From positions 1 through 44,081 of the forward strand of contig JABSRP010000053.1 of NCBI GenBank assembly GCA_013215145.1: a stretch of 44,081 nucleotides of DNA. The letters are read 5' to 3'. Source of the stretch: Pseudobacteriovorax sp. (lineage in GTDB: Bacteria > Bdellovibrionota_B > Oligoflexia > Oligoflexales > Oligoflexaceae). Positions within the stretch are counted from its first letter, which is position 1, and each line of letters starts with the position of its first letter. Made by a program: the position numbers and the translations under genes. Positions 1 through 44,081 of this stretch are shown here, piece after piece. Below the pieces are notes generated by a model. That model worked only from the letters and a program-made list of their open reading frames with translations, was not told the DNA's origin and did not search any database.

Positions 1-284
1 CTTGCAAGGATTCCACTTCCTAGGCAATATTGTCACTTCCACTCGGAGATTGTTAGGTTTCCGTCCGACCATTACAATTGATTGGGCCTCCTATGAGTAC
101 AAGACGATTTGAGAAACTCGATTTGATGGCCTCCCCTATGAAAGACATATTAAACCGCAAACTATTGCAATTTGGAGGGTATGTTTTTAGAAAATTTTAT
201 AAGTATTTAATCTAAAATTTATTATTGAGCGAGTGATTCAATCAGATTATTTCAACTGGGTATAGTTTAACGCACCTGAGGAAT

Positions 285-328
285 ATAGTGTGCCCGATTT
301 GAAGCTATAGTGTCCCCAAATTGAAGCA
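285..328. repeat. Two tandem imperfect 22-bp direct repeats (tatagtgtgcccgatttgaagc / tatagtgtccccaaattgaagc) inside a ~930-bp non-coding stretch
   Basis: Read directly from the sequence; 18 of 22 positions are identical and the copies are head-to-tail with no gap. Confidence 0.6.
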
Positions 329-928
329 AATCAAATTTTTCTTGTAAATGACGGAGGAAACCATGTCTGAGAGCGAGGGTTTGAATAAGTCAGATTTAAA
401 AAGATAGCTATTTCATAAACTTGGCTGTTGTCGTTAAAAAATTCGCAGGGTTCATTAATGTAAACTTTGCCCCTAAGATCAAGCTTTTTGCCGAAAGCTC
501 TCTGGGATAATCTTGCTCGTCGTAATCGTCGGTACTTTAGGGACGAAAGGCCAGGTTTCCAGGTACAGGGTAGTAGTGAGTCAATGTCGACTACTGGTTA
601 TCCGCTTGCATACCGGACCAGAATATCATCAAGATATGTTCAACGATTAATACCGTATAGCGCGCAAGTCATTATAAAACTATAGGATCCAGATAGAACC
701 ACAAGTCAAAGGTGATGGTTTTCGTTTAAAGAGTTTTCGAAAAAACGAGGTCTATGTGCGAGTTAACTCGCTAGGAAGACTGAACATCCAACTTGTATTA
801 TGGTCCTCTCAATACACTAAAATAGAAGTGCCTTTGTTGTTAAAACCCATTTCCATCCAGCGATACATGAAATAGTAGCTCAAAACTAAAACAGATATAC
901 CGCTGGAGAAATAGATTGACTTCTTACG

Positions 929-1252
929 TTACAATAGTGTCACATTGTAAAACCTGCAGTAACTTCCACCAGACTCAGAGACAACGTCATAGTTTATATA
1001 GACTTTTGATCCACTCGCTTTAGCTGTCAATAGAGTTGAAAGAATGGCTTTTTTACCTTCTTCAGACGAATCTTTATAGAAGTGGAATCCGTCCCTCGAT
1101 GCAGGACACTTGCCGGAGTCTTCAGAGATAAAGTAGTTTGCGCCCCATTTAGCATGAACGGCGATTTCTTTTACTTTAACGGTAGCAGCTGCACCAAATG
1201 CACTTCCGTTAAGTATAAGAGAAAGGAGAGCAAGCCCAAGTAGTTTTTTCAT
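929..1252 (-). CDS. Small secreted protein (107 aa). It has an N-terminal signal peptide and two Cys in the mature part
   Basis: The ORF starts MKKLLGLALLSLILNGSAFGAAAT, a classic Sec signal with an AFG-A cleavage context. The reverse complement shows GGAG about 9 nt upstream of the ATG. No domain recognised. Confidence 0.6.
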   Translation of the reverse strand: MKKLLGLALLSLILNGSAFGAAATVKVKEIAVHAKWGANYFISEDSGKCPASRDGFHFYKDSSEEGKKAILSTLLTAKASGSKVYINYDVVSESGGSYCRFYNVTLL

Positions 1253-1786
1253 TTTTAGTTTCCTATTTTTAAATTCATTTTGTTAACGTAAAGAGGAGAA
1301 ATAAGTTTGAAATTTATTGCAGAATTTCTTAAGAGAAACGTAATTTCTTCATTAACATATTTGATTAACAGTAAAAAAATCTATAGACTAGGAGCTAACA
1401 CCCTGATTCACGAGGGATTTTATCTCTATCTGCGCTGAGAACTCCCCTAATAGAGACTGCTTACAATAACTAGAATAAATATGTTGCGTTGCCGTGGCTT
1501 ACGGATTTACCTCACCCTGGATAACTCTTAAAAAAATCTATTTTATATCAATGATATCATATGGTTAACGATCATAGTCGCAACGTTATTTTACCCACTA
1601 AACTTCCTCATATCCTCTAACTATCGTCCGTAACCGCCAATAAATATCCACTTAAACTCAAACACGATTGGTTTTTCCTTCCTTTAAACCCCTAGCAATC
1701 AAACCATTTCCAAGATATTCCTTACTGTGGTTCGTTAAAAAAGATGCTTGAAGCCTAAAAAAAACTAATAACTGGAGTGATCAAAC

Positions 1787-2086
1787 ATGAGTTTTGAAAT
1801 GGTAGTGGGATTGAATGTAAAAGATGATGCCTTATATGCTTCATACAGGGATGCAATGACCCCCATTTTAGTTAAGTTTGGTGGTGGATTTCGATATGAT
1901 TTTGTAGTCTCACAGGTTTTAAAAAATGATGAAAGAAGACCTATCAATCGAGTTTTTACAATTCACTTCGAAAACAAGGACAGCATGGAAAAATTTTTCT
2001 CAGATCCAGAATACGTTAGTGCAAAAGAAATGTTCTTCGAGAAGTCAGTCGGAGATACCACCATCATTTCGCAGTACGAAAGATAG
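1787..2086 (+). CDS. DUF1330 family protein (Dabb-like, ~99 aa)
   Basis: The length and pattern (KFGGGF ... RVFTIHFENKDSMEKFFSDPEY) match the DUF1330 family. A GGAG sits 8 nt upstream of the ATG. Confidence 0.55.
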   Translation: MSFEMVVGLNVKDDALYASYRDAMTPILVKFGGGFRYDFVVSQVLKNDERRPINRVFTIHFENKDSMEKFFSDPEYVSAKEMFFEKSVGDTTIISQYER

Positions 2087-2198
2087 TAGTCAAATGCCAT
2101 GTTCACAGTTCAAGGAGAATCCTTGGGCTCCACTGCCCTACCATCAGACAAATTTCTGCAGAAAAAAATATGAAAATTACAATTGCTATATCGAAAGG

Positions 2199-5100
2199 CT
2201 AACCTGCTTCGTCGAATTGATGTAAGTCAGATTTTGTCTTGGAAACCAAATCGCTGATCTCACCCGATAGTTTTGTAGACCGACCTGCTAGCTGCTTAAC
2301 TTCAGAAGCTACTACAGCAAACCCTTTACCAGCTTCCCCGGCTCGTGCAGCTTCAATGGTTGCATTTAAAGCCAATAGGTTCGTTTGACCTGCTACCTTG
2401 ACAATTGATTTCGAGGATTTTTCGACGTTTTCTAACACGTCGCTGACTATTCTTCGCGACTCGATGATGGCTAAATTTTTTTCCGTTTGATCATTGAAAA
2501 TCCCGATCACATAGGCTAGTTCACCATAACCATCTGGTATAGCCTGCAAGGTTCCTGTTGCATAAACTGTTTCATTATCACCACAGGAAACTTTCAAATC
2601 AATTTTCTGACTTTTGCCTTGAATGGCATGTTCCCATTGTTTCTTATCAAAGACTTGGGAAGCGTTTAAAATGGGTTCTGACATGTGATCGCTAGAGATT
2701 TTGAATGTTTCCTTGGCTAATTGGTTGCTTCTCCTCAGTTTTCCAGAAATATCCCACTCCATAACTAGGCTTGAATTTTCAATAGACTCTATTTTCTTGC
2801 TTGATTCAATCGACAAGTTTTTAGTTGATGAAATATTAGCCTGTATCGAAATAAATCTTTCAACGTCACCGTGCTGGTTTAAAATAGGATTAACAGATAA
2901 TGAAATCCAATAGGCTTCCTTACTTTTAGTGTAATTTAGAATCTCCGTATAGAAAGGTTTTTTATTTTCCAAATTCGCTCTAATATCACTAATTGTATTT
3001 TTATCTGTCAAAGGACCTTGGAGTAGAGTTCCAGGCTTATTGCCCTTAGCATCCTCGAAAGTATAACCGGTTAATTTAGTAAAACCAGGATTGACATATT
3101 CAATCTGACCTTTTGGATCTGTTATCACAACACTATTGTCCGTCTCGTTGGCTACGAGCGATAGAATTTCAATTTTCTCTCTCTCTAAAATTTGCTGTGT
3201 TATGTCAACAGCATATTTTACAACTTTGAATGGCTTGCCAGAGGCGTCGTTTATTGGATTATAGGTTGCTTGAATCCAGACCTTTTTTCCATGATTTCCA
3301 ACGCGTTCATATTCCCCCTCTTGGAAATGACCCTCCTTTAGATTATTCCAAAACTCTCTATATTCTCTTGAATTTGCATAATCAGGAGTCGCAAAGATTC
3401 TATGATGCTTGCCTTTGATTTCATCTAGTCTGTACCCCATACAAGCTAAAAAGTTTTCATTGGCATCAAGTATATTTCCCTCGAGGTCAAATTGGATCAC
3501 AGCTTGGGATTTTCCTATCGCTTCAATCTGTCCCTCATAATCAGCACTTTTTAACTTATCATTGGTAATATCTGTTGCGTATTTAACAACTTTAAAGGGT
3601 TTACCTGATGGGTCACAAATAGGATTGTATGTGGCTCGAATCCAAACGCTTTCGCCATTTTTTCTAACCCTTTCAAATTCACCTTCGTGGTAATGCCCAG
3701 TTTTCAATTTTTCCCAAAATTCTTTATATTTCGTAGAATTTGCATAATCTGCTTTAGCAAAGATTTTGTGATGACGTCCTTTAATCTCACCTAATTGGTA
3801 ACCCATGCAAGTTAGAAAATTGTCATTTGCTTCAAGTATATTTCCTTCGAGGTCAAATTGGATCACAGCTTGGGATTTTCCTATCGCTTCAATCTGTCCC
3901 TCATAATCAGCACTTTTTAACTTATCATTGGTAATATCTGTTGCGTATTTAACAACTTTAAAGGGTTTACCTGATGGGTCACAAATAGGATTGTATGTGG
4001 CTCGAATCCAAACGCTTTCGCCATTTTTTCTAACCCTTTCAAATTCACCTTCGTGGTAATGCCCAGTTTTCAATTTTTCCCAAAATTCTTTATATTTCGT
4101 AGAATTTGCATAATCTGCTTTAGCAAAGATTTTGTGATGACGTCCTTTAATCTCACCTAATTGGTAACCCATGCAAGTTAGAAAATTGTCATTTGCTTCA
4201 AGTATATTTCCTTCGAGGTCAAATTGGATCACAGCTTGGGATTTTCCTATCGCTTCAATCTGTCCCTCATAATCAGCACTTTTTAACTTATCATTGGTAA
4301 TATCTGTTGCGTATTTAACAACTTTAAAGGGTTTACCTGATGGGTCACAAATAGGATTGTATGTGGCTCGAATCCAAACGCTTTCGCCATTTTTTCTAAC
4401 CCTTTCAAATTCACCTTCGTGGTAATGCCCAGTTTTCAATTTTTCCCAAAATTCTTTATATTTCGTAGAATTTGCATAATCTGCTTTAGCAAAGATTTTG
4501 TGATGACGTCCTTTAATCTCACCTAATTGGTAACCCATGCAAGTTAGAAAATTGTCATTTGCTTCAAGTATATTTCCTTCGAGGTCAAATTGGATCACAG
4601 CTTGGGATTTTCCTATCGCTTCAATCTGTCCCTCATAATCAGCACTTTTTAACTTATCATTGGTAATATCTGTTGCGTATTTAACAACTTTAAAGGGTTT
4701 ACCTGATGGGTCACAAATAGGATTGTATGTGGCTCGAATCCAAACGCTTTCGCCATTTTTTCTAACCCTTTCAAATTCACCTTCGTGGTAATGCCCAGTT
4801 TTCAATTTTTCCCAAAATTCTTTATATTTCCTAGAGTTTGCATAATCCGCTTTAGCAAAGATTTTGTGATGACGTCCTTTAATCTCATCTAATTGGTAAC
4901 CCATGCAAGTTAAAAAATTGTCATTTGCTTCAAGTATATTGCCTTCGAGATCAAATTGAATCACAGCCTGAGATTTTCCAATGGCCTCGATTTGCCCTTC
5001 GTTGTCTGCCCGACGTTTTTTTTCCTCGGTGATATCAGTCGCATATTTTACTACCTTGTAAGGCTTTCCGGAGGCATCTTTGATGGGGTTATAGGTTGCC

Positions 5101-5756
5101 TGTATCCAAATGCTTTCGCCATTTTTACCGACTCGTTCAAATTCTCCTTCGTAATAGGTACCTGATTTGAGATTACGCCAAAAATCTTGATACTCTGGAG
5201 ATCTAGCATAGTCTGGTTTTGCAAAGATTTTATGATGCTTACCCTTTATTTCGTCAATTGTAAAACCTACGGTCTTCAAAAAATTCTCGTTTGCATCCAA
5301 GATAATTCCATCAAGATTAAATTGAATCACTGCCTGAGACTTTCCTATAGCCTGGATTTGTCCCTCGAAATCGGCATTTTGCATCTTGTTTTTTGTAATG
5401 TCAGTAGCAATTTTTACAATCTTGTAAGGCTTCCCCAAATCGTCAAAAATAGGGTTATAACTAGCTCGAATCCAAACGCTTTGACCACTTTTTGAAAAGC
5501 GCTCAAACTCTCCTTCTTGGTATTTCCCGCTTTTTAGAATTTTCCAGAAGTTTTTATATTCTTCTGAATTGCGGTATTTTTCATTAACAAACATACTATG
5601 ATGCTTCCCTTTTATCTCCTCTAAGCTGAATTCAACAGTTGTCAAAAAGTTCTCGTTCGCATCTAAAATATTCCCATCTAAATCAAACTGGATGACAGCA
5701 GACGATTTGATAACTGCTTCAAGAATTGCCTTAATATCATTTGAATTAAAATCCAT
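2199..5756 (-). CDS. Soluble chemoreceptor-like protein of 1185 aa. It has at least 9 tandem PAS domains, 7 of them a 122-aa unit, followed by a short MCP signalling-domain fragment
   Basis: A 122-aa PAS unit (…[22 protein letters not shown]…GRHHKIF…[28 protein letters not shown]) recurs 7 times and is followed by 2 further PAS-like modules. The C-terminus contains the canonical MCP hairpin-tip motif [35 protein letters not shown]. No hydrophobic TM segment is present. Confidence 0.85.
3481..4945. repeat. 366-bp tandem repeat array inside the PAS-MCP gene. Four units begin at 3481, 3847, 4213 and 4579, and 3481-~4827 is 100% identical between units
   Basis: Direct comparison of the four stretches shows identical nucleotides over about 1.35 kb. 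The flanking units, down to ~3230 and up to ~5700, are progressively diverged copies of the same 366-bp/122-aa PAS module. Confidence 0.9.
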
Positions 5757-5997
5757 GCGAACCTCCTAAGTTGCTAATCTAGGTTTTCGGAGAAAATAGA
5801 AAAAAATTAATATCCTGGATATTTTTTAATGCTTTTTCAGAGACATATAGAGATTTATAACTCTAACGAATAAGTCTTTTTGATGGAAGTGTCTATTTCC
5901 AAGAAGAAATTCTGAGTTTGGTACTAAGGGTGGGTTACCTTCGATTTCAACCTTTGCATAGCAAAAAGGAACTCACTCATTGCTATGCACGAAGACC

Positions 5998-6636
5998 TTA
6001 TTCTATGCTGTCGCTTTCTTCTTCCGCCTTATCATCGTCTTGGTCTTCTTCTTCATTGTCATCGTCTTCGTTTTCTTCTTCGTCTTCATTATTTACAGTA
6101 TCAAGGTCACAGTCACTCGAAGGTACTGTTTCATACTCGAATTCACCAATGGATGCGCTGTTAAGCTCAGTTTTGAGAACCTGTGCATTGCAGAAGGATT
6201 CGATTTCGACCTCTTCAACAGATGTCATGGCAACCTCAACACAATAAAGACCGTTCGGATTGCCTAAACTTACTTCGATTTCACCAGCGTTTTCTCCAGG
6301 GATTTTGATAAGTACAATTTCTGGTGTTTCGGTTGTCTGTGCATCTTCGATCTCTATTTCCTCTATGTTGTTAGGGACGATTGCCTCGATGATGCGATAG
6401 TCAAGGGCATCGCCGACCTTGAAGTCTTCTAAGTTTTCCATTGCTGAAAGGCACGAGCCGAGAGTCCCTGGAATGTCGCCTGTCTCAAGTAGGTTCTCCA
6501 CTTGGATTTCGTTTAAAGCAGCCTCGCGATTAAACTGATCTGATCCTGTGAATTTGGTATCGTTAAGATTATCAGAATTACAGTTTGCTTGGCTCAAAAG
6601 ACTAAGACTTAAAGTCAGTTTCAGTATTTGTTTCAT
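5998..6636 (-). CDS. Secreted, highly acidic protein with a poly-Asp/Glu C-terminal tail. It may be a lipoprotein
   Basis: The ATG at 6636 gives MKQILKLTLSLSLLSQANC…, a signal peptide with Cys directly after it. The ORF also extends to a TTG at 6672. The C-terminus reads NEDEEENEDDDNEEEDQDDDKAEEESDSIE. Confidence 0.6.
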   Translation of the reverse strand: MKQILKLTLSLSLLSQANCNSDNLNDTKFTGSDQFNREAALNEIQVENLLETGDIPGTLGSCLSAMENLEDFKVGDALDYRIIEAIVPNNIEEIEIEDAQTTETPEIVLIKIPGENAGEIEVSLGNPNGLYCVEVAMTSVEEVEIESFCNAQVLKTELNSASIGEFEYETVPSSDCDLDTVNNEDEEENEDDDNEEEDQDDDKAEEESDSIE

Positions 6637-6785
6637 AATGGATTCAAAGCAGGCTGCATGCTCAAATTTCAAAAAAAGAAGTAGAGCACAGCCTGAGTCT
6701 TCTTCAAGAACTCAAGCTTATTTCCTTTGACCCAGATACGAACCAATACCGCAAACTCAAAGAAGACTTTAGCTCACCGGTTGCG

Positions 6786-7055
6786 GTGCCTGGCCTTGGA
6801 GTGCGACAGTTTCATATGAAAATGATCCAACTATCGATGGAAGCGCTTCAAACTGTACCATCAGACAAACGCGATATATCAGCCGTTACGATAGCAACTT
6901 CCGCTGAGGGAAGAGAGTCGATTCGAAAAGAAATTGAGAATTTTAGGCGCTATTTGCTGTTTGTTGCTAGTCAGTACCCAGAGAAAGAGGAAGTACTTGA
7001 AATTAACTTTCAAATGTTTGACTTGACAAGAGAACCTAAAGGGAACGCTTCATGA
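6786..7055 (+). CDS. Small hypothetical protein (89 aa). Its stop overlaps the start of the next gene by 4 nt
   Basis: ATGA overlap with the downstream lipoprotein gene. No domain recognised, so coding status is uncertain. Confidence 0.3.
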   Translation: MPGLGVRQFHMKMIQLSMEALQTVPSDKRDISAVTIATSAEGRESIRKEIENFRRYLLFVASQYPEKEEVLEINFQMFDLTREPKGNAS

Positions 7056-7990
7056 AGACTTTACAGCTTATTATCGTTTTTCAGTTTTTGGTCTTGTCAT
7101 GTGGTGTCAATACCGGCAATCCCTCAAATCCAACCCTAAGCGACAGTACATTTGTTTTGGGAATCCCTGAAGATGCCGAAGGTCGGACGATTCATCTTAA
7201 TGTGCTGGGGATTTCTGTGATTGAGTCTGACGATGTCGATACCGAAGTATTTGACCAAACCAGTAGAGTCACTTCGGGGCAAACCAGTACCTTATTTTCG
7301 TCGGAGTCCATTGATTTCGACGATAGCCAGGCTATCGTAGTGATTCTAGATAAGGCGTCTCCGATTGAATTAACGGCTGCGGATGGCAGTTCCTTGGAAT
7401 TGAATATCACTCCCATCGCAGAACTGATCACATGGCAGGTAGCTTGGCTGGGAGGCCTGGATACCGAGTATGCCATATATATCGATATTGCTAGTTCAAC
7501 CCAGTCAGTACAGGAAGATGAAAAGGTCTGGAAATTTTCCTATGATTTCTTTTCGAGTATTTCCAGTCTTTCGGCTGCCCGAGATGTCGTCCAGACCTAT
7601 TGGGCCGATGCTGATCTTGACAGCAATGCTTTGGTTTTTGATCCTGTGATAGAGGATCCCAATATTACGCCAGTCGATATCGACGATAAGTGTTCTGAAT
7701 CAGCCGTTTGCGATGATTTTGACGAGGATGAAGGCGTTCTACAAGTTACCATTGGTTATGATAATGCCGATCAAATTTGTATTTACGAGAGTGATGAGGA
7801 CAATATTGAAGGCGATACCAATTGCAGTGAAGCGGAGGCTTTAAACAATATCGGAGACGATAGACGTTTGGTTTCGGCAGTCGACGTGGGAGATTATCTC
7901 GTAGTTTTAAAATCTGGTACTCAGGTTCTGACCCAAACACCCGTAACTGTCGTCCGAGGTGTCGTGACGACAGTTGATATAAGTCCCTAA
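7052..7990 (+). CDS. Acidic lipoprotein of unknown function (312 aa)
   Basis: Signal peptide followed by the lipobox FLVLSC. The mature part is Asp/Glu-rich. No known domain. Confidence 0.65.
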   Translation: MKTLQLIIVFQFLVLSCGVNTGNPSNPTLSDSTFVLGIPEDAEGRTIHLNVLGISVIESDDVDTEVFDQTSRVTSGQTSTLFSSESIDFDDSQAIVVILDKASPIELTAADGSSLELNITPIAELITWQVAWLGGLDTEYAIYIDIASSTQSVQEDEKVWKFSYDFFSSISSLSAARDVVQTYWADADLDSNALVFDPVIEDPNITPVDIDDKCSESAVCDDFDEDEGVLQVTIGYDNADQICIYESDEDNIEGDTNCSEAEALNNIGDDRRLVSAVDVGDYLVVLKSGTQVLTQTPVTVVRGVVTTVDISP

Positions 7991-8032
7991 GTCCTAATTT
8001 TGCCCGAAATCTATGAATTGATTGGAATTTTT

Positions 8033-8410
8033 ATGAAAGAAAAAATCTTTATTTTGGGATTGGCGTTGCTAGCGACTCATGAATTGGATGCTATGATCCA
8101 TAAAGAATGGGAGCTTTTGATGCCTTTCTTGGAAAGTAAAACAGGTGAAGTGGTGTTCATACTTTTACATATACTCATCTTTTTTGCTAGTCATCACTAT
8201 ATTAGCCATCCTAACGAGCCAATTAGGTACCGTTTTAAAACTCTGATGTCCTGGTTTTTACTGCTACATGGATTAGCTCATTTTGTATTTAGCCTTTTCC
8301 ATGAGGGCTACAGCTTTTCTCCCCCCATCGAGAGCATAACAGTCTATGGGGGAAGTTTATGTGGGTTGTTGTATTTGCTGCTTCCTGCGAAAACTGGACT
8401 TAAAACCTAA
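8033..8410 (+). CDS. Small integral membrane protein of unknown function. The ORF extends to 8000
   Basis: 3-4 hydrophobic helices. The ATG at 8033 gives MKEKIFILGLALLATH…. No domain recognised. Confidence 0.5.
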   Translation: MKEKIFILGLALLATHELDAMIHKEWELLMPFLESKTGEVVFILLHILIFFASHHYISHPNEPIRYRFKTLMSWFLLLHGLAHFVFSLFHEGYSFSPPIESITVYGGSLCGLLYLLLPAKTGLKT

Positions 8411-8454
8411 GTGACACGATGGATGAGGTCCAGCTGTCCGGACCAAGTAAGTCG

Positions 8455-9747
8455 CTATAGCCAGTGAGGTCTGTAGCATGTATTTTGCGGCGCTAAAATC
8501 TCATTGTCACTGTCATTTCGAATTGTCCCTGTGATACCCCAGTCGTTATTTTTGACCCTCAACTGAGTATCGTCCTTAAGGAATAATGCGATATTTGATT
8601 TCTCCACCCGATTATATAGGAGGCAGGCATTGACTCGTGCCATGAATATGGCTGCTAGATTATAGACATTAGGAGAGGTGCTCGAGATCATATTCTTCTG
8701 GACAGTGATTGCTTTAGGTGTTGACTGAGTCGTACTGTCTGCGGCTGCTGTTAGCTTAATACCAGAGACGTAGTAACGATCTCGCCATGGAAAAATTGCC
8801 TTATCAAGTACACAGTAATTATTTCTTATATATATCTCTTCACTAGTGGCGGGAAGTGTCCCTTTGATACATGTTGATGAGGTTTTGCCTGTGATCCTAT
8901 TGTTCATGATCGTAATACGCCTAAGCTTGAGACCTTCGCCATTGGCACCTCCGTCAGCACCAAAGAAGATTCGAGTGACAGTGGCGTCATTTATCACGTT
9001 CCCATCGATGATGAGATCTTCTGTGATATTGTCGCGAATATCAGAAGTCGCTCCTGAGCGGGAAACCACAGTAATGCCGTTATCGTTGACAAAATCGAGG
9101 TGGTTATTGCGGATCAAGATACGAGATCCTGGTCTACCAACTTTTATACGGCCTCCGTGTGATAGCCGATTGCCCTCTATTAGTATATCTTTTGCTCTCA
9201 AGACAACGATATATTGTCTTTGCTGGGATCTTTCATGACTTTTGCGATTGGTGCTGTCGAAGAATTGATTGTCCCGTATGGTGATATGCTCGGCATGCTT
9301 CATTCTGATGACAGAGGCAAAGTTTTTCTTATCTCCATTCATATCGAATCCACAGTTTTCTATAGTTACCTGCTCTATAGGTCCATCTAGCTGTTTAGCC
9401 TTTACGAAAACCGGGTAACTGGTTCCTTGGGACTTTCTGAAGACTGCTTGAGTGGGGCTACTACAAAATACTGACATATGGCTGTGCAGTTCCAAACTAC
9501 GAGATAAGACGTAAGTCCCGGCTGACACGTAAAGATGTTTCCCATTTTCTCTCGCTGTTTGCAGCCATTGACGGGCACAATTGGTGGCATCTTCCCTAGG
9601 TGTGCCTGAGCAAAAATCTCTAATATCCAGACGGTTAGATGGAATAAATGAGCTTTGATCTCCTACGGTATCGACCCACTGGGGTAACGCAAGCAACTGG
9701 GTCGAAGCCAAAATAAATCCAATAGTTAATAAAGCCTTGGGTTTCAT
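8455..9747 (-). CDS. Secreted right-handed parallel beta-helix repeat protein. It is pectate-lyase-like, and may be a polysaccharide lyase or glycosidase
   Basis: Signal peptide MKPKALLTIGFILASTQLLA. Repeated beta-helix rung motifs are present (IRDNQF, IEGNRL, IRNNHLDF, IIDGNVIND, IMNNRITG, IRNNYC). Confidence 0.7.
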   Translation of the reverse strand: MKPKALLTIGFILASTQLLALPQWVDTVGDQSSFIPSNRLDIRDFCSGTPREDATNCARQWLQTARENGKHLYVSAGTYVLSRSLELHSHMSVFCSSPTQAVFRKSQGTSYPVFVKAKQLDGPIEQVTIENCGFDMNGDKKNFASVIRMKHAEHITIRDNQFFDSTNRKSHERSQQRQYIVVLRAKDILIEGNRLSHGGRIKVGRPGSRILIRNNHLDFVNDNGITVVSRSGATSDIRDNITEDLIIDGNVINDATVTRIFFGADGGANGEGLKLRRITIMNNRITGKTSSTCIKGTLPATSEEIYIRNNYCVLDKAIFPWRDRYYVSGIKLTAAADSTTQSTPKAITVQKNMISSTSPNVYNLAAIFMARVNACLLYNRVEKSNIALFLKDDTQLRVKNNDWGITGTIRNDSDNEILAPQNTCYRPHWL

Positions 9748-9899
9748 ACATCCTCCTTTTGTGCCTGTAGCTTAGCACCGAGCTAGGAGATTTATGATAA
9801 ATTGTCGGCATGATGAGAACAATCTGTTCTCAAAACCTTGATTTGGAGATCACTGCGTAAAAGGTCTAGTGACGTGCCTCCGGAAGTCTCCGATTCTGA

Positions 9900-10934
9900 T
9901 TAGTTTCTACTGAAGAACTCATCAAAGACCTCATCACTCCAGTAAGCGATGCCTTCGGCTTGATTGGGGGAGTGCCATGATTCTTCGGATTTATGGCTTG
10001 GATTGACACAAGCTACGGCTAGAAATAGTAGGCAGAGTGAGGCAAGTAAAAGACTTCGGTTGTTTGGACGTGTGTCTTTGAACGCTTCGATACGACTTCT
10101 CAGTTCACTTTTTCCCAGCTGGTGCCCTACAGTCAGCGGATTTAGCGAACCTTGTAAAAGGAGCTGGCAGTTTAATAGGGTAGCAGCGTATTTCTTACGT
10201 ATTGTTTTGCCCAAGCAAACCTGTCGATCGCAGCTTATTTCCATGGATTTGTTTAGTTGTTTAGCTAGAAAAATCAAAAATGGAGAGAACCATAAAACAC
10301 ACTTTAGTACTTGCATATAGGCATTGAGCTGAATATCTCTCCGTTTAATATGGACATTCTCATGCTCTAGGACTAATGCTAGCCCTTCGTCATCTAAACT
10401 CTTCGTCAGTATTTGAGGAATGAAAATTCTTGGACTAAAGACTCCGTACGACATGGGAGATAGGTTTGATTTATGGGTGTATACTGGGATCCCCTTAAAC
10501 TCGAATGCGCAGTGGGATGAAGCCTCTAGCTGTCGCATACGATTAAGGGCAAATACTAATTTCATTAGTAAGATGGATAGAATAATCGCATAGATTCCCC
10601 AGACGTAGATAAACATGGAGATTGTTGTCGGTTTCACTTCCCTTGACAATAACTTTGGCTCCATGATCTCTTCCATTGTACTAAAGATTAGTGAAGGATG
10701 ATCCTTATTTGGGGTTCTGAAGGTTGGGGTCACAAAATCTTCTGTATCAGCTATTTGAGATATCTTCGATGTTGGGAAATCAAAACTAGGAATAAAAATC
10801 AGCAGAGGTAATGCTAGTAAACTGATTCTCAAGTAATGAAACAAACCATGGGCCGCTACTCTCCCTCGCAAGAAAAACCAACCTACACAAATGAGAAAGG
10901 GATAGATAAAGGCATAAAGGAAAAAAATCATCAA
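9900..10934 (-). CDS. BlaR1/MecR1-type M56 family membrane metalloprotease signal transducer. It lacks the C-terminal beta-lactam sensor domain
   Basis: N-terminal TM helices are followed by the M56 signature SPMSYGVFSPRIFIP…LVLEHENVHIKRRD (an HExxH zinc motif) and MEISCDRQV. After a final TM segment only about 40 residues remain. Confidence 0.85.
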   Translation of the reverse strand: MMIFFLYAFIYPFLICVGWFFLRGRVAAHGLFHYLRISLLALPLLIFIPSFDFPTSKISQIADTEDFVTPTFRTPNKDHPSLIFSTMEEIMEPKLLSREVKPTTISMFIYVWGIYAIILSILLMKLVFALNRMRQLEASSHCAFEFKGIPVYTHKSNLSPMSYGVFSPRIFIPQILTKSLDDEGLALVLEHENVHIKRRDIQLNAYMQVLKCVLWFSPFLIFLAKQLNKSMEISCDRQVCLGKTIRKKYAATLLNCQLLLQGSLNPLTVGHQLGKSELRSRIEAFKDTRPNNRSLLLASLCLLFLAVACVNPSHKSEESWHSPNQAEGIAYWSDEVFDEFFSRN

Positions 10935-11302
10935 TCTAACTCACCTAGAAGTTGACGAATGCGCTCGATTTCATCCGATGAAAGCTTCTGATTCTCGATC
11001 AAATTCAATGCAAGATCAAAAGCCTTCCCCTCATAGACATCTTCAATGAGATTTTCGGCTACAGAATTTTGATAGCTAAGACGGTCAATGCGAGCGGTAA
11101 AACGATGCTCTTTCTCTGAATTGTCCTTTTTTAGATAGTTTTTCTTGACAAGATTATTCACTGCAGTTTGTAGCGAAGTATAGGCAGGAGGCGGATCTAG
11201 CATATTCAAGATATCACGAACACTGGCTCGATCATGATCCCAAAAGAGCTTCATAATTTTTAATTCATGGTCCGTAAGATTTTTATTTATGGGGCGACTC
11301 AT
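10931..11302 (-). CDS. BlaI/MecI/CopY-family winged-helix transcriptional repressor
   Basis: The protein is 123 aa. Its N-terminus LTDHELKIMKLFWDHDRASVRDILNML…YTSLQTAVNNLVKKNYL fits the penicillinase-repressor fold. Its stop overlaps the start of the M56 gene by 4 nt. Confidence 0.8.
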   Translation of the reverse strand: MSRPINKNLTDHELKIMKLFWDHDRASVRDILNMLDPPPAYTSLQTAVNNLVKKNYLKKDNSEKEHRFTARIDRLSYQNSVAENLIEDVYEGKAFDLALNLIENQKLSSDEIERIRQLLGELD

Positions 11303-11344
11303 AGTGAACTCCCTCCGATGCTATATGCTAAAGAAAGCCGGATA

Positions 11345-12208
11345 TTACCGGCTGAAAATTTCGATACTTCCTGCTCCTGTGGAAATATCCACGGGAACCT
11401 TGCCGTTTTTAAGCTTATAGCTTAGGCGTCGATCTACCGACTTGAGGAGCTTTTTGTCTCGATCAAATAATAGAACCTTACCAAACCCAGTAGACGCATC
11501 GAGGGATACGTCAGCAGATGATGGCAACTGAAGCACGATATTACCCCCACCTGTGCGTAAACGTATACCTTTTTTGATAGGTTGATCCATGGAAACATTC
11601 ATAGAACCGCCGCCAGTTTCGGCTTTCAATTCACCAGCCACCTTTTCTAGGTTCATAGAACCGCCGTTGGTAGTGAATTTAAGCTTCCCTTCTGAACGCT
11701 CAGCATGAATAGAGCCTCCATTGGTCTCAACGTCGATATCTCCTGAGACGTCTTCCAGATGGAGCGAGCCACCACGAGACTTAACCACTGCTCTGCCTGA
11801 AATTTTTTCCATGTGAATAGAACCCCCGCGGGTCTCTCCTGCGACATTACCCCTTATATTTTCGATATGCAAAGATCCGCCGGCAGTTCTAATTTTGACT
11901 CCGGAGATTTTGGGGACCTCAAGTTGGTAGCGAACATTACCATTGCCGCCTTTGATCCTGGCACGAATGATGAGTTCTTTGCCTTTAGTGGAACTTTCCA
12001 GCGTAACATTGTCATCTGATACTCCCCAACCAGATACAGTTAATTTAACGTCTTTTCGGTCGCTTCCCTCAATAAAAATTGGTCCAGCATTGGTTTCAAA
12101 GTCAATCACTGGATTGACGGAAACCTTGAAAGTCCTTTCGATATCTTTGCTCAAAGCATTATCTGCGGCAAAAGTAATTAGTACAAAGCTCATCAGTAAT
12201 TTCAGCAT
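11345..12208 (-). CDS. Secreted DUF4097 (toast-rack, putative-adhesin-like) beta-helical repeat protein
   Basis: Signal peptide. A repeated GGS(I/L/M)H(M/L/A)E…(I/V)SG unit (GGSLHIENIRG, GGSIHMEKISG, GGSLHLEDVSG, GGSIHAERSEG, GGSMNLEKVAG) is typical of DUF4097. It is the first gene of the operon shared with the BlaI and M56 genes. Confidence 0.65.
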   Translation of the reverse strand: MLKLLMSFVLITFAADNALSKDIERTFKVSVNPVIDFETNAGPIFIEGSDRKDVKLTVSGWGVSDDNVTLESSTKGKELIIRARIKGGNGNVRYQLEVPKISGVKIRTAGGSLHIENIRGNVAGETRGGSIHMEKISGRAVVKSRGGSLHLEDVSGDIDVETNGGSIHAERSEGKLKFTTNGGSMNLEKVAGELKAETGGGSMNVSMDQPIKKGIRLRTGGGNIVLQLPSSADVSLDASTGFGKVLLFDRDKKLLKSVDRRLSYKLKNGKVPVDISTGAGSIEIFSR

Positions 12209-12237
12209 GTCATCCTCGATGGTTTAGTCGGATAAAT

Positions 12238-12282
12238 CTCCTAGTTAACTAGTAGGTTGACTATCTACTAGTTAACTAGGAG
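12238..12282. promoter_or_regulatory. Perfect 18-bp inverted repeat with a 9-bp spacer (CTCCTAGTTAACTAGTAG-GTTGACTAT-CTACTAGTTAACTAGGAG). It is a candidate operator for the BlaI-family repressor
   Basis: Verified base by base. It lies 30-74 bp upstream of the DUF4097-blaI-M56 operon start at 12208, in the divergent promoter region shared with the alcohol dehydrogenase gene. Each arm contains the self-palindrome CTAGTTAACTAG. Confidence 0.5.
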
Positions 12283-12454
12283 ATGTCAAGCGATAATGCC
12301 TATACGCAGATTCCAGTCGTTGAGTTGTTTCTTATGCATCTCCATGTTTCATCTTTTTCTCCGTGGAATATGGTTAAAATGAAAGTCCCCACCCATTTTT
12401 TTAGGGTGATGACTTGTGACCTTGAACTTACTACCCCCTGTTTAGGAGACCCCC

Positions 12455-13600
12455 ATGAATAACTTTACGTACTATAACCCTGTCAAAATTGCATTTGGTT
12501 CGGGATCAATAGCACAGGTAGCGGATCTCATACCCTCTGATGTTGCGGTCATGATTCTCTATGGTGGTGGCAGTATTAAAAAGAATGGAGTTTACGATCA
12601 GGTCGTCTCAGCGCTCAAAAATCATCGTTGTGTTGAGTTTTCTGGTATCGAGGCGAATCCTACTTATGAAACTCTTATGCAGGCCGTAGAAAAAGCGCGA
12701 GCAGAAAATATCGGCTACCTATTGGCAGTGGGAGGCGGTTCGGTTCTGGATGGGACCAAGTTTGTAGCCGCAGCTATACCTTACAAGGGAGATGCCTGGG
12801 ATATTCCCATGAGTCAGGCAAAAATCGATTCGGCAGTTCCTCTTGGGGCTGTATTGACACTTTCTGCAACAGGTTCAGAGATGAATTGCTTTTCAGTGGT
12901 TTCTCATAAGGAAAAGAAGTTAAAGAAAGGTTGGGCTAACGAGAAGGTCTATCCACAATTTTCGGTTTTAGACCCTAAGGTTACCTATTCCCTCCCGGAT
13001 CGGCAGGTTCTAAATGGAGTTGTAGATCCCTTTGTTCATGTCACGGAGCAATATCTTACTTATCCCAGTCAGGCTATGGTCCAAGATAATTTTTCCGAGG
13101 GTGTGCTTCGCACATTAATCCATTATGGACCTAGAGCTCTTTCAGAAAAAGAAAACTATGAAGTGCGTTCAAATCTTATGTGGGCAGCGTCCAATGCCCT
13201 CAATGGACTCATTGGTAGTGGAGTCCCTCAAGACTGGGCCACTCATATGATTGGACATGAGCTTACTGTATTATATGGACTCGATCATGCGCAAACCCTT
13301 GCAGTGGTATTGCCAAGCTTGCTTAGATACAAAGTCGATAAGAAGGAGGAAAAGCTAGCTCAGTTTGCTGAGGCCGTTTGGAACATTAAAGATGGATCTC
13401 CACGTGAAAAGGCGCTTGGTGCTATTGATCGAACAGAACAATTCTTTAGAGATGTTGGGGTAAAAACCAAGCTTTCGGAATACTCCGTGGCTCAGGATGC
13501 TCCACAAGTAGTTGCCTCTCGACTGGACTCAGCAGCTTTAGGGGAGCACCGCGACATTAAGCGAGACGATATAGAGGCCATATTAAAAATGGCATTTTAA
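12455..13600 (+). CDS. Iron-containing (group III) alcohol dehydrogenase, YqhD or butanol-dehydrogenase-like
   Basis: The GGGSVLDGTKFVAAA NAD(P)-binding motif and conserved His-rich metal-site regions are present over a 381-aa length. AGGAGA lies 6 nt upstream of the ATG. Confidence 0.85.
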   Translation: MNNFTYYNPVKIAFGSGSIAQVADLIPSDVAVMILYGGGSIKKNGVYDQVVSALKNHRCVEFSGIEANPTYETLMQAVEKARAENIGYLLAVGGGSVLDGTKFVAAAIPYKGDAWDIPMSQAKIDSAVPLGAVLTLSATGSEMNCFSVVSHKEKKLKKGWANEKVYPQFSVLDPKVTYSLPDRQVLNGVVDPFVHVTEQYLTYPSQAMVQDNFSEGVLRTLIHYGPRALSEKENYEVRSNLMWAASNALNGLIGSGVPQDWATHMIGHELTVLYGLDHAQTLAVVLPSLLRYKVDKKEEKLAQFAEAVWNIKDGSPREKALGAIDRTEQFFRDVGVKTKLSEYSVAQDAPQVVASRLDSAALGEHRDIKRDDIEAILKMAF

Positions 13601-13609
13601 CCGGAAGCC

Positions 13610-13628
13610 TCTGCCCCTTGCGGGCAGA
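13610..13628. terminator. Bidirectional rho-independent-type hairpin between convergent genes (tctgccc-cttgc-gggcaga)
   Basis: A 7-bp GC-rich stem with a 5-nt loop lies 10 nt after the ADH stop and 7 nt before the GNAT gene stop. A short T-run follows on the + strand. Confidence 0.5.
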
Positions 13629-13634
13629 TTCTCA

Positions 13635-14483
13635 CTATTCTAATATGATAGCATAGTGACCAATAGTCCCATAGCCAAGACCTTCGTATACCTTTCGTGC
13701 AGGTATGTTGCTTTCTCCAGTAAAAAGAATGTTTCGCGTATGACCATGAATTTCGATGCAATCGGCTAAGATATGCCGAATCAATCTTTTAGAAAGGCCG
13801 CGAGACCGATGCTCTCTTTTTGTGTAGACCCCTCCTAACTGTCCTCTGGTCTCAAACTTTCCATTGAGACTAGCTACAGCAAGCAATTCATCTGCAGACC
13901 AAAGTCCCCACCAGCAGTTTTCTTTAACCATGGACTCAAAAAGCCTTCTCCTCTCGTCTTCGGAGATGATTTCTTGAATCCCCGTATCTTGTAGAAAACC
14001 TTGTTGCAGAGGAGTCCACGCTTGAAAGTCATCTTTGGTCAATAGCCTAACGGATTCATCTCGAATTTCACCTTCTGGAATAAGGTTACGGTCATATAGG
14101 ATTTCTTTTGATACATAGCTAGGCTGATAATCCGGATTCCGCTTGCAATAAGTATGGTATAAGGGCTCAATGCCGGTCCAATCGCCAATGAAGCCACCCA
14201 CCACCCTTTGGGTTTCTTTGCAGAAGTCCAGGATTATGTTGGGGTCAATAGCCTGTGTGGATTGATAAAGTATGTTTTTACGATTGCCATGAGAGAAGAC
14301 GGTAGTGATGCAATCGTTTTGATCTCTCAAGATAAAGTAATCGGAACTATTGAGATGGTCCCCACAACGAAAGCCGAAATTCGCGAGATTAGATAGTAAA
14401 AATTGTGCCTGGTCTGCATATCTTCGCAGAAAATCCATGGTCTCCGATGCGCTTTTTGCGGTTACGGCTTCGATCTTTATCAT
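13635..14483 (-). CDS. GNAT-family N-acetyltransferase with an N-terminal extension
   Basis: C-terminal acetyl-CoA-binding motifs (…HRSRGLSKRLIRHIL… and …TGESNIPARKVYEGLGY). Confidence 0.7.
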   Translation of the reverse strand: MIKIEAVTAKSASETMDFLRRYADQAQFLLSNLANFGFRCGDHLNSSDYFILRDQNDCITTVFSHGNRKNILYQSTQAIDPNIILDFCKETQRVVGGFIGDWTGIEPLYHTYCKRNPDYQPSYVSKEILYDRNLIPEGEIRDESVRLLTKDDFQAWTPLQQGFLQDTGIQEIISEDERRRLFESMVKENCWWGLWSADELLAVASLNGKFETRGQLGGVYTKREHRSRGLSKRLIRHILADCIEIHGHTRNILFTGESNIPARKVYEGLGYGTIGHYAIILE

Positions 14484-14739
14484 ATTGCATTACCCTTTTA
14501 GCATTTTTGCAGTGCCCTTTGAGGTCTTTGCCAATTCGTCCTCGCTAAGTTCATAACTAGAATTTTGGTTGTCAATTGGCAAGGTCTATGTTCATCGAAA
14601 TGTTTAAGACATCTATTTGACGACCAAATTTTTGACAACCGTCTACAATATCGACTGTTAGGGTAGTAGTCGAACCGATATTGGTAGGTTTGTATCTTAG
14701 GATAACCTTTTAGGGTTTTTTTCAGCCAAATCTATTTTT

Positions 14740-15525
14740 TTAGATCAGTTCCATCATGGAGTGGTCCTCTAAGCCCTTCTCAATCTCTTCGAATAGCTTT
14801 TGCCAGTTTGCGCTGCCGAGGTTTTTCTTGTCGATAGCCAAATGGTGGAATTTACTCGCCTTTGTTTGTCTCAATCTGAGAAAATCCATATGACTAAACT
14901 TTTCTTTTGATAGATGGTTTAGACTTTTATAGCAAACTAGTTCATCTCTGGGCCTGCAGGCGACCAAAGACTTTACCGGAAACTCGTTGCTATCAAGGGT
15001 GTCTCGGACAGCATCTAGAGACTCAAAAAGAGCCCTGTAGAAACTCATCGGTAGATGGTCGTGCCTTCTAATCCCGTCTGGGGAAAGGCTTTTTATCGAT
15101 AGGCCGGGAAAAATTCTACTGGGCCATTTCAATAGTTTACTGCGTTTGCGGAGTGTGATGGCAGGTGCGATCATCACAGCATAAGAAAATGTCGATGATT
15201 GGGTTGAGAGTACATGATCCATAAATACCAAAGCACCTGTCGAAAAACCTAGAAAATAAGCGGGTAAGCTAGGTTGATTCTTACGGATATCAGCAACGCT
15301 TGATTCGAGACTATTGAAATTTTCTAGCCAAGAGTGCCGTGAGGGTTGGCTCCAGTCGCTAGTGTTTTCATGCCCCGCTAAGGTCAAGTTTAGAGTAATA
15401 AATCCAAGATCTTGAAGCTTTGTTCGAATATCTGTTAGGCAAGTCGCCTGATTATTCAAGCCGTGAGCTAAAGCAAAAATTCCTCTAGGGTGCTTTTTAG
15501 GAAACTGAATACAAACGTGACTCAT
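14740..15525 (-). CDS. Alpha/beta-fold hydrolase, lysophospholipase or S33-like
   Basis: The HG oxyanion-region motif (FALAHGLNN) and the nucleophile elbow GFSTG (GxSxG) are present. Length is 261 aa. Confidence 0.65.
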   Translation of the reverse strand: MSHVCIQFPKKHPRGIFALAHGLNNQATCLTDIRTKLQDLGFITLNLTLAGHENTSDWSQPSRHSWLENFNSLESSVADIRKNQPSLPAYFLGFSTGALVFMDHVLSTQSSTFSYAVMIAPAITLRKRSKLLKWPSRIFPGLSIKSLSPDGIRRHDHLPMSFYRALFESLDAVRDTLDSNEFPVKSLVACRPRDELVCYKSLNHLSKEKFSHMDFLRLRQTKASKFHHLAIDKKNLGSANWQKLFEEIEKGLEDHSMMELI

Positions 15526-15916
15526 GGGTTCTCCGCGTCAAAAAGAATCATCAGTAAAGCAGTGTCTGAAATCTATATCTAATTGAAATTATTGAACTGT
15601 TTTTGTTATTCCTCTAGTTCAAAGGCGACGTCAGTGATATTGCTTATATCTCTAACACACAGTCCAAATGCGCTAAACAGGAAATTTGGCTGCATTTGCC
15701 TTCTAGATTTTTTTTCTAGATGTCTTGTTTTTAGCAAGGTTAATGCCAGCGATTTATCTGTGACTGCAATTGATTAGAATCCTTATAAAATGACTGTGAA
15801 ACTAAGAAAAAAGTGTTAGTTGTAGTGTTATAGGCTCCAAACATGGATTGGTTATCCATGATCGAGACGTATGGAACTCGTGTTAAAGCCTGCATACTGT
15901 TTAGGGAGAACTCTGG

Positions 15917-16831
15917 GTGCCGCATTTACAATACTCTGGATTAAATCTCAGTCGCGATGTTGACTTTACAACTATGGACCACCTTGGTGATAATGGTTGT
16001 TCCTGTGTTATTCTTCACGTCAAGAAGGATAAGATTCTTTGCGATATTGACGATGAAAACATCAGTCTCAGTTTGTCTTCCTACAATAAAGATTCTATTC
16101 AAGGAGAGATTTTGTTTCTCGGTGCTCTAGATGATCGCTATTATTTTGTCGAGGCGGGCACTGATGGTGTACAAAAAGATACTCAGAAGTATATGAGCAT
16201 AAGGGCCGTGACTCAACAATTATCATCTTTTGAGTCGGCGCTGGCTGCCTATGCCAAAGGTTTGTTGGAGTGGCACGAAACTCACCGCTTCTGTCCGGCC
16301 TGTGGCAGTGCAAATACCTTACAACAATTCGGTGCTCTAAGAATCTGTACTAACGAAAGCTGTCGAAAAGAATCCTACCCAAGGATCAATCCAGCAGTCA
16401 TCATGCTGGTAGAAGCGGAAGTGGGAGATCAGACCAAGGTTTTGTTGGCTCATCACAGACACTATCGCAAAGGGCATTATTCGACTCTTGCCGGATACCT
16501 TAGCCTGGGGGAATCTCTAGAGGATGCGGTGAGACGAGAGGTTTGGGAAGAGACTAGGGTGAGAGTCTCAAACGTCCAATACTGCGGATCTCAGCCCTGG
16601 TCTTTTTCAGGATCCATTATGATATTGTTTACAGCGAAAGCCGAAACCACTGCGATTGAGCCTGATGGTGTGGAAGTGATTGATGCTAGGTGGTTTAGTC
16701 GAAACGAAATTATTGAACGTAAACTATTCTCCTCACCGGATTCCGCATCGGGTTATCTGATTAAAGCGTGGCTTGAAAAAGATGCTGATGATTGTGAGGA
16801 GGCTTTGAAAGTTGACCCTAGCAAAGGCTAG
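15917..16831 (+). CDS. nudC: NAD(+) diphosphatase NudC, a Nudix hydrolase with a C4 zinc ribbon
   Basis: The zinc ribbon is CPACGS…CTNESC. The Nudix box is GYLSLGESLEDAVRREVWEETRV. The start is a GTG preceded by GGGAGA. Confidence 0.8.
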   Translation: MPHLQYSGLNLSRDVDFTTMDHLGDNGCSCVILHVKKDKILCDIDDENISLSLSSYNKDSIQGEILFLGALDDRYYFVEAGTDGVQKDTQKYMSIRAVTQQLSSFESALAAYAKGLLEWHETHRFCPACGSANTLQQFGALRICTNESCRKESYPRINPAVIMLVEAEVGDQTKVLLAHHRHYRKGHYSTLAGYLSLGESLEDAVRREVWEETRVRVSNVQYCGSQPWSFSGSIMILFTAKAETTAIEPDGVEVIDARWFSRNEIIERKLFSSPDSASGYLIKAWLEKDADDCEEALKVDPSKG

Positions 16832-16864
16832 GGTCATGACAATTGAGCGAGTCCTAGGCACCAT

Positions 16865-17335
16865 TTACCTGCAATTGACATAAGAGATTCTATTAAAGAA
16901 AGTCTTAATGTTTGAGCCAAGAGTCAGGTGATTGGAAATATGAAATCCATCAAAGGCTTGAAGATCTTCGTCTGTGGAAAGTCTGATGGTTGATCCAAAA
17001 AGCTCCGAGCCACCAGAGCGTTCCTGCTGCTCATATATGAGCTCTCCTCTATCAAAGTCGTAGCGCACAGTTACGCTTCGGCTTATCTCAATGCTTTCTT
17101 CTGATGCAAACGGTAGTAAATCTTTTGGTATGCGAAGCTCTACAAGGGCAGGTCCAGCATCTATACCACCTATGGCACCAGCAAGTAGACCAGGTTTTTC
17201 CAATCCATCGAGGTTAATGATGATAAATCGATCGTTCTCACTAATCTCAGTTGAGCACTCCTCAGCGTTGGCAAAACTTAGCTGACTAACGAAAATTAAG
17301 GTAAGAAAATTAAAAAGTCTGTAGGTCATGAGCAT
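16865..17335 (-). CDS. Secreted hypothetical protein (156 aa)
   Basis: Signal peptide MLMTYRLFNFLTLIFVSQLSFANA. No domain recognised. Confidence 0.5.
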   Translation of the reverse strand: MLMTYRLFNFLTLIFVSQLSFANAEECSTEISENDRFIIINLDGLEKPGLLAGAIGGIDAGPALVELRIPKDLLPFASEESIEISRSVTVRYDFDRGELIYEQQERSGGSELFGSTIRLSTDEDLQAFDGFHISNHLTLGSNIKTFFNRISYVNCR

Positions 17336-17598
17336 TCTCCACTTAACGGGTTTGATATCGATAGGTATGTTTGCTATCCACGTTCCTCTTACGACAGTTC
17401 GAACGTTAGTTCAAACATTTAATAGACGTGTTCTGAAAAATATTGTATAATAAATACAAGCAGTTACATGAATTAAGTCAAAATATTTCAGTGATCTTAT
17501 CTAGTAAAGATTAACTAGATGGTTCTTTAGGTAAACCATCCGCAGTTGAAATGATGAATTAATTTCGGTAATGAGCCCTTACAGCATTCTGCTCAATA

Positions 17599-17952
17599 CT
17601 AAGCATCGAATGTCATGACGCTAGCAGTCGTGCAGAGAACATATATCAGCATGATGATCCTATCTATGCGTTGCTTGTTCAATCCTTTAGCGATGAATGA
17701 CTCTATGAGCCAATAAATGTAGGAATCGGTTTGGTTAGTGAGTCCTCGCTTTTCTCTGATCAGCCAGTGAAGCTTTGTTAGGAGGCAAAATCCGGGATAG
17801 GTGAAATAGCCTATTCCAAACCAAGAGACAGCCACCAACCCTTGTACGATTAAATGATATTCATGAGTGGCTGGATGAGCCCATCCAGCAATACTAAATA
17901 GAATAAAGATACAGTGAAAGGCGTGAAGACTGTAATCCATGATCCTAAGCAT
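17599..17952 (-). CDS. Small multi-pass membrane protein of unknown function. It is the last gene of the GlpD-like/DegT operon
   Basis: 3 hydrophobic helices. The start is ambiguous: the ORF extends to 17976, with an ATG at 17952 (8-nt overlap with the DegT stop) or at 17940 (4-nt gap). Confidence 0.45.
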   Translation of the reverse strand: MLRIMDYSLHAFHCIFILFSIAGWAHPATHEYHLIVQGLVAVSWFGIGYFTYPGFCLLTKLHWLIREKRGLTNQTDSYIYWLIESFIAKGLNKQRIDRIIMLIYVLCTTASVMTFDA

Positions 17953-19192
17953 TTTGCTTCCTCCAGGTTGATTCAATAAGCTCAGCAGAATTCATCACTT
18001 TGTCGAAAGCTTTTATGTACTGGGGAATCAACTCCTTATGGTCGATGAGCATAGGAATAGCGAGCATACTCTTACAGGTTGCCTCAGTAGTGGGTAGTGT
18101 CACAGAGCTGTAGTCTGGAATGTTACGATGTTCCAACCGAGAGAATTGATTGAAGGTACCCTCGGTAAAAAACGGCTGCTGATGCAGCAGTGGGTATCGT
18201 GGGACACCGATCATACATCCCTCTGCCTGAAGGGCAGCTTCTAATGCGCCTACGCTAATCAACTGTTCATCTTTCACTTGTGCTATAAGTTCGAAGAAAA
18301 CTCTTTTATTTGGCCGAGAGCTCTGACAAAAACTTAGTTGATACTTTTGTAGACCTTCTATTAGCATGTGACAGTTCATTTCTCTTTGTTTATTGGTATC
18401 ATCTAAACGCGCTAGGCTGTTTTTTGCAATTAATGCTGAGATGGGAGCGATTCTGGTTTTTAACCCAAACCCCGTCCCCGCGAAACGTCTAGCAGGTGAA
18501 TCTAGCTCAATAATGCGCGTAATGTCGCCAAGGCAGCAGGCTTTTTCGAAAAAACTATATTCATCACATAACAGGATTCCTCCTTCGCCGCCTGGAGCAA
18601 GTTTATCTCCTTGCAATGAAAGAACGCTAATATCTCCAAAGGAGCCACAGGGTTTTCCCTTATAGATAGCACCATGCGCATGAGATGCATCTTCAATCAC
18701 TTTCAAATTATGACGTTTCGCTATATCCAGGATCTCATCAACTTGACAAGGCATACCCCAGAGATGAACCATGACGATGGCCCGGGTTTTTTCGGTAATC
18801 AATGACTCGATATGTTTTGGGTCTGGTCCGAGAGTCATCGTCTCTGACTCGCAGAAGACCGGAACGGCACCGAGCCATGTCATAGGAGAGGCGGAAGCCC
18901 AAAAAGTTGCAGCAGGTACGATCACCTCATCTCCTGGTTTTAGACCTATAGCAAAGAAACTAGCGAGAAGAGCAGCAGTACCATTGCAGTGAGCTAAACC
19001 GTAGCGTCTTTCTGTTTGCTGACAATAATCTTGTTCCAGTTGTCTAATAACCGGGTGCGTAGAAAGGTCCCCATGTTTCATCAGCTCTGCAACGTCTTCC
19101 CAATCCTGTTTTTGGTATTTAACTCTTGTTTGAAATTGATGAACTTGATGGATTTCTTTTTGTCCGCCAAGGATTGCTGGTAGCTGTTTCAT
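17945..19192 (-). CDS. DegT/DnrJ/EryC1/StrS-family PLP-dependent aminotransferase
   Basis: Family-typical N-terminal region (…ASFFAIGLKPGDEVIVPAATFWASASP…), a central HLWGMPCQVDEILDIAKRHNLKVIEDASHAHGA segment, and Lys in SLQGDKL. Confidence 0.8.
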   Translation of the reverse strand: MKQLPAILGGQKEIHQVHQFQTRVKYQKQDWEDVAELMKHGDLSTHPVIRQLEQDYCQQTERRYGLAHCNGTAALLASFFAIGLKPGDEVIVPAATFWASASPMTWLGAVPVFCESETMTLGPDPKHIESLITEKTRAIVMVHLWGMPCQVDEILDIAKRHNLKVIEDASHAHGAIYKGKPCGSFGDISVLSLQGDKLAPGGEGGILLCDEYSFFEKACCLGDITRIIELDSPARRFAGTGFGLKTRIAPISALIAKNSLARLDDTNKQREMNCHMLIEGLQKYQLSFCQSSRPNKRVFFELIAQVKDEQLISVGALEAALQAEGCMIGVPRYPLLHQQPFFTEGTFNQFSRLEHRNIPDYSSVTLPTTEATCKSMLAIPMLIDHKELIPQYIKAFDKVMNSAELIESTWRKQNA

Positions 19193-19196
19193 AATT

Positions 19197-20693
19197 CTAT
19201 CCTTTCATTCTCATAGTAATTGTCGACTTGTAATCATCTACTGAAGCTTTTGCTTCAGTTTGATTGTTATGCTTTAGCGTAAGCGCAATTCTGTATAGAA
19301 CGCCCTCATGCTCAAAGTTTTCTCCAAAAGCTCCGTTGGGTACCCACTGAGCTAGATTAGTACGTCGCCTTAAGTAGTCCTCGAGTTCAAGGCACTGTGT
19401 TTGGTCGCGAGCCCATTGAGGATGGATCACAGTAAAACCTAAAATGTGGTCTGTGGGCGCGGTTTCTTCGGTTTTAAATGGTGGTGGTACTGGCTTTTCT
19501 TGTGCTTGCCTAATTAGCTTTTTAGCATGTTTAACGACACGTAGAGCGCCTTCACGACTACCGGTTATTTTTCCCCCATAGATAGTGATCCAAGGCTGGT
19601 CTTTCTGAGCATAAATAATGTGCTTTCGAGAAATCGCTAAGGAGGACTGAGGTAGTTTCTTTCCTTTTTTAACAGCAAGTGGCCGAATACCGACTCTGAT
19701 CGAGACGATGTCTCGACGACTTTTCTTCTCGGAAAAGTGCTGATTATATTTTTGTAATAGCCAATCGATATCTGTTTTTGTTGCTGAGAAACCTTCGTTT
19801 ATGGAATTGAGGTAGGTTTCCGTAGGACCCCACGTGGAGGTAGGGCCAAATGGAAGAAAGCAAAGGGTATCGCCATTTTCGCCCATTTCCACAACAATGG
19901 GATTCTGATGCTCCTTAGCTCTCTTAAAGTTAATGCTAACCCCTTTACTGAGAGCATGCTTATAAGGCGTCTGAACCTTTGCTAGATCGTTGATCGCATC
20001 AGCCCAGACACCCGCCGCATTTACGATAAGTTTGCATGGAATCTCCAAAATTTTATTGCTTTGCCGGTCACGGATTTTGACAACATGTCCAGTCTCCAGA
20101 GTTTTATGACTTATGAACTCGCAGTAATTAATGGCAATAGAGGTGTTTTGGTTGTTATGGATTTTCTCGTTTACATGGGATGCATCTGATGTGGAGAGAA
20201 AGCCCTCCTGAAATTTCAGAAACCTTTTTTTGTGTTGACCTTCGGTTAGGAGTGATTTACTCGGGCACTGACCTGTGATCTTGGGGATATCGCGCTTTAA
20301 CCGGCTCATGATCCAGTAGAACAGAACTGCAACATACATGAACAGAGTAGGGACTTTGCTATCGCTGTCTCCAATAAAGTATATATCCCTAGCTATCACT
20401 GAGGATTTGGCATGTTTAATAAGATGATCCCTTGCTTTCGAAAGTTTCCAAACGGACTTTATATCGAACTGCTTTAAGTAAAGGAGTCCTCCCCAGATCA
20501 TCATGGAGGACGCTTGACTTGTGCCGCTAGCGAAATCACTGCGATCAATCAGTAGAGTTCTGAACCCTCGAGTGGAAAGTTCCTGAAAGCAACTTGACCC
20601 TGAGATTCCCCCTCCTATGATGAGGACATCGAAGTCTGTGGATTCAATCCGTTTTATTCTTTGTTTGCGATCCATGGGCTTCTCCTGTTTCAA
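19197..20693 (-). CDS. FAD-dependent oxidoreductase of the glycerol-3-phosphate dehydrogenase/oxidase (GlpD/GlpA) family
   Basis: The N-terminus DVLIIGGGISGSSCFQELSTRGFRTLLIDRSDFASGTSQASSMMIWGGLLYL closely parallels the GlpD FAD-binding region. Its stop is 4 nt from the DegT gene start. Confidence 0.7.
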   Translation of the reverse strand: MKQEKPMDRKQRIKRIESTDFDVLIIGGGISGSSCFQELSTRGFRTLLIDRSDFASGTSQASSMMIWGGLLYLKQFDIKSVWKLSKARDHLIKHAKSSVIARDIYFIGDSDSKVPTLFMYVAVLFYWIMSRLKRDIPKITGQCPSKSLLTEGQHKKRFLKFQEGFLSTSDASHVNEKIHNNQNTSIAINYCEFISHKTLETGHVVKIRDRQSNKILEIPCKLIVNAAGVWADAINDLAKVQTPYKHALSKGVSINFKRAKEHQNPIVVEMGENGDTLCFLPFGPTSTWGPTETYLNSINEGFSATKTDIDWLLQKYNQHFSEKKSRRDIVSIRVGIRPLAVKKGKKLPQSSLAISRKHIIYAQKDQPWITIYGGKITGSREGALRVVKHAKKLIRQAQEKPVPPPFKTEETAPTDHILGFTVIHPQWARDQTQCLELEDYLRRRTNLAQWVPNGAFGENFEHEGVLYRIALTLKHNNQTEAKASVDDYKSTITMRMKG

Positions 20694-20792
20694 TCACCAC
20701 TCTGATAAGGACTTATCGCCGATTGGTATCGAAAATTGACATTTTATGATATAGTACTGAATAACGGTACTTTAGGGGGCGTGAGGTAGGTT

Positions 20793-21554
20793 GTGGCTGA
20801 TCAAGTGGATCGTATCCTTTCGATATTAAAACGAATTATAAAGTCTAGAGGGAAAACCTATCGCGACATTGCTGAAGGTCTAGGGATTTCTGAAAGCAGC
20901 GTAAAACGGGTGTTTTCCCACCAGACTTTTTCCTTGGCTCGTATGGAAGAGGTTTGCAACCTGATAGGAATTTCGATTTACGAAGTTTGCCGCATCGCGG
21001 AAAGCATTCCTGGTCAATCAGTGAGTCATCTTCCCTACGAATTGGAAGATATTCTAATCAAGGATGTTAAGTTTGCTACGTTAACCTACCTATTGATTAA
21101 CGAATGGCAAGTAAAACAGATATTAGCTGATTATCGATTCACAAAGGAAGAGGTACAAGGATACCTGAAAATTCTCGAGGACTATCAAATTTTAGAGCGG
21201 CATCCAAATTTTCGAATCCGCATGCTTGTCCCCAGGAGTGTCAGTTGGATTCCAGAAGGACCTCTAGAAAATCATTTTCGAGACTGGGTGAAAAAAGAGT
21301 TTTTGAATGATGCCTTTCAAGACGAAATGAGTTTATTCCGATTCTCTAGCGGCGAATTATCTGAACGATCTCAAAAAATTTTGCATAGAAAGATCAAGGA
21401 AACCATAGATTTATTTGACGAATTGGCCTCATTTGATGCATCTCTTGATCGTTCAGAAACAGAAAGCGTGGGAATGATAACCGCTATAAGACCGTGGTCG
21501 CTTCCTGCGTTTGAAGCATTGAAGCGTAACAGTACCTTGAAGGAAAACACATAA
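20793..21554 (+). CDS. XRE-family helix-turn-helix transcriptional regulator with a C-terminal domain of unknown function
   Basis: N-terminal HTH (KTYRDIAEGLGISESSVKRVFS). It is divergent from the GlpD-like operon, separated by 99 bp that contain a TTGACA. Confidence 0.7.
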   Translation: MADQVDRILSILKRIIKSRGKTYRDIAEGLGISESSVKRVFSHQTFSLARMEEVCNLIGISIYEVCRIAESIPGQSVSHLPYELEDILIKDVKFATLTYLLINEWQVKQILADYRFTKEEVQGYLKILEDYQILERHPNFRIRMLVPRSVSWIPEGPLENHFRDWVKKEFLNDAFQDEMSLFRFSSGELSERSQKILHRKIKETIDLFDELASFDASLDRSETESVGMITAIRPWSLPAFEALKRNSTLKENT

Positions 21555-21612
21555 ATTTTATGAAGGATCAAAAAAGTAGATGATAGGAGCCTTTAAATAG
21601 TCTTCCCCATAC

Positions 21613-21642
21613 TTACAAATCGTGGAACCCTCATGATACAAT
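21613..21642 (+). promoter_or_regulatory. Candidate sigma70-type promoter for the solute-binding-protein gene (TTACAA -N18- TACAAT)
   Basis: Hexamers read directly from the sequence; the spacing is 18 nt. It lies about 85 bp upstream of the TTG start. Confidence 0.3.
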
Positions 21643-21724
21643 ATACCCGAACTCAATCAATTATTTGTATCCATTTTTTGGGTGGCTTTGATTTTTCCTA
21701 TCTTAATACTGAGGAGTTAGAGAA

Positions 21725-23017
21725 TTGAAACTGAAGTGGCTAACTACAAGAAACAGAGTCAAGCAAGCACTTTCGGGTGGTGTTTTAGGAATTACCTTGA
21801 GTCTTGGCTCAAGTTCAGCCCTCGCAGATACTGTCGAAGTCTTACATTGGTGGACCTCTGGGGGAGAGAAAGAGGCTGCAGATCAACTTAAGGCAAAAGT
21901 TGAGGCTGATGGTCACACCTGGAAGGACGCGATTATCACCGGAGGTGGCGGTGATAATGCTATGAAAGTTCTCAGGCAGCGTGCTGTTTCCGGCAATGCT
22001 CCATCGGTAGTACAGATGAAGGGACCAGCTATTCAAGAGTGGGGTACCTACCTTGTGGACGTGGATGCGGCAGCCAAAAAACTCTCCTTCGATAAAATTC
22101 TACCTACCGAGGTAAAATCGGTGATGAAACATAAGGGCAAATACGTCGCTGTCCCCGTTAATGTTCATAGGACCGATTGGGTTTGGGCCAATAAAAAGCT
22201 TGTCGAGCCAATTTTGGCAAAAGCTAAAAATCAAAAAGGGTTTGATCAAATTCTATTTGTCGGAAAAGAGCTTAAGAAAAAGGGGGTCCAGGCCTTCGCT
22301 CATGGAGGGCAACCATGGCAAGATGCTACTGCTTTCGAGGCCATATCTCTTAGTGTAGGTGGCCCAGAATTTTACCAAAAGGCTTTTGTCGACTTAGATC
22401 TTAAAACCCTAAAGGGACCCAAAATGAAGGATGTTTTTGAAAAAACGAGAGAGTATACCAAACTATTGGATCCAAATCGAAAGGGTCTAGACTGGGACAA
22501 GGCCACTAAACTTGTCATTGAAGGAAAGGCCGGGATGCAGTTGATGGGGGATTGGGCAAAAGGAGAGTTTCTGGTCGCAGGTCAAAAACCCGGTAAAGAC
22601 TTTTTATGTTTTCCTGTTCCTACTGCTGGTCAAAGAGGTTTTTTGTTTAATATAGATAGTTTTACTTTCTTCAAGCAAAAATCGGGATCTGGAAAAGCGA
22701 CCCAGGGTCAACTTTCCTTTGCTAAACAGATTTTGACTCCTGATTTCCAACAGTCCTTCAATCTAAAAAAAGGGTCGATCCCAGTAAGGGTTGACTCCAA
22801 AGTAGGTGCTTTCGATAAATGTGCTAAAGACTCATTTTCTGACTTCACAAATGACAAAGTACGTCGCTTGCCGAGTTTTGCTCATAAGATGGCTATGCAA
22901 CCAGATGTTGAGTCTGCAGTTGTGGAAGTGATCACTGGATTTTTTAATAGCAATATGACTCCCGACTCTGCCGTGAAAAGACTGAGTTCTTCCGTCGAAG
23001 AAATCATCGAAGATTAG
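21725..23017 (+). CDS. ABC-transporter periplasmic solute-binding protein, family 1 (sugar or oligosaccharide binding). It is an orphan, with no permease or ATPase genes adjacent
   Basis: Signal peptide followed by VEVLHWWTSGGEKEA, typical of MalE-like sugar SBPs. The start is TTG, with a strong GAGGAG 7 nt upstream. Confidence 0.75.
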   Translation: MKLKWLTTRNRVKQALSGGVLGITLSLGSSSALADTVEVLHWWTSGGEKEAADQLKAKVEADGHTWKDAIITGGGGDNAMKVLRQRAVSGNAPSVVQMKGPAIQEWGTYLVDVDAAAKKLSFDKILPTEVKSVMKHKGKYVAVPVNVHRTDWVWANKKLVEPILAKAKNQKGFDQILFVGKELKKKGVQAFAHGGQPWQDATAFEAISLSVGGPEFYQKAFVDLDLKTLKGPKMKDVFEKTREYTKLLDPNRKGLDWDKATKLVIEGKAGMQLMGDWAKGEFLVAGQKPGKDFLCFPVPTAGQRGFLFNIDSFTFFKQKSGSGKATQGQLSFAKQILTPDFQQSFNLKKGSIPVRVDSKVGAFDKCAKDSFSDFTNDKVRRLPSFAHKMAMQPDVESAVVEVITGFFNSNMTPDSAVKRLSSSVEEIIED

Positions 23018-23259
23018 AATGGCTAAGCAATACGCCATAACGGCTATTTGGTCTGAGTGAATCTAACTCCTGCAATAGTTTTCATTTACAGTATCAGCAA
23101 TTTACCAGCCTCATGGGTTTGAGGCTTCTGTTGTCCAAGCACGACAAAATCCAAAAAGACAGCAAATTGATTGCAATAAATTAGCTTTAGGGGGGTCCTT
23201 GACGAAAAGGGCTCTCGTTAACGAGCTTTGTTTCTTTTCATTAAGATAAGGAATAGGTC

Positions 23260-24087
23260 ATGAGTTTTGATCAAGAGGCCTGTTTTCAAAATCTATCTTT
23301 AGTGTTTCGTCGATATCGCGGTTCTGGAGATAGTTTTGTCATAAATAATATTTTGTCAGAAGACGAAACGGATAAATCCGAAATTTTTTTTGACGATCAA
23401 TTTCTACAAAAAAGCGATTGCTTGAAAGAGCGTCTACCAAAAATCCTGAAAACTCTATGCGATGATGATTGGTCGGGACCTTCCAGTGCTTGGGAAAAAC
23501 TGTTTCGTTATCTTGTAATATTTCGGTTTTATGATTGGTCGATAGAGGAACGAGATGCTGTATTGTCGGCCATTCATCTCTGGATGATTGATCTTGATGA
23601 GAGTGGCGATCATGATACCTACGGGGTGATTTCTGATGCTGCTTTTAACACGGGTTTTGATCAGGTACTTTTTGGTGCTGATGATGAGGAGGGGCCGACT
23701 TGGAAAATTACTTTTCAGCTAAAAAGATCGAAGCTCTATATTCTCCTAAGGAACTTAGTTCCCATGAAACTAAAACAATCTGAGATTTTGATCAACGAGA
23801 GTACAATAAGGGTGCTGAAATGGCATGATTTAAGCGATTTAAAGCAGTTTTTTGAAAGTATCGGTTCAGATTTTCTTTGGATGTACTCTTTTACTGAACT
23901 TAATTTGTCATCCTTGCGATTGAAGAACTGTGAAACTCATGTGTCCGGCGGAAAAAAGCAAATTGAGTTTTCTATTTCACTGCCAAGGCATGAGGATCTT
24001 CAAATATCTACTGCAGTTTTAGAATCTTCGGCTGAGGCACTATGTGCCTCGCTCGAACTAGATGGTTACGAAGTCTTGCATAACTAG
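23260..24087 (+). CDS. Cytoplasmic hypothetical protein (275 aa)
   Basis: Long ORF with a GGAATAGG upstream. No recognisable motifs. Convergent with the amylase gene, with a 4-nt overlap. Confidence 0.45.
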   Translation: MSFDQEACFQNLSLVFRRYRGSGDSFVINNILSEDETDKSEIFFDDQFLQKSDCLKERLPKILKTLCDDDWSGPSSAWEKLFRYLVIFRFYDWSIEERDAVLSAIHLWMIDLDESGDHDTYGVISDAAFNTGFDQVLFGADDEEGPTWKITFQLKRSKLYILLRNLVPMKLKQSEILINESTIRVLKWHDLSDLKQFFESIGSDFLWMYSFTELNLSSLRLKNCETHVSGGKKQIEFSISLPRHEDLQISTAVLESSAEALCASLELDGYEVLHN

Positions 24088-25742
24088 TTGCTCTGAAAAA
24101 TTGCAGGAACAAGTTTCTTGGGAACGAAAACAGCAGCCGATCTCCCAGGGAGGGTAACAGTCAGCGATCCATTCATAGCTTTGATTTCTTTTTGGTTGGA
24201 GCGGCCAAGGATATCGACATATACCTCTCCATCATTGGCGTTATTCGAAAGCGAAAGTGTCACGGGAAAGCTTGGCGGTAAAAAACCATTGTTAAACACA
24301 ACCACTGCGTTTTCATCATTGTGAGACCTTTCAAATGCCCAGACATTGGAGTTTTGAGGTCCGTTCTGTCGCCAAACCTCTCTATAAGAACCTATTTGAA
24401 GAGGGGTATAGTTCTGTCGAATTCTAAGCAAGTCTTTTACCAATGTAAAAATTTTATTGGGTTCTGGTAGGAATCCCTCGTATGTCCCTAGTCGTCCTTG
24501 CTCCGAAAAAGCCCATTCTGGCATAAATCGACGGTTATAAGGATCTCTCCCACCAAACATTCCAATCTCGTTTCCATAGTATATTTGTGGGACACCAGGG
24601 ACTGTGAGCAGTGCGGTCAATGCCAGCAAATACCTCTCTTGTTTTTCCTCTAGTGATATACCCTGAGACATCTCTTCCAAAAATCTAGGAACATCATGAT
24701 TGTCTAGCAGATTGATCATGTAACTAGCGCGCTCTTCTCCGTATCGAGTGATGGTTTCCGACATCCGTGCTGCGACTGCATCGACGGAACCACCGCGAGC
24801 AAAGGTATCAATAAATGCCCGCCTTAGGGGAAAGTTAAATAAGCCGTCAAATCCAGCCTCAAGGTAACGATCATATTTGTAAAACGATCCCTCATCTAAG
24901 AGTTCTCCAATCACATAAAGGGAGTTGTCCCTCGCAATCATGCCTGGGATCCATTGGTTTTTGAAATAGAGAGGATCCACGTGTTTGACGGTATCCATTC
25001 GGATGCCATCAATATCAAATCGATCAATCCATCTTTGATGTAAGTCCACGAGATAATCTCTGACATCCTTTCGGCGATGATCAAAGTCTGGTAAACCAGC
25101 GAGAGAGCAAAATATTTCAGGATCGCCTTGTGAGCTGCAACTGCTCGGTTCAGTAAACCATTCAGGTCTTTGGTGGAAGATAGTGGCCCCGTATCCTGCA
25201 TGATTAACCACCATATCGAGCATCACTTTCATTCCTTGGGAATGGGACTGGTTGAGCAAATGATCAAATTCAAGGGCTGTCCCAAACCTTGGATCTAACT
25301 CTAGCTGGTAAGGGATTTTGAAGTCTGCCCAGTATCCAGGGAATCCGCAGTTTGCGCCAGCTTTCTCTGCGACACCTTTATACAGAGGAGTGATCCAAAG
25401 AGCGTCGGCACCCAAGTTGCTAATGTAGTCCAAACGTTGGGTGAGGCCGTCAATGTCTCCACCTTGATAGGCATGAATGTCATTGGCTTGGTTGCAGGTC
25501 TCAACCCCGTTTAGCGTATCATTACCTGGATTTCCGTTGCTAAAACGATCGACTACAGTAAAGTAGATCACTCGGCGTCTCCAGTCTGTCAGGGCATCCT
25601 CATCCCTTGGGCTTACTGAGACGGTGTTTACCTCTGCAACCTGTGCGAAATTCATAGGATAACTTGTCGTTAGGCCTGATACCGCTGCAATAAAGAATAC
25701 TAGTTTTCTTGCGCTCATCATAAGGAATGTCTCCCTGAACAT
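24084..25742 (-). CDS. Secreted GH13 alpha-amylase-family glycoside hydrolase
   Basis: Signal peptide. All four GH13 conserved regions are present: LDMVVNHAG, GIRMDTVKH, VIGELLD and LLDNHD. Confidence 0.9.
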   Translation of the reverse strand: MFRETFLMMSARKLVFFIAAVSGLTTSYPMNFAQVAEVNTVSVSPRDEDALTDWRRRVIYFTVVDRFSNGNPGNDTLNGVETCNQANDIHAYQGGDIDGLTQRLDYISNLGADALWITPLYKGVAEKAGANCGFPGYWADFKIPYQLELDPRFGTALEFDHLLNQSHSQGMKVMLDMVVNHAGYGATIFHQRPEWFTEPSSCSSQGDPEIFCSLAGLPDFDHRRKDVRDYLVDLHQRWIDRFDIDGIRMDTVKHVDPLYFKNQWIPGMIARDNSLYVIGELLDEGSFYKYDRYLEAGFDGLFNFPLRRAFIDTFARGGSVDAVAARMSETITRYGEERASYMINLLDNHDVPRFLEEMSQGISLEEKQERYLLALTALLTVPGVPQIYYGNEIGMFGGRDPYNRRFMPEWAFSEQGRLGTYEGFLPEPNKIFTLVKDLLRIRQNYTPLQIGSYREVWRQNGPQNSNVWAFERSHNDENAVVVFNNGFLPPSFPVTLSLSNNANDGEVYVDILGRSNQKEIKAMNGSLTVTLPGRSAAVFVPKKLVPAIFQSN

Positions 25743-25902
25743 AGGTTTTCATTTGGCTGTGAAAAAGCTCCTACTCTCGTCTAGTTCATGATCGTTGGAT
25801 TAGTCGAATGAATAATAGAAATCAGAAATATGAAATTTAATAATGAAAGGTATTTTGATCCTGTTATGTTTAATGTGCTGTCAAAACGTACAGGTCTGGT
25901 CC

Positions 25903-28761
25903 CTAGGAGGCTTTTGAGTCCGAGGCGATGGCTAGAGAAAGCCTTGTAAATTCTACTATATGATTGGGTAGGAAAATCTGAAAGGAAAAAGCGTAAGACC
26001 TACTATCTTTACTAGATTCGGCAAGACTCACATCGACTGATCCTCCCTCAACTTCGATAAACTCTTTCACAACATCTAAACCGACTCCACGTCCCGATAA
26101 ATCCGAGACTTCGCTCTTAGTAGAGAACCCCGGGATAAAAATAGTCCTTGCTATCTCAAGTGGAGAAGAGAGATCAGCATGCCTCCGCTCGGACATCTTG
26201 GAGGTCCTTTCTTTGAGTTTGTGCAAGTCAAGACCTGAGCCATCGTCGGCATAGGTAAGCTGGATTCCGTTGTTAGACATGGTGACCGAGATTTCGATAT
26301 TTCCCATCTCGTCTTTCCCTTTTTCTTTTCTGATATTCGGCGGCTCAATGCCGTGGTCCATACTATTGCGGAATAAATGGACAAAAACGTTTTGGATTAG
26401 CGTTGCGTACTCCATTTTAAGACTAACCTCATCACCTGAGTAGGTGATATTGGGCATTGGTTTGTCTAGGTTTTGGGCTATAGATTCGAGAGACTTTACA
26501 ATATCTGTGAGAATATCTTCCAAGGATAGCTTGGTCATTTGAAATAATTTATCCCTCACGAGAAATAAATCTTGTTGGCTCTTTTCGGATTGAACGCTGT
26601 TGCTACTCTGATCGATCATCTGAAAGATTTCGGAGATTGCCAATTTCGACACCTGAATGCTGTTATCGTCGGACTGTGATTGATGGAGAGCCTCCTCTTT
26701 CAATCGCTGGTATTCATCTATTTCCTCGGATACTGCCTGGACTTCTGACAACATTTGCTCTCTATCCCATAGGGACGGTGTATCCCTAATTTGGGAAAAT
26801 CTGTTTTCTGCATGGTGAGTTTTTTCGGCCAAAAAGCTGAACTTGTAAGTGCGAGCTAACCCCTTCAATGTATGCATGTTTCTAAAAATAAGGTTAATTC
26901 TTGACTCCCTATCCAGCCCTTCATTTTGAATAGAGTCGCGACATGAAGCCGTTAACTTGCGGCTGGTTTGGATGATATCTCGAAATTTTTCTGGCTTTAC
27001 TTCGATGATCTCGTGGAGGTATTTTAGCTCGCTGGTTACTTTTTCGTTCTTTGCCCTTAATCGTCTGATTTCCGTGGAATCTCTGACTGCAACGATGATT
27101 TTTTCAATACTGGAATCATGTTCATCGATAATATAAGACCAATCGATATCGAGGTATTTTGCCTCATCACCACTCCCGATCGAAATTTCCTTGGGTAAAA
27201 GATGTTCGTTGGCCTCAAAGACAATAGCATCTTGTCCCACAACCGACTGAAGGGTAGCTTCCACCTGGTTCTTTTCATTGGTATCCAAACTACTATGGGC
27301 AAAGAGTAGATCCCTTAACAAAACTTTAGGCGATAGACGACCTGCTAAAATCACCTCAAGCTCACTAGAGTATTCAGGATCAATAGTGAGGTTATCATTT
27401 GAAATCGAAAAAATTCCTTGCCTGAGGGAGTCTAGAACGGATCTAATATGCCTAGTTTGGCTTGCTACTTTTCTATCTAAATTTTCAATATGTTCATTTA
27501 ATTCTTTGTTCAATCCTTTGATGGTGGTCTCATCTTTTTCAACCTGAGCAAAAGCATTAGAAAAGCGCATGGCTATATTACTAGCTTGAAAAAGGATAAG
27601 TAGCATGAGCCCGTAAGATAGCAACCAAGATCCTTGGATATATGCCATAGAAACCAGAATATCGTATATTATACTAAAGAAAAAAATTGCTGCTCCAGCA
27701 ATAGCTACCGAAGCCCCAATTTCTTTTTTGTAGGCAGCGCGGAACATTGTTGTGAATGAATAGATGACGCTGAGAATAATAATGAGATGAAAAAATGGCA
27801 GAAATTTCCCATAGGTTTCTTGCTCTCCTATAAGAACTATCATACAGCCGATGATACCTGCAAACCAAATAACCTTTCCACCCCGTGGAAAATATTTTGT
27901 GTAGCTGCTTTTCACGAAGGACATAAATAAGGGTCCACCAATGACGATGGCCAAAAATTCCAATTTTTTAAACCATTCGCTATCGATATTAGGAAAGTTA
28001 CGAATTAAAAGGTTACCATCTGCGGTGCTGATGCGCCTCGATACAATTGCTATGCAAAACAACCCAAAGTATAAGGGAGCCTTACTCTTGGATCGTATCA
28101 TAAATAGTATTAAATGGTATATTCCCATGATGGCAATAAAGCCAATTACGATGCCATTGAAATTGATTTCGTCGATGAACTCGTCAAAGAAAAAAGAGTT
28201 TTTGTGTAGAGACATAGGAGTCCAAAGCCCACCCGAATTGTGGTGAAAGGCAGAAACTTCAAGCCAAATCTTCGCAATACCCTTTTTATCGGACCTAATG
28301 GGGACGTAGGTCGCTCCTCGTCCAGCGGCAGATGTGGCTTTGCTTTTTCCCACCACGCCGCTGGAATCAATATACTTCCCATTGACGAAGATCCTCCAAG
28401 ATGATCCCAGCTCGGGAACGCGTAGGTAAATAAGCCCTCTTGGTTTTTTTAGGTCTAGAAATAGTTCGTAGGTCGCGAAACCTTGTTTCTTTATAAAATT
28501 GTGTTGTTTTGAGAGTTTGTCCCACTTAGTAGGTATACGGACTTTGAGAGACTTTTGAATTTTCCGTGATTCACGGTTTAACTCCGATAGAAAAATTCCC
28601 CAGTAGAAATTCCATTCTGCATCGAGAGAGACTTTGCTTTCAGATATGTCTCCTATCGCGACTTGGTGTCTGGTTGATTTAGCCCAAGAATTGCTAACAG
28701 ACCCTATAGCCAAGGTTAGAGTGAGTAAAAATACTGTCTTAGTTATATTCGGCAATCGCAT
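25903..28761 (-). CDS. 7TMR-DISM receptor fused to a CheA-type histidine kinase module (HPt plus P4 ATPase) of 952 aa. It has no P3/P5 domains and no receiver
   Basis: A signal peptide is followed by a periplasmic 7TMR-DISMED2-like domain (…LRVPELGSSWRIFVNGKYI…) and 7 TM helices. A ~250-aa helical linker follows. The HPt motif is IFRNMHTLKGLARTYKF. The CheA-type catalytic domain reads HLFRNSMDHGIE…, ADDGSGLD and SGRGVGLDVVKEFIEVEGGSVDV. The ORF ends about 40 aa later. Confidence 0.8.
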   Translation of the reverse strand: MRLPNITKTVFLLTLTLAIGSVSNSWAKSTRHQVAIGDISESKVSLDAEWNFYWGIFLSELNRESRKIQKSLKVRIPTKWDKLSKQHNFIKKQGFATYELFLDLKKPRGLIYLRVPELGSSWRIFVNGKYIDSSGVVGKSKATSAAGRGATYVPIRSDKKGIAKIWLEVSAFHHNSGGLWTPMSLHKNSFFFDEFIDEINFNGIVIGFIAIMGIYHLILFMIRSKSKAPLYFGLFCIAIVSRRISTADGNLLIRNFPNIDSEWFKKLEFLAIVIGGPLFMSFVKSSYTKYFPRGGKVIWFAGIIGCMIVLIGEQETYGKFLPFFHLIIILSVIYSFTTMFRAAYKKEIGASVAIAGAAIFFFSIIYDILVSMAYIQGSWLLSYGLMLLILFQASNIAMRFSNAFAQVEKDETTIKGLNKELNEHIENLDRKVASQTRHIRSVLDSLRQGIFSISNDNLTIDPEYSSELEVILAGRLSPKVLLRDLLFAHSSLDTNEKNQVEATLQSVVGQDAIVFEANEHLLPKEISIGSGDEAKYLDIDWSYIIDEHDSSIEKIIVAVRDSTEIRRLRAKNEKVTSELKYLHEIIEVKPEKFRDIIQTSRKLTASCRDSIQNEGLDRESRINLIFRNMHTLKGLARTYKFSFLAEKTHHAENRFSQIRDTPSLWDREQMLSEVQAVSEEIDEYQRLKEEALHQSQSDDNSIQVSKLAISEIFQMIDQSSNSVQSEKSQQDLFLVRDKLFQMTKLSLEDILTDIVKSLESIAQNLDKPMPNITYSGDEVSLKMEYATLIQNVFVHLFRNSMDHGIEPPNIRKEKGKDEMGNIEISVTMSNNGIQLTYADDGSGLDLHKLKERTSKMSERRHADLSSPLEIARTIFIPGFSTKSEVSDLSGRGVGLDVVKEFIEVEGGSVDVSLAESSKDSRSYAFSFQIFLPNHIVEFTRLSLAIASDSKAS

Positions 28762-28956
28762 TCCAAAAAAATATTTTTATAGTTTGTCTTTCGGCAATCG
28801 GAAAGTTAAAGCTATCTTTTAGCAAATTTTCCATGCGTAGCAAGAAAGGTTTCTTTCTGTTCTTTAATGCGATTTGGTTTGTAGATTAGCGCGAGAAATT
28901 TCGGGGGTATAACTACTATATACTTATGGCAAATAAGCCATAACTTTATCGTTTTA

Positions 28957-29403
28957 TTAAGAGCGGCAGGGAAGTTTGAATTCTTGATGTATATCGTTTT
29001 GTGTAGCTATGAACTCCTTCTCTACGCGATGACCATCGAGACTCAAAAACAGTAGCCTGTGCTTTTTGCCATCTTCCAATCTTTCAGTCATCGTGACCCG
29101 ATAATCGTGAGGTTCTACTTCTTTAATGACATGATTTTTATGATTTCGGAGTTCGAGCTTTGTTCGGAAAAGTGGGACCGTGTTGGCACAATTGAGCGGG
29201 CTTCTGATGGTAATGGTTATATCCACATGCTTGACTGCTCTGGCTATAACATTGGTCAAGCCTGCCTGGGATGTAATAGGTGTTGAGATGGGAGATGTGG
29301 GCAGTACATCATCTTTGTGAGCCCAGTAGCAACTGGTTTGAGCTGTGACAACTAATACTAGGCTCGCTACCGCAATTTGGGTTCTATGCTGAAAGGCTGG
29401 CAT
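28957..29403 (-). CDS. Secreted hypothetical protein (148 aa)
   Basis: N-terminal hydrophobic signal segment. No domain recognised. Confidence 0.45.
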   Translation of the reverse strand: MPAFQHRTQIAVASLVLVVTAQTSCYWAHKDDVLPTSPISTPITSQAGLTNVIARAVKHVDITITIRSPLNCANTVPLFRTKLELRNHKNHVIKEVEPHDYRVTMTERLEDGKKHRLLFLSLDGHRVEKEFIATQNDIHQEFKLPCRS

Positions 29404-29776
29404 GTGTAAGTTATCATCCCTAATTGTCAGACTCGAAACGTCTTCTTATTATAGCAAACGTTGCCCTTATTCACTAAAACATAGCCAGATATGGCTTCGT
29501 GAATACTGACGTTTTGGCAATAAATTTATTGCGACAAAATTTTCAACAACGTGACGATAGAACACAAAATACTTCAGATTAGTCAGTGGTATCGATCTAA
29601 GTTTAAACAAGTAACTTTTTAAGTTTCTGACTTAATAAGGATTTTCGGAGTTTATGGATTCAAGCTCCTAAACTCAAACGATTAATTCTCATAGGCAAAC
29701 CTTTACTACCGACAACTATCAGCAACCGAAGGTTACACGGTTTTGCTGCTAAATCGGATCAAAAAAGGAATTTGAT

Positions 29777-31405
29777 ATGAGGTCTTATTTACCATCTGGG
29801 ATATTTTTCACCGTCCTAGTTAGTCTGACTCTATCTTGCGGGAGTAAAGATGAGGAAGACGGAGATGTTTCTGCTACGAGTGGAACAGAGTTTAACGAAG
29901 ACGGTTTTCTGGACAGTGGCGTTGGAGTCCTTCGGATCGGAGTCAGTGCCGCCTCCGGAGAAACCGCCACAAGTGGACTTAGAGTTGCCGAACCCACAGA
30001 TCCAAACGAAAAATACTATTTTGGCAAGCGCTCTCTGGGTGGCGGAGCCGATGAACTGACGATTTATATAACAAAAATGGTGCTCAAAGACAGCAGTGCC
30101 AGCGAAGAGGTTCCCATTTTTGTCAACCCAGATGGTAAACCGCTTAGGATTGTGGGAAATCGGGTAGATATGAGCAACTTTTTTACTGAAATTGGATGCT
30201 ATAGCGAGGCAGGAGATGTCTTACCAGATCCATGTCCGTGCGGTGTCGATGTCGACGGTAATATTATCGAACAGGTTGATGCGTTAAATGATGATGGATC
30301 TGTCGCAACTGATCCCGAAACGGGTGAAGTCCTAAAAGCTTGTCCGCTAACGGAAACATCGGACACTGGCGAGCCACCAGTGGTTGAGAAGAATCCTATT
30401 GCGTTTATTAACGTGTCCCAGGTCGGTAGTTTCGATACCTTGAAGGTTAGTTATCGGAATGATGCTTTGGCATCGGGTTGCGTACAGGGGTACGTCCAAA
30501 GAGCTGACGTCCCTGATTCCGACGAAAATGCTCACAATGTGGTTGAGTGGGAGCGTTACTGTACCAAGTCGGCCCAAGGTTCCGATAAAACGGAAGCTGG
30601 TGAAAGCTTTGCAAGATCAACCTTTGCTGACGCGACAGGTACCGCCGAGGGAGAGCTTCAAACCATATATCTGACAGCACAATACACTGGAGAAAATCCT
30701 ACCGCGAATGCAGATTATGAGATCACTGGCGGAATCACTATCACTGAAGATGATTCTAATAGCCCACAGATCACCATGCTTATCGATGTCGGTAGTCTTT
30801 TGCGATTTCATATCGATGACAATATCGAGGGACGTAAGCATAACGAGTTTGAGACATGGAACGGAGCCTTTTTCTATGTAAGACAATTTAGTGCCCAAAA
30901 CTTTGTATTTGTCGGCGAAGCAGGCTCGATTCGTGGGTATACCTTGGAGTTAAATCTAAAAGAACAGAATGAAGATCTCTTGAATACTCCATCGGGAACC
31001 GCAGCTAATCCGTCGGCCTATGATGAGTGCGTTCTTACCAACAACGACTGCTCCTTTGTGGGTAAGGGAAGAATCTCTCTTATTTATGACAAAGACGGCA
31101 GCCCTTTGCTGTTTAACCTGACGACAATCGTTGGTAATTCCTGGGATTTTGCTACGCAAAGCCGAGAGGGAGCCGAAGCTGGACAGGCTATCTCCGCCGA
31201 TGAAAGCCTTGCTGGAACGTATAAGCTTGAGTATGAAAATACAGACGGACAAGGAGATGTGTCGGATACTAAGATATATCAACTGGGTCTTGATGTGGAT
31301 GTTGGTTCAAGTTTTACCTCCTATGGCTATCGATTTATTCAGACTTCTGCCGGAGAAACACGGATGTATAACTGGGGTAAGCTAGTAGGTACGAGAGAGT
31401 ACTAG
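29777..31405 (+). CDS. Large lipoprotein of unknown function (542 aa)
   Basis: Signal peptide with the lipobox LTLSCG. The mature part is Gly/Asp/Thr-rich. No known domain. Confidence 0.6.
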   Translation: MRSYLPSGIFFTVLVSLTLSCGSKDEEDGDVSATSGTEFNEDGFLDSGVGVLRIGVSAASGETATSGLRVAEPTDPNEKYYFGKRSLGGGADELTIYITKMVLKDSSASEEVPIFVNPDGKPLRIVGNRVDMSNFFTEIGCYSEAGDVLPDPCPCGVDVDGNIIEQVDALNDDGSVATDPETGEVLKACPLTETSDTGEPPVVEKNPIAFINVSQVGSFDTLKVSYRNDALASGCVQGYVQRADVPDSDENAHNVVEWERYCTKSAQGSDKTEAGESFARSTFADATGTAEGELQTIYLTAQYTGENPTANADYEITGGITITEDDSNSPQITMLIDVGSLLRFHIDDNIEGRKHNEFETWNGAFFYVRQFSAQNFVFVGEAGSIRGYTLELNLKEQNEDLLNTPSGTAANPSAYDECVLTNNDCSFVGKGRISLIYDKDGSPLLFNLTTIVGNSWDFATQSREGAEAGQAISADESLAGTYKLEYENTDGQGDVSDTKIYQLGLDVDVGSSFTSYGYRFIQTSAGETRMYNWGKLVGTREY

Positions 31406-31950
31406 CGATAGGTCTGTTTTTTAGATGAACACATCAATTATGAATTGATTGCTCCCCATGTGAAGGGGAGCTGCCTCTATTTAAGTTCCTAGATACTATA
31501 ACAAAAAATGATTTCTGCAAAACTTTATTCTATTATATTAAACAGACGTTTCTCGCTTACGTTACTAGACTTAAAAAATCTTGTTCAGAGTGTTAAGTGA
31601 ATTTGACAAAATGTTCATTACCTCACGTAGATTTTTTGACATTTTTCCTGGAATTGTCAAGTTTTTGGGGATGAAATGTCTAAGGTTCAAACAGATTTGG
31701 TTACCAACCATATCATTTAAGGCACATACAGATGGTATATTATCTGCTTTAGAAAAGATACAACTGCCAAGAAAACATGACAATCAACGATTGTAGATAA
31801 AAGAGAGATGTCCAAAATTTCTTTCTAAGAAAGATCATCCTATCTCTTTAGTAATCTGCAGAATTGCTTGAATACGGAAACAAGTGATTGCTGATGATCT
31901 TGAATTTTTGGAACAAAAGTACAACAGACGTTAATTGAAAGGAAACTGTT

Positions 31951-33054
31951 ATGATGATTCGAGCAAAGCACTTATTACTTGTAGTAGGAATTTTAGGAAC
32001 AGCATGTAAATCAGAAAAACAAGATAAAACAAATTTTGATGCTAATGCTGCTGATGTAGTGGCTGAGGTTCAAGATCCAAATGCCGTTGATCCGGCCGTT
32101 GAAGATGTTAGCGAATCCGTTCAAGAGGCTGATGCTATCATCCCAGGACAGATAGAACTTGTAGATGATTTTAGTCCATTCTCCGAACAAATTGCTGCCA
32201 CGGTTGCACAAGTGTCTGCAGATATAGATGGGAAAGATGTCGCCTACACTCTTGAATTTGATGAAGATGAGTTGGACGACGATGAAGATAACCTTTTCAG
32301 CCTATACTTTACGAGTTTAGTCCCATTCGCAATGACAACTACCGATCAACTAGCGGTGACAGCAAGTACCTGTATGAAGGATGCGCTAGATCCTACGGCG
32401 AAAGCAAAAGTAAACGGAGGATTAGTCTACATACAGCAGGAAGAGACGTCCTATCCTGAGGAATGCACCCAAATTGTGATTAAAGAAACTTTAGATAAAC
32501 TAGGCGAAGTTGCTGGTAATCAGATTATAGAAGTCGAAGTCAAACGAAGCATGCAGAAATTTATCGAGTGTGAAAACGCTATTGAAGTTATACCCGGAAT
32601 GAAGGTAGCTGAGATTGATGGGCTTTGCGGTCGCGTCAAAAACGAGACTCAGGTCTTTACTAGGCAGGTAAATCGTTTTGAAGTAACTCCTGAGGGTGTC
32701 ATCATCCAATCTCTCAGTTCCGATACATATACCCAAGTTATTGTGGGTACTGCAGATAATACATGTAAGAAAGCCTTTGTTGAGGATAGTACTAACATCG
32801 TAGATTGCAAGACGATCGAAACTATCGAGCGCGATGGTGTTATCACAGAAAAGATCATCAGAAATTGGGCCAATATAGAGGGTGTGTCTCAAGTTCTTCT
32901 ACCACAGTCAGGTATTTTAACTATGGAAGTTAACAATGTGACTGCAGAAATCGAGTTTGTTGGTGATGATTCCTACGATTTAGAGGTGGAAGGCGATGGT
33001 TTCGATGAAGAATTAGAAGTTTCCAATGAATTCCTTGCCGAATTAAACGGCTAG
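31951..33054 (+). CDS. Acidic lipoprotein of unknown function (367 aa)
   Basis: Signal peptide with the lipobox LGTAC. The content is strongly acidic. Confidence 0.6.
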   Translation: MMIRAKHLLLVVGILGTACKSEKQDKTNFDANAADVVAEVQDPNAVDPAVEDVSESVQEADAIIPGQIELVDDFSPFSEQIAATVAQVSADIDGKDVAYTLEFDEDELDDDEDNLFSLYFTSLVPFAMTTTDQLAVTASTCMKDALDPTAKAKVNGGLVYIQQEETSYPEECTQIVIKETLDKLGEVAGNQIIEVEVKRSMQKFIECENAIEVIPGMKVAEIDGLCGRVKNETQVFTRQVNRFEVTPEGVIIQSLSSDTYTQVIVGTADNTCKKAFVEDSTNIVDCKTIETIERDGVITEKIIRNWANIEGVSQVLLPQSGILTMEVNNVTAEIEFVGDDSYDLEVEGDGFDEELEVSNEFLAELNG

Positions 33055-33513
33055 ATTCCGCATAAAGGTGGTCTGCCTGAAGGGTAGACCACAGCTTATT
33101 CGACCTTATGTCTCTTACATAGCATCCACCCTTCAAAAACCGAGTCTATCTTCCCCTTTTCCGATTAAGAATGAATCCCCAGAAAATGAAACCCTTAGAG
33201 CTTTGATGGGCCGAGCGAAACTGTGTTTTTTAATATAGCCATATTGGCGTAAATGAAAAAAAATGCAATATCTCGTGTTATTTAGCGTCCTATTAGAGAC
33301 AGTTCGCATAAATATAGATAGCAGCGATCTCAAATCTTGGAAGACATACTATAGGTATTCGTTTGGCAGTACCGCTTAGCATCAGAACTTTGATGAGCTG
33401 ATAAAGTATGAAGATAGTTTTTCGGCTGTGTTTATAGGTGTTTGGCGCAATATAAGGGATCCGATTTCATGGTTTGATCCCCGTGTCCGAGATGAGGGAA
33501 AAGGAGAGTTATC

Positions 33514-34122
33514 GTGGACTTTTTGAGTTTAGCGTTTCGCTTACCAAGCTTGCCTTTCTCAATTCTGTTTGGACTTTCGATTCTCTATTGGGTGGGTACC
33601 ATAGTCGGGTTTTTCGACTTAGATGGTTTGGACCTAGATTTCGAGATAGGCGACGTTTCAGCTTTGGGTAAGGTCTTAGACCTATTTGGAATTGGTAGAG
33701 TTCCAAGCTCTATTTGGCTGAGCTTTTTTGCCTTAAGCGCCCTAATCTTATCTATAAACCTTAATCACCTTGCCGATTCAGTGATTCCCACCTGGACCGA
33801 TAGCATACGGCTAGTGGTATTTGGTATTCCGGTAGTGATTGTTTCCTCGTTGTTGGCAAGGCTACTGTCATCGCCTTTTGCTCCTCTCTTTCGAGGATTA
33901 AATCGACAAAAGGTGTTTTCGATTGAAGGAAAGACTGTACATGTCACTTCGAGCTCGGTGGACCAGAGTTTTGGAATAGCAGAGTTTCGTGATGGCGGCT
34001 CGCCCATTATATTAGATGTCCGCAGCATTGATGAGGAAACCCTTGTGAAGGATGATTTGGCTGTTGTGGTACGCCATGACAAAAAAAATAACACCTATTA
34101 CATTCATAAACATATTACTTAG
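33514..34122 (+). CDS. YqiJ/NfeD-like inner-membrane protein (the short NfeD form with a C-terminal OB-fold). It is the flotillin partner
   Basis: N-terminal TM helices, a FGIGRVP motif, and a C-terminal beta-rich segment (GSPIILDVRSIDEETLVKDDLAVVV). Both match the E. coli YqiJ layout. GTG start with AAGGAGAG 5 nt upstream. It is followed 16 nt later by a flotillin gene, as in yqiJ-yqiK. Confidence 0.65.
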   Translation: MDFLSLAFRLPSLPFSILFGLSILYWVGTIVGFFDLDGLDLDFEIGDVSALGKVLDLFGIGRVPSSIWLSFFALSALILSINLNHLADSVIPTWTDSIRLVVFGIPVVIVSSLLARLLSSPFAPLFRGLNRQKVFSIEGKTVHVTSSSVDQSFGIAEFRDGGSPIILDVRSIDEETLVKDDLAVVVRHDKKNNTYYIHKHIT

Positions 34123-34137
34123 TAGAAGGTTTCAGGT

Positions 34138-36132
34138 ATGGAAAATGTTTTTATTAATTCAGGAATTGTCATTTTTGCAAGTGTCAGCTTGTTTATCTTG
34201 GGAATCGTATTTTTCATAACGCGTTTCCTGAGAAAGGTTGAACCAGGAAAAGCTCTGATTATTATTAATCCGTTCAAAAAGAATATGGCTGTTAGCTTCA
34301 CAGGAGGCGTCGTAATCCCTGTCATCCATCGTGCTGAGGTTATGGATATTTCGACCAAACAAGTTGTGGTTGAAAGGCGTGGAAAAGATGGTCTGATATG
34401 CAAAGATAATATTAGAGCTGATATTTCAGTTAACTTCTATATCAGAGTCAATAATACAGTAGAAGACGTGCGCAACGTTGCTCAAAGTATTGGAGTTGAT
34501 CGAGCCTCCCAGAAAGAAACCTTGGATGAACTATTTCAGGCCAAATTTTCGGAAGCTTTGAAAACAGTAGGCAAGAAGACCGATTTCGAAGAGCTTTTTC
34601 AGGAACGCGCTTTGTTCAAAGAAAAAATTGTTCAGGAGATAGGGCAAAACCTCAATGGCTACAGTCTGGAAGATACAGCCATTGACTATCTCGAACAAAC
34701 AGGTCTCGAATTTTTTGAGCCAAACAACATTCAAGATGCAGCCGGTATAAAAAAGATTATTGATATCACATTAGAGTTGAAAGAGCAGAAAGAAAAGCGT
34801 GAAACGGAAGCAACGGAGCGCATTCTTGAGCTAGACAGACAGAGGGCTGAGGCTAAGGCGCGTCAGGAAGCCGAAATCGCCATTCTCCAGGCGAGAGAAA
34901 ATGCTGAGCAGGAAAAAATCATCCAAGAAGAAAGGCAAAAAGCCGAACTTGCAAAGATCCGCGTTGACGAGGAATTACGAATTGCAGCGGAAAATATGGA
35001 ACGTCAGGTTGAAGTTGCTAAAAAAAGTAAGGAACGCACGGTTGCTGTTGAGACAGAGCGAGTTGAAAAAGAACGAGATCTTGAAAAGACTGACCGCGAA
35101 AAACTAGTTGCGCTTGCAGATATCGAAAAAGTGAGAGCGGTTGAAGATCAGAAGAAAACGATTCAAGAAATCATTAGACAGCGTGTGGCACTAGAACGAT
35201 CAGTGGCTGAGGAAGAAGAAAAGACTAAGGATACGGTAGCATTGGCTACTGCTAACAGAAACAAAACAGTACAATTAACAGCGGCGGAGGCCAATGCTGA
35301 AGAAAAGTTAGTAACCGAAATTAAATCTGCTGAAGCCAAAGAAAAAGCAGCAAAATATGCAGCTAATGAAATGGCAATACGCGCGGAAGCTGAGCTTGCT
35401 ACATCTAATCAGATCGCCGACGCAAAAAAAATCCTAGCCGAAGGGATCATTGCCGAATCTGCTGCGGTAGGTTTGTCTGAGGTGAAAGTAAAAGAAGCTG
35501 ATGCTGATGCTGTTCGGAAGCTGGGAGAGGCCGAAGCTCATGCCTTGACCTTCAAGTCTAGAGCTGAAGCCGAGGCCATTCGGGAAAAAGGAACCTCTGA
35601 AGCGCAAATTATTGCTGATAAGGCCAAGGCTATGCATGATCTAGACGAGGTGGGAAGAGAGCACGAAGAGTTTAAAGCCAGGCTTAATGTCCAGCAAGAA
35701 CTGGCTCTTGAAAAATTGACTGTTAGTCGCGATATAGCAAAAAATAATGCTCAGGTGATTAGTAAGGCTCTAGAAAATGCAAAGATTGACATCGTAGGAG
35801 GTGACCAAATATTCTTCGATAAACTAATTTCGGCAGTGAGTAATAGCAAGTCAATTGAAGCTCGTTTTCCAGAAGATGGAGTCTTAAATCAGGTCAAGGA
35901 TGTTTTTTTATCTGATGGAAACGGTGAGTTGATGACCAAGCTAAGAGGAGTCATTGATACTCTTGGTGTTGGGTCAAAAGCAATGAAAGATTATAGTATC
36001 GCGGGACTACTTAATAAATTGCATAGTGAGACAAAGGATTCGTCGATTCAGGGTGTTATATCTGGACTTCTTAAAGATGCTGAGTCCGCTGGGATCAATG
36101 ATCAGTCTTCGCAAATATTGTTTAATAAATAG
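34138..36132 (+). CDS. Flotillin-family SPFH/band-7 protein (664 aa, YqiK-like)
   Basis: An N-terminal TM helix is followed by an SPFH domain and a long Glu/Ala/Lys/Arg-rich coiled-coil (the flotillin-type EA repeat region). It is tightly linked to the NfeD-like gene upstream. Confidence 0.8.
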   Translation: MENVFINSGIVIFASVSLFILGIVFFITRFLRKVEPGKALIIINPFKKNMAVSFTGGVVIPVIHRAEVMDISTKQVVVERRGKDGLICKDNIRADISVNFYIRVNNTVEDVRNVAQSIGVDRASQKETLDELFQAKFSEALKTVGKKTDFEELFQERALFKEKIVQEIGQNLNGYSLEDTAIDYLEQTGLEFFEPNNIQDAAGIKKIIDITLELKEQKEKRETEATERILELDRQRAEAKARQEAEIAILQARENAEQEKIIQEERQKAELAKIRVDEELRIAAENMERQVEVAKKSKERTVAVETERVEKERDLEKTDREKLVALADIEKVRAVEDQKKTIQEIIRQRVALERSVAEEEEKTKDTVALATANRNKTVQLTAAEANAEEKLVTEIKSAEAKEKAAKYAANEMAIRAEAELATSNQIADAKKILAEGIIAESAAVGLSEVKVKEADADAVRKLGEAEAHALTFKSRAEAEAIREKGTSEAQIIADKAKAMHDLDEVGREHEEFKARLNVQQELALEKLTVSRDIAKNNAQVISKALENAKIDIVGGDQIFFDKLISAVSNSKSIEARFPEDGVLNQVKDVFLSDGNGELMTKLRGVIDTLGVGSKAMKDYSIAGLLNKLHSETKDSSIQGVISGLLKDAESAGINDQSSQILFNK

Positions 36133-36140
36133 GTATAGTA

Positions 36141-39100
36141 GTGACTATCAGTAATACGCTTACAGCTACGGGCGGCAACTTTGATATCATTAGAAAAAGA
36201 CTGATAACACAAAGCAAAGCCCTTGAGACGATACTAACGGATCTCAATCTAAGACGTAAAGATACCTTTGGAACTATCGAAAACAAGATTCTTTCGTCGG
36301 ATCGAGTTAATACACCTATCCCCTGTGTGGCTCGCGATATGGTAGCTCAGGGGGATACGTTACTTATGGCGTTTGAGGTCCATTTTGGATTAAAATCTTC
36401 GGTAAATGTTTCTGATATTTTTAGAACCTATCAATATATAGACGATAGATTTCAAGAGGTCGAAGCGACACTTATTGATGATGAACAGTTCTATCGCGAT
36501 CTTTCCGATTTGACTAAATTCTACAAAGATTGCCGATTTGCTAGATTTTTGAAGAAAAAAACATTTTTGTACATGATCTTTCATGTGGGGCGCGGTAGAG
36601 ATAAAAAAGTCTTCAAATGGGCCATTAATCCCGATGATAAACTAACTTATGTTGATAATAGATCAGATTTTGAAGTCGCTGATCCACCCCAATATAGTTT
36701 TGATTGGGAACGTATCACGCGCGATGATCATGTGTATATTGGTGAACCTCATATTAACGTTTCAGATCGACTGTTTGTTGACTGCTTGGGTGGATCGCTT
36801 ACGATAAGGATCGAGGATAACACCGAAATCGGTCATACGATTCTTCAAGAATCTGTTGATGAAACGGATCAAACCTTAGACGATGCGGTTATCGAATACG
36901 CCGTATTGGATCATATTATTATTCTCAAGATACTTCCCTACCGAGAGCAAGATGCCCGATACTTTATATATAACGATAAAAACGAAACCATTAAAAAGGT
37001 AGAGGATCTAAAAAACTGTGGAATCGCACTGCCTGAAAACGATGGACTGATGTTTCCTAACGGTTATTATCTAAGGAATGGTACTTTCCGTTCGTTTTCG
37101 CTAGAACGAAGCGATATGAAGTTCCAACAGTGTTTAGAAAGCCTGAATGGAGAAGATCTACTTTATGCCTTTCATGACCACGAGATGGGCGAATATATCT
37201 TAATCCAATATAACCGTATTGAAAAAACGGTAGGTCAACCTATTACCTGTCATGGATATGCTATATTTGGTAACGGAAAGATGGTGGTTTTTGGGGCTTC
37301 GCAAGAACCTATGAAGAGTCATAGTATTCAAACATGGAGCACATCGTTTATCGAAGATGCTAGCGTCTTTGAAGCTTCTGATGAATCTTCTATGGCGCGC
37401 ATAGGTAATAAAACATTGGTTGATGGTTTTTCTGACCTGTGGGAGATAACCAATTTAGCTAAAAAAGAAGAAAATACCTTAGCGGAATATAATGAATTAT
37501 TGAGGTTCATCCGAGAGTCTCAGGATAGGCATTATTGGTTTAGTGAAGAAGAGTTTTCCCAAATAAAACAAAAATTAGCTGATCTTCTGTCCACTGCTAC
37601 TTCTGCCGTCGATGAATTTGAAAAGGTGATTAGCGCAAAGAAAAAAAGTCATAAAGATTTTCAAGAGGCTGAGATCAATGTACAAAATCTTATTGATGCC
37701 ATAAAGATAGAGGGATTCGAAACTATTGATCCCTTCATTGAAAAGATCACCGATCTTAGATTGCAATTGGGTGAGGTTCTCTCACTGGCGGAAAATCAGT
37801 TTGCAAATGCCGAAGGGTTGGAAGTTCTTGAGGGACGACTTAAAGCAGAGCTGGATCAGCTAACGAGCTCTTGTAGTCGATTTCTTATGAGCCAAAAAGC
37901 GGTTCAGCCATTTCATGATCGTTTGGAGCAGATCTTATTGTCTATGGAGTCCGTAGAACGCTCAAAAGATCTAGAAAATGTTGATGCTGAAATCGCGAAA
38001 TATACTCTTCACCTAAATACATTAACGGATCTTATAAACGATTTGGCTACTTCCGATCCGAAGGATTCGGTTCAAATCATTGAACAATTATCTCAACTTA
38101 TTGCCGGGTCAAATCAAGTTAAAGCAAAATTCAAATCTATTCGAACCAACCTGCTTCACGAGGAGTTAGGAACCGAGTACCAAGCGCAAATGACTCTTCT
38201 GTCGCAATCGGTTTCTAGTTACCTGGAGCAAGTTGAATCTCTAGAAGATTGTGATAACTTTCTTGATCGAGTTCTCGGCAATCTAGAATCACTAGAGGTT
38301 AAGTTTTCCGAATTTCCAGACTATCTAAATGATCTTGCTGAAAAACGTGATGAATATTTTTCCGTGTTTCAGTCAAAAAGGGTTCAAATACAAGAAGCCA
38401 GCAATAAAAAAATAATGGCAATGATGGACTCTGGAGCGCGTCTTTTGAAAAGTATAAAAAAGCGCTCGATCCACCTCGAAACGTGTCAACAGATTTCTAC
38501 TTTTTTCGTCACCGACAGTATGGTTACCAGATTACAAACAGTTGCTGATGAGATGGCTAAACTAGGTGAGACGGTGAAAGCTGAGGATTTAAGGGGGCAG
38601 CTTAAAAAAATTAGGCAAGATGCCTTAAGGCAGCTGAAAGATAAACAGGATTTATTTCAACTTGGTGAAAATATCATAACTTTGGGTCAGCATAGTTTTC
38701 AAGTGAGTGACCTGTCGGTGGATCTCTCCATTATTGAGCGTAGCGATGGACCCAATATTCATATATCTAGTACTGATTTTTTTCAGGCTATTCCAGAAGG
38801 AAGTTTGAACTCTTCAAAAACTCTGTCTCAACAAACAGTCGTCAGTGAGACAAAAAAAGTATATCGATCGGTTTATCTCGCTTATTATTATGTGCAGAGT
38901 CTATATGCTGGCGAGAGGCCTTTAAATTTAAGTCAATTGCTCTCTAACTCAAGTAGTCTAGACGGTGTAGAGGATGAAGCCCTCGAAAAAGATATCCTTT
39001 CTTTTATGCAGAGTAGGTTAGACGAAGGCTATGAAAAAGGCGTACACGATAGAGATGGCTATAGAATTATCGGTCGTATACTTCCTATTCTCGCTCATGA

Positions 39101-41078
39101 CCCTGTACAGAGATTTCATCCTGTAACACGAGCGCTAGGATTTTTATTCTCTAAATATGAGGAAAATGACAGTTTAAGCGTCATTCTTAAAAAAATCCAG
39201 TCTTGGTCTAAAATACAAAAACAAAATCTCGCTCGTAATCCAAAAAACGACTATATTGAAGAACTTCGTTGCGAAATCAAAAACTTTCTTTCGGCATCTA
39301 ATTTGGATGATTATGTAGGCTATGATCATAAAGTAGCTCACTACCTAGCACATCAATTTTTGCTACAGGAAGATCACCGGGACCACTATTTTGCTAAAGA
39401 GTCCTACGAATTATATAATGAGTTTACCGAGTGGATCAAGCAAGGTGATCTGAAGGATAAAATCCTTTCACTGGTGGATGGGGTTGATCACTTAGGTGAT
39501 AAAATTGCGATATTATTTGATTGGTTGCAACAATTTCAAAAGACATTTAACAGTGGAAAAGACGACTTTGTACTGGAATCAGTGATTATAGCTTTGGAAT
39601 TACAATTTACGGCAGCAGATAATCAAAATTTCCAGATGAAAAGGCTAGTCAACAGTAGCATATTTAGTGTAGATGGACTCATTGGAACTCACGAAAACCT
39701 TGATCAAGGAAAACTTAATACTTATGTATTTGAATTATTTTCTCAGGTGGAAACCTATTTAGAAGATGGAAGAGACGCGTTTCTAAACTTCCAGATCGAA
39801 AAGCAAAATTTAATCAAACAATATCGGCAATCGTTTAAACTTGATCAGCTGCAACCGAAAATTCTTGGATCGTTTGTTCGCAATCAGTTAATTCAGGAAT
39901 CATACCTGCCAAAAATTGGTGAAAACTTTGCAAAACAAATCGGAAGCTATGGAAATGATAAGCGTGTTGATCTGATGGGTCTGCTCCTTTTGATCTCACC
40001 CCCAGGCTACGGGAAGACCACATTAATGGAATATGTGGCTCAGAGGCTGGGTCTGATATTTTTAAAAATTAACGGCCCAGCGATTGGTCACAGTGTAACA
40101 TCTTTGGACCCACAGGAGGCACCAAATGCGACGGCTCGGCTAGAAATTGAGCGTCTTAACTTTGGTTTCGAACTTGGGAATAATGTTATGATTTATATCG
40201 ATGATATCCAACACTGCCACTCTGAGTTTCTTCAAAAATTTATTTCATTATGTGATGGCCAGAGGAAAATCGAGGGAGTTTGGCAAGGTAGTCCGAAGAC
40301 CTATGACTTTCGAGGTAAGCGTATTGCAGTGGTCATGGCAGGAAACCCATATACCGAGACGGGTGAGGTCTTTCGTATCCCAGATATGTTATCAAACCGA
40401 GCCGATATATATAATTTAGGTGATATGCTAAGTGGTTCGGAGGATGCGTTTCTACGATCTTATATAGAAAACTGCCTTACCTCCCACCCTGTACTTGCGA
40501 AATTGACAAATATTGACCAAACAGAGACTCAAAAGCTCATCGAACTGACGGAAGAAAATCATGAGGACTTAGGGACTCTTGTAAAACGTTCCGTGTCTGA
40601 AGGTCATCAAGACTTAGCCAATATGCTAGTGAAGTGCGTATTCGTACGAAATATTGTTCAGACTGTTAATCAAAGCTACATAGCCTCGGCAGCACAGGAT
40701 GACTCATTTCGGACCGAGCCAGGATTTCTGTTGCAAGGTAGTTATCGGGATATGAATAAAATCATGGGAGGGATTCAACCTGCTATGAATGAGTCGGAAC
40801 TTTTGGATCGTGTGATCGATCATTATCGTTTTGAGTCGCAGTTGCTTACCAGTTCTGCAGAGTTCAATTTTTTACGATTCCTTGAACTCATCGATCGCTT
40901 GGACGATCGAGAGAAAGTCAGAATCGAAGAGATACGTGGCGAGTTTAGAAAAACTCAACGTCTATCTTCTGCAGGCAAAGATGGAATAGGGAATATTATA
41001 GGCCAATTGGATCAATTTAACGTAAAATTTGATGAACTAGTTAACGTCTATCGCAGTCGGATAAAACAACATGACTGA
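36141..41078 (+). CDS. Giant 1645-aa protein with a C-terminal MoxR/AAA_5-type AAA+ ATPase module. The N-terminal ~1270 residues have no recognisable domains
   Basis: Walker A is LLLISPPGYGKTTLMEY (aa ~1285). Walker B is VMIYIDDIQH. Sensor-1 is VVMAGNPY. The central region is long and helical, coiled-coil-like. GTG start 8 nt after the flotillin stop. Confidence 0.7.
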   Translation: MTISNTLTATGGNFDIIRKRLITQSKALETILTDLNLRRKDTFGTIENKILSSDRVNTPIPCVARDMVAQGDTLLMAFEVHFGLKSSVNVSDIFRTYQYIDDRFQEVEATLIDDEQFYRDLSDLTKFYKDCRFARFLKKKTFLYMIFHVGRGRDKKVFKWAINPDDKLTYVDNRSDFEVADPPQYSFDWERITRDDHVYIGEPHINVSDRLFVDCLGGSLTIRIEDNTEIGHTILQESVDETDQTLDDAVIEYAVLDHIIILKILPYREQDARYFIYNDKNETIKKVEDLKNCGIALPENDGLMFPNGYYLRNGTFRSFSLERSDMKFQQCLESLNGEDLLYAFHDHEMGEYILIQYNRIEKTVGQPITCHGYAIFGNGKMVVFGASQEPMKSHSIQTWSTSFIEDASVFEASDESSMARIGNKTLVDGFSDLWEITNLAKKEENTLAEYNELLRFIRESQDRHYWFSEEEFSQIKQKLADLLSTATSAVDEFEKVISAKKKSHKDFQEAEINVQNLIDAIKIEGFETIDPFIEKITDLRLQLGEVLSLAENQFANAEGLEVLEGRLKAELDQLTSSCSRFLMSQKAVQPFHDRLEQILLSMESVERSKDLENVDAEIAKYTLHLNTLTDLINDLATSDPKDSVQIIEQLSQLIAGSNQVKAKFKSIRTNLLHEELGTEYQAQMTLLSQSVSSYLEQVESLEDCDNFLDRVLGNLESLEVKFSEFPDYLNDLAEKRDEYFSVFQSKRVQIQEASNKKIMAMMDSGARLLKSIKKRSIHLETCQQISTFFVTDSMVTRLQTVADEMAKLGETVKAEDLRGQLKKIRQDALRQLKDKQDLFQLGENIITLGQHSFQVSDLSVDLSIIERSDGPNIHISSTDFFQAIPEGSLNSSKTLSQQTVVSETKKVYRSVYLAYYYVQSLYAGERPLNLSQLLSNSSSLDGVEDEALEKDILSFMQSRLDEGYEKGVHDRDGYRIIGRILPILAHDPVQRFHPVTRALGFLFSKYEENDSLSVILKKIQSWSKIQKQNLARNPKNDYIEELRCEIKNFLSASNLDDYVGYDHKVAHYLAHQFLLQEDHRDHYFAKESYELYNEFTEWIKQGDLKDKILSLVDGVDHLGDKIAILFDWLQQFQKTFNSGKDDFVLESVIIALELQFTAADNQNFQMKRLVNSSIFSVDGLIGTHENLDQGKLNTYVFELFSQVETYLEDGRDAFLNFQIEKQNLIKQYRQSFKLDQLQPKILGSFVRNQLIQESYLPKIGENFAKQIGSYGNDKRVDLMGLLLLISPPGYGKTTLMEYVAQRLGLIFLKINGPAIGHSVTSLDPQEAPNATARLEIERLNFGFELGNNVMIYIDDIQHCHSEFLQKFISLCDGQRKIEGVWQGSPKTYDFRGKRIAVVMAGNPYTETGEVFRIPDMLSNRADIYNLGDMLSGSEDAFLRSYIENCLTSHPVLAKLTNIDQTETQKLIELTEENHEDLGTLVKRSVSEGHQDLANMLVKCVFVRNIVQTVNQSYIASAAQDDSFRTEPGFLLQGSYRDMNKIMGGIQPAMNESELLDRVIDHYRFESQLLTSSAEFNFLRFLELIDRLDDREKVRIEEIRGEFRKTQRLSSAGKDGIGNIIGQLDQFNVKFDELVNVYRSRIKQHD

Positions 41079-41826
41079 ACATAACGAGCCCTTCTCCGTC
41101 GTCGAGACACTGAAAATTCTGCTATTACGCAAAGAATTTATTGTTTCAACGGCTCTTTTGGGTTTTTGTCTCAGCTCTGTTCTAGTATTCGGAGAATCGG
41201 CTTTTTTGAGCTTTGCCTTAGTCTCTGTTTTTTTATCTACTGCAATGATTGCAATTTTGAATCTGAAATTTCGTAGAGATATTCTTCTAGGTCGTGCCAT
41301 TGTAGATAAAAGTAGGCTGGCCATAGAGCAGGAAAAAGAGTCATCAATCTACAATAAGATCATCGATGAATTGGAAACTTTTGAGTTGACGGCAAAGATG
41401 ATACGAAAGTCTGTCAAGATAGAGTCTCAGGCACGATCTCAACGTTCCCATTTGCTTAGCTGTTTGGAGAAGAACTTAGTTAAGGGTGAATTAACCTACT
41501 ATCGGTACCTTTCAGCTGCAGATGATGTTTTTGATCACATCACTCATAACCAAGAACAGCTCAAACGATACTATGAGCAGCTGGCAGACCTAGTTCGAGA
41601 TAAAAGTACCGACTTAGGTACGCAACTAGTTCAGCCTATATTCCATGAGATTTCCTTACTTCACAGTAGTTGTGATGAGAGTATCTTAGCTTTATCTCAT
41701 CTCATTGTTTCGCTGGAAAAGATGAATACAGGAAAGGATGAGTATGAAGTTTCGCTGAAGTTGGAAAGGCTCCGAGAGCTTGCAAACCAAGCACAACGAT
41801 ATGATAAAAAAGATCAGAGTTTCTAA
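41071..41826 (+). CDS. Membrane protein of 251 aa with two N-terminal TM helices and a C-terminal coiled-coil. It is translationally coupled to the giant ATPase gene
   Basis: The ATG at 41071 overlaps the upstream stop by 8 nt. Two hydrophobic helices span about aa 25-75. The remainder is helical with heptad-like repeats. Confidence 0.6.
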   Translation: MTEHNEPFSVVETLKILLLRKEFIVSTALLGFCLSSVLVFGESAFLSFALVSVFLSTAMIAILNLKFRRDILLGRAIVDKSRLAIEQEKESSIYNKIIDELETFELTAKMIRKSVKIESQARSQRSHLLSCLEKNLVKGELTYYRYLSAADDVFDHITHNQEQLKRYYEQLADLVRDKSTDLGTQLVQPIFHEISLLHSSCDESILALSHLIVSLEKMNTGKDEYEVSLKLERLRELANQAQRYDKKDQSF

Positions 41827-41987
41827 AGGCGTTTAATATCTCTGAACAGATTGGAAAAATGAAAGCAAATATATCGGTCGCTATGCTAAAGGTATCCTAA
41901 TAATTTTCCATTAACTATCTAATAAGTAGCTTTGACAGATTTGGTTTTTAGTCTTAGGCTGTTTTCTCTATATCGAGAGGAGAAAAA

Positions 41988-42437
41988 ATGGCTAAATATA
42001 TCGTAATATTGCTTCTTTTACTTACATTTGAGGTTTCAGCTTCTGAGACTAATCATTTTTGCGGAAAGCTGATTTATGTGGCAACTGCTAGTGACTCCAG
42101 GTCCGACTGGGTCAGCTCTTTGACTCTCGTAAACGATCGGATAGTCGATAATGTTGATACCGAAGAGAATGAGACTTTTTTAAAGGTGACCGACGACCTT
42201 GCCATTCAATCCTTAGAGAATCGACTAGATCTCGATTTCTATTCCTATGGATTTACATCACAGCTATTTTCCGAAAATCCTAAGTCTATCGCAGCCGAAA
42301 ACCTTTTTTTCTGTTTAGATGGTTTCGAGAAGCGAGCGTGGCGAGGTTCTTGGACCGGGTCGTCAATAGAAAAAATTAGAATATGGCGCGATTTTATATT
42401 TGTGGATGAACTTAACTTGATAGATGAATCAAGGTAA
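41988..42437 (+). CDS. Secreted hypothetical protein (149 aa)
   Basis: Signal peptide MAKYIVILLLLLTFEVSASE. GAGAGGAGA RBS. Confidence 0.55.
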   Translation: MAKYIVILLLLLTFEVSASETNHFCGKLIYVATASDSRSDWVSSLTLVNDRIVDNVDTEENETFLKVTDDLAIQSLENRLDLDFYSYGFTSQLFSENPKSIAAENLFFCLDGFEKRAWRGSWTGSSIEKIRIWRDFIFVDELNLIDESR

Positions 42438-42483
42438 GTTCATCGATCGCTTAGCTAGTTTTGTGAGCTAAAAATTCTTGACT

Positions 42484-42843
42484 TTATAGGTCTTTTTCTT
42501 CGCCAGCGCACAATACTTCGCTTTCAGCCTTTCGATAGTAACTGTATATGACGGTGGTTTCTGGTCCGCCATTCACAGAAACTTCTGTTGGCTGCTCGCA
42601 AACTTTATCGTATTTTGATTCATCGCAGGAACTAGCTTGAAATGTACCACCTAACAGTTGGCACTCTTGTGAAAAAGTCGCTGATGATGGGCTTATTTGA
42701 TAACAGCTTTCAAGGTCACTATTGAATTCTACGGTTAAGCAGCTTCCACCAGCTGCAGCCTGGCTGCTATTGTCACTTTTATCTTCTTTTTCTGAACACG
42801 CTGACGCTACAAGCAATAAGCTTGCTACTAAGATTCGCTTCAT
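42484..42843 (-). CDS. Small cysteine-rich secreted protein or lipoprotein (119 aa, 8 Cys)
   Basis: Signal peptide MKRILVASLLLVASAC. 8 Cys in about 100 mature residues. Confidence 0.55.
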   Translation of the reverse strand: MKRILVASLLLVASACSEKEDKSDNSSQAAAGGSCLTVEFNSDLESCYQISPSSATFSQECQLLGGTFQASSCDESKYDKVCEQPTEVSVNGGPETTVIYSYYRKAESEVLCAGEEKDL

Positions 42844-43171
42844 GATTCCCTCTAATTTGTAACGTGCGGTCGCTTATCGGTAAAAAAGATATCTGGCTTG
42901 ATGAAGAATCAAATTAGCCTTTGATTATCGTTAGTAATGAACGCCAATTTTTTTTGATCGTCTCTACCTCGTGACCTCTGTCTGCGGGATCATGATTTAA
43001 AGCCGATTCACCGGAAAATAGTCATCTTAATTAGAAGTTTATCGAATTTTGAGCGCCAATCCTGTGGGGCACAGAAATTGCTGTCCTTAGACCAAGTATT
43101 TTAGTTTCGACAGGACGTTGATCCTAATTCTTTGACAGAATTATCATTATAAACCACTAGTTGAGGTCAAA

Positions 43172-44059
43172 ATGCCCCGTAAAATCAAGATTCATCAGGT
43201 GCCATTTGGTATGCCAATATCCATATATAAGCGATCATTTTCTATGCTTCTGTCAAATTTTTTGGTACTTGGATTGACTGGCTTCGGTCTTATGATTTTC
43301 TTAACCGGACTCTCCCTCCTAGGTCCCTTGGCCTTGATCGGAATGATGATTGCTCCGTTTTTATATCTAGGGTTTCTTAAGTTATGTCGTGCGATTGAAG
43401 ATGGATCGGATCTAAGTTCAGATACGTTTTTCTCAGTATTTAGCCAATGGAAGCCGATTTTAGGTATTTCCTTGATTCAGTTCGTGCTCTATTTAGTCGT
43501 TGGTGCGATCTTTATAGCCATATTTTTTACAGGAGCAATGGGAGACATTTTTCCGCTAAATATGTTTACCGAGATGATGTCAAACCCAGATGTCTTGACA
43601 GGAAAGGTAGATGAAGCGGAGATGCAATCACTGGTAGAAAAACACTTAGAGCAGATGCCTGAACCGGATGTTGATGCTATAATTGGTTCTGTAATCAAGT
43701 CTATGGCGTTTTTACTTCCTGTTTCGATCATCCAGTGTTTGCTAATTCTAGGGACTCTGTTTTTAGGTGGTCAGCTGATTACTCAAGATGAATCGAGCTT
43801 TTCGGAAGGGATGAAAGCTGGTCTAATGGGTATTATCAAAAATATTCCATTTTTGATTTCGTTAGTGTTCTTTAGTTTTGTTTTTTCACTTTTAGCCTTT
43901 ATCATTACTCTTCCCATCACGATTTTCACCTTTGGGATTGGTACTTTGTTGGTTATGCCGATCTATATGACCATTATAGGCTGTGTCATATACTTTACTT
44001 ACAAAGTGTATTGCCAACCCGGAAACCCAACTTCCCGCCAATCTCTTGACATAGATTAA
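43172..44059 (+). CDS. Polytopic inner-membrane protein of unknown function (295 aa)
   Basis: 6 or more hydrophobic helices. RBS GAGGT. No domain recognised. Confidence 0.55.
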   Translation: MPRKIKIHQVPFGMPISIYKRSFSMLLSNFLVLGLTGFGLMIFLTGLSLLGPLALIGMMIAPFLYLGFLKLCRAIEDGSDLSSDTFFSVFSQWKPILGISLIQFVLYLVVGAIFIAIFFTGAMGDIFPLNMFTEMMSNPDVLTGKVDEAEMQSLVEKHLEQMPEPDVDAIIGSVIKSMAFLLPVSIIQCLLILGTLFLGGQLITQDESSFSEGMKAGLMGIIKNIPFLISLVFFSFVFSLLAFIITLPITIFTFGIGTLLVMPIYMTIIGCVIYFTYKVYCQPGNPTSRQSLDID

Positions 44060-44081
44060 GCCATCTTTGCAAGCTCAATTT

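What the first reader, a model, noticed from the sequence alone, without database searches (positions are those of the whole stretch)
3481..4945. About 1.35 kb of perfectly identical 366-bp tandem repeats encoding whole PAS domains inside a chemoreceptor gene
Four consecutive 366-bp units (122 aa each, one PAS domain per unit) are 100% identical at nucleotide level from about 3481 to 4827. Diverged copies flank them on both sides. Perfect identity over this length implies very recent expansion or ongoing concerted evolution by unequal recombination. The PAS copy number is therefore likely to vary between strains or even within a population. Such an array is also a classic short-read assembly hazard, so the true copy number here may differ from what is shown.
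Basis: seen in the sequence. Interest (0 to 1): 0.65.

Follow-up and report, generated by a model that had tools for sequence, protein, structure and literature searches.

The report
Recently amplified PAS-domain repeats, copy number unresolved
A bacterial sensor gene carries several letter-for-letter identical copies of a 366-base module, each encoding one PAS sensor domain; other assemblies of the same organism show two fewer copies or break at this spot, so the repeat is real but its true copy number is unknown.

Summary
Window 3481-4830 (1350 nt) is perfectly periodic at 366 nt, which is 3.69 units rather than four. It lies in a 1185-aa minus-strand gene (2199-5756) with seven 122-aa PAS_3 units; U4, U5 and U6 are identical.

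The identical unit is a mosaic of U7's head and U3's body, the expected product of in-register unequal crossover.

The window is a complete MAG contig (Pseudobacteriovorax sp., NRA68193.1). Five other metagenome assemblies of the same population exist:
- One equals the window minus exactly two units, with one other difference in 15 kb.
- Three have a 100-N gap inside the array.
- One of those three carries a variant last unit (9 substitutions) between 100%-identical flanks.

The assembly hazard is therefore demonstrated. Biological copy-number variation is plausible but cannot be separated from assembler behaviour without reads.

Near-identical PAS units and whole-unit length differences recur in homologs, including on Mb-scale contigs.

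"Chemoreceptor" is only partly right. The MCP domain is reduced to a hairpin tip of about 45+47 residues, conserved in a wider family, and the 44 kb hold no cheA/cheW.

This is an ordinary mechanism in an uncommon setting, of moderate interest.

The parts
2199..5756 (-). Gene for a 1185-aa soluble multi-PAS protein (NRA68193.1): 7 PAS_3-type units, a LOV-like PAS, a further PAS fold and a mini MCP hairpin. Coordinates include the stop codon.
   Evidence: ORF. Pfam gives PAS_3 2e-123 (8 stretches) and MCPsignal 85.4 bits. Exact match to an NCBI protein.
5762..5767 (-). Shine-Dalgarno sequence AGGAGG, 5 nt upstream of the ATG at 5756.
   Evidence: Read directly from the sequence.
5382..5747 (-). 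PAS unit U1 (aa 4-125), the most diverged unit (64% nt identity to U4).
5016..5381 (-). PAS unit U2 (aa 126-247), 68% nt identity to U4.
4650..5015 (-). PAS unit U3 (aa 248-369). Its last 181 nt are identical to unit X. All 26 differences from X fall in its first 185 nt.
3552..4649 (-). Three nucleotide-identical units, X = U4 (4284-4649), U5 (3918-4283) and U6 (3552-3917), aa 370-735.
3186..3551 (-). PAS unit U7 (aa 736-857). Its first 71 nt are identical to X and the rest is about 70% identical.
3481..4830 (.). Perfectly periodic (366 nt) stretch of 1350 nt, containing a 984-nt exact direct repeat.
2802..3185 (-). LOV-like PAS_9 domain (about aa 858-985). It lacks the photoactive Cys: it reads [10 protein letters not shown] where LOV domains have GRNCRFLQG.
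   Evidence: Pfam PAS_9 at aa 874-976. YtvA-family match, below cut-off. The AF2 model matches LOV domains at rmsd 1.4-2.0 A. The motif is read.
2487..2801 (-). Ninth, sequence-degenerate PAS fold (about aa 986-1090).
   Evidence: AF2 model: strands and helices at residues 142-234 of the 330-aa segment, pLDDT about 90. Conserved across the family alignment.
2202..2486 (-). Mini MCP signalling hairpin (aa 1091-1185). About 45 residues precede the tip motif [20 protein letters not shown] and 47 follow it.
   Evidence: Pfam MCPsignal at aa 1105-1178, profile positions 29-102 of 172. Matches Tar residues 365-423. Arm lengths compared with homologs.

Best explanation
The stretch is a genuine in-frame tandem array of whole PAS-domain modules inside a soluble multi-PAS signalling gene of a marine Pseudobacteriovorax population. 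The most likely origin is repeated in-register unequal homologous recombination, or gene conversion, between neighbouring 366-bp units.

Proposed history (inferred):
1. A four-unit array (U1 U2 U3 U7) underwent a crossover near unit position 71. This produced a hybrid unit X' made of U7's head and U3's body.
2. X' then diverged about 5% from U3.
3. A second crossover between U3 and X', at unit position 185-197, produced unit X.
4. Further rounds multiplied X with no substitutions since.

One unit is exactly 122 codons, one PAS fold plus its linker helix. Each gain or loss therefore adds or removes one intact sensor module without breaking the reading frame.

The exact repeat is 984 nt in the 7-unit form, too long for short reads to span. 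The number of X copies in any short-read assembly, this window included, is therefore not reliable. Published versions show 5 units, 7 units, or a gap.

Shown: the anatomy of the array, the mosaic, and the disagreement among assemblies. Inferred: the order of events and the recombination mechanism.
For: - Perfect period-366 stretch at 3481-4830.
- U4=U5=U6 at 100%, with a gradient of divergence outward.
- Sharp mosaic boundaries: 0/71 differences from U7, then 28/114; 0/181 differences from U3 in the tail against 6/114 in the middle. The probability of 0/181 at the middle segment's rate is about 6e-5.
- L002's last unit X' is identical to X over positions 16-185 and has 9/181 differences in the tail. 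It is therefore uniformly about 5% from U3. Its flanks (788 nt and about 3.5 kb) are 100% identical to the window.
- L003 carries the X' allele at unit position 320 of U3.
- The L001 gene equals U1 U2 U3 X U7 exactly. The whole 15-kb locus differs from the window by the 732-nt deletion plus one base.
- 100-N gaps lie inside the array in L002, L003 and L004.
- Longest exact internal repeats are 984 nt (7 units), 252 nt (5 units) and 19 nt (hypothetical 4 units).
- dN/dS between units is 0.07-0.19, so the units are kept as functional domains.
- Family context: 8 of about 120 homologs have neighbouring units with 100% identical windows of at least 100 aa, and about 25 reach 95% or more.
- P0010 and P0015 differ by exactly one 122-aa unit between 99-100% identical ends.
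- A gene on a 3.3-Mb contig has a 590-nt period-366 run with a single mismatch.
- Same-architecture relatives carry 4-5 units, and the wider family mostly 0-2.
Against: - No reads were available, so the three identical X copies could reflect how an assembler traversed a graph loop. Perfect identity is expected either way.
- The 5-versus-7 difference is between assemblies of different samples and could be purely technical.
- Units could not be matched one-to-one with those of P0117, P0120 or P0082. The four-unit ancestor therefore rests on the internal mosaic and on the unit counts of relatives, not on orthology.
- The window and L001 both lack X'. Either X' was converted or lost in those populations, or it was smoothed away during assembly.
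- Replication slippage cannot be distinguished from recombination using sequence alone.
Confidence: 0.72

Rival explanations
1. Assembly artefact in the copy count. The real locus has fewer X units, for example the 5-unit form of L001 or U3-X-X'-U7. The window's three identical copies come from an assembler walking a de Bruijn loop several times, so the perfect identity is by construction.
For: L001 is exactly the minimal traversal that contains every k-mer of the array. Three further assemblies could not close the array. The window's copies carry no substitutions at all, whereas another sample shows a variant unit at the same place.
Against: From general knowledge, short-read assemblers usually collapse repeats rather than expand them, so 7 is as likely an under-count as an over-count. 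A 5-unit array has only a 252-nt exact repeat, which paired reads normally bridge, yet 3 of 5 assemblies broke. A U3-X'-U7 array would have only a 107-nt repeat, so the gap in L002 implies at least one extra unit there. Comparable near-perfect arrays exist on Mb-scale contigs of relatives.
Confidence: 0.2
2. The array is real but static. The population has one fixed copy number, and every difference among the six assemblies (5 units, 7 units, gaps, X versus X') is technical.
For: All assemblies are more than 99.9% identical in the flanks, so they sample one population. All are short-read-style scaffolds in which this repeat cannot be resolved.
Against: The X'-to-U7 junction (L002) and the X-to-U7 junction (window, L001) differ at sites only 37-46 nt from the U7 boundary. 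A single read or a k-mer of about 110 nt can link those sites to U7-specific bases, so both junctions are probably real alleles (inference). Close relatives on Mb-scale contigs differ by exactly one unit.
Confidence: 0.25
3. The units are kept identical by selection on a required protein sequence, not by recent duplication or conversion.
For: Units are under purifying selection, with dN/dS 0.07-0.19.
Against: Identity is complete at synonymous sites over 1350 nt. In contrast, dS between U3 and U4 is 0.33 and is saturated between the other units. Selection on the protein cannot freeze synonymous sites. The mosaic edges are abrupt.
Confidence: 0.01

Closest known systems
Full-length multi-PAS_3 chemoreceptors of marine Gammaproteobacteria and others (database homologs P0002-P0120, e.g. 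Vibrio caribbeanicus, Saccharobesus litoralis, Algicola sagamiensis; uncharacterised)
   Same: They have the same 122-aa PAS_3 unit in tandem arrays of 4-12 units, at 45-59% identity to this protein. Neighbouring units are often 95-100% identical, and close relatives differ by whole units.
   Different: They carry a full-length MCP signalling domain, with a median of 136 residues after the tip against 47 here. Where examined, they sit in CheA-CheW-MCP-CheY-CheB operons. This gene has only the hairpin tip, an extra LOV-like PAS plus PAS module, and no che neighbours.
Conserved 'LOV-like PAS + PAS + mini MCP hairpin' family (P0117, P0120, P0082, P0126-P0245; annotated generically as MCP or PAS S-box protein)
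   Same: The C-terminal 330-aa module is the same, at 36-48% identity. The protein ends 33-58 residues after the tip in most members.
   Different: Most members have 0-2 N-terminal PAS_3 units and a few have 4-5. This gene has 5 or 7, the most seen, and is the only one found with nucleotide-identical units.
Nucleotide-identical intragenic tandem repeats of bacterial surface proteins (alpha C/Rib of group B Streptococcus, Esp, Bap); from general knowledge, not tested here
   Same: Domain-sized, in-frame repeats that are identical at nucleotide level. Their number changes by recombination or slippage, and they defeat short-read assembly.
   Different: Those are secreted adhesin or antigen domains under immune or adhesion selection. 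Here the repeats are cytoplasmic sensor domains of a signalling protein.
Aer2-type multi-PAS soluble chemoreceptors (e.g. the tri-PAS VvAer2, PMC10107281)
   Same: Soluble receptor with several PAS domains upstream of an MCP signalling tip.
   Different: According to that paper's abstract, Aer2 PAS domains bind heme and are diverged from each other. Here the units are closest to the flavin-type PAS domains of MmoS and Aer, they are homogenised, and the signalling domain is a stub.
Brucella LOV-HK (LOV-PAS-helical output; PDB 6ph4, 6pps)
   Same: Best structural match to the predicted C-terminal module, a LOV-like PAS followed by a PAS and a long helical output.
   Different: The output here is an MCP hairpin tip, not a histidine kinase. 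The LOV-like domain lacks the adduct-forming cysteine.

Membership tests
PAS domain (Pfam PAS_3 PF08447 / TIGR00229) | Each repeat unit scores above the curated threshold for a PAS model. | tested here: met
   PAS_3 scores 403 bits against a cut-off of 25.6, in 8 stretches. TIGR00229 scores 415 bits against 22.9, in 8 stretches.
Methyl-accepting chemotaxis protein (MCP) | Conserved signalling hairpin tip (MCPsignal, PF00015) above the gathering score. | tested here: met
   85.4 bits against a cut-off of 34.6. The tip motif [20 protein letters not shown] is present.
Methyl-accepting chemotaxis protein (MCP) | Long antiparallel coiled coil, with known classes having at least 24 heptads (general knowledge: Alexander and Zhulin 2007), including methylation helices. 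| tested here: not met
   Only profile positions 29-102 of 172 match. About 45 residues lie between the last PAS and the tip, and 47 lie after it. Among homologs the medians are 166 and 136.
Methyl-accepting chemotaxis protein (MCP) | Genomic association with CheA/CheW. | tested here: inconclusive
   No cheA, cheW, cheY, cheB or cheR in the 44-kb contig. The rest of the genome was not available. A 7TMR-DISM-Hpt-CheA-like kinase without a CheW-like domain lies about 20 kb away.
Methyl-accepting chemotaxis protein (MCP) | Match to a named NCBIfam MCP equivalog above its cut-off. | tested here: not met
   The best is CtpM at 67.7 bits against a cut-off of 900. All matches are confined to about 60 residues at the tip.
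Tandem domain array under concerted evolution / copy-number variation | Head-to-tail in-frame units with a hybrid (mosaic) junction unit. | tested here: met
   The period is exactly 366 nt across 7 units. X is U7's head plus U3's body, with abrupt edges.
Tandem domain array under concerted evolution / copy-number variation | Units within one genome are more alike than any unit is to units of related proteins. | tested here: met
   U2, U3 and U7 are 70-75% identical at amino-acid level. Identity to any unit of P0117, P0120 or P0082 is at most 60%.
Tandem domain array under concerted evolution / copy-number variation | Different unit numbers on otherwise identical haplotypes. | tested here: inconclusive
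   The counts are 7 units (window) and 5 units (L001), with one other difference in 15 kb. Both are short-read-type assemblies and three others have gaps, so a technical cause is not excluded.
LOV blue-light photoreceptor (for the eighth PAS) | Conserved adduct-forming Cys in the GXNCRFLQ motif. | tested here: not met
   The sequence reads [10 protein letters not shown] and the family consensus is GxKPGxLLQGP. The YtvA-family score is 92.8 against a cut-off of 250.
Aer/MmoS-type flavin-binding PAS (for the repeat unit) | Sequence similarity to FAD-binding PAS domains, and conservation of the Aer RHPD flavin-contact residues (Aer numbering from general knowledge). | tested here: inconclusive
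   Similarity is clear: MmoS 3ewk at 1.2e-16 and V. cholerae Aer 8dik at 4.2e-11. In the printed alignment, Aer's 'rhpd' aligns with 'akad' in the unit. Cofactor binding cannot be tested with these tools.

The most novel reading that the evidence does not exclude
The number of PAS modules is a fast-mutating tuning parameter of a so-far undescribed class of soluble 'tip-only' MCP-like sensors. The hairpin of about 45+47 residues would dock onto chemosensory baseplates or CheA-like kinases. Gain or loss of identical PAS units by unequal recombination would change signal gain or cooperativity within populations. That would make this an evolvable cytoplasmic sensor, analogous to repeat-number variation in surface proteins.
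Probability: 0.1. Interest if true: 0.7.

Novelty: new member of a known kind. Interest (0 to 1): 0.38.

Why it matters
Practical: the deposited protein (NRA68193.1, 1185 aa) and its 941-aa twin in another assembly are the same gene with an unresolved repeat count. Any domain census, protein clustering or strain comparison that uses them inherits that error.

Biological: this is a clean, datable example of domain accretion in a signalling protein. A hybrid unit forms, diverges about 5%, recombines again and is then amplified.

Wider pattern: it belongs to PAS_3 arrays in MCP-type and GGDEF-EAL-type proteins, which are repeatedly homogenised and differ by whole units between close relatives. 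I found no description of this pattern in the searchable literature.

If copy number really varies in the population, it would show sensor architecture changing on ecological time scales.

Tried and rejected
- Relatives of the unique C-terminal module in GTDB species representatives: 76 pattern hits, none confirmed.
- An exact 50-nt piece of the unit in genome contigs and in JGI metagenome contigs: no match. No further assemblies could be recruited.
- Gene conversion from another unit in the window as the source of L002's 9-substitution tract: rejected, because the variant bases match no single unit.
- One-to-one orthology between U1, U2, U3, U7 and the four units of P0117 or P0120: not recoverable, since identities are all 45-60% with no diagonal.
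- Literature searches found nothing specific on tandem PAS arrays, concerted evolution of PAS domains, short MCP hairpins, or the sample and protein accessions. The MMBR review on cytoplasmic chemoreceptors is not held.
- Another gene or an RNA on either strand of the repeat: no Rfam match in the window, and only spurious ORFs of 69 aa or less.
- Truncation of the MCP domain by frameshift or premature stop: rejected. Both arms are equally short, all six assemblies end identically, and the short tail is conserved in dozens of distant homologs.
- The AF2 monomer model did not resolve whether the last 94 residues fold back as a hairpin. DSSP reads them as one continuous helical segment.

Full report
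**1. The observation**

Tandem Repeats Finder reports a period-366 array at 3348-4979. Comparing each base with the base 366 nt downstream gives an unbroken match from 3481 to 4464. The perfectly periodic stretch is therefore 3481-4830, which is 1350 nt or 3.69 units.

The stretch lies in a single minus-strand ORF, 2199-5756, of 1185 aa. An AGGAGG ribosome-binding site sits 5 nt before the ATG.

The protein begins with seven 122-aa units at exact 122-residue spacing. In the domain register, U4, U5 and U6 are 100% identical at nucleotide level. Identity to U4 is 92.9% for U3, 76% for U7, 68% for U2 and 64% for U1.

Each unit is one PAS_3-type domain. The gene is on the minus strand. The unit has no copy outside the gene, and the region encodes nothing else on either strand.

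**2. Anatomy of the identical unit**

The identical unit (X) is a mosaic with abrupt edges:
- Positions 0-71 are identical to the head of U7, with 20 differences from U3.
- Positions 185-366 are identical to the tail of U3, with 60 differences from U7.
- Positions 71-185 are U3-like, with 6 differences.

A single in-register unequal crossover between U7 and U3 near position 71, in a four-unit array, would produce this hybrid. The complete identity of the tail, next to a middle segment that is 5% diverged, has a probability of about 6e-5 under uniform divergence. It therefore points to a second, later exchange.

Synonymous sites are identical throughout the 1350 nt. Between the other units dS is 0.33 or saturated, and dN/dS is 0.07-0.19. 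The identity is therefore recent common descent or conversion, not selection on the protein.

**3. Where the window comes from, and what other assemblies show**

The protein is an exact match to NRA68193.1, 'MAG: PAS domain S-box protein [Pseudobacteriovorax sp.]', on a contig of 44,081 bp. The window is therefore the whole contig. The genus belongs to Oligoflexia in the phylum Bdellovibrionota.

The same 90%-identity cluster holds five other proteins, from ENA metagenome assemblies of five samples. Their contigs are more than 99.9% identical to the window outside the array.

- L001 is contiguous. It equals the window minus exactly 732 nt, with one other difference in 15,002 nt, and its gene is exactly U1 U2 U3 X U7.
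- L002, L003 and L004 each have a 100-N gap inside the perfect stretch.
- In L002 the unit preceding U7 (X') equals X over positions 16-185 but has 9 substitutions in the tail, 7 of them synonymous. The flanks on both sides are 100% identical to the window.
- X' is uniformly about 5% from U3 (6/114 and 9/181 differences). It looks like the older hybrid unit. X looks like a later recombinant of X' and U3, with the crossover at position 185-197.
- L003 has the X' allele at unit position 320 of its U3.

**4. What this means for copy number**

The longest exact internal repeat depends on the array form:
- 984 nt for the 7-unit form
- 378 nt for U3-X-X'-U7
- 252 nt for the 5-unit form
- 107 nt for U3-X'-U7
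- 19 nt for a four-unit array

The 7-unit form cannot be resolved by 150-nt reads and ordinary insert sizes. L001 is the minimal path through the corresponding assembly graph. The gap in L002 implies at least one X between U3 and X' in that sample (inference).

The count of X copies in the window is therefore not trustworthy in either direction.

The difference between 5 and 7 units may be biological, but that cannot be decided without reads. The existence of both X-U7 and X'-U7 junctions, with variant sites within about 110 nt of U7-specific bases, does suggest real allelic differences in the array between samples (inference).

**5. Family context**

A whole-protein search finds thousands of multi-PAS_3 proteins with the same 122-aa period. 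Most have a full MCP output and some have GGDEF-EAL outputs.

Among about 120 fetched homologs, 8 have neighbouring units with 100% identical windows of at least 100 aa, and about 25 reach 95% or more. This gene has the longest perfect run, 332 aa.

P0010 (1326 aa) and P0015 (1204 aa) have 99-100% identical ends and differ by exactly one unit.

On a 3.3-Mb contig whose name looks like a long-read assembly (my inference), a homolog has a 590-nt period-366 run with a single mismatch. On a 4.5-Mb contig, six neighbouring units are 87-97.5% identical. Homogenised PAS_3 arrays are therefore a recurrent natural feature, not peculiar to this MAG.

Units within this protein are more alike than any is to units of the closest same-architecture proteins. 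That is the classical signature of concerted evolution or lineage-specific duplication. It also means the four-unit ancestor cannot be confirmed by orthology.

**6. What the gene is**

After the seven units come three further elements:
- A LOV-like PAS that lacks the photoactive cysteine.
- A sequence-degenerate PAS fold.
- A helical segment of about 94 residues carrying the MCP tip motif.

These rest and on an AF2 model with pLDDT 88.5. The best structural matches are LOV-PAS-output sensors.

Only positions 29-102 of the 172-position MCPsignal profile are matched. About 45 residues precede the tip and 47 follow it, against medians of 166 and 136 in the homologs.

This is not a truncation. Both arms are short, all assemblies end at the same residue, and the same short tail is conserved in three places:
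- P0117, P0120 and P0082.
- Most of 120 hits to the C-terminal module.
- At least 27 representatives among the top 150 of an exhaustive search.

In that family the number of N-terminal PAS_3 units is mostly 0-2, sometimes 4-5. This gene, with 5 or 7, is the extreme.

The full-length relatives that were examined lie in CheA-CheW-MCP-CheY-CheB operons. This gene has no che neighbour in 44 kb. 'Chemoreceptor' is therefore a resemblance rather than an established membership.

The unit itself is closest to the flavin-type PAS domains of MmoS and Aer, but Aer's flavin-contact motif is not conserved. The cofactor is unknown.

**7. Mechanism and verdict**

The best-supported account is in-register unequal homologous recombination or gene conversion between 366-bp units. 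It adds and removes whole PAS modules while keeping the reading frame. The last rounds are so recent that no substitution has accumulated.

The main rival for the count is assembler behaviour. The main rival for the dynamics is a real but fixed array. Read depth, junction reads or long reads would settle both.

The phenomenon is a known kind, namely intragenic tandem domain repeats with concerted evolution. The setting, a cytoplasmic sensor array, is less familiar. This example is well documented and comes with a warning about the database entries.

Interest is moderate. The conserved tip-only MCP hairpin family, seen in passing, may deserve more attention than the repeat itself.

Noticed in passing
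window 2202-2486 (-), and P0117, P0120, P0082, P0126-P0245, P0247-P0382: The MCP signalling domain is reduced to about 45 residues before and 47 after the hairpin tip, far shorter than the known classes of 24 heptads or more. This 'tip-only' hairpin at the very C-terminus is conserved in a sizeable family of soluble PAS proteins from diverse bacteria. They are annotated generically as MCPs. I found no description of it in the searchable literature.
   Followed up: partly
window 2802-3185 (-): The eighth PAS is LOV-like in sequence and in predicted fold. It has [10 protein letters not shown] where LOV domains have GRNCRFLQG, so the photoactive Cys is missing. The whole family shares GxKPGxLLQGP.
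   Followed up: partly
window 25903-28761 (-): A 952-aa protein combines a 7TMR-DISM seven-transmembrane sensor, an Hpt domain and a CheA-type kinase core. It matches NCBIfam CheA positions 346-523 of 666, below cut-off. It has no HisKA domain and no CheW-like P5 domain. This looks like a membrane-anchored CheA-like kinase.
   Followed up: partly
L007 (P0010) vs P0015; L006 (P0072): Full-length multi-PAS_3 chemoreceptors in CheA-CheW-MCP-CheY-CheB operons on Mb-scale contigs also have near-identical neighbouring units. P0010 and P0015 differ by exactly one 122-aa unit between 99-100% identical ends.
   Followed up: partly
L002 4790-6278 (just beyond window position 1): In another assembly the sequence continues past the window's left end into an IS3-type transposase pair (HTH_Tnp_1 plus rve). 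The window contig probably ends at a repeated insertion sequence.
   Followed up: no
L005 1-863: A 1654-nt contig matches the window only at 1862-2626. Its first 863 nt encode an unrelated 245-aa ORF with no Pfam hit. It is probably a chimeric low-coverage contig, though a real rearrangement at gene aa 1044 is not excluded.
   Followed up: partly
window 6011-6089, inside ORF 5998-6672 (-): A 27-nt tandem repeat (2.4-2.8 copies, 71-84% matches) lies in a 212/224-aa ORF with no Pfam match, immediately upstream of the PAS gene.
   Followed up: no
window 284-327: A 22-nt tandem repeat (2 copies, 86% matches) lies in apparently non-coding DNA near the contig end.
   Followed up: no
window 9900-11300 (-): A BlaR1-like Peptidase_M56 gene and a BlaI-like Penicillinase_R repressor gene form a pair (Pfam calls on the identical L001 genes).
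   Followed up: no
window 34138-41078 (+): A Band_7/SPFH protein (664 aa) is followed by a 1645-aa protein with DUF3686 ('ATPase involved in DNA repair'), DUF7902 and AAA domains. Several neighbouring ORFs have no Pfam match.
   Followed up: no

Follow-up and report, generated by a model that had tools for sequence, protein, structure and literature searches.

A soluble PAS-array receptor of Pseudobacteriovorax sp. with an MCP hairpin that is short on both sides of its tip

Twelve MCP heptad classes have been catalogued, running from 24H, the shortest, to 64H (MiST 3.0, PMC6943060). In the E. coli receptor Tsr, the tip bundle (residues ~341-435, PDB 6S1K) is the distal third of a 36H domain and receives its input via methylation helices, a flexible bundle and a glycine hinge (PMC11571029). 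The same source calls it unresolved in what way a conformational or dynamic change at the tip of the hairpin turns CheA on and off. The systems used to study this switching are long, membrane-bound receptors or artificial fragments. Receptor foldons of 71 residues, which require an added trimerisation motif, bind CheA and CheW and alter the activity of the kinase; the region of interaction spans about 36 residues.

Aer, the soluble Aer2, AerC and McpS keep full-length kinase-control domains (36H-40H), usually with HAMP, and Aer is membrane-anchored. In these receptors cytoplasmic signals sensed by PAS domains feed an MCP tip, as is proposed here. E. coli Aer is described as PAS-driven and as working without adaptive methylation (PMC13232288). 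In P. aeruginosa, the cytoplasmic 'chemotaxis transducer' BdlA activates the phosphodiesterases DipA and RbdA (PMC13584717). BdlA combines tandem PAS domains with a C-terminal MCP-type domain, like the receptor described here, the likeness being one of architecture only. The function of BdlA is not classical chemotaxis, and its partners are known (DipA, RbdA; ClpD-dependent cleavage). Amb0994, an MCP-like protein of Magnetospirillum, was also considered as a precedent.

The window analysed is a 44,081-nucleotide stretch of Pseudobacteriovorax sp. (contig JABSRP010000053.1, positions 1 to 44,081). It carries a complete gene for a receptor with a C-terminal mini-hairpin, and the features of the locus are as follows.

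1787..2086, (+) strand: DUF1330 gene, convergent (Pfam, E=7.8e-8); marks the edge of the locus, outside the receptor gene
2199..5756, (-) strand: complete receptor gene (ORF listing, Pfam), 1185 aa, soluble, PAS array and mini-MCP hairpin
2199-2201, (-) strand: TAG stop, genuine, identical in L085-L089, with homologues stopping at the equivalent position
2202..2333, (-) strand: ascending (C-terminal) hairpin helix, aa 1142-1185 (44 aa), equivalent to Tsr 392-435
2277..2381, (-) strand: conserved MCP tip or protein-interaction motif, aa 1126-1160 (alignment to Tm14 and Tsr)
2337..2486, (-) strand: descending (N-terminal) hairpin helix, aa 1091-1140, equivalent to Tsr 341-390 (AF2, ungapped BLASTP)
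2490..2774, (-) strand: last, divergent PAS-like domain, aa ~995-1089 (AF2 beta-strands at 138-230 of a 326-aa model)
2802..3179, (-) strand: LOV-like PAS domain, aa 860-985 (AF2 pLDDT >90, Foldseek LOV matches)
3183..5756, (-) strand: seven PAS_3-type domains with a 122-aa period, aa 1-858 (Pfam PAS_3, E=2e-123, 8 matched stretches)

The DUF1330 and receptor genes are separated by a gap of 112 bp, and their arrangement recurs in six independent contigs. No che or flagellar genes are present in the 44-kb window, and none were found beside the six homologous or stand-alone mini-hairpin genes examined. Genes for c-di-GMP phosphodiesterases (DipA, RbdA) do not adjoin the receptor gene, and neither a promoter nor a terminator was detected when both gene ends were scanned. 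Homologues of Fe-ADH are at most 60% identical and stem from a mixture of phyla. It is common for MCP genes to be orphans. The gene neighbourhood offers no functional clue.

There are nine PAS-type domains in all in the receptor; Pfam itself gives eight PAS matches and an MCPsignal match (PF00015), the latter at 85.4 bits against a cut-off of 34.6 (E=5.6e-24). The MCPsignal match runs from aa 1105 to 1178 and covers only the central 74 of the 172 profile positions (29-102). Neither a transmembrane segment (the top Kyte-Doolittle 19-aa window is 1.17) nor a signal peptide was found in the 1185 aa, which is consistent with a cytoplasmic receptor. The transmembrane topology with a periplasmic sensor that belongs to classes I-III is absent, and cytoplasmic receptors of class IV are exempt from it. 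The first-pass annotation had described a PAS-array chemoreceptor without a transmembrane segment and with an MCP tip motif, with a DUF1330 gene downstream on the opposite strand; Pfam and the Kyte-Doolittle profile agree with the former, and the latter is the gene listed above. An exact-sequence lookup with the whole receptor gave no match, likely because the number of PAS repeats varies between assemblies.

The PAS_3 repeat motif recurs at 122-aa steps and its central copies form a near-identical tandem repeat (Tandem Repeats Finder: 3348-4979, period 366 bp, 4.5 copies, 96% matches). This region is assembled differently between samples; the assemblies differ only within the 366-bp repeats, at a good distance upstream of the hairpin. 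The LOV-like PAS domain has 30-33% identity to LOV domains and also matches a Brucella LOV-PAS construct (Foldseek on the AF2 model). The canonical LOV motif at the adduct-cysteine site is NCRFLQG (GxNCRFLQ). Here the site reads KPGTLLQG (alignment A1), and homologues keep the same cysteine-less form. This penultimate PAS domain was considered as a LOV photoreceptor and rejected, the adduct-forming cysteine of the motif being missing; its score to the NCBIfam model YtvA_fam is 92.8 bits, below the cut-off of 250. The best structural match to the tandem of LOV-like and PAS domains before the hairpin is Brucella LOV-HK, a LOV-PAS-histidine kinase (6PPS, 6PH4). In both proteins the PAS domain reaches its output through a helical linker, but the output is a HisKA/HATPase kinase in LOV-HK and an MCP tip here, where the LOV-like domain is without the photoactive cysteine. 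AF2 and Foldseek analysis of the last 326 aa was dominated by PAS/LOV matches and uninformative on the hairpin, which was modelled separately.

The last PAS domain ends in an N-D-Q-T-E junction that leads directly into the hairpin: its final beta-strand runs to about aa 1089, and the hairpin helix begins at 1091 (residue 232 of the 326-aa AF2 model). Across 16 homologues the aspartate of the junction (D230 in the same model) does not vary, and its spacing to the tip is constant (alignment A1). The tip glutamate is E1141 (window positions 2334-2336). The arms to either side of it are 50 aa (N-arm) and 44 aa (C-arm), roughly six to seven heptads each and about 95 residues in total, with hydrophobic core positions running to both ends. 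The chain closes with HQFDEAG, followed by TAG.

The hairpin is symmetric, being short on both sides and not cut on one. The first-pass annotation had read the domain as truncated just past the hairpin tip and had missed that the helix on the N-terminal side of the tip, some 50 aa when counted from the final PAS strand, is equally short. One-sided truncation is rejected because the two helices of the hairpin are of matching length. The end of the ORF had also been placed about 45 aa after the motif; this holds if the tip is the starting point (44 aa), but not if the count starts at the end of the 35-residue motif then quoted (25 aa).

E. coli Tsr aligns to the hairpin without gaps (BLASTP, 47% identity over 75 aa), with residue x of the receptor corresponding to Tsr x-750. 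The hairpin, which has the same tip motif, maps to Tsr 341-435, between G340/G341 and the glycine-hinge residue G439: its helix begins at the position of G341 and the protein ends at that of residue 435, 4 residues before G439. Where Tsr has its hinge, the receptor here has a PAS domain attached. The AF2 model of the hairpin alone, a monomer prediction (pLDDT 91.5, pTM 0.72), has as its best PDB match 6S1K_E, a Tsr fragment of 102 residues within the E. coli core signalling unit (TM 0.81, rmsd 1.0 Å over 88 columns, 40% identity). The next PDB matches are Tsr 1QU7, Tm14 3G67 and the YfmS-CheW model 9A72. In the predicted fold two helices run antiparallel and the motif sits at the U-turn between them; the model superposes on the Tsr and Tm14 hairpins at 0.9-2.0 Å. 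Alignments A1 and A2 hold 29-35 invariant columns, nearly all of them within the tip motif, and a stretch of 30 tip residues is identical among sequences that are only 35-50% identical overall. The invariance of the tip surface implies the same conserved partners as those of canonical receptors.

The short end is reproduced between assemblies and between homologues. Positions 1787-2900 of the window, including the 3' 1.1 kb of the gene, are 100% identical and gap-free in five independent metagenome assemblies from different samples (L085-L089). All three minus-strand frames downstream of the stop were translated and none continues the domain. Homologues colinear with the last 326 aa (n=15, at 34-48% identity, 10 of them at 39-48%) end 0-10 residues from the same position. 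Of the 120 best database matches, 20 stop 42-45 aa beyond the tip and a further 12 stop 49-54 aa beyond it; the homologues ending at 42-45 aa number at least 20 and share 35-48% identity where aligned. Genes of Skermanella and Catenovulum isolates are included among those with the short end. Mini-hairpin genes in long contigs or isolate genomes (L001, L002 and Catenovulum sediminis L003) have other genes immediately after them. An exhaustive search of 1.84 billion representatives gave a top-150 ranking dominated by proteins with two signalling domains, for which two match scores are summed, and only the single-stretch matches in it are informative. All 10 of these end 43-45 aa after the tip, and 9 match the query nearly end to end. 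The stop codon is genuine.

The first-pass annotation had likewise seen no continuation on the minus strand downstream, and had offered two readings. A recently truncated, possibly non-signalling receptor, for which a check for a frameshift or sequencing error near the stop had been suggested, is refuted by homologues that end alike, five assemblies without an indel and arms of matching length. A short C-terminus shared with homologues, which it had itself named as telling against truncation, is present. The other reading, an unusual minimal cytoplasmic receptor, is supported. One further sequence, L090, was considered as evidence for a pseudogene and set aside; it has five differences within the final 90 bp of a 1.3-kb contig, including one that makes a stop, and these were judged to be contig-end noise.

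The 24H-64H classes have at least 12 heptads (~84 aa) per arm. Placed by arm length (44/50 aa) rather than by class HMMs, the mini-hairpin is outside every one of them. Receptors that resemble 24H also have short signalling domains, but with arms about twice as long (84-89 against 44 aa). The examples with short hairpins (L004, L005 and L054, not formally typed as 24H) have a C-arm of 84-89 aa and at most ~350 aa N-terminal to the tip. Canonical receptors of the same genome scan continue for 120-240 aa after the tip.

The closest solved sequences to the hairpin are engineered tip fragments of Tm14 (T. maritima TM0014), 3UR1 and 4JPB, of 85-90 aa, which are reported to have been crystallised together with CheA and CheW. 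The requirement for about 100 more residues before a bundle that binds CheA and CheW could form, as previously stated for this ORF, is contradicted by these fragments. They and the Tar and Tm14 foldons represent the same receptor segment at nearly equal length, and the Tm14 fragments share a 16-residue tip with the hairpin. Fragments and foldons are laboratory cuts from longer receptors, whereas the mini-hairpin is a natural, conserved gene product with sensors of its own.

The methylation consensus [ASTG][ASTG]xx[EQ][EQ]xx[ASTG][ASTG] has no match in the 1185 aa and four in the Tsr control, each of which contains a known methylation site (297, 304, 311, 493). Methylation helices are lacking in the module, as are the flexible bundle and the glycine hinge between adaptation region and tip bundle. 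With none of these and no consensus site, the receptor therefore cannot adapt via CheR/CheB. The C-terminus is probably an MCP module that is complete and minimal by nature, in which the PAS array drives a CheW/CheA-docking tip without methylation. The protein as a whole is most likely a methylation-independent cytoplasmic receptor with a PAS array driving the tip directly.

By analogy with canonical receptors, two hairpin chains would pair into a short, homodimeric four-helix bundle, and such dimers may assemble as trimers. The invariant tip of the bundle would dock on CheW and on the P5 domain of CheA, like ordinary receptor tips. A fixed-length, DIT-like (D-x-T/S) helical junction would link the last PAS domain to the descending helix. 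Via this junction the cytoplasmic array, made up of the seven PAS_3 domains, the cysteine-less LOV-like PAS and the divergent PAS, could directly change how the tip bundle is packed or how dynamic it is. The outcome would be methylation-independent kinase control, probably in answer to a redox, energy or small-ligand signal. A bundle of ~7 nm under nine PAS domains per chain would be expected to crowd its longer neighbours in a hexagonal receptor array. Such a receptor would probably not share an array with them, and separate complexes would be needed.

It is also conceivable, and rather unlikely, that the mini-hairpin is a BdlA-like adaptor outside the Che pathway, relaying a cytoplasmic signal to, for example, c-di-GMP phosphodiesterases or a cytoskeletal or polar partner. 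The precedent is a PAS-PAS-MCP protein signalling to DipA and RbdA (PMC13584717). The absence of che genes near the receptor gene and every homologue examined would fit such a role, as would a module without everything needed for adaptation. However, the residues invariant in the tip are those conserved in canonical receptors, which favours canonical partners, and the polar localisation of BdlA itself depends on CheA. No candidate alternative partner is encoded nearby.

An improbable alternative is a decoy or modulator, with the hairpin binding CheW/CheA or array edges without signalling, so titrating the baseplate or tuning its assembly while the PAS domains regulate availability. Engineered tip-only foldons do inhibit T. 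maritima CheA, sensor-less stand-alone mini-hairpins exist, and the expected crowding would argue against integration into a regular array. The Tar foldon, on the other hand, activates E. coli CheA, so short hairpins can exert kinase control, and the invariant junction aspartate and the fixed length of the PAS-to-tip linker indicate selection for coupling of sensor to tip, not for the mere presence of a tip.

A truncated or mis-sequenced canonical receptor gene, whether pseudogene, frameshift or assembly error, would suit the partial Pfam match (74/172 positions) and the repetitive PAS region assembled differently across samples, but it is refuted, and can scarcely be credited, given the 3' end identical in five assemblies, the equally short N-arm, the lack of a continuation downstream, dozens of homologues at 35-50% identity that stop at the same position (isolate genomes included), and assembly differences that sit only in the 366-bp repeats, far upstream of the hairpin.

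A natural minimal module driven by its PAS array, the preferred reading, would make this soluble receptor a small, tractable system, in which PAS is joined straight to a 95-residue tip bundle without HAMP, methylation helices, flexible bundle or hinge. Two questions are opened by it: what the minimal unit for kinase control is, and how a sensor drives the tip directly. For annotation, a genomic MCP match confined to the tip should not be written off as a fragment or a pseudogene.

The mini-hairpin module appears to belong to a distinct, recurrent family. It may be, and we propose this tentatively, that mini-hairpins are a distinct, widespread and uncatalogued natural output class of about 13H, extending from hinge to tip, which controls CheA without methylation-based adaptation and serves as a plug-in for PAS and globin sensors. 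If so, the minimal receptor engineered by structural biologists had already been built by nature, and copies arranged in tandem would make up a four-helix bundle within a single chain. Receptor censuses built on the 24H-64H classes probably miss mini-hairpins. A search of the full-text literature found no description of natural tip-only MCPs; an earlier mention is possible, the founding classification work (Alexander and Zhulin 2007) lying outside that search. Beyond the PAS-linked form, the mini-hairpin is found in fusion with globins, repeated in tandem along one chain, and stand-alone, in sensor-less proteins of about 120-180 aa (e.g. P0033, P0092 and P0046).

The PAS-MCP receptor very probably ends in a genuine and conserved minimal hairpin. 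Features of the gene and protein, with nucleotide coordinates in the window, are as follows.

2199..5756, minus strand: PAS-MCP receptor ORF, 1185 aa
3348-4979, minus strand: tandem repeat in the PAS array, 366-bp (122-aa) period, 4.5 copies, 96% matches
PAS_3-type domains of the array: seven, 122-aa period
2802-3179, minus strand: LOV-like PAS, aa 860-985
aa 1091-1140: descending helix of the hairpin, 50 aa
aa 1142-1185: ascending helix of the hairpin, 44 aa
DUF1330 gene, convergent with the receptor, ending at 2086: 112 bp gap to the receptor

Pfam returns eight PAS hits together with a single MCPsignal hit (aa 1105-1178; 85.4 bits, cut-off 34.6), which covers only profile positions 29-102 of 172. 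The MCP motif occupies aa 1126-1160, with E1141 as the tip glutamate, and the protein finishes in ...HQFDEAG, followed by TAG at 2199-2201. The most hydrophobic 19-residue Kyte-Doolittle window reaches only 1.17, thus the receptor has no transmembrane segment, and translation of all three minus-strand frames 3' of the stop gives no continuation of the MCP domain. ORF, Pfam, hydropathy and three-frame translation thus bear out the first-pass annotation of a receptor that has no TM segment and stops soon after the MCP tip. It had missed that the MCP domain is short on both sides.

AlphaFold2 modelling of the C-terminal 326 aa (pLDDT 85.7) places the end of the final PAS beta-strand at model residue 230, and a single helical element spans model residues 232 to 325. 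Hydrophobic core positions reach both ends of the hairpin. A hairpin-only model built from an alignment of 25 sequences has a pLDDT of 91.5 and a pTM of 0.72, and all 15 of its Foldseek matches at E < 0.001 are MCP chains. These include 6S1K_E, a 102-residue Tsr fragment from the model of the E. coli core signalling unit (40% identity, with TM 0.81/0.82 and an rmsd of 1.0 Å across 88 columns), Tsr 1QU7 (0.9 Å), Tm14 3G67, the HAMP-Tsr fusion 3ZX6 and the YfmS-CheW integrative model 9A72. The model is therefore a hairpin, since a straight helix is incompatible with these fits. BLASTP against E. coli Tsr (from NC_000913.3) gives an ungapped alignment with an offset of 750, in which E1141 aligns with Tsr E391, the start of the helix with G341, and the C-terminus with residue 435, 4 residues short of G439. 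In Tsr the 'hairpin bundle and tip' lies past the methylation-helix bundle, flexible bundle and glycine hinge (PMC11571029). The alignment from G341 to 435 thus identifies the mini-hairpin as the bundle between glycine hinge and tip.

The first-pass annotation offered recent truncation as one explanation and a sequencing error near the stop as a check. Six independent contigs from different samples were fetched using the DUF1330 gene as anchor. Five show 100% identity without gaps over window 1787-2900, which speaks against a frameshift or sequencing error, and the other deviates solely at its ragged contig end. Homologues found with the last 210 aa (n=15) are colinear up to the extreme C-terminus at 34-48% identity (39-48% in 11), proteins named from Skermanella aerolata and Methylobacterium iners among them. 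Among the best 120 matches, 20 end 42-45 residues past the tip and 12 more end at 49-54. One genome per species was scanned for receptor length: canonical receptors sharing this tip motif extend 120-240 residues past the tip, short-hairpin receptors 84-89, and those at three loci 44-46 (L001, L002 and Catenovulum sediminis D2). At all three the mini-hairpin gene is directly followed by another gene; the neighbour in Catenovulum, a 209-aa ORF convergent with the mini-hairpin gene and 46 bp from its stop, by sequence looks like rsmD, and the subsequent ORFs resemble ftsY, ftsE and ftsX. In a search of 1.84 billion cluster representatives, all ten single-stretch matches among the best 150 end 43-45 residues past the tip. 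That ranking was dominated by double-tip proteins because the scores of both matches sum; many such double signalling-domain receptors, of ~640 aa and ~870 aa (for example P0140, P0162 and P0126), have two full tips 300-440 aa apart. There is hardly any chance that the C-terminus reflects truncation or sequencing error: the 3' end is identical in five assemblies, and homologues share the short end, which by the first-pass annotation's own criterion refutes recent truncation.

The closest solved chains by sequence, 3UR1_C (85 aa) and 4JPB_B (90 aa), are engineered pieces of Tm14, a soluble receptor from T. maritima, presumably the receptor parts in CheA-P4P5/CheW/receptor crystal structures. 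Engineered 71-residue receptor mimics (foldons) have been found to bind CheA/CheW and to activate or inhibit the kinase, and the receptor interaction region proper is ~36 residues (bioRxiv 10.1101/2020.03.27.011866). The natural mini-hairpin exceeds such mimics in length, and family members of 35-50% overall identity all have its tip sequence, [30 protein letters not shown], unchanged. With short mimics acting on the kinase and the tip invariant, the assumption that some 100 further residues are needed fails.

The methylation consensus has no match anywhere in the receptor, while an identical scan of Tsr gives four sites, and by the Tsr alignment the module has neither flexible bundle nor hinge. 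The mini-hairpin belongs to the MCP signalling-domain superfamily, and the receptor lacks the features that define canonical methyl-accepting receptors. Twelve MCP length classes have been catalogued, from 64H down to 24H (MiST 3.0, PMC6943060); with some six to seven heptads per arm, the mini-hairpin is outside all of them. Databases name tip-only homologues just 'methyl-accepting chemotaxis protein'. Full-text literature searches turned up no description of natural tip-only MCPs; an earlier mention, for instance in the founding classification paper, is possible.

It is rather likely that this is a cytoplasmic receptor that works independently of methylation and docks its tip on CheW/CheA-P5; coupling to CheA/CheW, taken alone, has a slightly better than even chance. 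Against simple array integration, no che genes were found near the receptor in the window, and steric problems would be expected for a 7-nm stalk that carries a large PAS array. An adaptor with other partners, similar to the P. aeruginosa PAS-PAS-MCP regulator BdlA, is a less likely alternative. BdlA is an activator of the phosphodiesterases DipA and RbdA and requires CheA for its polar localisation (PMC13584717). A decoy or array modulator is improbable.

For the docking receptor, the PAS array is the candidate input. By analogy with PAS-kinase linkers, a PAS dimer would drive the tip bundle via a continuous helix. The last PAS terminates in a D-x-T junction with an aspartate invariant in 16 aligned sequences, and its spacing to the tip is constant in 11 of these; P0018, P0020, P0022, P0023 and P0024 have 3 more residues in the N-arm and 5 to 10 more at the C-terminus. 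Adjoining the hairpin is a third kind of PAS, a divergent domain, which together with the LOV-like PAS best matches the LOV-PAS unit of Brucella LOV-HK. The LOV-like fold matches LOV structures at 30-33% identity, with a YtvA_fam match below threshold. It has KPGTLLQG at the site of the LOV cysteine motif NCRFLQG; the adduct-forming cysteine is absent, and this cysteine-less form is kept in all homologues. The domain may be a flavin or redox sensor or a cofactor-less variant. Gene length differs among independent assemblies (941 aa in contig L085, broken in L086 and L087), so the true PAS copy number is uncertain or population-variable.

Mini-hairpins also occur in other contexts, and no che genes were found in the gene neighbourhoods examined. 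Globin fusions have the globin C-terminal (P0029) or N-terminal (P0062), with ~15 others matching PF00042; with globin on either side, the hairpin behaves as a self-contained module. Stand-alone mini-hairpins of ~120-180 aa are found on long contigs (P0033, P0092, P0044-P0048). In P0044, P0046 and P0048, the last named from Pelagibius, a Pro/Ala-rich tail follows, with a conserved GGV[TL]M motif at its end, reminiscent of the C-terminal pentapeptide tether that some canonical receptors have. Natural tandems carry two or three mini-hairpins per chain (P0009, P0010, P0012, P0122, P0121, P0135, P0147); one 206-aa protein has two tips ~100 aa apart, and P0121 has three units with an 81-aa period. 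Tandems could fold as single-chain four-helix bundles, in the manner of engineered single-chain receptor dimers.

The window has a GC content of 41%, and metagenome contigs matching it stem from more than one sample (BOEU19-1, WILS17-1, SRR7648341). For its Fe-ADH, identity to the best homologue reaches only 60%, with mixed phyla, hence the collections searched contain no close sequenced relative. A 952-aa protein at 25903-28761 (minus strand) combines a 7TMR-DISM membrane domain, Hpt and a CheA-type ATP-binding (P4) domain (E=5.6e-38, NCBIfam CheA models); it has no CheW-like P5 and is thus a direct fusion of a CheA-like kinase with a 7TM receptor. At 9900-11302 (minus strand), a BlaR1-type M56 peptidase sensor and a BlaI/Penicillinase_R repressor form a gene pair adjoining a DUF4097 gene. 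At 34138-41078 (plus strand), the gene for a 664-aa Band_7/SPFH protein precedes that for a 1645-aa protein, which has DUF3686 ('ATPase involved in DNA repair'), DUF7902 and AAA domains; an overlapping ORF of 251 aa comes next. This Band_7/SPFH-DUF3686 gene set may be a conserved multi-gene system.

Follow-up and report, generated by a model that had tools for sequence, protein, structure and literature searches.

In Staphylococcus aureus, the repressor BlaI is cleaved at the N101-F102 bond, and the operators of BlaI and MecI are imperfect dyads of 24-30 bp with a central palindrome (PMC1935004). Where promoters of the CopY family carry two operators, these are spaced 24-39 bp apart, with a mode of 26 (PMC7253601). 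The penicillin-binding domain of the true BlaR1 type is present in only about 6% of M56 proteins, M56 without a transpeptidase domain being the commonest architecture, and the different C-terminal domains to which M56 is fused number in the hundreds (PMC13492132), a diversity also seen in the present analysis. M. tuberculosis, M. abscessus, P. aeruginosa and C. difficile all have sensor-less systems that were investigated before, and recent papers on the latter two species state the signals to be unknown (PMC13492132; 10.64898/2026.08.03.742534). The available portions of the published accounts of CenIR, PvmSR and mycobacterial BlaIR describe no Toastrack (DUF4097) partner, and our literature search found no papers linking DUF4097/Toastrack with BlaI/M56.

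Here, we analyse a locus within a stretch of 44,081 nt, called the window in the following, whose ORF listing places three genes on the minus strand in the 5′ to 3′ order DUF4097/Toastrack, BlaI/MecI-type repressor and M56 protease. We will show that the repressor-protease pair is an ordinary, widespread type of switch and that the only unusual feature is its pairing with a Toastrack. We will also argue that the trio is likely an autorepressed operon with the Toastrack as its first product. An earlier note on this DNA had given the same gene order and strand, a gap of 42 nt between the Toastrack gene and blaI and a 4-nt overlap between blaI and the M56 gene. The ORFs confirm all of this, provided that the M56 gene starts at a TTG codon; the public gene call (P0001) uses the ATG one codon later, which gives 343 residues and a 1-nt overlap (TGATG). 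The features of the locus are collected in Table 1.

Table 1. Features of the locus; positions count from the first letter of the window.
Feature	Position	Strand	Basis or remark
Gene for 430-aa protein, 3′ of the M56 gene, same strand	8455..9747	-	signal-peptide-like N-terminus
13-mer ATAAATCTCCTAG, flank and outer half of candidate operator 2	9783..9795	-	36 nt 5′ of the 430-aa gene
M56 (BlaR1-type) membrane zinc protease, 344 aa from TTG (343 aa from ATG 10931)	9900..10934	-	PF05569
34-residue acidic, aromatic, predicted periplasmic tail NPSHKSEESWHSPNQAEGIAYWSDEVFDEFFSRN	9903..10004	-	after last membrane helix
HENVH zinc-binding motif, residues 191-195	10350..10364	-	sequence and M56 alignment
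BlaI/MecI-type winged-helix repressor, 123 aa, no cysteine	10931..11302	-	PF03965, 88.6 bits (cut-off 22.6)
Codons N100-L101, aligned with the S. aureus BlaI N101-F102 bond	11000..11005	-	alignment
Hairpin over Toastrack stop codon, followed by UUUCUUU	11336..11353	-	terminator-like site; folding -10.8 kcal/mol, z = -3.9
DUF4097/Toastrack beta-helix protein, 287 aa	11345..12208	-	PF13349, 54.5 bits (cut-off 22.9)
Shine-Dalgarno GAGGA of the Toastrack gene	12213..12217	-	read from sequence
Candidate operator 2, second exact copy of CTAGTTAACTAG	12241..12252	.	extended dyad 12235-12258
-10 hexamer GATAGT of predicted operon promoter	12260..12265	-	consensus scan
Candidate operator 1, exact 12-bp palindrome CTAGTTAACTAG	12268..12279	.	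inside -35/-10 spacer; extended imperfect dyad 12263-12284
-35 hexamer TTGACA of predicted operon promoter	12284..12289	-	consensus scan
YqhD-like alcohol/aldehyde reductase gene, divergent	12455-13600	+	NF011717, 513 bits

The M56 protein belongs to the Peptidase_M56 family (116.2 bits, cut-off 31) and keeps the HExxH site, as the earlier note had stated. In fact, all columns that are invariant in an alignment of 150 M56 sequences are retained, namely H191, E192, H195, P218, E232 and R281. It has four membrane helices and a re-entrant helix, and the best matches among solved structures are those of S. aureus BlaR1 (8EXP-8EXT). The last hydrophobic helix spans about residues 294-310. That the protein ends shortly after this helix was recognized before, but the tail counts 34 residues rather than about 40. 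In the model it has low pLDDT and no folded domain, with a short helix at 335-342 only.

It is clear from several comparisons that the protein is not a beta-lactam sensor-transducer of the BlaR1/MecR1 type. The NCBIfam model blaR1_generic gives 64 bits against a cut-off of 400, with only positions 108-324 of 585 matched, and S. aureus BlaR1 (8EXP) aligns to the M56 protein of the locus only via residues 9-319. The absence of a penicillin-binding (transpeptidase-like) sensor domain, claimed earlier, thus stands, and a cryptic sensor at the C-terminus is ruled out by Pfam, NCBIfam, a PDB sequence search and the AlphaFold model. The word "rewired", which had been used for this circuit and which implies an exception, is not borne out, since M56 without this domain is the usual case (PMC13492132).

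The repressor matches positions 1-114 of the 115 in the PF03965 profile, which places it in the family, and aligns with residues 8-121 of MecI and 11-123 of BlaI. The alignment runs through the cleavage region (fdlalnLienq in the window, slvlnFveke in the known protein), where the Asn is kept and the Phe is replaced by Leu. Copper or metal sensing of the CopY type is ruled out, because the protein has no cysteine and hence no CxC site.

We now consider the control region. The predicted promoter of the Toastrack gene is near-consensus, with 10 of 12 matches and an 18-nt spacer in the consensus scan, and it is associated with two identical palindromes, 27 bp apart from start to start. One lies within the spacer and the other directly 3′ of the -10, near the expected transcription start. 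With arms of 20 nt that are 100% complementary, the pair forms a perfect inverted repeat that no other in the window matches in length. The geometry and spacing are as in the repressor family, whereas the core is TAGTTAACTA and not the canonical TACANNTGTA (PMC1935004, PMC7253601); the canonical core is found at neither of the candidate operators, which are the only ones in the locus. Neither the region 5′ of blaI nor the one separating the M56 and 430-aa genes yielded a palindrome in the search. The BlaI-type repressor is likely to bind the two palindromes, as judged from the sequence, and it is the position of these palindromes that supports autoregulation. Since the only operator-like palindromes sit in its promoter, the Toastrack gene is very likely controlled by BlaI, and the link between the DUF4097 gene and the BlaI/M56 pair made in the earlier note is in this respect sustained. 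The locus offers a clean candidate operator with a non-canonical core, which is useful for considering how DNA specificity varies in the repressor family.

Further copies of the operator were considered as members of a regulon. Three sites, each with two mismatches, were rejected as being near chance expectation; one of them, at 23214, resembles a terminator hairpin. The 13-mer upstream of the 430-aa gene has a score that was reached in 3 of 500 shuffles, and a 9-mer within it has three matches in the window against 0.36 expected; it is possibly a half-site or a copied fragment of the promoter. The 430-aa protein itself resembles pectate-lyase-like beta-helix proteins weakly, with a match to PF12708 that stays below the cut-off (E = 0.0024). 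The 152-nt gap that separates its gene from the M56 gene contains no terminator-like site, and it is possible that this gene is a fourth member of the operon or a second target.

The Toastrack protein is a member of the PF13349 family. Its AlphaFold model (pLDDT 91.6) is all-beta with an N-terminus of low confidence, and the top PDB matches of the model are 4QRK (the best), 3PET and 4OPW, of which 4QRK is a published example of the Toastrack fold (PMC11237479). Residues 1 to about 20 are predicted from sequence to form a cleavable-looking signal peptide, and the aligned relatives all begin with signal-peptide-like segments. These signal peptides would take the Toastrack across the membrane, to where the tail and outer loop of the protease also lie. 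It has been argued that most Toastrack domains are intracellular (PMC11237479), which counts against an extracytoplasmic partner.

The earlier note had associated DUF4097 proteins with Psp/Lia-type modules. This association holds in the literature (PMC11237479) but not at this locus, as PspA, PspC, LiaI-LiaF-TM and LiaRS genes were all absent within about 6 kb. The neighbours in this range encode NUDIX, hydrolase, acetyltransferase, Fe-ADH, DUF6713, DUF4423 and PAS proteins. The protein also fails the LiaG equivalog model (63.9 bits, cut-off 285) and the LiaF_C model (23.8 bits, cut-off 57). The proposed link to envelope stress is thus one of analogy.

An exhaustive HMMER search returned 49,881 M56 relatives, among which the window protein itself is the only one with E < 1e-30. 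The identity to other M56 proteins is about 30%, and the remote matches of the word-index search do not exceed 35%. Five other contigs are 99.9-100% identical to the locus, and the searches found no orthologues of M56 or the Toastrack beyond this one near-clonal population, so that its function has to be inferred. The gene order and the operators likewise have no cross-species conservation signal to draw on, which counts against the explanation that we favour. None of 160 sampled M56 loci (80 genome, 80 metagenome) has a Toastrack/DUF4097 gene or fusion nearby; in this sample, retrieved by a three-sequence core alignment and biased to Clostridia-like M56 with HENVH, the positive controls were found. 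Similarly, no BlaI or M56 was found near the closest Toastrack relatives at the four loci examined, which carry MacB/FtsX permease arrays, glycosyltransferase genes or unrelated genes. The linkage between Toastrack and M56 is rare and could be incidental.

At the same time, M56 proteins with a DUF4097 domain fused C-terminally after the fourth membrane helix, at the position of the BlaR1 sensor, make up at least 15-17 clusters, which share 46-76% identity with each other. One of them, P0212, lies in a bare two-gene unit of blaI and M56::Toastrack, and its family is likely from Clostridia, judging by named near relatives. These fusions raise the possibility that the Toastrack of the window is a separate partner or co-sensor and not only an output. 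The earlier note had treated DUF4097 as the output, which is one reading only; the fusions favour a role as partner or input at least as strongly. A fusion is, however, weak evidence for a specific partnership, because M56 is fused to hundreds of domains.

On this basis, we propose the following mechanism. Repressor dimers would occupy both palindromes, which straddle the -10, and keep the Toastrack gene off; the same repression would reach blaI and the M56 gene by read-through of the weak hairpin between them and the Toastrack gene. The M56 protein would be a four-helix membrane zinc protease with its catalytic domain facing the cytoplasm. An extracytoplasmic cue would activate it to cut the repressor in the dimerisation helix near N100-L101, upon which the cut repressor would leave the DNA and the operon would be induced. 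[quoted passage not shown] Since its gene leads the operon and is probably expressed at the highest level, the Toastrack would be the main regulated product and, in addition, a feedback element, comparable to what LiaF and VraT are for their kinases. Both the induction by proteolysis and the interaction of the Toastrack with M56 are proposals.

Taken as a whole, that is, as a self-repressed unit in which the Toastrack is the periplasmic partner of M56, this account is a tentative one, to which we give somewhat less than an even chance. The operator part is supported by the location of the palindromes between the -35 and -10 and after the -10, a layout and spacing also seen in CopY-family promoters with two operators (PMC7253601), and by a dyad design that agrees with the operators of BlaI and MecI (PMC1935004). 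The protease part is supported by the intact catalytic residues and by the alignment of the repressor through the MecI/BlaI cleavage region. There is also a precedent in C. difficile, where the strongest of the CenI targets is an exported protein encoded next to it (PMC13492132). Against the whole account are the hairpin in the 42-nt gap, which could stop transcription before blaI, and the TAGTTAACTA core in place of TACANNTGTA.

A somewhat unlikely alternative, in line with the model of the earlier note, is that the BlaI/M56 pair senses its cue alone, through the membrane helices or the outer loop, and that the Toastrack is purely an output, either an envelope-stress effector or a surface or adhesin-like protein. 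The candidate operators lie directly before the Toastrack gene, the leading one of the unit, and a hairpin after this gene would favour its higher expression. The CenI precedent can be read in the same way (PMC13492132). In addition, many sensor-less M56 proteins have no Toastrack nearby, so M56 can clearly do without it, and the downstream gene for a secreted beta-helix protein with its half-operator copy would fit a small regulon of exported proteins. What speaks against a pure output is that the fusions put this domain where BlaR1 has its sensor, that the known Toastrack domains, such as those of LiaF and VraT, are regulatory and not effectors (PMC11237479), and that an output gene located 5′ of its own regulators in one operon is atypical for bla/mec.

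The hairpin also bears on whether the three genes form one unit at all. It may be a partial terminator or an mRNA-stabilising end, and its presence in the gap makes co-transcription of the Toastrack gene, blaI and the M56 gene plausible but not assured. If the adjacency were incidental, the Toastrack unit would end at this stable hairpin with its short U-run, while blaI and M56 would have their own promoter and targets elsewhere in the genome, the palindromes being bound by another regulator or by BlaI as one target among several. The absence of the association from the sampled M56 and Toastrack-relative loci and the deviation of the operator core from TACANNTGTA (PMC1935004) would be in line with this. 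However, the gap is just 42 nt, the promoter scan found no promoter-like site 5′ of blaI, and blaI has no palindrome of its own, though autoregulation is the rule in the family. The size, symmetry and spacing of the palindromes are, moreover, typical of the family (PMC7253601, PMC1935004), and such a repressor is encoded 0.9 kb downstream. We consider incidental adjacency improbable.

It is very improbable that the palindromes serve, also or instead, the divergent reductase gene as the real output in a mirror of the blaZ / blaR1-blaI layout. This gene, with its YqhD-like product, shares the 246-bp intergenic region, and a -10-like hexamer, GATAAT at 12292-12297, borders operator 1. However, no rightward promoter emerged from the promoter scan of the region, the candidate -35 is poor, and the operators overlap the leftward promoter but are some 175-215 bp away from the start codon of the reductase.

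Returning to the proposal of a Toastrack that partners the protease, the locus combines a protease cut down nearly to its membrane core with an exported Toastrack, and this leads to the testable idea that the missing sensor is a separate periplasmic protein, an idea that is supported by the fusions joining M56 and Toastrack. More generally, Toastracks could be modular extracytoplasmic sensors or adaptors for M56, in cis in the fusions and in trans in the operon of the window, and sensor-less BlaR-type proteases could take their input from adjacent exported partners. We regard this generalisation as doubtful; if true, it would say concretely what the atypical BlaIR systems respond to. The operators, the export, the fusions and the rarity are new, while the lack of a sensor is nothing unusual. 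The practical value is limited by the origin of the locus, an uncultured Oligoflexia MAG, and by the rarity of the arrangement.

Compared with BlaI-BlaR1 of S. aureus and B. licheniformis and with MecI-MecR1, the locus has a repressor of the same Pfam family that aligns end to end, including the helix with N101-F102, and a protease with the same four-helix topology, HExxH and downstream Glu. The genes are translationally coupled in the same manner, and two dyad operators, which in the window are candidates, overlap the promoter. The differences are that the protease lacks the penicillin-binding sensor and ends 34 residues past helix 4, that the order is repressor to protease, the reverse of blaR1-blaI, and that there are no genes for beta-lactamase or PBP2a. 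Furthermore, the operator core is TAGTTAACTA instead of TACANNTGTA, a Leu replaces the Phe after the conserved Asn, and the operon is led by a Toastrack gene. The CopY/CopR systems share the repressor family and have two identical palindromes about 26 bp apart flanking the promoter elements (PMC7253601), but they are paired with a copper exporter, whereas the present repressor, without cysteine or CxC site, is paired with a protease.

Similar in composition are C. difficile CenIR, P. aeruginosa PvmSR and the BlaIR systems of M. tuberculosis and M. abscessus, which likewise consist of a BlaI-type repressor and an M56 protein without transpeptidase domain (PMC13492132; 10.64898/2026.08.03.742534). 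The exported-protein gene of CenIR is downstream and separately transcribed, while in the window it is the first gene behind the candidate operators. As in LiaF, LiaG and VraT, the Toastrack is found in a (here putatively) autoregulated operon together with signalling proteins that it is thought to modulate (PMC11237479). In the Lia/Vra systems the partner is a histidine kinase with a response regulator and the Toastracks, anchored in the membrane, are predicted to lie in the cytoplasm, whereas here the partner would be a protease with a repressor and the Toastrack has a cleavable-looking signal peptide; the mismatch to the LiaG and LiaF models and the lack of PspA, PspC and LiaI-LiaF-TM genes nearby also set it apart from Lia. 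Finally, the P0212 fusion family shares with the window the combination of BlaI, M56 and a Toastrack, predicted to be extracytoplasmic, in one small unit. There, the Toastrack is fused through a spacer of about 200 residues in a two-gene unit, whereas the Toastrack of the window is secreted on its own, from a gene 5′ of the other two. The two Toastracks are 25% identical, and the two arrangements are thus probably of independent origin.

The three minus-strand genes that the earlier note had described, encoding a DUF4097 (Toastrack) protein, a BlaI-like repressor and an M56 protease, are borne out by open reading frames with Pfam matches well over threshold. The 42-nt gap between the Toastrack gene and blaI stands, while the 4-nt overlap reported between blaI and the M56 gene holds only with a TTG start; with the ATG start, which the public gene calls for the M56 protein (P0001) take to give 343 aa, it becomes 1 nt (TGATG).

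Features of the Toastrack locus and its surroundings
Feature	Position	Strand	Remarks
DUF4423-type product gene	6786-7055	plus	assigned via identical contig L001
312-aa acidic lipoprotein-like protein gene	7052-7990	plus	without family match
DUF6713 membrane protein gene	8000-8410	plus	
430-aa protein gene	8455..9747	minus	signal-peptide-like N-terminus; weak pectate-lyase-like beta-helix match
13-mer ATAAATCTCCTAG	9783-9795	minus	same as the outer half of operator 2 with its flank; half-site only
Peptidase_M56 ORF	9900..10934	minus	344 aa; Pfam 116.2 bits
Penicillinase_R (BlaI/MecI/CopY) ORF	10931..11302	minus	123 aa; Pfam 88.6 bits
Hairpin over Toastrack stop codon	11336-11353	minus	6-bp GC-rich; -10.8 kcal/mol, z = -3.9; then UUUCUUU
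DUF4097/Toastrack ORF	11345..12208	minus	287 aa; Pfam 54.5 bits
Reductase/Toastrack intergenic region	12209-12454		contains both candidate operators
Candidate operator 2, CTAGTTAACTAG	12241-12252		exact 12-bp palindrome
Candidate operator 1, CTAGTTAACTAG	12268-12279		exact 12-bp palindrome
GATAAT hexamer	12292-12297		adjoins operator 1
YqhD-like iron alcohol/aldehyde reductase	12455-13600	plus	NF011717, 513 bits, under cut-off of 645; divergent

The protease retains the HExxH site as HENVH (residues 191-195), and an alignment of 150 M56 relatives shows all invariant columns to be kept (H191, E192, H195, P218, E232 and R281). The NCBIfam BlaR1 model matches it over positions 108-324 of 585 only, at a score of 64 bits (cut-off 400), and the alignment to S. 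aureus BlaR1 (8EXP) is confined to chain residues 9-319. Hydrophobicity indicates four membrane helices and a re-entrant helix, the final helix ending at about residue 310. In the AlphaFold model, based on a 150-sequence alignment and with BlaR1 cryo-EM entries as its top solved-structure matches, the core (103-310) is confident and the outer loop (about 47-102) is of low confidence. The same applies to the last 34 residues, previously put at about 40, where a short helix (335-342) is the sole element. On this evidence there is no cryptic sensor domain, so that the check which could have refuted the earlier note came out negative; the protein lacks the penicillin-binding sensor, as had been proposed.

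A sensor-less BlaI/M56 pair is therefore present, but lacking a sensor is very ordinary. A survey from 2026 that covers some 15,000 M56 proteins (PMC13492132) reports the M56 domain most often on its own, with no C-terminal domain that could be recognised, and next most often in TonB_C fusions; transpeptidase-domain proteins make up only about 6%, and a BlaI homologue lies at most five genes away for 96% of BlaR homologues. Our own data agree: the lengths of the 149 nearest M56 relatives span 252-1559 aa and their C-terminal domains are numerous and varied, the nearest relatives P0002 and P0004 are likewise short, and blaI flanks 73/80 and 74/80 M56 loci in two samples. Systems of this kind have been investigated in M. 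tuberculosis and M. abscessus as well as in P. aeruginosa (PvmSR) and C. difficile (CenIR) (PMC13492132; 10.64898/2026.08.03.742534), and the present pair is an ordinary member of this recognised atypical BlaIR class. A short M56 also occurs in a further three-gene unit at loci L007 (4121-6160), L008 and L009. There, blaI is accompanied by a 354-aa M56 that stops without a fourth membrane helix and by a PD40 beta-propeller protein of 181 aa whose N-terminus is hydrophobic; some 50 nt before this blaI is a cop-box-like palindrome (L007 4056-4073) that includes TACAATTGTA.

The repressor aligns nearly full length with MecI (residues 8-121) and BlaI (11-123). S. aureus BlaI is cleaved at the N101-F102 bond (PMC1935004), the aligned counterpart of which is N100-L101, and the helix around it shows good conservation (VYEGKAFDLALNLIENQKLSSDEIE vs VYKGGFNSLVLNFVEKEELSQDEIE). 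The best NCBIfam match is CopY_TcrY, below threshold; a CopY-type copper sensor is nevertheless excluded, since the protein contains no cysteine.

The AlphaFold model of the Toastrack protein is confident (pLDDT 91.6) and all-beta, with 4QRK, 3PET, 3LYC and 4OPW as best PDB matches, of which 4QRK and 4OPW are Toastrack-fold examples in PMC11237479. Residues 1-20 (MLKLLMSFVLITFAADNALS) are modelled with low confidence and resemble a Sec signal peptide, and all aligned relatives carry similar N-terminal segments; this subfamily therefore appears to be exported, whereas a cytoplasmic location has been argued for most Toastracks (PMC11237479). The suggested association with Psp/Lia modules did not hold here: no Psp or Lia gene occurs within about 6 kb, and the NCBIfam LiaG and LiaF models fall far under their cut-offs. 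The closest DUF4097 relatives on L010 and L011 (Mucilaginibacter celer and a metagenome contig, Bacteroidota; about 344 aa) lie within arrays of at least four MacB/FtsX-type permease genes, a different and apparently recurrent setting of the subfamily.

Several observations speak against a link between Toastrack and M56. The M56 protein is an orphan, its next relative among 1.84 billion representatives having 30% identity (E = 4.5e-22), and the other contigs with the locus, at 99.9-100% identity, are too alike to show conservation. The nearest relatives of the Toastrack protein, from Bacteroidota and Verrucomicrobiota at about 30-40% identity, have no adjacent BlaI/M56 genes, and DUF4097 flanks 0/160 sampled M56 loci, with positive controls recovered, which puts its frequency under about 2% in that sample, biased towards Clostridia-like M56.

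In favour of a link, the 149 nearest M56 relatives include P0212 (731 aa), in which an M56 domain (Pfam 216.5 bits) is joined to a C-terminal DUF4097 domain (53.5 bits). At least 15-17 clusters, 46-76% identical, share this architecture and form a family with it (P0212, P0279-P0294; 700-1140 aa), of which we found no description in the literature searched. P0212 has four membrane helices like BlaR1, which puts its Toastrack at the extracytoplasmic site where the sensor of BlaR1 lies, and its locus is a bare two-gene unit with overlapping blaI (contigs L013/L014, 3634-6196). The BlaI, M56 and Toastrack modules thus occur in a fused form in one lineage and as separate proteins in another. Since M56 combines with many C-terminal domains, this is a hint and not strong evidence. 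The fullest Toastrack survey mentions neither BlaI, MecI, BlaR nor M56, and looking through full texts for DUF4097 together with BlaI gave a single, unrelated paper.

We now turn to the control region. Upstream of the Toastrack gene, in a stretch including CTCCTAGTTAACTAGTAG ... CTACTAGTTAACTAGGAG, a promoter scan finds a near-consensus minus-strand promoter (TTGACA, 18 nt, GATAGT). One palindrome lies inside its spacer and the other directly past the -10, with a spacing of 27 bp. Each is embedded in an imperfect dyad of 22-24 bp, and the pair makes up a perfect inverted repeat of 20 nt, longer than any other perfect one in the window. Neither the gap ahead of blaI nor the region ahead of the next gene contains a palindrome. 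Most economically, the repressor would control the promoter ahead of the Toastrack gene, blaI and M56 relying on read-through. The stable stop-codon hairpin, inside the presumed operon, qualifies this reading: it could be a transcription attenuator setting a high Toastrack-to-regulator ratio, or a transcript end, possibly an mRNA-stabilising one. The 13-mer ATAAATCTCCTAG recurs once, 36 nt upstream of the same-strand 430-aa protein gene, directly preceded by a promoter-like pair recognised by eye (TTGTTC-17 nt-TATCAT); the 9-mer has only 3 matches in the window, and the recurrence may represent either half of an operator or a duplicated piece of promoter. Two more perfect 12-bp palindromes share the GTTAAC centre, at 759-770 (CGAGTTAACTCG) and 23214-23225 (CTCGTTAACGAG), the latter followed by a T-run, intrinsic terminator-like, about 200 nt past the gene 21725..23017.

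In the mechanism we tentatively prefer, though at somewhat less than even odds, the unit is self-repressed and Toastrack is a partner of M56. Judging from their position, repressor dimers on both palindromes would keep the unit silent. By homology, a periplasmic or envelope cue would activate the protease, and its cut within the dimerisation helix of the repressor would induce the unit. Encoded first, the exported Toastrack would probably also be made in the largest amount; from the fusions, from its location in the same compartment and from what Toastracks do as regulators in LiaF and VraT, it is the likely periplasmic partner of the protease. The main rival, proposed originally, takes Toastrack purely as an output; CenIR provides a precedent, and we consider it less likely, though the two readings are compatible. 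The observations of the earlier note are confirmed with small corrections, and its interpretation is partly supported. Control of the divergent reductase and incidental adjacency jointly take the remainder. Co-regulation in a blaZ-like divergent layout is possible since the GATAAT hexamer adjoins operator 1, but no convincing rightward promoter overlaps the candidate operators in the intergenic region.

What we infer about the function of the Toastrack operon concerns a single unculturable lineage. BlaI/MecI operators are 24-30-bp dyads with a central 10-bp palindrome (PMC1935004), and two-operator CopY promoters have spacings of 24-39 bp (mode 26), one operator being proposed to block the -35 and the other RNA polymerase (PMC7253601). 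The layout of the candidate operators agrees with this, but their core differs, being TAGTTAACTA and not TACANNTGTA. What sets this locus apart is an apparently self-repressed operon whose first gene encodes an exported Toastrack, together with its non-canonical operator and its resemblance to the M56::Toastrack fusions.

Follow-up and report, generated by a model that had tools for sequence, protein, structure and literature searches.

A putative double operator upstream of a BlaI-family repressor operon in Pseudobacteriovorax sp. (Bdellovibrionota)

Described BlaI/MecI/CopY operators and the Pseudobacteriovorax locus

BlaI and MecI repressors bind dyads of 24-30 bp with the core TACANNTGTA (PMC1935004), and the bla and mec operators of S. 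aureus and B. licheniformis contain two or three such dyads in a divergent promoter region. In CopY operons there are usually two operators, separated by 24-39 nt (mode 26). Blocking of the -35 element by one and of the polymerase by the other has been proposed, and a parallel with the two operators of BlaI was pointed out by the same authors (PMC7253601). BlaI_0696 of C. thermocellum recognizes GTCTAT inverted repeats 5 nt apart, as determined by DAP-seq and EMSA; a pair of motifs is present at each target (“four protomers”), the regulon is tiny and BlaI_0696 is autoregulated (PMC8457756). The scissile bond of BlaI is the Asn-Phe bond N101-F102 (PMC9834060). Sensor-less “atypical BlaIR” pairs have been described in M. 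tuberculosis (Rv1845c/Rv1846c), M. abscessus and P. aeruginosa (PvmSR) (bioRxiv 10.64898/2026.08.03.742534).

The stretch of DNA analyzed here (the window, 44,081 bp) corresponds to one entire contig from the MAG of a Pseudobacteriovorax sp. (Bdellovibrionota, Oligoflexia), a member of a little-studied lineage of predatory bacteria. It contains a DUF4097-blaI-blaR1 operon divergent from a gene for an Fe-alcohol dehydrogenase (ADH) (Table 1). The repressor matches PF03965 over residues 9-120 (88.6 bits; cut-off, 22.6) and aligns over its full length with BlaI and with MecI (E = 1.5e-10 for MecI). Its NCBIfam scores are far under the MecI and BlaI equivalog cut-offs, and its top NCBIfam match, CopY_TcrY, scores 52 bits, below the cut-off of 122. 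The blaR1 start overlaps the blaI stop codon, and the BlaR1-like protein matches Peptidase_M56 (PF05569) with 116 bits; of the 585 positions in the blaR1 model, it aligns with 108-324 only, in the protease half (64 bits; cut-off, 400). The penicillin-binding sensor domain is absent from this protein, on which Pfam shows no further domain. About 35 residues follow its last hydrophobic segment. The DUF4097 protein resembles LiaG and the C-terminal portion of LiaF, two cell-envelope stress proteins of Bacillota, at scores below threshold.

[quoted passage not shown] Furthermore, the divergent promoter region contains palindromic boxes of about 18 bp, with 4-2-4 half-sites and the outer CTA...TAG of the mecA operator. 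Unlike bla and mec, the boxes have GT/AC inner bases, R50 of B. licheniformis BlaI is replaced by Asn in the window repressor, which also has a two-residue deletion ahead of the recognition helix, the BlaR1-like protein has no sensor domain, the locus lacks beta-lactamase and PBP genes, and DUF4097 leads the operon.

The operators of C. thermocellum BlaI_0696 and BlaI_1845 are similar to those of the window in being repressor-specific, non-TACA boxes, in having two dyad motifs per promoter and in serving a regulon that regulates itself and has very few members (blaI, blaR1 and hypothetical genes) (PMC8457756). They differ in sequence (GTCTAT-N5-ATAGAC versus TAGT-N2-ACTA here) and in phylum (Bacillota versus Bdellovibrionota), and the C. 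thermocellum sites are experimentally verified, whereas the window boxes are predicted from sequence. The CopY/CopR cop-box (RNYKACANNYGTMRNY) also occurs as two identical operators, with a mode of 26 nt versus 27 bp here, and the proposed model is the same, with one box blocking the -35 element or sigma factor and the other blocking the polymerase (PMC7253601). Unlike CopY, the window repressor has no cysteine in its 123 aa, and hence no CxC metal site, and the core bases differ; genes for a copper ATPase or chaperone are missing from the locus. With the atypical BlaIR pairs, the locus shares an M56 protease without a beta-lactam sensor, paired with a BlaI-like repressor, although the organism and target genes are different and sequence identity is only distant. 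The two-box design of BlaI-family operators is already known, and the novelty most likely lies in a lineage-specific core within a sensor-less BlaIR module, which leaves the understanding of the BlaI/MecI/CopY regulator class unchanged.

Table 1. Coordinates of the inverted repeat, predicted promoter elements and neighboring genes in the window
Feature	Coordinates	Strand	Description
Whole element	12236..12284	.	Perfect inverted repeat, 20-nt arms, 9-nt spacer, 49 bp
Box 1, promoter proximal	12238..12255	.	18-bp near-palindrome CTCCTAGTTAACTAGTAG, core TAGT-TA-ACTA
Box 2, promoter distal	12265..12282	.	Same 18-mer, opposite strand
Predicted -35, TTGACA	12284..12289	-	Consensus match only; just outside the 18-N9-18 dyad
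Predicted -10, GATAGT	12260..12265	-	Made up of bases of the 9-nt spacer and one base, the first, of box 2
Shine-Dalgarno, GAGGA	12213..12217	-	4 nt upstream of the DUF4097 ATG; read from sequence
Candidate divergent promoter for Fe-ADH, TAGTTA-17-GATAAT	12269..12297	+	Weak; 8/12 matches only
DUF4097 “toastrack” protein	11345..12208	-	Secreted, 287 aa; first gene of the operon; weak LiaG/LiaF C-terminal similarity
BlaI/MecI/CopY-family repressor	10931..11302	-	123 aa, PF03965; presumed binder of the boxes
BlaR1-like M56 metalloprotease	9900..10934	-	343/344 aa; HENVH and EISCD motifs
Fe-alcohol dehydrogenase (ADH)	12455-13600	+	Divergent from DUF4097-blaI-blaR1

Structure of the inverted repeat and its predicted promoter

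The two arms of the element (12236-12255 and 12265-12284) are 100% complementary over 20 nt each, with 9 nt between them, as located by a repeat finder. The perfect 18-bp inverted repeat with N9 described in the initial annotation is present exactly, reading CTCCTAGTTAACTAGTAG at 12238-12255, the spacer GTTGACTAT and CTACTAGTTAACTAGGAG at 12265-12282, and complementarity runs 2 nt further on each side. The distances given there are also correct: the 18-bp dyad is separated by 30-74 bp from the DUF4097 start (12208) and by 173 bp (annotated as about 170 bp) from the divergent ADH start (12455), upstream of both. Among perfect inverted repeats of the 44,081-bp window whose loop is ≤30 nt, this one is the longest, and the second has arms of 10 nt. 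When the window was simulated 40 times with a first-order Markov model, the maximum arm was 9-14 nt. An inverted repeat with 20-nt arms is well outside chance expectation.

Both arms contain the perfect 12-bp palindrome CTAGTTAACTAG, the self-complementary 12-mer already noticed in the initial annotation. Palindromes of 12 bp number 16 in the window versus about 11 expected, and one alone is not rare; the non-random signal is the presence of CTAGTTAACTAG twice, 27 bp apart, within a perfect larger dyad. Since 16 of the 18 positions in each 18-bp arm are symmetric within the arm, a description as two 18-bp palindromic boxes (four half-sites), with centers 27 bp apart, suits the element better than one 18-N9-18 dyad. 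The two-palindrome layout is the requirement of a dimeric winged-helix repressor that binds twice and would not be needed by a hairpin.

The top sigma-70-like match between positions 9700 and 13700 is TTGACA-18-GATAGT on the minus strand, with 10 of 12 consensus positions; its weak points are the GATAGT -10 and the 18-nt spacer, both of which are sub-optimal. Box 2 would occupy the 18-nt gap between the predicted -35 and -10, and box 1 begins 5 nt past the predicted -10 and would therefore lie over the predicted transcription start. The TTGACT proposed in the initial annotation as a -35-like sequence in the spacer does occur there (plus strand, 12257-12262), but no usable -10 is found 16-19 nt downstream. 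It is probably not a plus-strand -35, and the predicted -10, GATAGT, comes from the minus-strand reading of the same spacer.

On the plus strand, the -35 of the weak candidate ADH promoter (Table 1) falls inside box 2, and the same boxes could therefore also repress ADH. Co-repression of ADH via box 2, resembling the behavior of a bla divergon, is speculative. The candidate ADH promoter would give a leader of about 150 nt, in which there is a short stem, CACCC-AUUUUUUUA-GGGUG, at 12390-12408. An Rfam scan of the ADH promoter and leader region (12269-12297, 12390-12408) gave no match.

A search for further copies, proposed in the initial annotation, found the 18-mer, with ≤3 mismatches allowed, at this locus only in the 44-kb contig (0.03 expected). 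The box pattern CTNCTAGTTAACTAGNAG was also scanned in 185,579 species genomes and 241 million metagenome records, with the source MAG outside both collections, and gave 15 matches in genomes and 55 in metagenome records, all single and scattered. None of these 15 plus 55 matches had two boxes together or a box near blaI, blaR1 or DUF4097 homologues. Two GTTAAC-centered palindromes in the window, CTCGTTAACGAG at 23214-23225 and GCGAGTTAACTCGC at 758-771, are 2 mismatches from the box core and were rejected as extra boxes, their number being compatible with chance. The palindrome at 23214-23225 follows TTGACG and precedes a T-run, 35 bp upstream of an open reading frame starting at 23260, and resembles a small stem preceding a T-run.

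Box sequence, recognition helix and distant blaI-blaR1 loci

The boxes do not contain the canonical core TACANNTGTA (or KACANNYGTM) and are not classical bla, mec or cop boxes. Their core, TAGTTAACTA, fits 4 of the 8 specified positions of TACANNTGTA, in agreement with the mismatch to TACA-N2-TGTA noted initially. Nevertheless, the window box (CTA-GT-TA-AC-TAG) and the mecA operator (CTA-CA-TT-TG-TAG; PMC1935004, Table 1) agree in their 4-2-4 layout and in the outer CTA/TAG and differ in the inner dinucleotide of each half-site, which is GT/AC in the window box in place of CA/TG. The “distinct specificity” that the initial annotation attached to the repressor, should the dyad be its operator, is less remarkable than it implied, as the 4-2-4 layout is kept and divergent boxes are already documented in the family.

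In an NMR model of B. licheniformis BlaI, residues T43, Q45, T46, R50 and K54 of helix 3 contact TACA/TGTA (PMC1935004). They align with S43, Q45, T46, N50 and K54 of the window repressor, the recognition helix of which is S43-L-Q-T-A-V-N-N-L-V-K-K54. Asn replaces the base-contacting Arg and is found at position 49 as well. In the set of 150 family representatives nearest to this repressor, T46, L51 and K54 of the helix are nearly fixed, and hypervariability is seen at positions 45, 47, 49 and 50. The alignment suggests that the Arg-to-Asn replacement may be the basis of the altered box. A tentative extension, doubtful at present, is that the TAGT-N2-ACTA box and the Asn49-Asn50 helix might represent an uncharacterised BlaI specificity class (Arg-to-Asn with CA-to-GT), acting as a four-protomer bidirectional switch in which a sensor-less BlaR1/BlaI circuit in Oligoflexia would control a LiaG-like protein, and possibly the Fe-ADH, in response to a non-beta-lactam signal. 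If true, a single Arg-to-Asn helix change accompanied by a CA-to-GT half-site swap would constitute a simple, testable recognition rule.

The repressor has no close homologues other than identical copies. An exact-protein look-up found ten other contigs with an identical repressor, and these are 99.9-100% identical over the region. The nearest other repressor homologue among 1.84 billion representative proteins (HMMER) is only 36-39% identical, and a word-indexed search for homologues (E ≤ 1e-10) yielded no further BlaI. This gap in relatedness rules out phylogenetic footprinting. The top BlaR1 relative (35% identical) is encoded on a 2.4-kb contig that ends before any upstream region. The closest DUF4097 homologues, mostly from Bacteroidota, are found among MacB/FtsX or unrelated genes; none of those checked lies beside blaI, and the gene order of the window is absent from the other loci checked.

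Seven distant blaI-blaR1 loci (L085 to L091) were collected via weak BlaR1 homologues, and their designs, rather than their sequences, were compared with that of the window. Four of the seven have a large inverted repeat of two palindromic boxes beside TTGACA, immediately upstream of blaI: L086 (arms of 21 nt, gap of 4 nt; classical boxes TTACAAATGTAA and TACATTTGTAA), L088 (15 nt, 9 nt; box TACGAAGCGCTTCGT), L090 (17 nt, 10 nt; box GTCTAT-N5-ATAGAC, identical to that of C. thermocellum BlaI_0696 [PMC8457756]) and L087 (12 nt, 26 nt). Two looser boxes, CACAATTGTA and CACGTTTGTA, are present at L085, and L089 and L091 have a single palindrome each. As in the window, one box lies within the -35/-10 spacer in L086, L087 and L090. 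L088 is arranged differently: its first box overlaps the -35, and its second is downstream of that hexamer. The centers of the boxes are 24-27 bp apart in L086, L088 and L090, versus 27 bp in the window.

Recognition helices and boxes also appear to vary together among these loci. L088 and L089 have in common the helix YTTxLKxMQIM and the box TACGA-N6-TCGTA. L087 and L090 share the helix KKSTTYTVLK(R/K)LCEKG and GTYTAY-type boxes (GTTTAC-type or GTCTAT-N5), and the helix SPKTIQT..R of L086 accompanies the classical TACAAATGTA. Within this small sample, the pairing of similar helices with similar boxes is consistent with a separate box for each subfamily. The comparison of helix and box across eight loci suggests that the box tracks helix positions 45-50 across the family. 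Such pairing could feed a recognition code for BlaI-family repressors, minable at scale, and could help to annotate atypical BlaIR systems unrelated to beta-lactams.

Proposed regulation and alternative explanations

The 49-bp element is probably a double operator of the BlaI-family repressor encoded two genes downstream, which would block the promoter and be relieved by proteolysis. The operator reading offered in the initial annotation appears to be the best-supported explanation of the element, given its promoter location, the similar design at four of the seven distant loci and the published two-operator sites. The element is located 30 bp upstream of an operon encoding PF03965 and Peptidase_M56 proteins, that is, in the promoter region of the repressor's own operon, as in autoregulation, and it is consistent with family operators, in which a promoter usually has two boxes, each about 16-30 bp long, at a distance of 24-39 bp. 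It provides a clean, testable operator prediction for an orphan BlaI-family repressor with no relative of >40% identity among the representative proteins searched.

Each 18-bp near-palindrome would be bound by one repressor homodimer, giving up to four protomers on the element. With box 2 in the -35/-10 spacer and box 1 over the transcription start, occupancy would block RNA polymerase and keep DUF4097-blaI-blaR1 off, resulting in negative autoregulation. Beta-lactam acylation is not expected to be the signal, because the BlaR1-like protein has no sensor domain, and a different, envelope-related signal may act on the M56 protease. The protease would then cleave the repressor near N100-L101, leading to dissociation of the dimer and derepression of the operon. 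Box 2 may also mediate co-repression of the divergent Fe-ADH.

The same boxes could instead be the operator of another transcription factor encoded elsewhere, e.g., a regulator of the Fe-ADH, with the BlaI-family protein binding at a different site. Many repressor families use palindromic double sites, the boxes mismatch TACANNTGTA and the weak plus-strand ADH promoter overlaps box 2, all of which would suit such a factor. However, no further regulator gene is adjacent to the element, and the repeat finder detected no other palindrome in the 246-bp intergenic region. The two-box design is, in addition, that of four of the seven other blaI loci and of the BlaI and CopY literature (PMC8457756, PMC7253601), and L086, L087 and L090 have the same placement of a box in the promoter spacer. 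Operation by an unrelated factor is therefore considered unlikely.

A function as nucleic acid structure, either an RNA leader hairpin (attenuator, stabilizer or terminator) or a DNA cruciform or recombination site, is suggested by the perfect 20-bp stem, which is very stable when folded as single-stranded DNA (-18.9 kcal/mol; z = -8.1). It is made very improbable by the surroundings of the stem: a T-run is absent after it on both strands and a terminator scan was silent, the position between divergent gene starts offers no role for a terminator, and the predicted promoter would transcribe only one arm into the operon mRNA. Self-palindromic arms are not required by a hairpin, and Rfam gives only a sub-threshold match to a plant miRNA (17.4 bits versus a gathering score of 60). 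Similarly improbable is an origin as a REP- or MITE-like dispersed palindromic repeat, inserted by chance into the intergenic region. The symmetry of the repeat is perfect and apparently young, as might be expected of such an element, and the copy counts relate to the 44-kb contig and to public collections that leave out the source MAG. Against this origin, the repeat is single copy in 44 kb, the 18-bp box pattern never exceeds one copy per species genome (185,579 genomes) or metagenome record, neither flanking repeats nor a target-site duplication was found around the 49-bp element, and the boxes are in precise register with the -35 and -10 hexamers.

Expression within the operon may be modulated downstream of the putative double operator. 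A small, G+C-rich hairpin, AGCCGG-UAAUAU-CCGGCU (11336-11353, minus strand), spans the DUF4097 stop codon and is followed on its 3' side by UUCUUUAGCA, a T-rich tail, 42 nt ahead of the blaI start; the 71-nt region containing it has a stability like that of shuffled sequence (z = -0.56). As a weak terminator or attenuator, this hairpin could make expression of blaI-blaR1 lower than that of DUF4097. It might also partly insulate blaI from the promoter, which would weaken autoregulation but not the operator reading. At a distance of 152 nt downstream of the BlaR1-like gene and on the same strand, a 430-aa protein with no match in Pfam or NCBIfam is encoded at 8455-9747 (minus strand) and has a signal-peptide-like N-terminus.

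Follow-up and report, generated by a model that had tools for sequence, protein, structure and literature searches.

Conserved pairing of a GlpD-fold flavoprotein with a DegT aminotransferase: a possible hydroxyl-to-amine gene cassette

What does a GlpD-fold flavoprotein contribute when its gene is coupled to that of a DegT-family aminotransferase? On a Pseudobacteriovorax contig, the two genes form a three-gene minus-strand operon with that of a DUF2784 membrane protein, next to a divergent XRE regulator (Table 1; positions are those of the window, i.e., the whole 44,081-nt stretch analyzed). The original prediction had the flavoprotein oxidizing glycerol-3-phosphate (G3P) to DHAP and the aminotransferase converting DHAP to serinol phosphate, destined for the decoration of a lipid or polysaccharide.

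Table 1. Features of the Pseudobacteriovorax locus
Feature	Coordinates	Strand	Remarks
GlpD-fold FAD flavoprotein	19197..20675	-	492 aa from ATG 20675
DegT/DnrJ/EryC1/StrS-family PLP aminotransferase	17945..19192	-	415 aa
DUF2784 small membrane protein	17599..17952	-	117 aa from ATG 17952
XRE/HTH_3-type regulator	20793..21554	+	253 aa, divergent, lineage-specific
Divergent intergenic control region	20676..20792		promoter-like site and candidate operator palindrome
Weak terminator-like hairpin	17517..17541	-	terminator scan; 58 nt past the DUF2784 stop codon

Organization of the operon and its control region

An ORF check recovered all four reading frames where the original prediction had placed them. 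The gene layout thus stood, with two start codons revised. Translation of the flavoprotein most likely starts at the ATG (GGAG RBS; length in agreement with the NCBI record) rather than at TTG 20693, which widens the divergent intergenic region from the 99 bp first proposed to 117 bp. The DUF2784 start codon in Table 1 is likewise a revised one and the most likely (GGAGG RBS; also in agreement with the NCBI record). The flavoprotein stop codon and the aminotransferase start codon are separated by the expected 4 nt (TAG-AATT-ATG) and the DUF2784 frame overlaps the aminotransferase stop by 8 nt, a translational coupling that bears out the assignment of the three genes to one operon. The terminator-like hairpin is the probable operon end, although confidence in it is low because it has only three G-C pairs and a poor T-tract.

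The regulator is a borderline match to PF01381 HTH_3 (23.1 bits versus a cutoff of 23) and also matches HTH_26. It is kept at 71% identity and in the same divergent position in a second Pseudobacteriovorax locus (L007) but is absent from the other 79 loci, and it is therefore not part of the conserved system. A promoter scan picked out TTGGTA-16-TATGAT, at 20723-20750, as a promoter-like site of the regulator. Next to it, at 20753-20771, the sequence reads as a palindrome, AGTACTG-AATAA-CGGTACT, a candidate operator with a counterpart at the equivalent position of L007 (GGTACTG-TATAC-CAGTACT). The Pseudobacteriovorax operon would have acquired this XRE-type regulator, which probably binds the conserved palindrome over its own promoter.

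Conservation and neighbors of the gene pair

In 72 of 75 informative loci, drawn from at least 10 phyla and with otherwise unrelated flanks, the flavoprotein and aminotransferase genes lie side by side, far more often than chance would allow. The pair is a self-contained cassette that is probably horizontally mobile; its host lineages are all diderm, and we found no published characterization of it. The DUF2784 gene lies directly downstream of the aminotransferase gene in 45 of 80 loci, and its relatives all stand alone, with no fusions found. Across the loci, no phosphatase, transferase, transporter, or further catabolic gene is conserved with the cassette.

The only recurrent neighbors are LplT/Aas-type genes for a lysophospholipid transporter, acyltransferase, and acyl-ACP synthetase. 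They account for 9 of 1,111 genes in 80 loci, all of them within 6 genes of the cassette and 5 immediately beside it (Fisher odds ratio, 8.0; p=0.0038). At least six independent architectures occur, including PP-binding+AMP+PlsC in Desulfobulbus, PlsC+AMP in Methylomirabilota, MFS+PlsC in Saccharospirillaceae, MFS+PlsC+AMP in Nitrospira and two further loci (L014 and L088), and an acyl-CoA-ligase-like gene in L059. Since architectures and positions vary by lineage, repeated recruitment is suggested. These neighbors are found in only about 12 of ~90 loci, most loci having no lipid gene nearby, and they fit the lipid destination envisaged in the original prediction. Other neighbors, each seen only once, point in other directions; in L091, for example, the cassette is preceded at a distance of 20 nt by an inositol-monophosphatase-family gene, which would suit a soluble phosphorylated product.

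Active sites of the two enzymes and the substrate question

The flavoprotein is GlpD-like, as had been proposed: it matches PF01266 (DAO) at 84 bits, and its top NCBIfam matches are GlpD models. The best of these nevertheless gives 134 bits where the cutoff is 360, and the protein falls well under every GlpD/GlpO equivalog cutoff; NCBI names it only "FAD-dependent oxidoreductase." Foldseek searches with its AF2 model (pLDDT 87.5) returned GlpD/GlpO structures on top (PDB 2qcu, 3da1, and 2rgh; TMq 0.77-0.83, E about 1e-28), with the fold spanning the entire protein, C-terminal helical region included, and other DAO-family folds matching worse by over 10 orders of magnitude. It shares with these enzymes a size of about 500 aa, the N-terminal FAD-binding GxGxxG, residues R317, K354, and Y55, and the C-terminal DxLxRRT motif. 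It is, however, only about 20% identical to them in sequence, lacks some 45-50 aa of the C-terminal domain present in the E. coli enzyme, and is encoded by a gene obligately paired with that of an aminotransferase, which glpD is not. Above all, its family replaces seven residues (two Arg, one Lys, and two His among them) that are invariant in three solved G3P-oxidizing enzymes (E. coli GlpD, B. halodurans GlpD, and Streptococcus GlpO). The substitutions are K47M (57/59), H50W (59/59), R54L (55/59), R254D (52/59), T270P and D272E (59/59), and H233 to F, Y, or S, and they are accompanied by a new invariant Arg at position 313. These replacements render the site less cationic and more hydrophobic. 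The lost residues reportedly serve phosphate binding and catalysis in GlpD and GlpO. The flavoprotein is predicted to be a dehydrogenase that produces a keto intermediate.

The aminotransferase belongs to DegT, as anticipated (PF01041, 248 bits; PF00155, only 25 bits), and reaches no NCBIfam equivalog (best, ArnB, 157 bits versus 631). In an alignment, its K197 and D168 occupy the positions of the Schiff-base Lys and the PLP-binding Asp of perosamine synthase, so that by its residues it appears catalytically intact. It represents a distinct, widespread clade of its own: among more than 7,000 relatives, the best 120 listed are 51-58% identical across phyla, apart from the query itself and one 63% match. 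The structures nearest to its AF2 model (pLDDT 83.5) are Fic25 (ficellomycin pathway, PDB 8gyh-8gyj) and the 2-deoxy-scyllo-inosose aminotransferases RbmB/BtrR (TMq about 0.82), ahead of ArnB and perosamine synthase (about 0.75). Fic25 and RbmB/BtrR share its longer, ~420-aa DegT architecture and act on non-nucleotide substrates; the leaning toward such members is modest. They are only 24-26% identical to it and reside in actinomycete or Bacillus antibiotic clusters, without such a flavoprotein partner.

Alcohol oxidation followed by transamination, the general logic of the original prediction, is still the most parsimonious way to read the obligate pairing of a GlpD-fold enzyme with a catalytically intact DegT aminotransferase. 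G3P as the substrate and DHAP as the intermediate were not supported, and a G3P dehydrogenase feeding synthesis of soluble serinol phosphate, later dephosphorylated or moved onto lipid or polysaccharide, now looks quite improbable. The GlpD fold and best HMM matches, the retained R317, K354, Y55, and DxLxRRT, the established transamination of DHAP to serinol phosphate by Cj1437 and the RtxA N-terminal domain (RtxA-N), and the L091 phosphatase gene speak for it. Against it stand the sub-cutoff score, the noncommittal NCBI name, the seven family-wide substitutions, and the lack of a phosphatase or transferase conserved with the cassette. Furthermore, DHAP is a ubiquitous glycolytic intermediate and central metabolite, so that a DHAP aminotransferase needs no obligate partner dehydrogenase, and the known ones have none linked; the near-obligate pairing seen here instead argues for a keto intermediate that is not a common metabolite. 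Because residues characteristic of G3P enzymes have been lost from the flavoprotein, the pair probably aminates a different, possibly lipid-linked, glycerol-type compound.

The pair might instead aminate a sugar or polyol that is phosphorylated or activated with a nucleotide (e.g., CDP-glycerol converted to CDP-serinol, or an NDP-sugar), the product serving to decorate LPS, capsule, or another envelope polymer. NDP-keto-sugars are the substrates of most characterized DegT enzymes, among them the best PDB sequence matches of the aminotransferase (7l7x, perosamine synthase, and ArnB); the hosts are diderm, and a phosphodiester or pyrophosphate substrate could account for the altered phosphate site. 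We nonetheless consider this route unlikely. Consistently with the original prediction, no sugar-nucleotide or glycosyltransferase genes occur anywhere in the window, nor are any conserved in the cassette loci, and the same applies to nucleotidyltransferase, flippase, and polysaccharide genes. The structural neighbors of the aminotransferase lean toward non-nucleotide substrates, and no GlpD-type flavoprotein is known to oxidize NDP-sugars.

The resemblance to Fic25, whose substrate is a small non-sugar metabolite, would also accommodate a free amino-alcohol or amino-polyol serving as osmolyte, signal, or secondary-metabolite precursor, with DUF2784 as exporter or dehydrogenase anchor. A self-contained cassette with variable flanks is typical of accessory metabolic modules, and an exporter would be in keeping with a small membrane protein of several helices. 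The predicted small membrane protein is indeed a DUF2784 member (PF10861, 43 bits) with three hydrophobic segments; its TM1 carries an invariant LHxxH, and it also has a G-x-C-L-T motif. However, these invariant His, His, and Cys residues suggest cofactor binding or catalysis over transport, the protein is absent from about 40% of the loci, and the enrichment of LplT/Aas-type genes is left unexplained, which makes a soluble end product improbable.

Possible chemistry and related systems

We tentatively favor a hydroxyl-to-amine cassette that oxidizes and then transaminates a substituted, probably lipid-linked, glycerol-phosphoryl moiety, a possibility that we rate somewhat short of probable. 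Judging from its fold, the flavoprotein would oxidize the secondary hydroxyl of such a moiety to a ketone, probably as a peripheral membrane protein that, like GlpD, delivers electrons to the quinone pool. Free sn-glycerol-3-phosphate is most likely not what it acts on; a substituted derivative with less negative charge and greater hydrophobicity is more likely. Candidates are the backbone of a lysophospholipid, the free glycerol of phosphatidylglycerol or cardiolipin, and glycerophosphodiesters, for instance glycerophosphoethanolamine. The aminotransferase, with Lys197 intact, would then turn the keto group into an amine with Glu or Gln as the donor, yielding a serinol-type (2-amino-2-deoxyglycerol) moiety. 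DUF2784, with its invariant His-x-x-His and Cys in transmembrane helices, would be an accessory membrane partner in about half of the lineages; its possible roles are those of an anchor, a site for electron transfer or a cofactor, or a factor for lipid presentation. Genes of the LplT/Aas type, for transporter, acyltransferase, and acyl-ACP synthetase, would have joined the operon in several lineages, their products presumably supplying the lyso-lipid substrate or (N-)acylating the product. Against a lipid-linked substrate, none is known for any DegT enzyme, and transmembrane segments are absent from both the flavoprotein and the aminotransferase.

Transaminations are reversible and step order is not readable from sequence, so that the aminotransferase might deaminate an environmental amino-polyol or amino-lipid whose product the flavoprotein handles, or might simply act first and the flavoprotein second. 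R254D and D272E acidify the flavoprotein pocket, which would suit an amine-bearing substrate. GlpD-type flavoproteins, however, work oxidatively toward quinone, as established for GlpD, and a ketone arising from deamination would therefore be no substrate for them; conserved transporter genes or additional catabolic genes are also lacking around the cassette. This direction is highly improbable.

Several known systems resemble the cassette in part. Cj1437 (Campylobacter jejuni capsule) and RtxA-N (rhizobitoxine) convert a 2-keto-triose phosphate to the serinol phosphate skeleton (2-amino-1,3-propanediol), and a serinol-type product is likewise proposed for the cassette. Unlike the cassette, they have no partner dehydrogenase and rely on the DHAP that central metabolism supplies. 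The parallel invoked in the original prediction is one of chemistry only; both enzymes are presumably HisC-like class I/II aminotransferases rather than DegT members. Lysophospholipid transport and re-acylation by E. coli LplT/Aas involve the same MFS (LplT-like), PlsC-type acyltransferase, and AMP-binding domains, often fused, as the cassette neighbors, although the E. coli system has no tie to a flavoprotein or aminotransferase and no counterpart in the Pseudobacteriovorax window.

Two-gene hydroxyl-to-amine modules include GnnA/GnnB (UDP-GlcNAc3N for lipid A), KdnB/KdnA (Kdo8N), and NtdC/NtdA and KabC/KabA (kanosamine). As proposed for the cassette, a hydroxyl is oxidized to a carbonyl, which a DegT PLP enzyme encoded by the adjacent gene then transaminates. 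Their substrates are sugars and their oxidizing partners NAD(P)- or metal-dependent (Gfo/Idh/MocA or Fe-ADH type), whereas the cassette has a GlpD-type FAD flavoprotein and an attached DUF2784 membrane protein. KdnA, NtdA, and KabA are all among the PDB matches of the aminotransferase.

Layout and distribution of the cassette

The four ORFs of the original prediction are present at the locus, and Pfam and NCBIfam agree with the families assigned to them, namely a GlpD-like flavoprotein, a DegT aminotransferase, a small membrane protein and, at a borderline score, an XRE regulator (see the table). The stop codon of the flavoprotein gene and the start codon of the aminotransferase gene are indeed 4 nt apart (TAG-AATT-ATG), and the stop of the latter overlaps the revised start of the DUF2784 gene by 8 nt. 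This tight spacing argues that the three minus-strand genes form one translationally coupled operon, which may end at a weak hairpin. The regulator gene is divergent and shares its upstream region with the operon, as claimed; however, this region measures 117 bp, not 99 bp, from the revised flavoprotein start.

Coordinates and surroundings of the cassette genes, their neighbors and other features
Feature	Sequence	Position	Strand	Remarks
Flavoprotein, DAO family	Window	end 19197, start ATG 20675 (revised)	-	GGAG ahead of ATG; 492 aa, as in the NCBI annotation
DegT aminotransferase	Window	17945-19192	-	PF01041
DUF2784 protein	Window	end 17599, start ATG 17952 (revised)	-	GGAGG ahead of ATG; 117 aa
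HTH_3 (XRE) regulator	Window	20793-21554	+ (divergent)	PF01381, 23.1 bits (cutoff, 23)
Imperfect palindrome	Window	20753-20771		AGTACTG-AATAA-CGGTACT
Weak hairpin	Window	17517-17541		Terminator scan; downstream of DUF2784 gene
PP-binding + AMP-binding + PlsC acyltransferase, 953 aa	Two Desulfobulbus-type loci	upstream
PlsC + AMP-binding, 750 aa	Methylomirabilota	downstream
MFS-PlsC fusion	A Saccharospirillaceae genome	9 nt upstream
MFS + PlsC + AMP-binding tri-fusion	L014; Nitrospira	adjoins the cassette in L014; 4-5 genes off in Nitrospira
Aminotransferase, flavoprotein, then 1,141-aa MFS + PlsC + AMP-binding fusion	L088	6707-13058	same strand	33-nt gap before the fusion
Acyl-CoA-ligase-like gene	L059	61 nt upstream
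Serine esterase	L014	8 nt upstream
Inositol-monophosphatase-family gene	L091	6204-6980	same as flavoprotein	PF00459; 20 nt upstream of flavoprotein gene
Histidine-box protein	L036 (Nitrospira)	1890-2552		Upstream of cassette
GNAT Acetyltransf_6	L050 (Verrucomicrobiota)	9656-10756	convergent to aminotransferase	PF13480, FemAB/BioF2-like
PAS-rich sensor, 1,185 aa	Window	2199-5756	-	About eight PAS domains, then a partial MCPsignal domain
BlaR1-type M56 peptidase/sensor	Window	9900-10934	-
123-aa ORF	Window	10931-11302	-	4-nt overlap with M56 gene start
Alpha/beta hydrolase, Hydrolase_4 type	Window	14740-15525	-	About 2 kb from the operon
YqiJ_N-like, SPFH/Band7 and DUF3686 genes	Window	33514-41078	+	Co-directional

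For the regulator gene, the promoter scan of the intergenic region retrieved a promoter-like site (TTGGTA-16-TATGAT); for the minus-strand operon, it gave no sigma-70-like promoter. Just downstream of this site lies a palindrome that, as compared by eye, occupies the same position in the intergenic region of L007, the second Pseudobacteriovorax locus (GGTACTG-TATAC-CAGTACT). Because it is imperfect, an inverted-repeat search of the intergenic region returned no match. The palindrome is a plausible candidate operator through which the regulator may control both its own gene and the divergent operon. The regulator is 71% identical to its counterpart in L007, which is placed in the same divergent orientation. 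Of the 80 fetched loci, only L007 carries it beside the cassette; the regulator is lineage specific.

The aminotransferase belongs to a large, tight family, with more than 7,000 relatives at E ≤ 1e-10. The best 120 matches listed, leaving out the query itself and one match at 63%, share 51 to 58% identity with it and come from Nitrospirota, Nitrospinota, Methylomirabilota, Desulfobacterota and Proteobacteria. Among species-representative genomes, 207 encoding loci were located; 80 of them were fetched and searched for partners by tblastn with the window proteins. The cassette occurs in at least 207 species-representative genomes, besides thousands of metagenomic protein clusters. A flavoprotein gene adjoins the aminotransferase gene in 72 of the 80 fetched loci, or 72 of the 75 informative ones, as five of the eight loci without it are cut by a contig end. 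The flavoprotein gene usually comes first; the exceptions are Pyrinomonadaceae and locus L088, where the aminotransferase gene precedes it. DUF2784 lies directly downstream in 45/80 loci and is mostly absent from Verrucomicrobiota, Planctomycetota, Pyrinomonadaceae and Binatia. All-versus-all clustering of the 1,111 neighboring genes of the 80 loci revealed no further partner common to more than eight loci, and Pfam-annotated contexts from metagenomes and isolates gave the same picture. What is conserved is therefore the pair of enzymes; DUF2784 is a frequent accessory and the XRE regulator a local addition.

Several other neighbors were rejected as lineage-specific synteny: the ABC/FtsX genes confined to Nitrospinota, the phosphonate-binding protein of locus L005, and the sulfatases and convergent Acetyltransf_6 GNAT genes found only in Verrucomicrobiota. 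In three loci of the latter phylum (L050, L052 and L054), the GNAT and aminotransferase genes meet end to end with a spacing of -4 to +2 nt, and sulfatases flank the GNAT gene.

Predicted properties of the cassette proteins

The flavoprotein matches PF01266 (84 bits) and carries the N-terminal FAD-binding Rossmann motif DVLIIGGGISGS. The protein has the GlpD fold: in Foldseek its AlphaFold model (pLDDT, 87.5) aligned over its full length with Escherichia coli GlpD, Streptococcus GlpO and a model of Bacillus subtilis GlpD (TMq, 0.77 to 0.83; E, ~1e-28), and the top 10 matches were all GlpD or GlpO (TMq, 0.70 to 0.83). The next classes, Mycoplasma GlpO and glycine, sarcosine and D-arginine oxidases, scored E values of ~1e-17 or worse. 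An amine-oxidase role was rejected, since the match to GlpD is better than those to the glycine- and sarcosine-oxidase folds by over 10 orders of magnitude. NCBI names the protein simply "FAD-dependent oxidoreductase", and the automatic JGI label is "glycerol-3-phosphate dehydrogenase". Its scores fall below the cutoffs of all the GlpD, GlpO and GlpA equivalog models tested (NF008899, 134 versus 360 bits; NF009906, 116 versus 352; NF033461, 115 versus 840; TIGR03377, 78 versus 553).

To locate the differences, 59 family members were aligned with three solved enzymes that oxidize glycerol-3-phosphate (G3P), and 10 substrate-site positions identical in all three were compared (K47, H50, R54, Y55, H233, R254, T270, D272, R317 and K354 in E. 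coli GlpD numbering). Seven of these invariant residues are replaced family-wide: K47 by M (57/59), H50 by W (59/59), R54 by L (55/59), R254 by D (52/59), H233 by F, Y or S, T270 by P and D272 by E (59/59). Of the ten, only Y55, R317 and K354 remain; in addition, position 313 has acquired an invariant Arg. In the GlpD and GlpO structures of 2008, R54, Y55, R254 and K354 are reported to contact the substrate phosphate, with H233 and R317 at the reactive carbon. Overall, three cationic residues and two histidines have disappeared from the site, which now has Leu, Trp, Met, Asp and an aromatic residue. Whatever the exact roles of these residues, such exchanges point to a substrate with less negative charge and greater hydrophobicity than G3P, which may also bear an amine. 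Relative to full-length E. coli GlpD, the C-terminal DxLxRRT motif is kept and some 45 to 50 residues of the C-terminal domain are absent; PF16901 (DAO_C) was not detected in the window protein by the Pfam scan. Judged by its sequence, the flavoprotein is not a canonical G3P enzyme.

The second enzyme matches PF01041 with 248 bits (gathering score, 19.8) and PF00155 weakly (25 bits), and its top Foldseek matches are all DegT-family structures. K197 (in SLQGDK) aligns with the Lys of SFFGNK in GDP-perosamine synthase and D168 with the PLP-binding Asp of that enzyme. Both the Schiff-base Lys and this Asp are invariant in 23 family members, which argues for an aminotransferase and not a His-type dehydratase. 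The protein reaches no named equivalog: its best score is that of ArnB (157 versus 631 bits), and it stays far below the cutoffs of the PseC, LegC, DesI, WecE and RfbH models. Its identity to any solved structure is ≤30%. The model (pLDDT, 83.5) is closest to Fic25 and RbmB/BtrR (TMq, ~0.82), ahead of ArnB, perosamine synthase and WbpE (TMq, ~0.72 to 0.76) by a modest margin. Fic25 and RbmB/BtrR are longer DegT enzymes of ~420 aa whose substrates carry no nucleotide: an N-acetyl-diaminohydroxyhexanoate precursor for the former and 2-deoxy-scyllo-inosose for the latter. A fair statement is that the protein represents a clade of its own that does not cluster firmly with the UDP/TDP-keto-sugar aminotransferases. 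Homology to the dihydroxyacetone phosphate (DHAP) aminotransferases Cj1437 and RtxA-N seems unlikely. The top sequence matches are NDP-sugar enzymes, and a route through a nucleotide-activated polyol or sugar toward envelope glycans would agree with them; nonetheless, no sugar-nucleotide genes accompany the cassette, as had been noted at the outset; none exist anywhere in the 44-kb window, nor are any conserved in the other loci. We rejected such a pathway as the default reading for this reason and regard this route as unlikely. The automatic labels "glycerol-3-phosphate dehydrogenase" and "perosamine synthetase" are both probably wrong.

The DUF2784 protein (PF10861, 43.4 bits; gathering score, 29.7) has three hydrophobic segments, with an invariant LHxxH in the first and conserved GW, SW and G-x-C-L-T motifs across the family. 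An exhaustive search collected 261 representatives, nearly all of them stand-alone proteins of 115 to 165 aa, and the few longer relatives contain no second Pfam domain or fusion. A word-index homolog search returned only the query. In the literature searched, DUF2784 figures only as Rv2044c, adjoining pncA in Mycobacterium tuberculosis. Conservation of intramembrane His and Cys suggests a cofactor-binding or catalytic role (metal, heme or catalytic chemistry) over that of a passive anchor. It likewise speaks against the scenario in which the cassette delivers a free amino-alcohol metabolite and DUF2784 serves as its exporter or anchor; the membrane segments would be compatible with an exporter, but we assign this scenario a low probability.

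Putative chemistry and lipid-type neighbors

With a GlpD-fold flavoprotein and an intact DegT aminotransferase obligately paired, the most economical reading is a two-step conversion in which the former would oxidize a hydroxyl to a ketone and the latter would turn the ketone into an amine. The same logic operates in GnnA/GnnB, KdnB/KdnA and NtdC/NtdA; in the cassette, the oxidant is a flavoprotein. A catabolic direction or a reversed order of the steps is highly improbable. The oxidation-then-transamination logic of the original prediction stands, but its substrates do not: that G3P is oxidized to DHAP and then transaminated to soluble serinol phosphate is hard to reconcile with the subcutoff scores, the remodeled site and the strict pairing of the enzymes. 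DHAP is present in every cell, and the DHAP aminotransferases Cj1437 and RtxA-N draw it from central metabolism without a dedicated dehydrogenase, unlike the cassette enzyme with its nearly constant flavoprotein partner. Free G3P is thus a poor candidate. Only in locus L091, with its inositol-monophosphatase-family gene next to the cassette, would the surroundings suit a phosphorylated soluble product like serinol phosphate, and we deem this route quite unlikely.

Strict pairing implies that the keto intermediate is not a common metabolite. With only the two enzymes conserved, the substrate should be a common cell constituent, and the product should be an end product or a compound that housekeeping enzymes take further. 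These constraints would suit a glycerol moiety whose free secondary hydroxyl neighbors a phosphoester, as provided by the backbone of a lysophospholipid, the head-group glycerol of phosphatidylglycerol (PG), the central glycerol of cardiolipin or a glycerophosphodiester. We tentatively favor, at somewhat less than even confidence, amination of such a hydroxyl via the ketone.

A glycerol-phosphoester substrate would also fit the only recurring theme among the neighbors, i.e., genes of the LplT/Aas type, which share their domains with the E. coli LplT/Aas system for lysophospholipid transport and reacylation. They occur in unrelated lineages, always near the cassette and mostly on the same strand. 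L088 lacks a DUF2784 gene, and an LplT-Aas-type fusion takes the place that DUF2784 usually occupies. Nine such genes were found among the 1,111 genes of the 80 loci, five of them as immediate neighbors and all nine within six genes of the cassette (Fisher odds ratio, 8.0; P = 0.0038). That they vary in domain architecture and position points to repeated and independent recruitment. These neighbors, found in about 12 of roughly 90 loci only, are the best available pointer to lipid metabolism, and they keep alive a lipid destination for the amino-polyol originally proposed for lipids or polysaccharides. Some one-off neighbors point elsewhere, among them the L091 gene and a divergent DedA/VTT gene by the cassette in locus L090. 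In two Nitrospira loci (L035 and L036), a protein of 214 to 220 aa with the histidine-box motifs HRHFMH, HHRTY, HHEMH and HFLHH is encoded upstream; it is reminiscent of membrane di-iron fatty-acid hydroxylases/desaturases and has no Pfam match at E ≤ 0.001.

A bolder version of the favored reading, which we consider rather doubtful, is that the cassette makes a new class of membrane lipids by converting a glycerol hydroxyl of glycerophospholipids (at sn-2 in a lyso-lipid, or in the free glycerol unit that PG and cardiolipin contain) into an amine. The resulting serinol-backbone or serinol-headgroup lipid could be zwitterionic or, with an acyl chain in amide linkage, resemble sphingolipids and resist phospholipase A2. 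The role of LplT/Aas-type enzymes would then be to provide the substrate or to N-acylate the product, and that of DUF2784 to act as a new membrane cofactor subunit; lipids of this kind would occur widely in Nitrospinota, Nitrospirota, Desulfobacterota, Planctomycetota, Verrucomicrobiota, Acidobacteriota and Proteobacteria. In the searchable literature, we found no description of the cassette, no function assigned to it and no serinol-backbone phospholipids. The chemical logic is already known; what is new is that the flavoprotein is of the GlpD type with a rebuilt substrate site, that the aminotransferase represents a separate DegT clade and that DUF2784 is a partner.

Far from being confined to one genome, the cassette has hosts that include environmentally important nitrite oxidizers, sulfate reducers and Planctomycetota-Verrucomicrobiota lineages. 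It is a widespread, probably misannotated module whose product may be a new amine of the envelope or of lipids. Were this product an aminated glycerolipid or some other envelope amine, bacteria would have a new means of adjusting membrane charge or making amide-linked lipids, the GlpD and DegT families would have a new substrate class, and DUF2784 would have a first functional context. Cultivable hosts, such as Chitinimonas sp. PSY-7, Spartinivicinus poritis and Dentiradicibacter hellwigii, make the question tractable.

Other features of the window

The alpha/beta hydrolase gene is separated from the operon by nudC and a hypothetical gene. The Hydrolase_4 family includes lysophospholipases and monoacylglycerol lipases; synteny in the other loci does not support a link to the cassette. 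Farther along, the start of a BlaR1-type M56 gene overlaps a short ORF placed like the gene of a BlaI-type repressor. The first 6 kb (positions 1 to 6000) has a GC content of 0.36 to 0.385, compared with 0.38 to 0.46 per 1-kb bin in most of the rest (mostly >0.40), and negative GC and AT skews; it coincides with the gene of an unusually PAS-rich sensor ending in part of a methyl-accepting chemotaxis domain. Toward the other end, the three genes of what looks like a conserved module encode a membrane protein of the YqiJ_N-like type, an SPFH/Band7 protein of 664 aa and a protein of 1,645 aa whose domains are DUF3686 ("ATPase involved in DNA repair"), DUF7902 and AAA.

Follow-up and report, generated by a model that had tools for sequence, protein, structure and literature searches.

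A probable class III-type histidine kinase from Pseudobacteriovorax joins a 7TMR-DISM receptor to a CheA-type Hpt and P4 core

Introduction

What kind of signalling protein results when a membrane receptor carries the catalytic core of CheA on its own polypeptide? CheA is normally controlled only within large receptor-CheW-CheA lattices and its regulatory chemistry is therefore hard to isolate. The question is raised by a gene of a Pseudobacteriovorax sp. metagenome-assembled genome (MAG), which lies on a contig analysed over its whole length of 44,081 nucleotides (the window). A sequence-only reading had described the product as an unusual 7TMR-DISM receptor fused directly to a CheA-type Hpt and P4 kinase core. 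The fusion as such was borne out by Pfam and PDB matches. As described below, however, the same architecture is found in at least 150 protein clusters and the output module is common to operon kinases of Burkholderiales, so that the receptor cannot be called unusual.

Results

Domain organization of the kinase

The open reading frame 25903..28761 on the minus strand (952 codons plus stop) encodes a protein of 952 aa. The NCBI protein starts at Met3 and hence comprises 950 aa; it is 100% identical to the product of this reading frame. It is labelled 'Hpt domain-containing protein' (Pseudobacteriovorax sp. MAG). The following features were assigned:

25903..28761, minus strand: whole gene of the putative class III-type sensor histidine kinase (ORF list; 100% NCBI identity)
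28684..28761, minus strand: N-terminal signal/anchor helix, residues 1-26 (AF2 helix 5-26; hydrophobic, ending in ...SNSWA/K)
28201..28680, minus strand: extracellular jelly roll, galactose-binding-like, residues 28-187 (AF2, profile, Foldseek)
27553..28200, minus strand: 7TMR-DISM seven-helix membrane module, residues 188-403 (Pfam PF07695; seven helices in AF2)
27427..27552, minus strand: signalling helix continuing TM7, residues 404-445 (AF2)
27076..27426, minus strand: PAS domain with a helical insert, residues 446-562 (AF2 strands, profile matches)
26995..27075, minus strand: helix connecting PAS and Hpt, residues 563-589 (AF2 helix 563-586)
26689..26994, minus strand: CheA-P1-type Hpt four-helix bundle, residues 590-691 (Pfam Hpt; CheA P1 profile matches)
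26872..26874, minus strand: codon of His630, the predicted phosphorylation site in NMHTLKG (translation; aligned with CheA His48; invariant in the family)
26533..26688, minus strand: disordered linker (692-705) and short helical hairpin (706-743) at the position of CheA P3 (AF2, profile, Foldseek)
25966..26532, minus strand: CheA-P4-type ATP-binding kinase domain, residues 744-932 (Pfam HATPase_c, NCBIfam, PDB, Foldseek)
25903..25965, minus strand: short C-terminal tail, residues 933-952 plus stop (no Pfam match; low pLDDT)

The Pfam matches of the protein (7TMR-DISM_7TM, Hpt and HATPase_c) all exceeded the curated cut-offs. HisKA, H-kinase_dim, CheW and Response_reg gave no Pfam match in the kinase even at E<=10, in agreement with the earlier statement that P5/CheW and a receiver are missing from the protein, and a P2 domain is absent as well. 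The Pfam profile and the family-wide architecture led us to reject three further readings, namely that the protein is an ordinary HisKA kinase, that it is a truncated CheA and that it is an assembly chimera.

The sensor half

The extracellular part (residues 28-187) was modelled by AF2 with a pLDDT of 93 as a jelly roll which occupies the usual position of 7TMR-DISMED2. Its family profile matched the N-terminal sugar-binding domains of GH2 proteins (E 2.7e-7), and Foldseek retrieved the same domains (E 3e-8). The 7TMR-DISMED2 domain itself (PF07696) was detected by Pfam neither in the kinase nor in the 52 relatives scanned; it is present in one tandem paralog at locus L002. The sugar-binding-like fold of the ectodomain is that of a generic jelly roll.

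The membrane module 7TMR-DISM_7TM (PF07695) spans residues 201-393 (E 2.7e-22) and consists of seven helices in the AF2 model, in which residues 381-445 form one continuous helix with low pLDDT at 428-442. For the region behind TM7 a helical linker of about 250 aa had been proposed. AF2 and the profile searches instead divided this region into a signalling helix up to residue 445, a PAS domain (448-561) with an insert and a connecting helix. The strands of the PAS domain were predicted at residues 448-454, 525-528, 535-545 and 551-561, and the profile of this region matched the PAS domains of ThkA (PDB 3a0r, E 9e-6), of 3mxq (E 0.009) and of WalK. The input domains located on the same polypeptide as the kinase are hence the jelly roll, 7TMR-DISM_7TM and PAS.

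The Hpt domain, the hairpin and the P4 domain

Pfam assigned residues 598-676 to Hpt (E 7.3e-7; 29.8 bits at a cut-off of 24.6), and the family profile of the domain matched CheA P1 structures with E-values of 2e-12 to 1e-8. The HTLKG motif containing His630 and the GRGVGLD motif, both of which had been pointed out before, were found in the translation. Moreover, the HTLKG region was assigned to Hpt and not to HisKA. In the alignment with CheA the spacing of His630, Lys633, His649 and Glu652 equals that of CheA His48, Lys51, His67 and Glu70, and H630, T631, K633, G634, H649 and E652 are invariant in 52 of 52 family members.

The AF2 model places two helices (706-722 and 726-743) exactly at the position of CheA P3. 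Alignments by family profile and by Foldseek run through P3 of the CheA structures 4xiv, which is a P3P4 construct, and 1b3q. When the profile of the hairpin segment alone was compared with the PDB, it matched no CheA, only generic helical proteins. The earlier claim that P3 is lacking agrees with Pfam, which detects no H-kinase_dim, but the P3 site is taken by a predicted hairpin through which the 4xiv alignments run. From sequence and model we regard residues 706-743 as a putative short hairpin at the P3 position, which may or may not correspond to P3.

HATPase_c was assigned by Pfam to residues 788-928 (E 6e-11), and NCBIfam models of CheA gave partial matches over residues 737-915. The closest PDB sequences for the kinase domain were CheA P4 domains (E 1e-24 to 3e-30). 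Furthermore, the fold, which was predicted with high confidence, was aligned by Foldseek to CheA P4 with a TM-score, normalised to the target, of 0.80-0.86. The ATP-binding boxes comprise the N box HLFRNSMDHGIE, the G1 box DDGSGLD, the F box FIPGFST and the G2 box SGRGVGLD. Across 52 diverse members the boxes are invariant (N box H795/N799, G1 D839-G843, F box, G2 G890-G894). The protein ends about 60 residues past the G2 box, and a search for a CheW-like domain in this C-terminal tail revealed none.

Size and spread of the family

When relatives were clustered at 50% identity, at least 150 clusters (E 1e-138 to 1e-79) showed the full-length architecture; 2,759 representative proteins match at E<1e-30. 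The members come from Oligoflexia, SAR324, Oleiphilaceae and other groups, and in Oligoflexus and Pseudobacteriovorax a single genome contains several divergent paralogs. The relatives listed all terminate 37-71 residues after the G2 box; as this tail is too short, there is no room for a P5 domain in them. H-kinase_dim and CheW were detected in 0 of the 52 relatives scanned. Besides the 7TMR-DISM module, GAF, HAMP, 4HB_MCP, PAS and Y_Y_Y sensors were found fused to the output module.

The loci of relatives were located with a hand-built degenerate DNA pattern consisting of the Hpt histidine, 160-170 aa and a CheA-type N box. This pattern matched more than 120 genomes, including those of well-known Burkholderiales, and the module was present in all 120 loci fetched. 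The family-specific motif NMHTxKGxAR and the spacing of 160-170 residues between the histidine and the N box are shared with operonic kinases.

Operonic relatives and orphan copies

Over its output module (residues 413-935) the protein shows 31-35% identity to kinases of Burkholderia, Ralstonia, Cupriavidus and Hylemonella. This range applies to 7TM-type and operonic relatives alike, whereas true CheAs match only P4. The homology to the operonic kinases is collinear across the whole module of about 520 residues, comprising PAS, Hpt, hairpin and P4. A Burkholderia protein with the arrangement 4HB_MCP-HAMP-Hpt-HATPase_c (L009) aligned over residues 416-932 with 31% identity (E 1e-75), and 34% identity was found for the kinase of locus L092, which also has genes for a mini-MCP, a CheX-like protein and a response regulator.

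In Ralstonia and Burkholderia the order of the operon is kinase, mini-MCP, a 177-aa protein and a 121-aa receiver. The sole PDB matches of the 177-aa protein are CheX/CheC, via an E-x2-N...P motif. About 60-78 of the 120 loci show this association of kinase, mini-MCP, CheX-like protein and response regulator, and four such operons contain a 7TMR-DISM version of the kinase (L052, L068, L101, L102). The sequence-only reading had concluded that the fusion bypasses MCP/CheW coupling. This is correct for CheW; as to the MCP, the operonic relatives keep the mini-MCP as a conserved partner.

No gene for a response regulator, a mini-MCP or a CheX-like protein adjoins the 7TM copies of Pseudobacteriovorax, Oligoflexus, SAR324 and one metagenome (L001, L002, L004, L005), and some of these orphan copies sit near further paralogs. 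One SAR324 MAG carries an operonic copy together with a copy that has no partner genes in the fetched stretch (L024, L100). A single-domain receiver located 6 kb from the paralog of P. antillogorgiicola (L001) gave an intermediate score of 127 bits on the HMM of operon response regulators; the scores of true operon regulators lie at 190-213 bits, those of generic receivers at 25-103 bits.

Genomic context in the window

The kinase gene of the window is itself an orphan paralog. A mini-MCP of the operon type, a CheX-like gene and a single-domain response regulator were each absent next to it, and pilT is absent from the 44-kb contig. Pfam scans of all plausible genes in the window revealed neither a receiver nor a CheW domain. 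Likewise, no window ORF of at least 40 aa matched the receiver HMM, which detects generic receivers at 25-100 bits. Both searches confirm the previous observation that no CheY, CheW or response regulator is encoded in the window. An 8xPAS-MCP (2199..5756) was compared with the operon-type mini-MCP: its 77-bit HMM match is confined to the hairpin tip, which is conserved universally, and therefore shows no specific link. With regard to co-transcription with the downstream alpha-amylase gene, a promoter/terminator scan predicted no terminator in the 160-bp gap, but performed no better than on shuffled sequences. The alpha-amylase and SBP genes beside the kinase do not recur as neighbours at the other loci compared.

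Discussion

Class III histidine kinases (HKIII) were reportedly described from genome analysis by Adebali, Petukh, Reznik, Tishkov, Upadhyay and Zhulin in 2017 in J Bacteriol. The class is reported to be phyletically narrow and linked to pilT. Its genes reportedly tend, without obligation, to lie together with those for a single-domain response regulator, for CheX and for an unorthodox soluble chemoreceptor. We take the Burkholderiales operons of kinase, mini-MCP, CheX-like protein and response regulator found here to correspond to the HKIII described by these authors. To our knowledge, no member of HKIII has been characterised experimentally. Judged by the match with this description, the product of the gene in the window is likely to be a functional membrane-bound sensor kinase of the HKIII type. 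The Pseudobacteriovorax kinase is a further member of a large, already described family and not a new kind of system. The occurrence of such kinases in Bdellovibrionota (Oligoflexia) and in SAR324 may extend the narrow range reported for HKIII. The HKIII description is also paraphrased second-hand in PMC6501615.

It is conceivable that the CheA Hpt-P4 core was recruited independently in a separate lineage, convergent with class III and with another output (transcription, c-di-GMP) via a non-CheY partner. The lack of an adjacent mini-MCP, CheX-like gene and operon-type response regulator in the 7TM copies examined outside Burkholderiales points in this direction, as does the score of the only nearby single-domain receiver, which with 127 bits (L001, P. 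antillogorgiicola) stays below the 190-213 bits of operon regulators. Nevertheless, we consider such a separate origin unlikely, as the homology is collinear over all 520 residues from PAS to P4 and extends beyond P4, and the NMHTxKGxAR motif is in common as is the distance of 160-170 residues from the histidine to the N box. Moreover, the kinase is equally close to operonic and to other 7TM members, 7TMR-DISM members are also found in operons, and operonic and partnerless copies exist side by side in one SAR324 MAG (L024, L100). It is scarcely credible that the protein is a one-off, previously unseen fusion of 7TMR-DISM and a CheA core replacing the MCP-CheW-CheA array: at least 150 clusters at 50% identity display the full architecture, the output module is joined to many other sensor types and occurs in more than 120 genomes, and the operon partners of the relatives, among which the mini-MCP is retained, fit the published class III description. 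Since the family occurs in many independent genomes, it is excluded as an annotation or assembly artefact. What speaks for a one-off fusion is that the architecture lies outside the CheA diversity catalogued in PMC10782961 and that NCBI offers only generic names.

Besides, the protein might be a catalytically inactive or phosphatase-only scaffold, either as a pseudo-kinase or as an Hpt relay fed by another kinase. A canonical P3 dimerisation domain is not detectable by sequence, CheA activity is established to normally need dimers and array coupling, and the gene is an orphan with no partner. However, the ATP-binding boxes and the P1 network H630/K633/H649/E652 are invariant in 52 members, and this invariance over many paralogs of about 30% identity favours retained catalysis. 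In addition, the confidently predicted P4 fold superposes on CheA P4 (target-normalised TM-score 0.80-0.86). An inactive scaffold is thus quite improbable.

We therefore return to the class III-type sensor kinase. Kinases of this type consist of a CheA-derived Hpt and P4 core with sensors of its own, from which the CheW-like P5 has been lost. Signalling would start with an extracellular ligand, probably a glycan, that shifts the conformation of the 7TM module and the signalling helix. In what is probably a homodimer, PAS and its exit helix would then change the placement of the Hpt bundle with respect to P4, and P4 would phosphorylate His630 using ATP. The kinase probably autophosphorylates on His630 in this way and, by analogy with its relatives, probably hands the phosphoryl group on to a single CheY-like regulator protein whose gene stands alone in another part of the genome. 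This copy belongs to a set of orphan paralogs of the Oligoflexia, several in number, that may have one regulator in common. A possible, although doubtful, extension is that in Oligoflexia and SAR324 the class III module was freed from its operon and multiplied as orphan 7TMR-DISM sensors with differing glycan-binding ectodomains, with one CheY-like regulator steering surface motility or predatory behaviour. If this reading of many sensors and one regulator were true, it would represent an alternative to chemotaxis that is free of receptor arrays, and a CheA-type P1-P4 core would be switchable by a transmembrane receptor without P5, CheW and lattice cooperativity.

For this window the finding is an ordinary one, namely one more paralog of a known class. 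The class as a whole is much larger and phyletically wider than a handful of Burkholderiales operons. In kinases of this type the catalytic pair P1-P4 is wired directly to a membrane sensor via PAS, and the soluble fragment 404-952 would offer a compact system for studying how the access of P1 to P4 is gated. In annotation, such genes should be named neither cheA nor 'Hpt domain-containing protein'.

Comparison with known systems

Like HKIII, the Pseudobacteriovorax kinase combines sensors, Hpt and a CheA-type HATPase_c on one polypeptide and has no CheW/P5 and no recognisable H-kinase_dim. In contrast to the operonic members, it is not accompanied by the three adjacent partner genes. Its sensor is 7TMR-DISM instead of the common 4HB_MCP-HAMP, although some operon members have 7TMR-DISM too. 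A further difference is the presence of several divergent paralogs per genome in Oligoflexia.

A survey of CheA (PMC10782961) defines this kinase by P1, P3, P4 and P5; CheW is present throughout (100% of the sequences), and a sensor domain is lacking. With CheA our kinase shares a P1-type Hpt with the equivalents of His48, Lys51, His67 and Glu70, a P4-type ATPase with the CheA-specific N, G1, F and G2 boxes and, in the predicted model, a helical hairpin at the P3 position. However, this hairpin has about 17+18 residues compared to about 27+27 in CheA and gives no sequence signal alone. Furthermore, Hpt lies about 165 residues ahead of the N box with no long flexible linkers, and a transmembrane sensor and PAS are part of the kinase itself, whereas CheA lacks any input domain. 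P2 is missing, as is P5/CheW, which is present in 100% of CheAs (PMC10782961). Since P5/CheW is missing, the kinase should not be filed as CheA.

The same extracellular beta-sandwich and 7TMR-DISM_7TM are found in other 7TMR-DISM receptors, for example hybrid kinases of the RetS/LadS type and fusions to GGDEF or adenylate cyclase. The N-terminal 40-50% of the kinase is 22-30% identical to such proteins with classical outputs. Here, however, the output consists of Hpt and a CheA-type P4, not of HisKA and HATPase_c, GGDEF or a cyclase, and the ectodomain is missed by Pfam 7TMR-DISMED2 and matches GH2 sugar-binding domains. Finally, in Thermotoga ThkA (PDB 3a0r), a class I PAS kinase, the exit helix of PAS also runs into the bundle bearing the histidine, and the end of PAS and the helix align with our kinase. 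The bundle of ThkA is a dimeric DHp, whereas a monomeric four-helix Hpt is predicted here, and the ATPase of the Pseudobacteriovorax kinase is of the CheA type.

Domain architecture

The 952 residues encoded by the ORF at 25903..28761 (-) are identical to an NCBI protein of a Pseudobacteriovorax sp. MAG, annotated as "Hpt domain-containing protein" with 950 aa from Met3. The longest-ORF start (MRLPNITK..., 28755..28761) lies two codons upstream of the NCBI start (MPNITK...). Pfam matches were counted above the curated cut-offs, which all three domains passed. A full-length AlphaFold2 model was built from 52 relatives (mean pLDDT 85.6).

Features of the sensor kinase (residues)
201-393, 7TMR-DISM_7TM (Pfam, E 2.7e-22)
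598-676, Hpt (Pfam, E 7.3e-7)
788-928, HATPase_c (Pfam, E 6e-11)
5-26, N-terminal helix (model)
43-187, beta-sandwich (model)
188 to about 403, seven membrane helices, the last running on to 445 (model)
448-561, alpha/beta domain with helical insert (model)
563-586, connecting helix (model)
590-691, four-helix bundle bearing His630 (model)
692-705, disordered stretch (model)
706-722 and 726-743, two-helix hairpin (model)
744-932, ATPase domain (model)

HisKA, H-kinase_dim, CheW and receiver domains gave no Pfam match in the protein even at E<=10. Among solved structures, CheA P4 domains were nearest by sequence (E 3e-30 to 3e-24), with CheA P1 matching the Hpt region; NCBIfam CheA models covered residues 737-915 only, far under their full-length cut-offs. 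Therefore, the feature is real and located as described by the sequence-only reading: a 7TMR-DISM receptor joined to Hpt and a CheA-type P4, without P5/CheW and without a receiver. The histidine region is Hpt and not HisKA, and no CheW-like domain follows at the C-terminus.

The same reading had placed a helical linker of ~250 aa behind TM7. A profile of 31 relatives matched segment 448-561 to the PAS domains of ThkA (3a0r, E 9e-6), 3mxq (E 0.009) and WalK. This segment is a PAS domain, and the supposed linker is therefore a signalling helix, a PAS domain and an exit helix. The ectodomain, not detected by the Pfam 7TMR-DISMED2 model, was modelled separately as a jelly roll (pLDDT 93) and matched the N-terminal sugar-binding domain of GH2 glycosidases by family profile (E 2.7e-7) and Foldseek (E 3e-8).

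The protein had also been said to lack P3. The H-kinase_dim model gave no match, and a profile of the Hpt-to-P4 segment alone found generic helical proteins only. P3 is poorly conserved and often missed by HMMER (Berry et al., PMC10782961). However, the full family profile ran gap-free along chain positions 2-243 of 4xiv, the complete P3P4 construct from T. maritima, and also through 1b3q. Foldseek aligned 254 columns to the 250-residue 4xiv versus 191 to P4 alone, and the predicted hairpin sits at the P3 site but is shorter than P3 (about 17+18 residues). The evidence on P3 points both ways.

Conservation of catalytic residues

In an alignment of 52 members, mutually only ~25-30% identical, the N box (H795, R798, N799, D802, H803, G804, E806), G1 (D839, D840, G841, G843) and G2 (S889 to G894) were invariant, as were H630, T631, K633, G634, H649 and E652 of the Hpt domain. 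Alignment with E. coli CheA equates H630, K633, H649 and E652 with His48, Lys51, His67 and Glu70, the hydrogen-bond network required for P1 phosphorylation. This pattern is characteristic of an active P1-P4 pair of the CheA type, not of a generic Hpt relay.

A widespread family

When 1.84 billion representative proteins were searched exhaustively with HMMER, 41,962 matched at E<=0.001, of which 2,759 reached E<1e-30. Most of the best 150 (E 1e-138 to 1e-79) have ~900-980 aa and were matched from the ectodomain through the C-terminus, so the architecture can no longer be called unusual. HT[LIMVF]KG, the CheA N box and GRG[VI]G were present in nearly all of these 150; in all of them G2 lies 37-71 residues from the end, and therefore none has P5. 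Top matches of other lengths align only to residues ~413-935, the output module (PAS-Hpt-hairpin-P4), which is preceded by GAF, HAMP, 4HB_MCP, PAS or Y_Y_Y sensors. Members with a named source belong to Oligoflexus, Pseudobacteriovorax, SAR324 and Oleiphilaceae, with at least four distinct paralogs in O. tunisiensis and at least two in P. antillogorgiicola. One homologue (P0042, 1276 aa) carries two complete Hpt and P4 modules in tandem behind one 7TM sensor, with two each of the HTIKG motif, N box and G2 box.

Related loci were collected with a DNA pattern encoding M-H-T-x-K-G-x-A-R, 156-166 codons and R-N-[AS]-x-D-H-G, a spacing never found in CheA. It matched at least 120 genome stretches, and every locus fetched contained the module. 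Among the matches listed, the majority were Burkholderiales (Burkholderia, Paraburkholderia, Ralstonia, Cupriavidus, Pandoraea, Rhodoferax, Acidovorax, Aquabacterium); others included Pseudomonas, Oleiphilaceae, SAR324 and Oligoflexus. Burkholderia and Cupriavidus kinases are 4HB_MCP-HAMP-...-Hpt-HATPase_c proteins of about 800 aa, one of which shares 31% identity with our protein over residues 416-932 (E 1e-75). On annotated Ralstonia and Burkholderia replicons the kinase belongs to a four-gene operon.

Genes of the operon, in order
1, kinase
2, mini-MCP of 238 aa, carrying a short MCP-type signalling hairpin
3, 177-aa hypothetical protein
4, 121-aa single-domain receiver

Homologues of the mini-MCP were found in 78 of the 120 loci fetched, of the 177-aa protein in 69 and of the receiver in 62 or 63; many of the remaining loci end at the edge of the 8-kb stretch fetched. 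The sole PDB matches of the 177-aa protein were CheX/CheC, weak (E 0.07-0.26) and aligned at the E-x2-N...P phosphatase motif. This CheX-like protein (locus L129, 8137-8670) has no Pfam match and a nearly invariant GELELF C-terminus. From Beta- and Gammaproteobacteria to SAR324, the receiver (L129, 8700-9065) shows very strong conservation, mostly with about 190-213 bits over about 120 residues; the few lower scores include some from receivers cut by locus ends. Class III-type kinase modules also occur on short contigs labelled as MAGs of Akkermansia muciniphila (L108) and Acidobacteriota (L076), lineages in which this module is not seen otherwise; the Akkermansia contig looks mis-binned.

Gene neighbourhood

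In Pfam scans covering all plausible genes in the window, no gene for a receiver, CheW or a CheX-like protein came up, and HMM searches of all window ORFs of 40 aa or more likewise found no receiver or CheX-like gene. As the receiver HMM scores generic receivers at 25-103 bits, a receiver in the window would be detected, and the earlier statement that no CheY, CheW or response regulator is encoded here is borne out. The 7TM paralog loci of P. antillogorgiicola, Oligoflexus, SAR324 and one metagenome also have no adjacent response regulator; some of these paralogs lie in tandem or close together. In one SAR324 MAG, an operonic copy (L024) co-occurs with another (L100) whose fetched stretch contains no partner genes.

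Genes near the sensor kinase
24084..25742 (-), secreted GH13 alpha-amylase, same strand, 160 bp downstream
21725..23017 (+), family-1 solute-binding protein
20793..21554 (+), HTH regulator

These carbohydrate-themed neighbours fit a carbohydrate signal and the sugar-binding-like ectodomain; the neighbourhood is not conserved at related loci. Promoter and terminator predictions did not exceed those in shuffled sequence, and the 160-bp gap before the amylase gene gave no terminator.

Elsewhere in the window, 2199..5756 (-) encodes a 1185-aa soluble protein with eight PAS domains and, at its C-terminus, a minimal MCP signalling hairpin whose conserved tip is followed by only about 21 residues. 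A tandem DNA repeat at 3348..4979 (366-bp unit, 4.5 copies, 96% match) gives it four almost identical PAS units in the centre. The short hairpin resembles the operon mini-MCPs, but their HMM matches it at the universally conserved tip alone. A conserved-looking module of four genes in a row at 33514..41826 (+) encodes a YqiJ-like membrane protein, an SPFH/Band-7 protein, a 1645-aa ATPase (DUF3686, DUF7902, AAA) and a 251-aa protein. Two overlapping genes at 9900..11302 (-), one for a BlaR1-type M56 peptidase sensor and one for a repressor of the BlaI/MecI type (Penicillinase_R), form a typical signal-peptidase/repressor pair.

Proposed signalling mechanism

The analysis itself shows the order of the domains, the conservation of the catalytic residues and that the operonic kinases, with their conserved single-domain receiver partner, are homologous. 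A ligand at the ectodomain would act through the 7TM module and the helix continuous with TM7 on the PAS domain. Since the PAS exit helix runs almost directly into the Hpt bundle in the model, and nothing but the hairpin and about 14 disordered residues links that bundle to P4, the switch is probably a change in how His630 is positioned towards the active site of P4, which would be class I logic with class II parts. Phospho-His630 would then pass its phosphoryl group to a stand-alone CheY-like regulator, and the protein is likely to dimerise through the signalling helix, PAS and perhaps the hairpin.

Relation to class III histidine kinases

Class III histidine kinases, reportedly defined by Adebali et al. 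in 2017, are said to combine a sensor with Hpt and a CheA-type kinase lacking dimerisation and CheW domains. They are said to occur in Burkholderia and opportunists related to it, alongside a single-domain response regulator, CheX and an unorthodox soluble chemoreceptor. We take the Burkholderiales set (kinase, mini-MCP, CheX-like protein, response regulator) to match this reported definition. A passage of PMC6501615 paraphrases part of the description.

Over the 520-residue module our protein is 31-35% identical to both 7TM-type and non-7TM members, with means of 31.1% (n=156) and 31.9% (n=119), the latter including the operonic L092, L125 and L012; genuine CheAs align over P4 only. Proteins with 7TMR-DISM_7TM, Hpt and HATPase_c occur in Burkholderiales too, and at four loci (L052, L068, L101, L102) a 7TMR-DISM_7TM kinase lies inside the operon. 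7TMR-DISM is one of several sensor types in class III. Because of this similar identity to both groups and these operonic copies, we assign the protein to the class as a new, orphan, 7TMR-DISM-sensing member, the class being identified by its reported description. Class III histidine kinases are defined bioinformatically only and are poorly studied. Whereas CheA has P5, this domain was looked for here and is absent; the protein is therefore not a CheA and should not be filed as one, and to call it a receptor of a new kind would be equally wrong.
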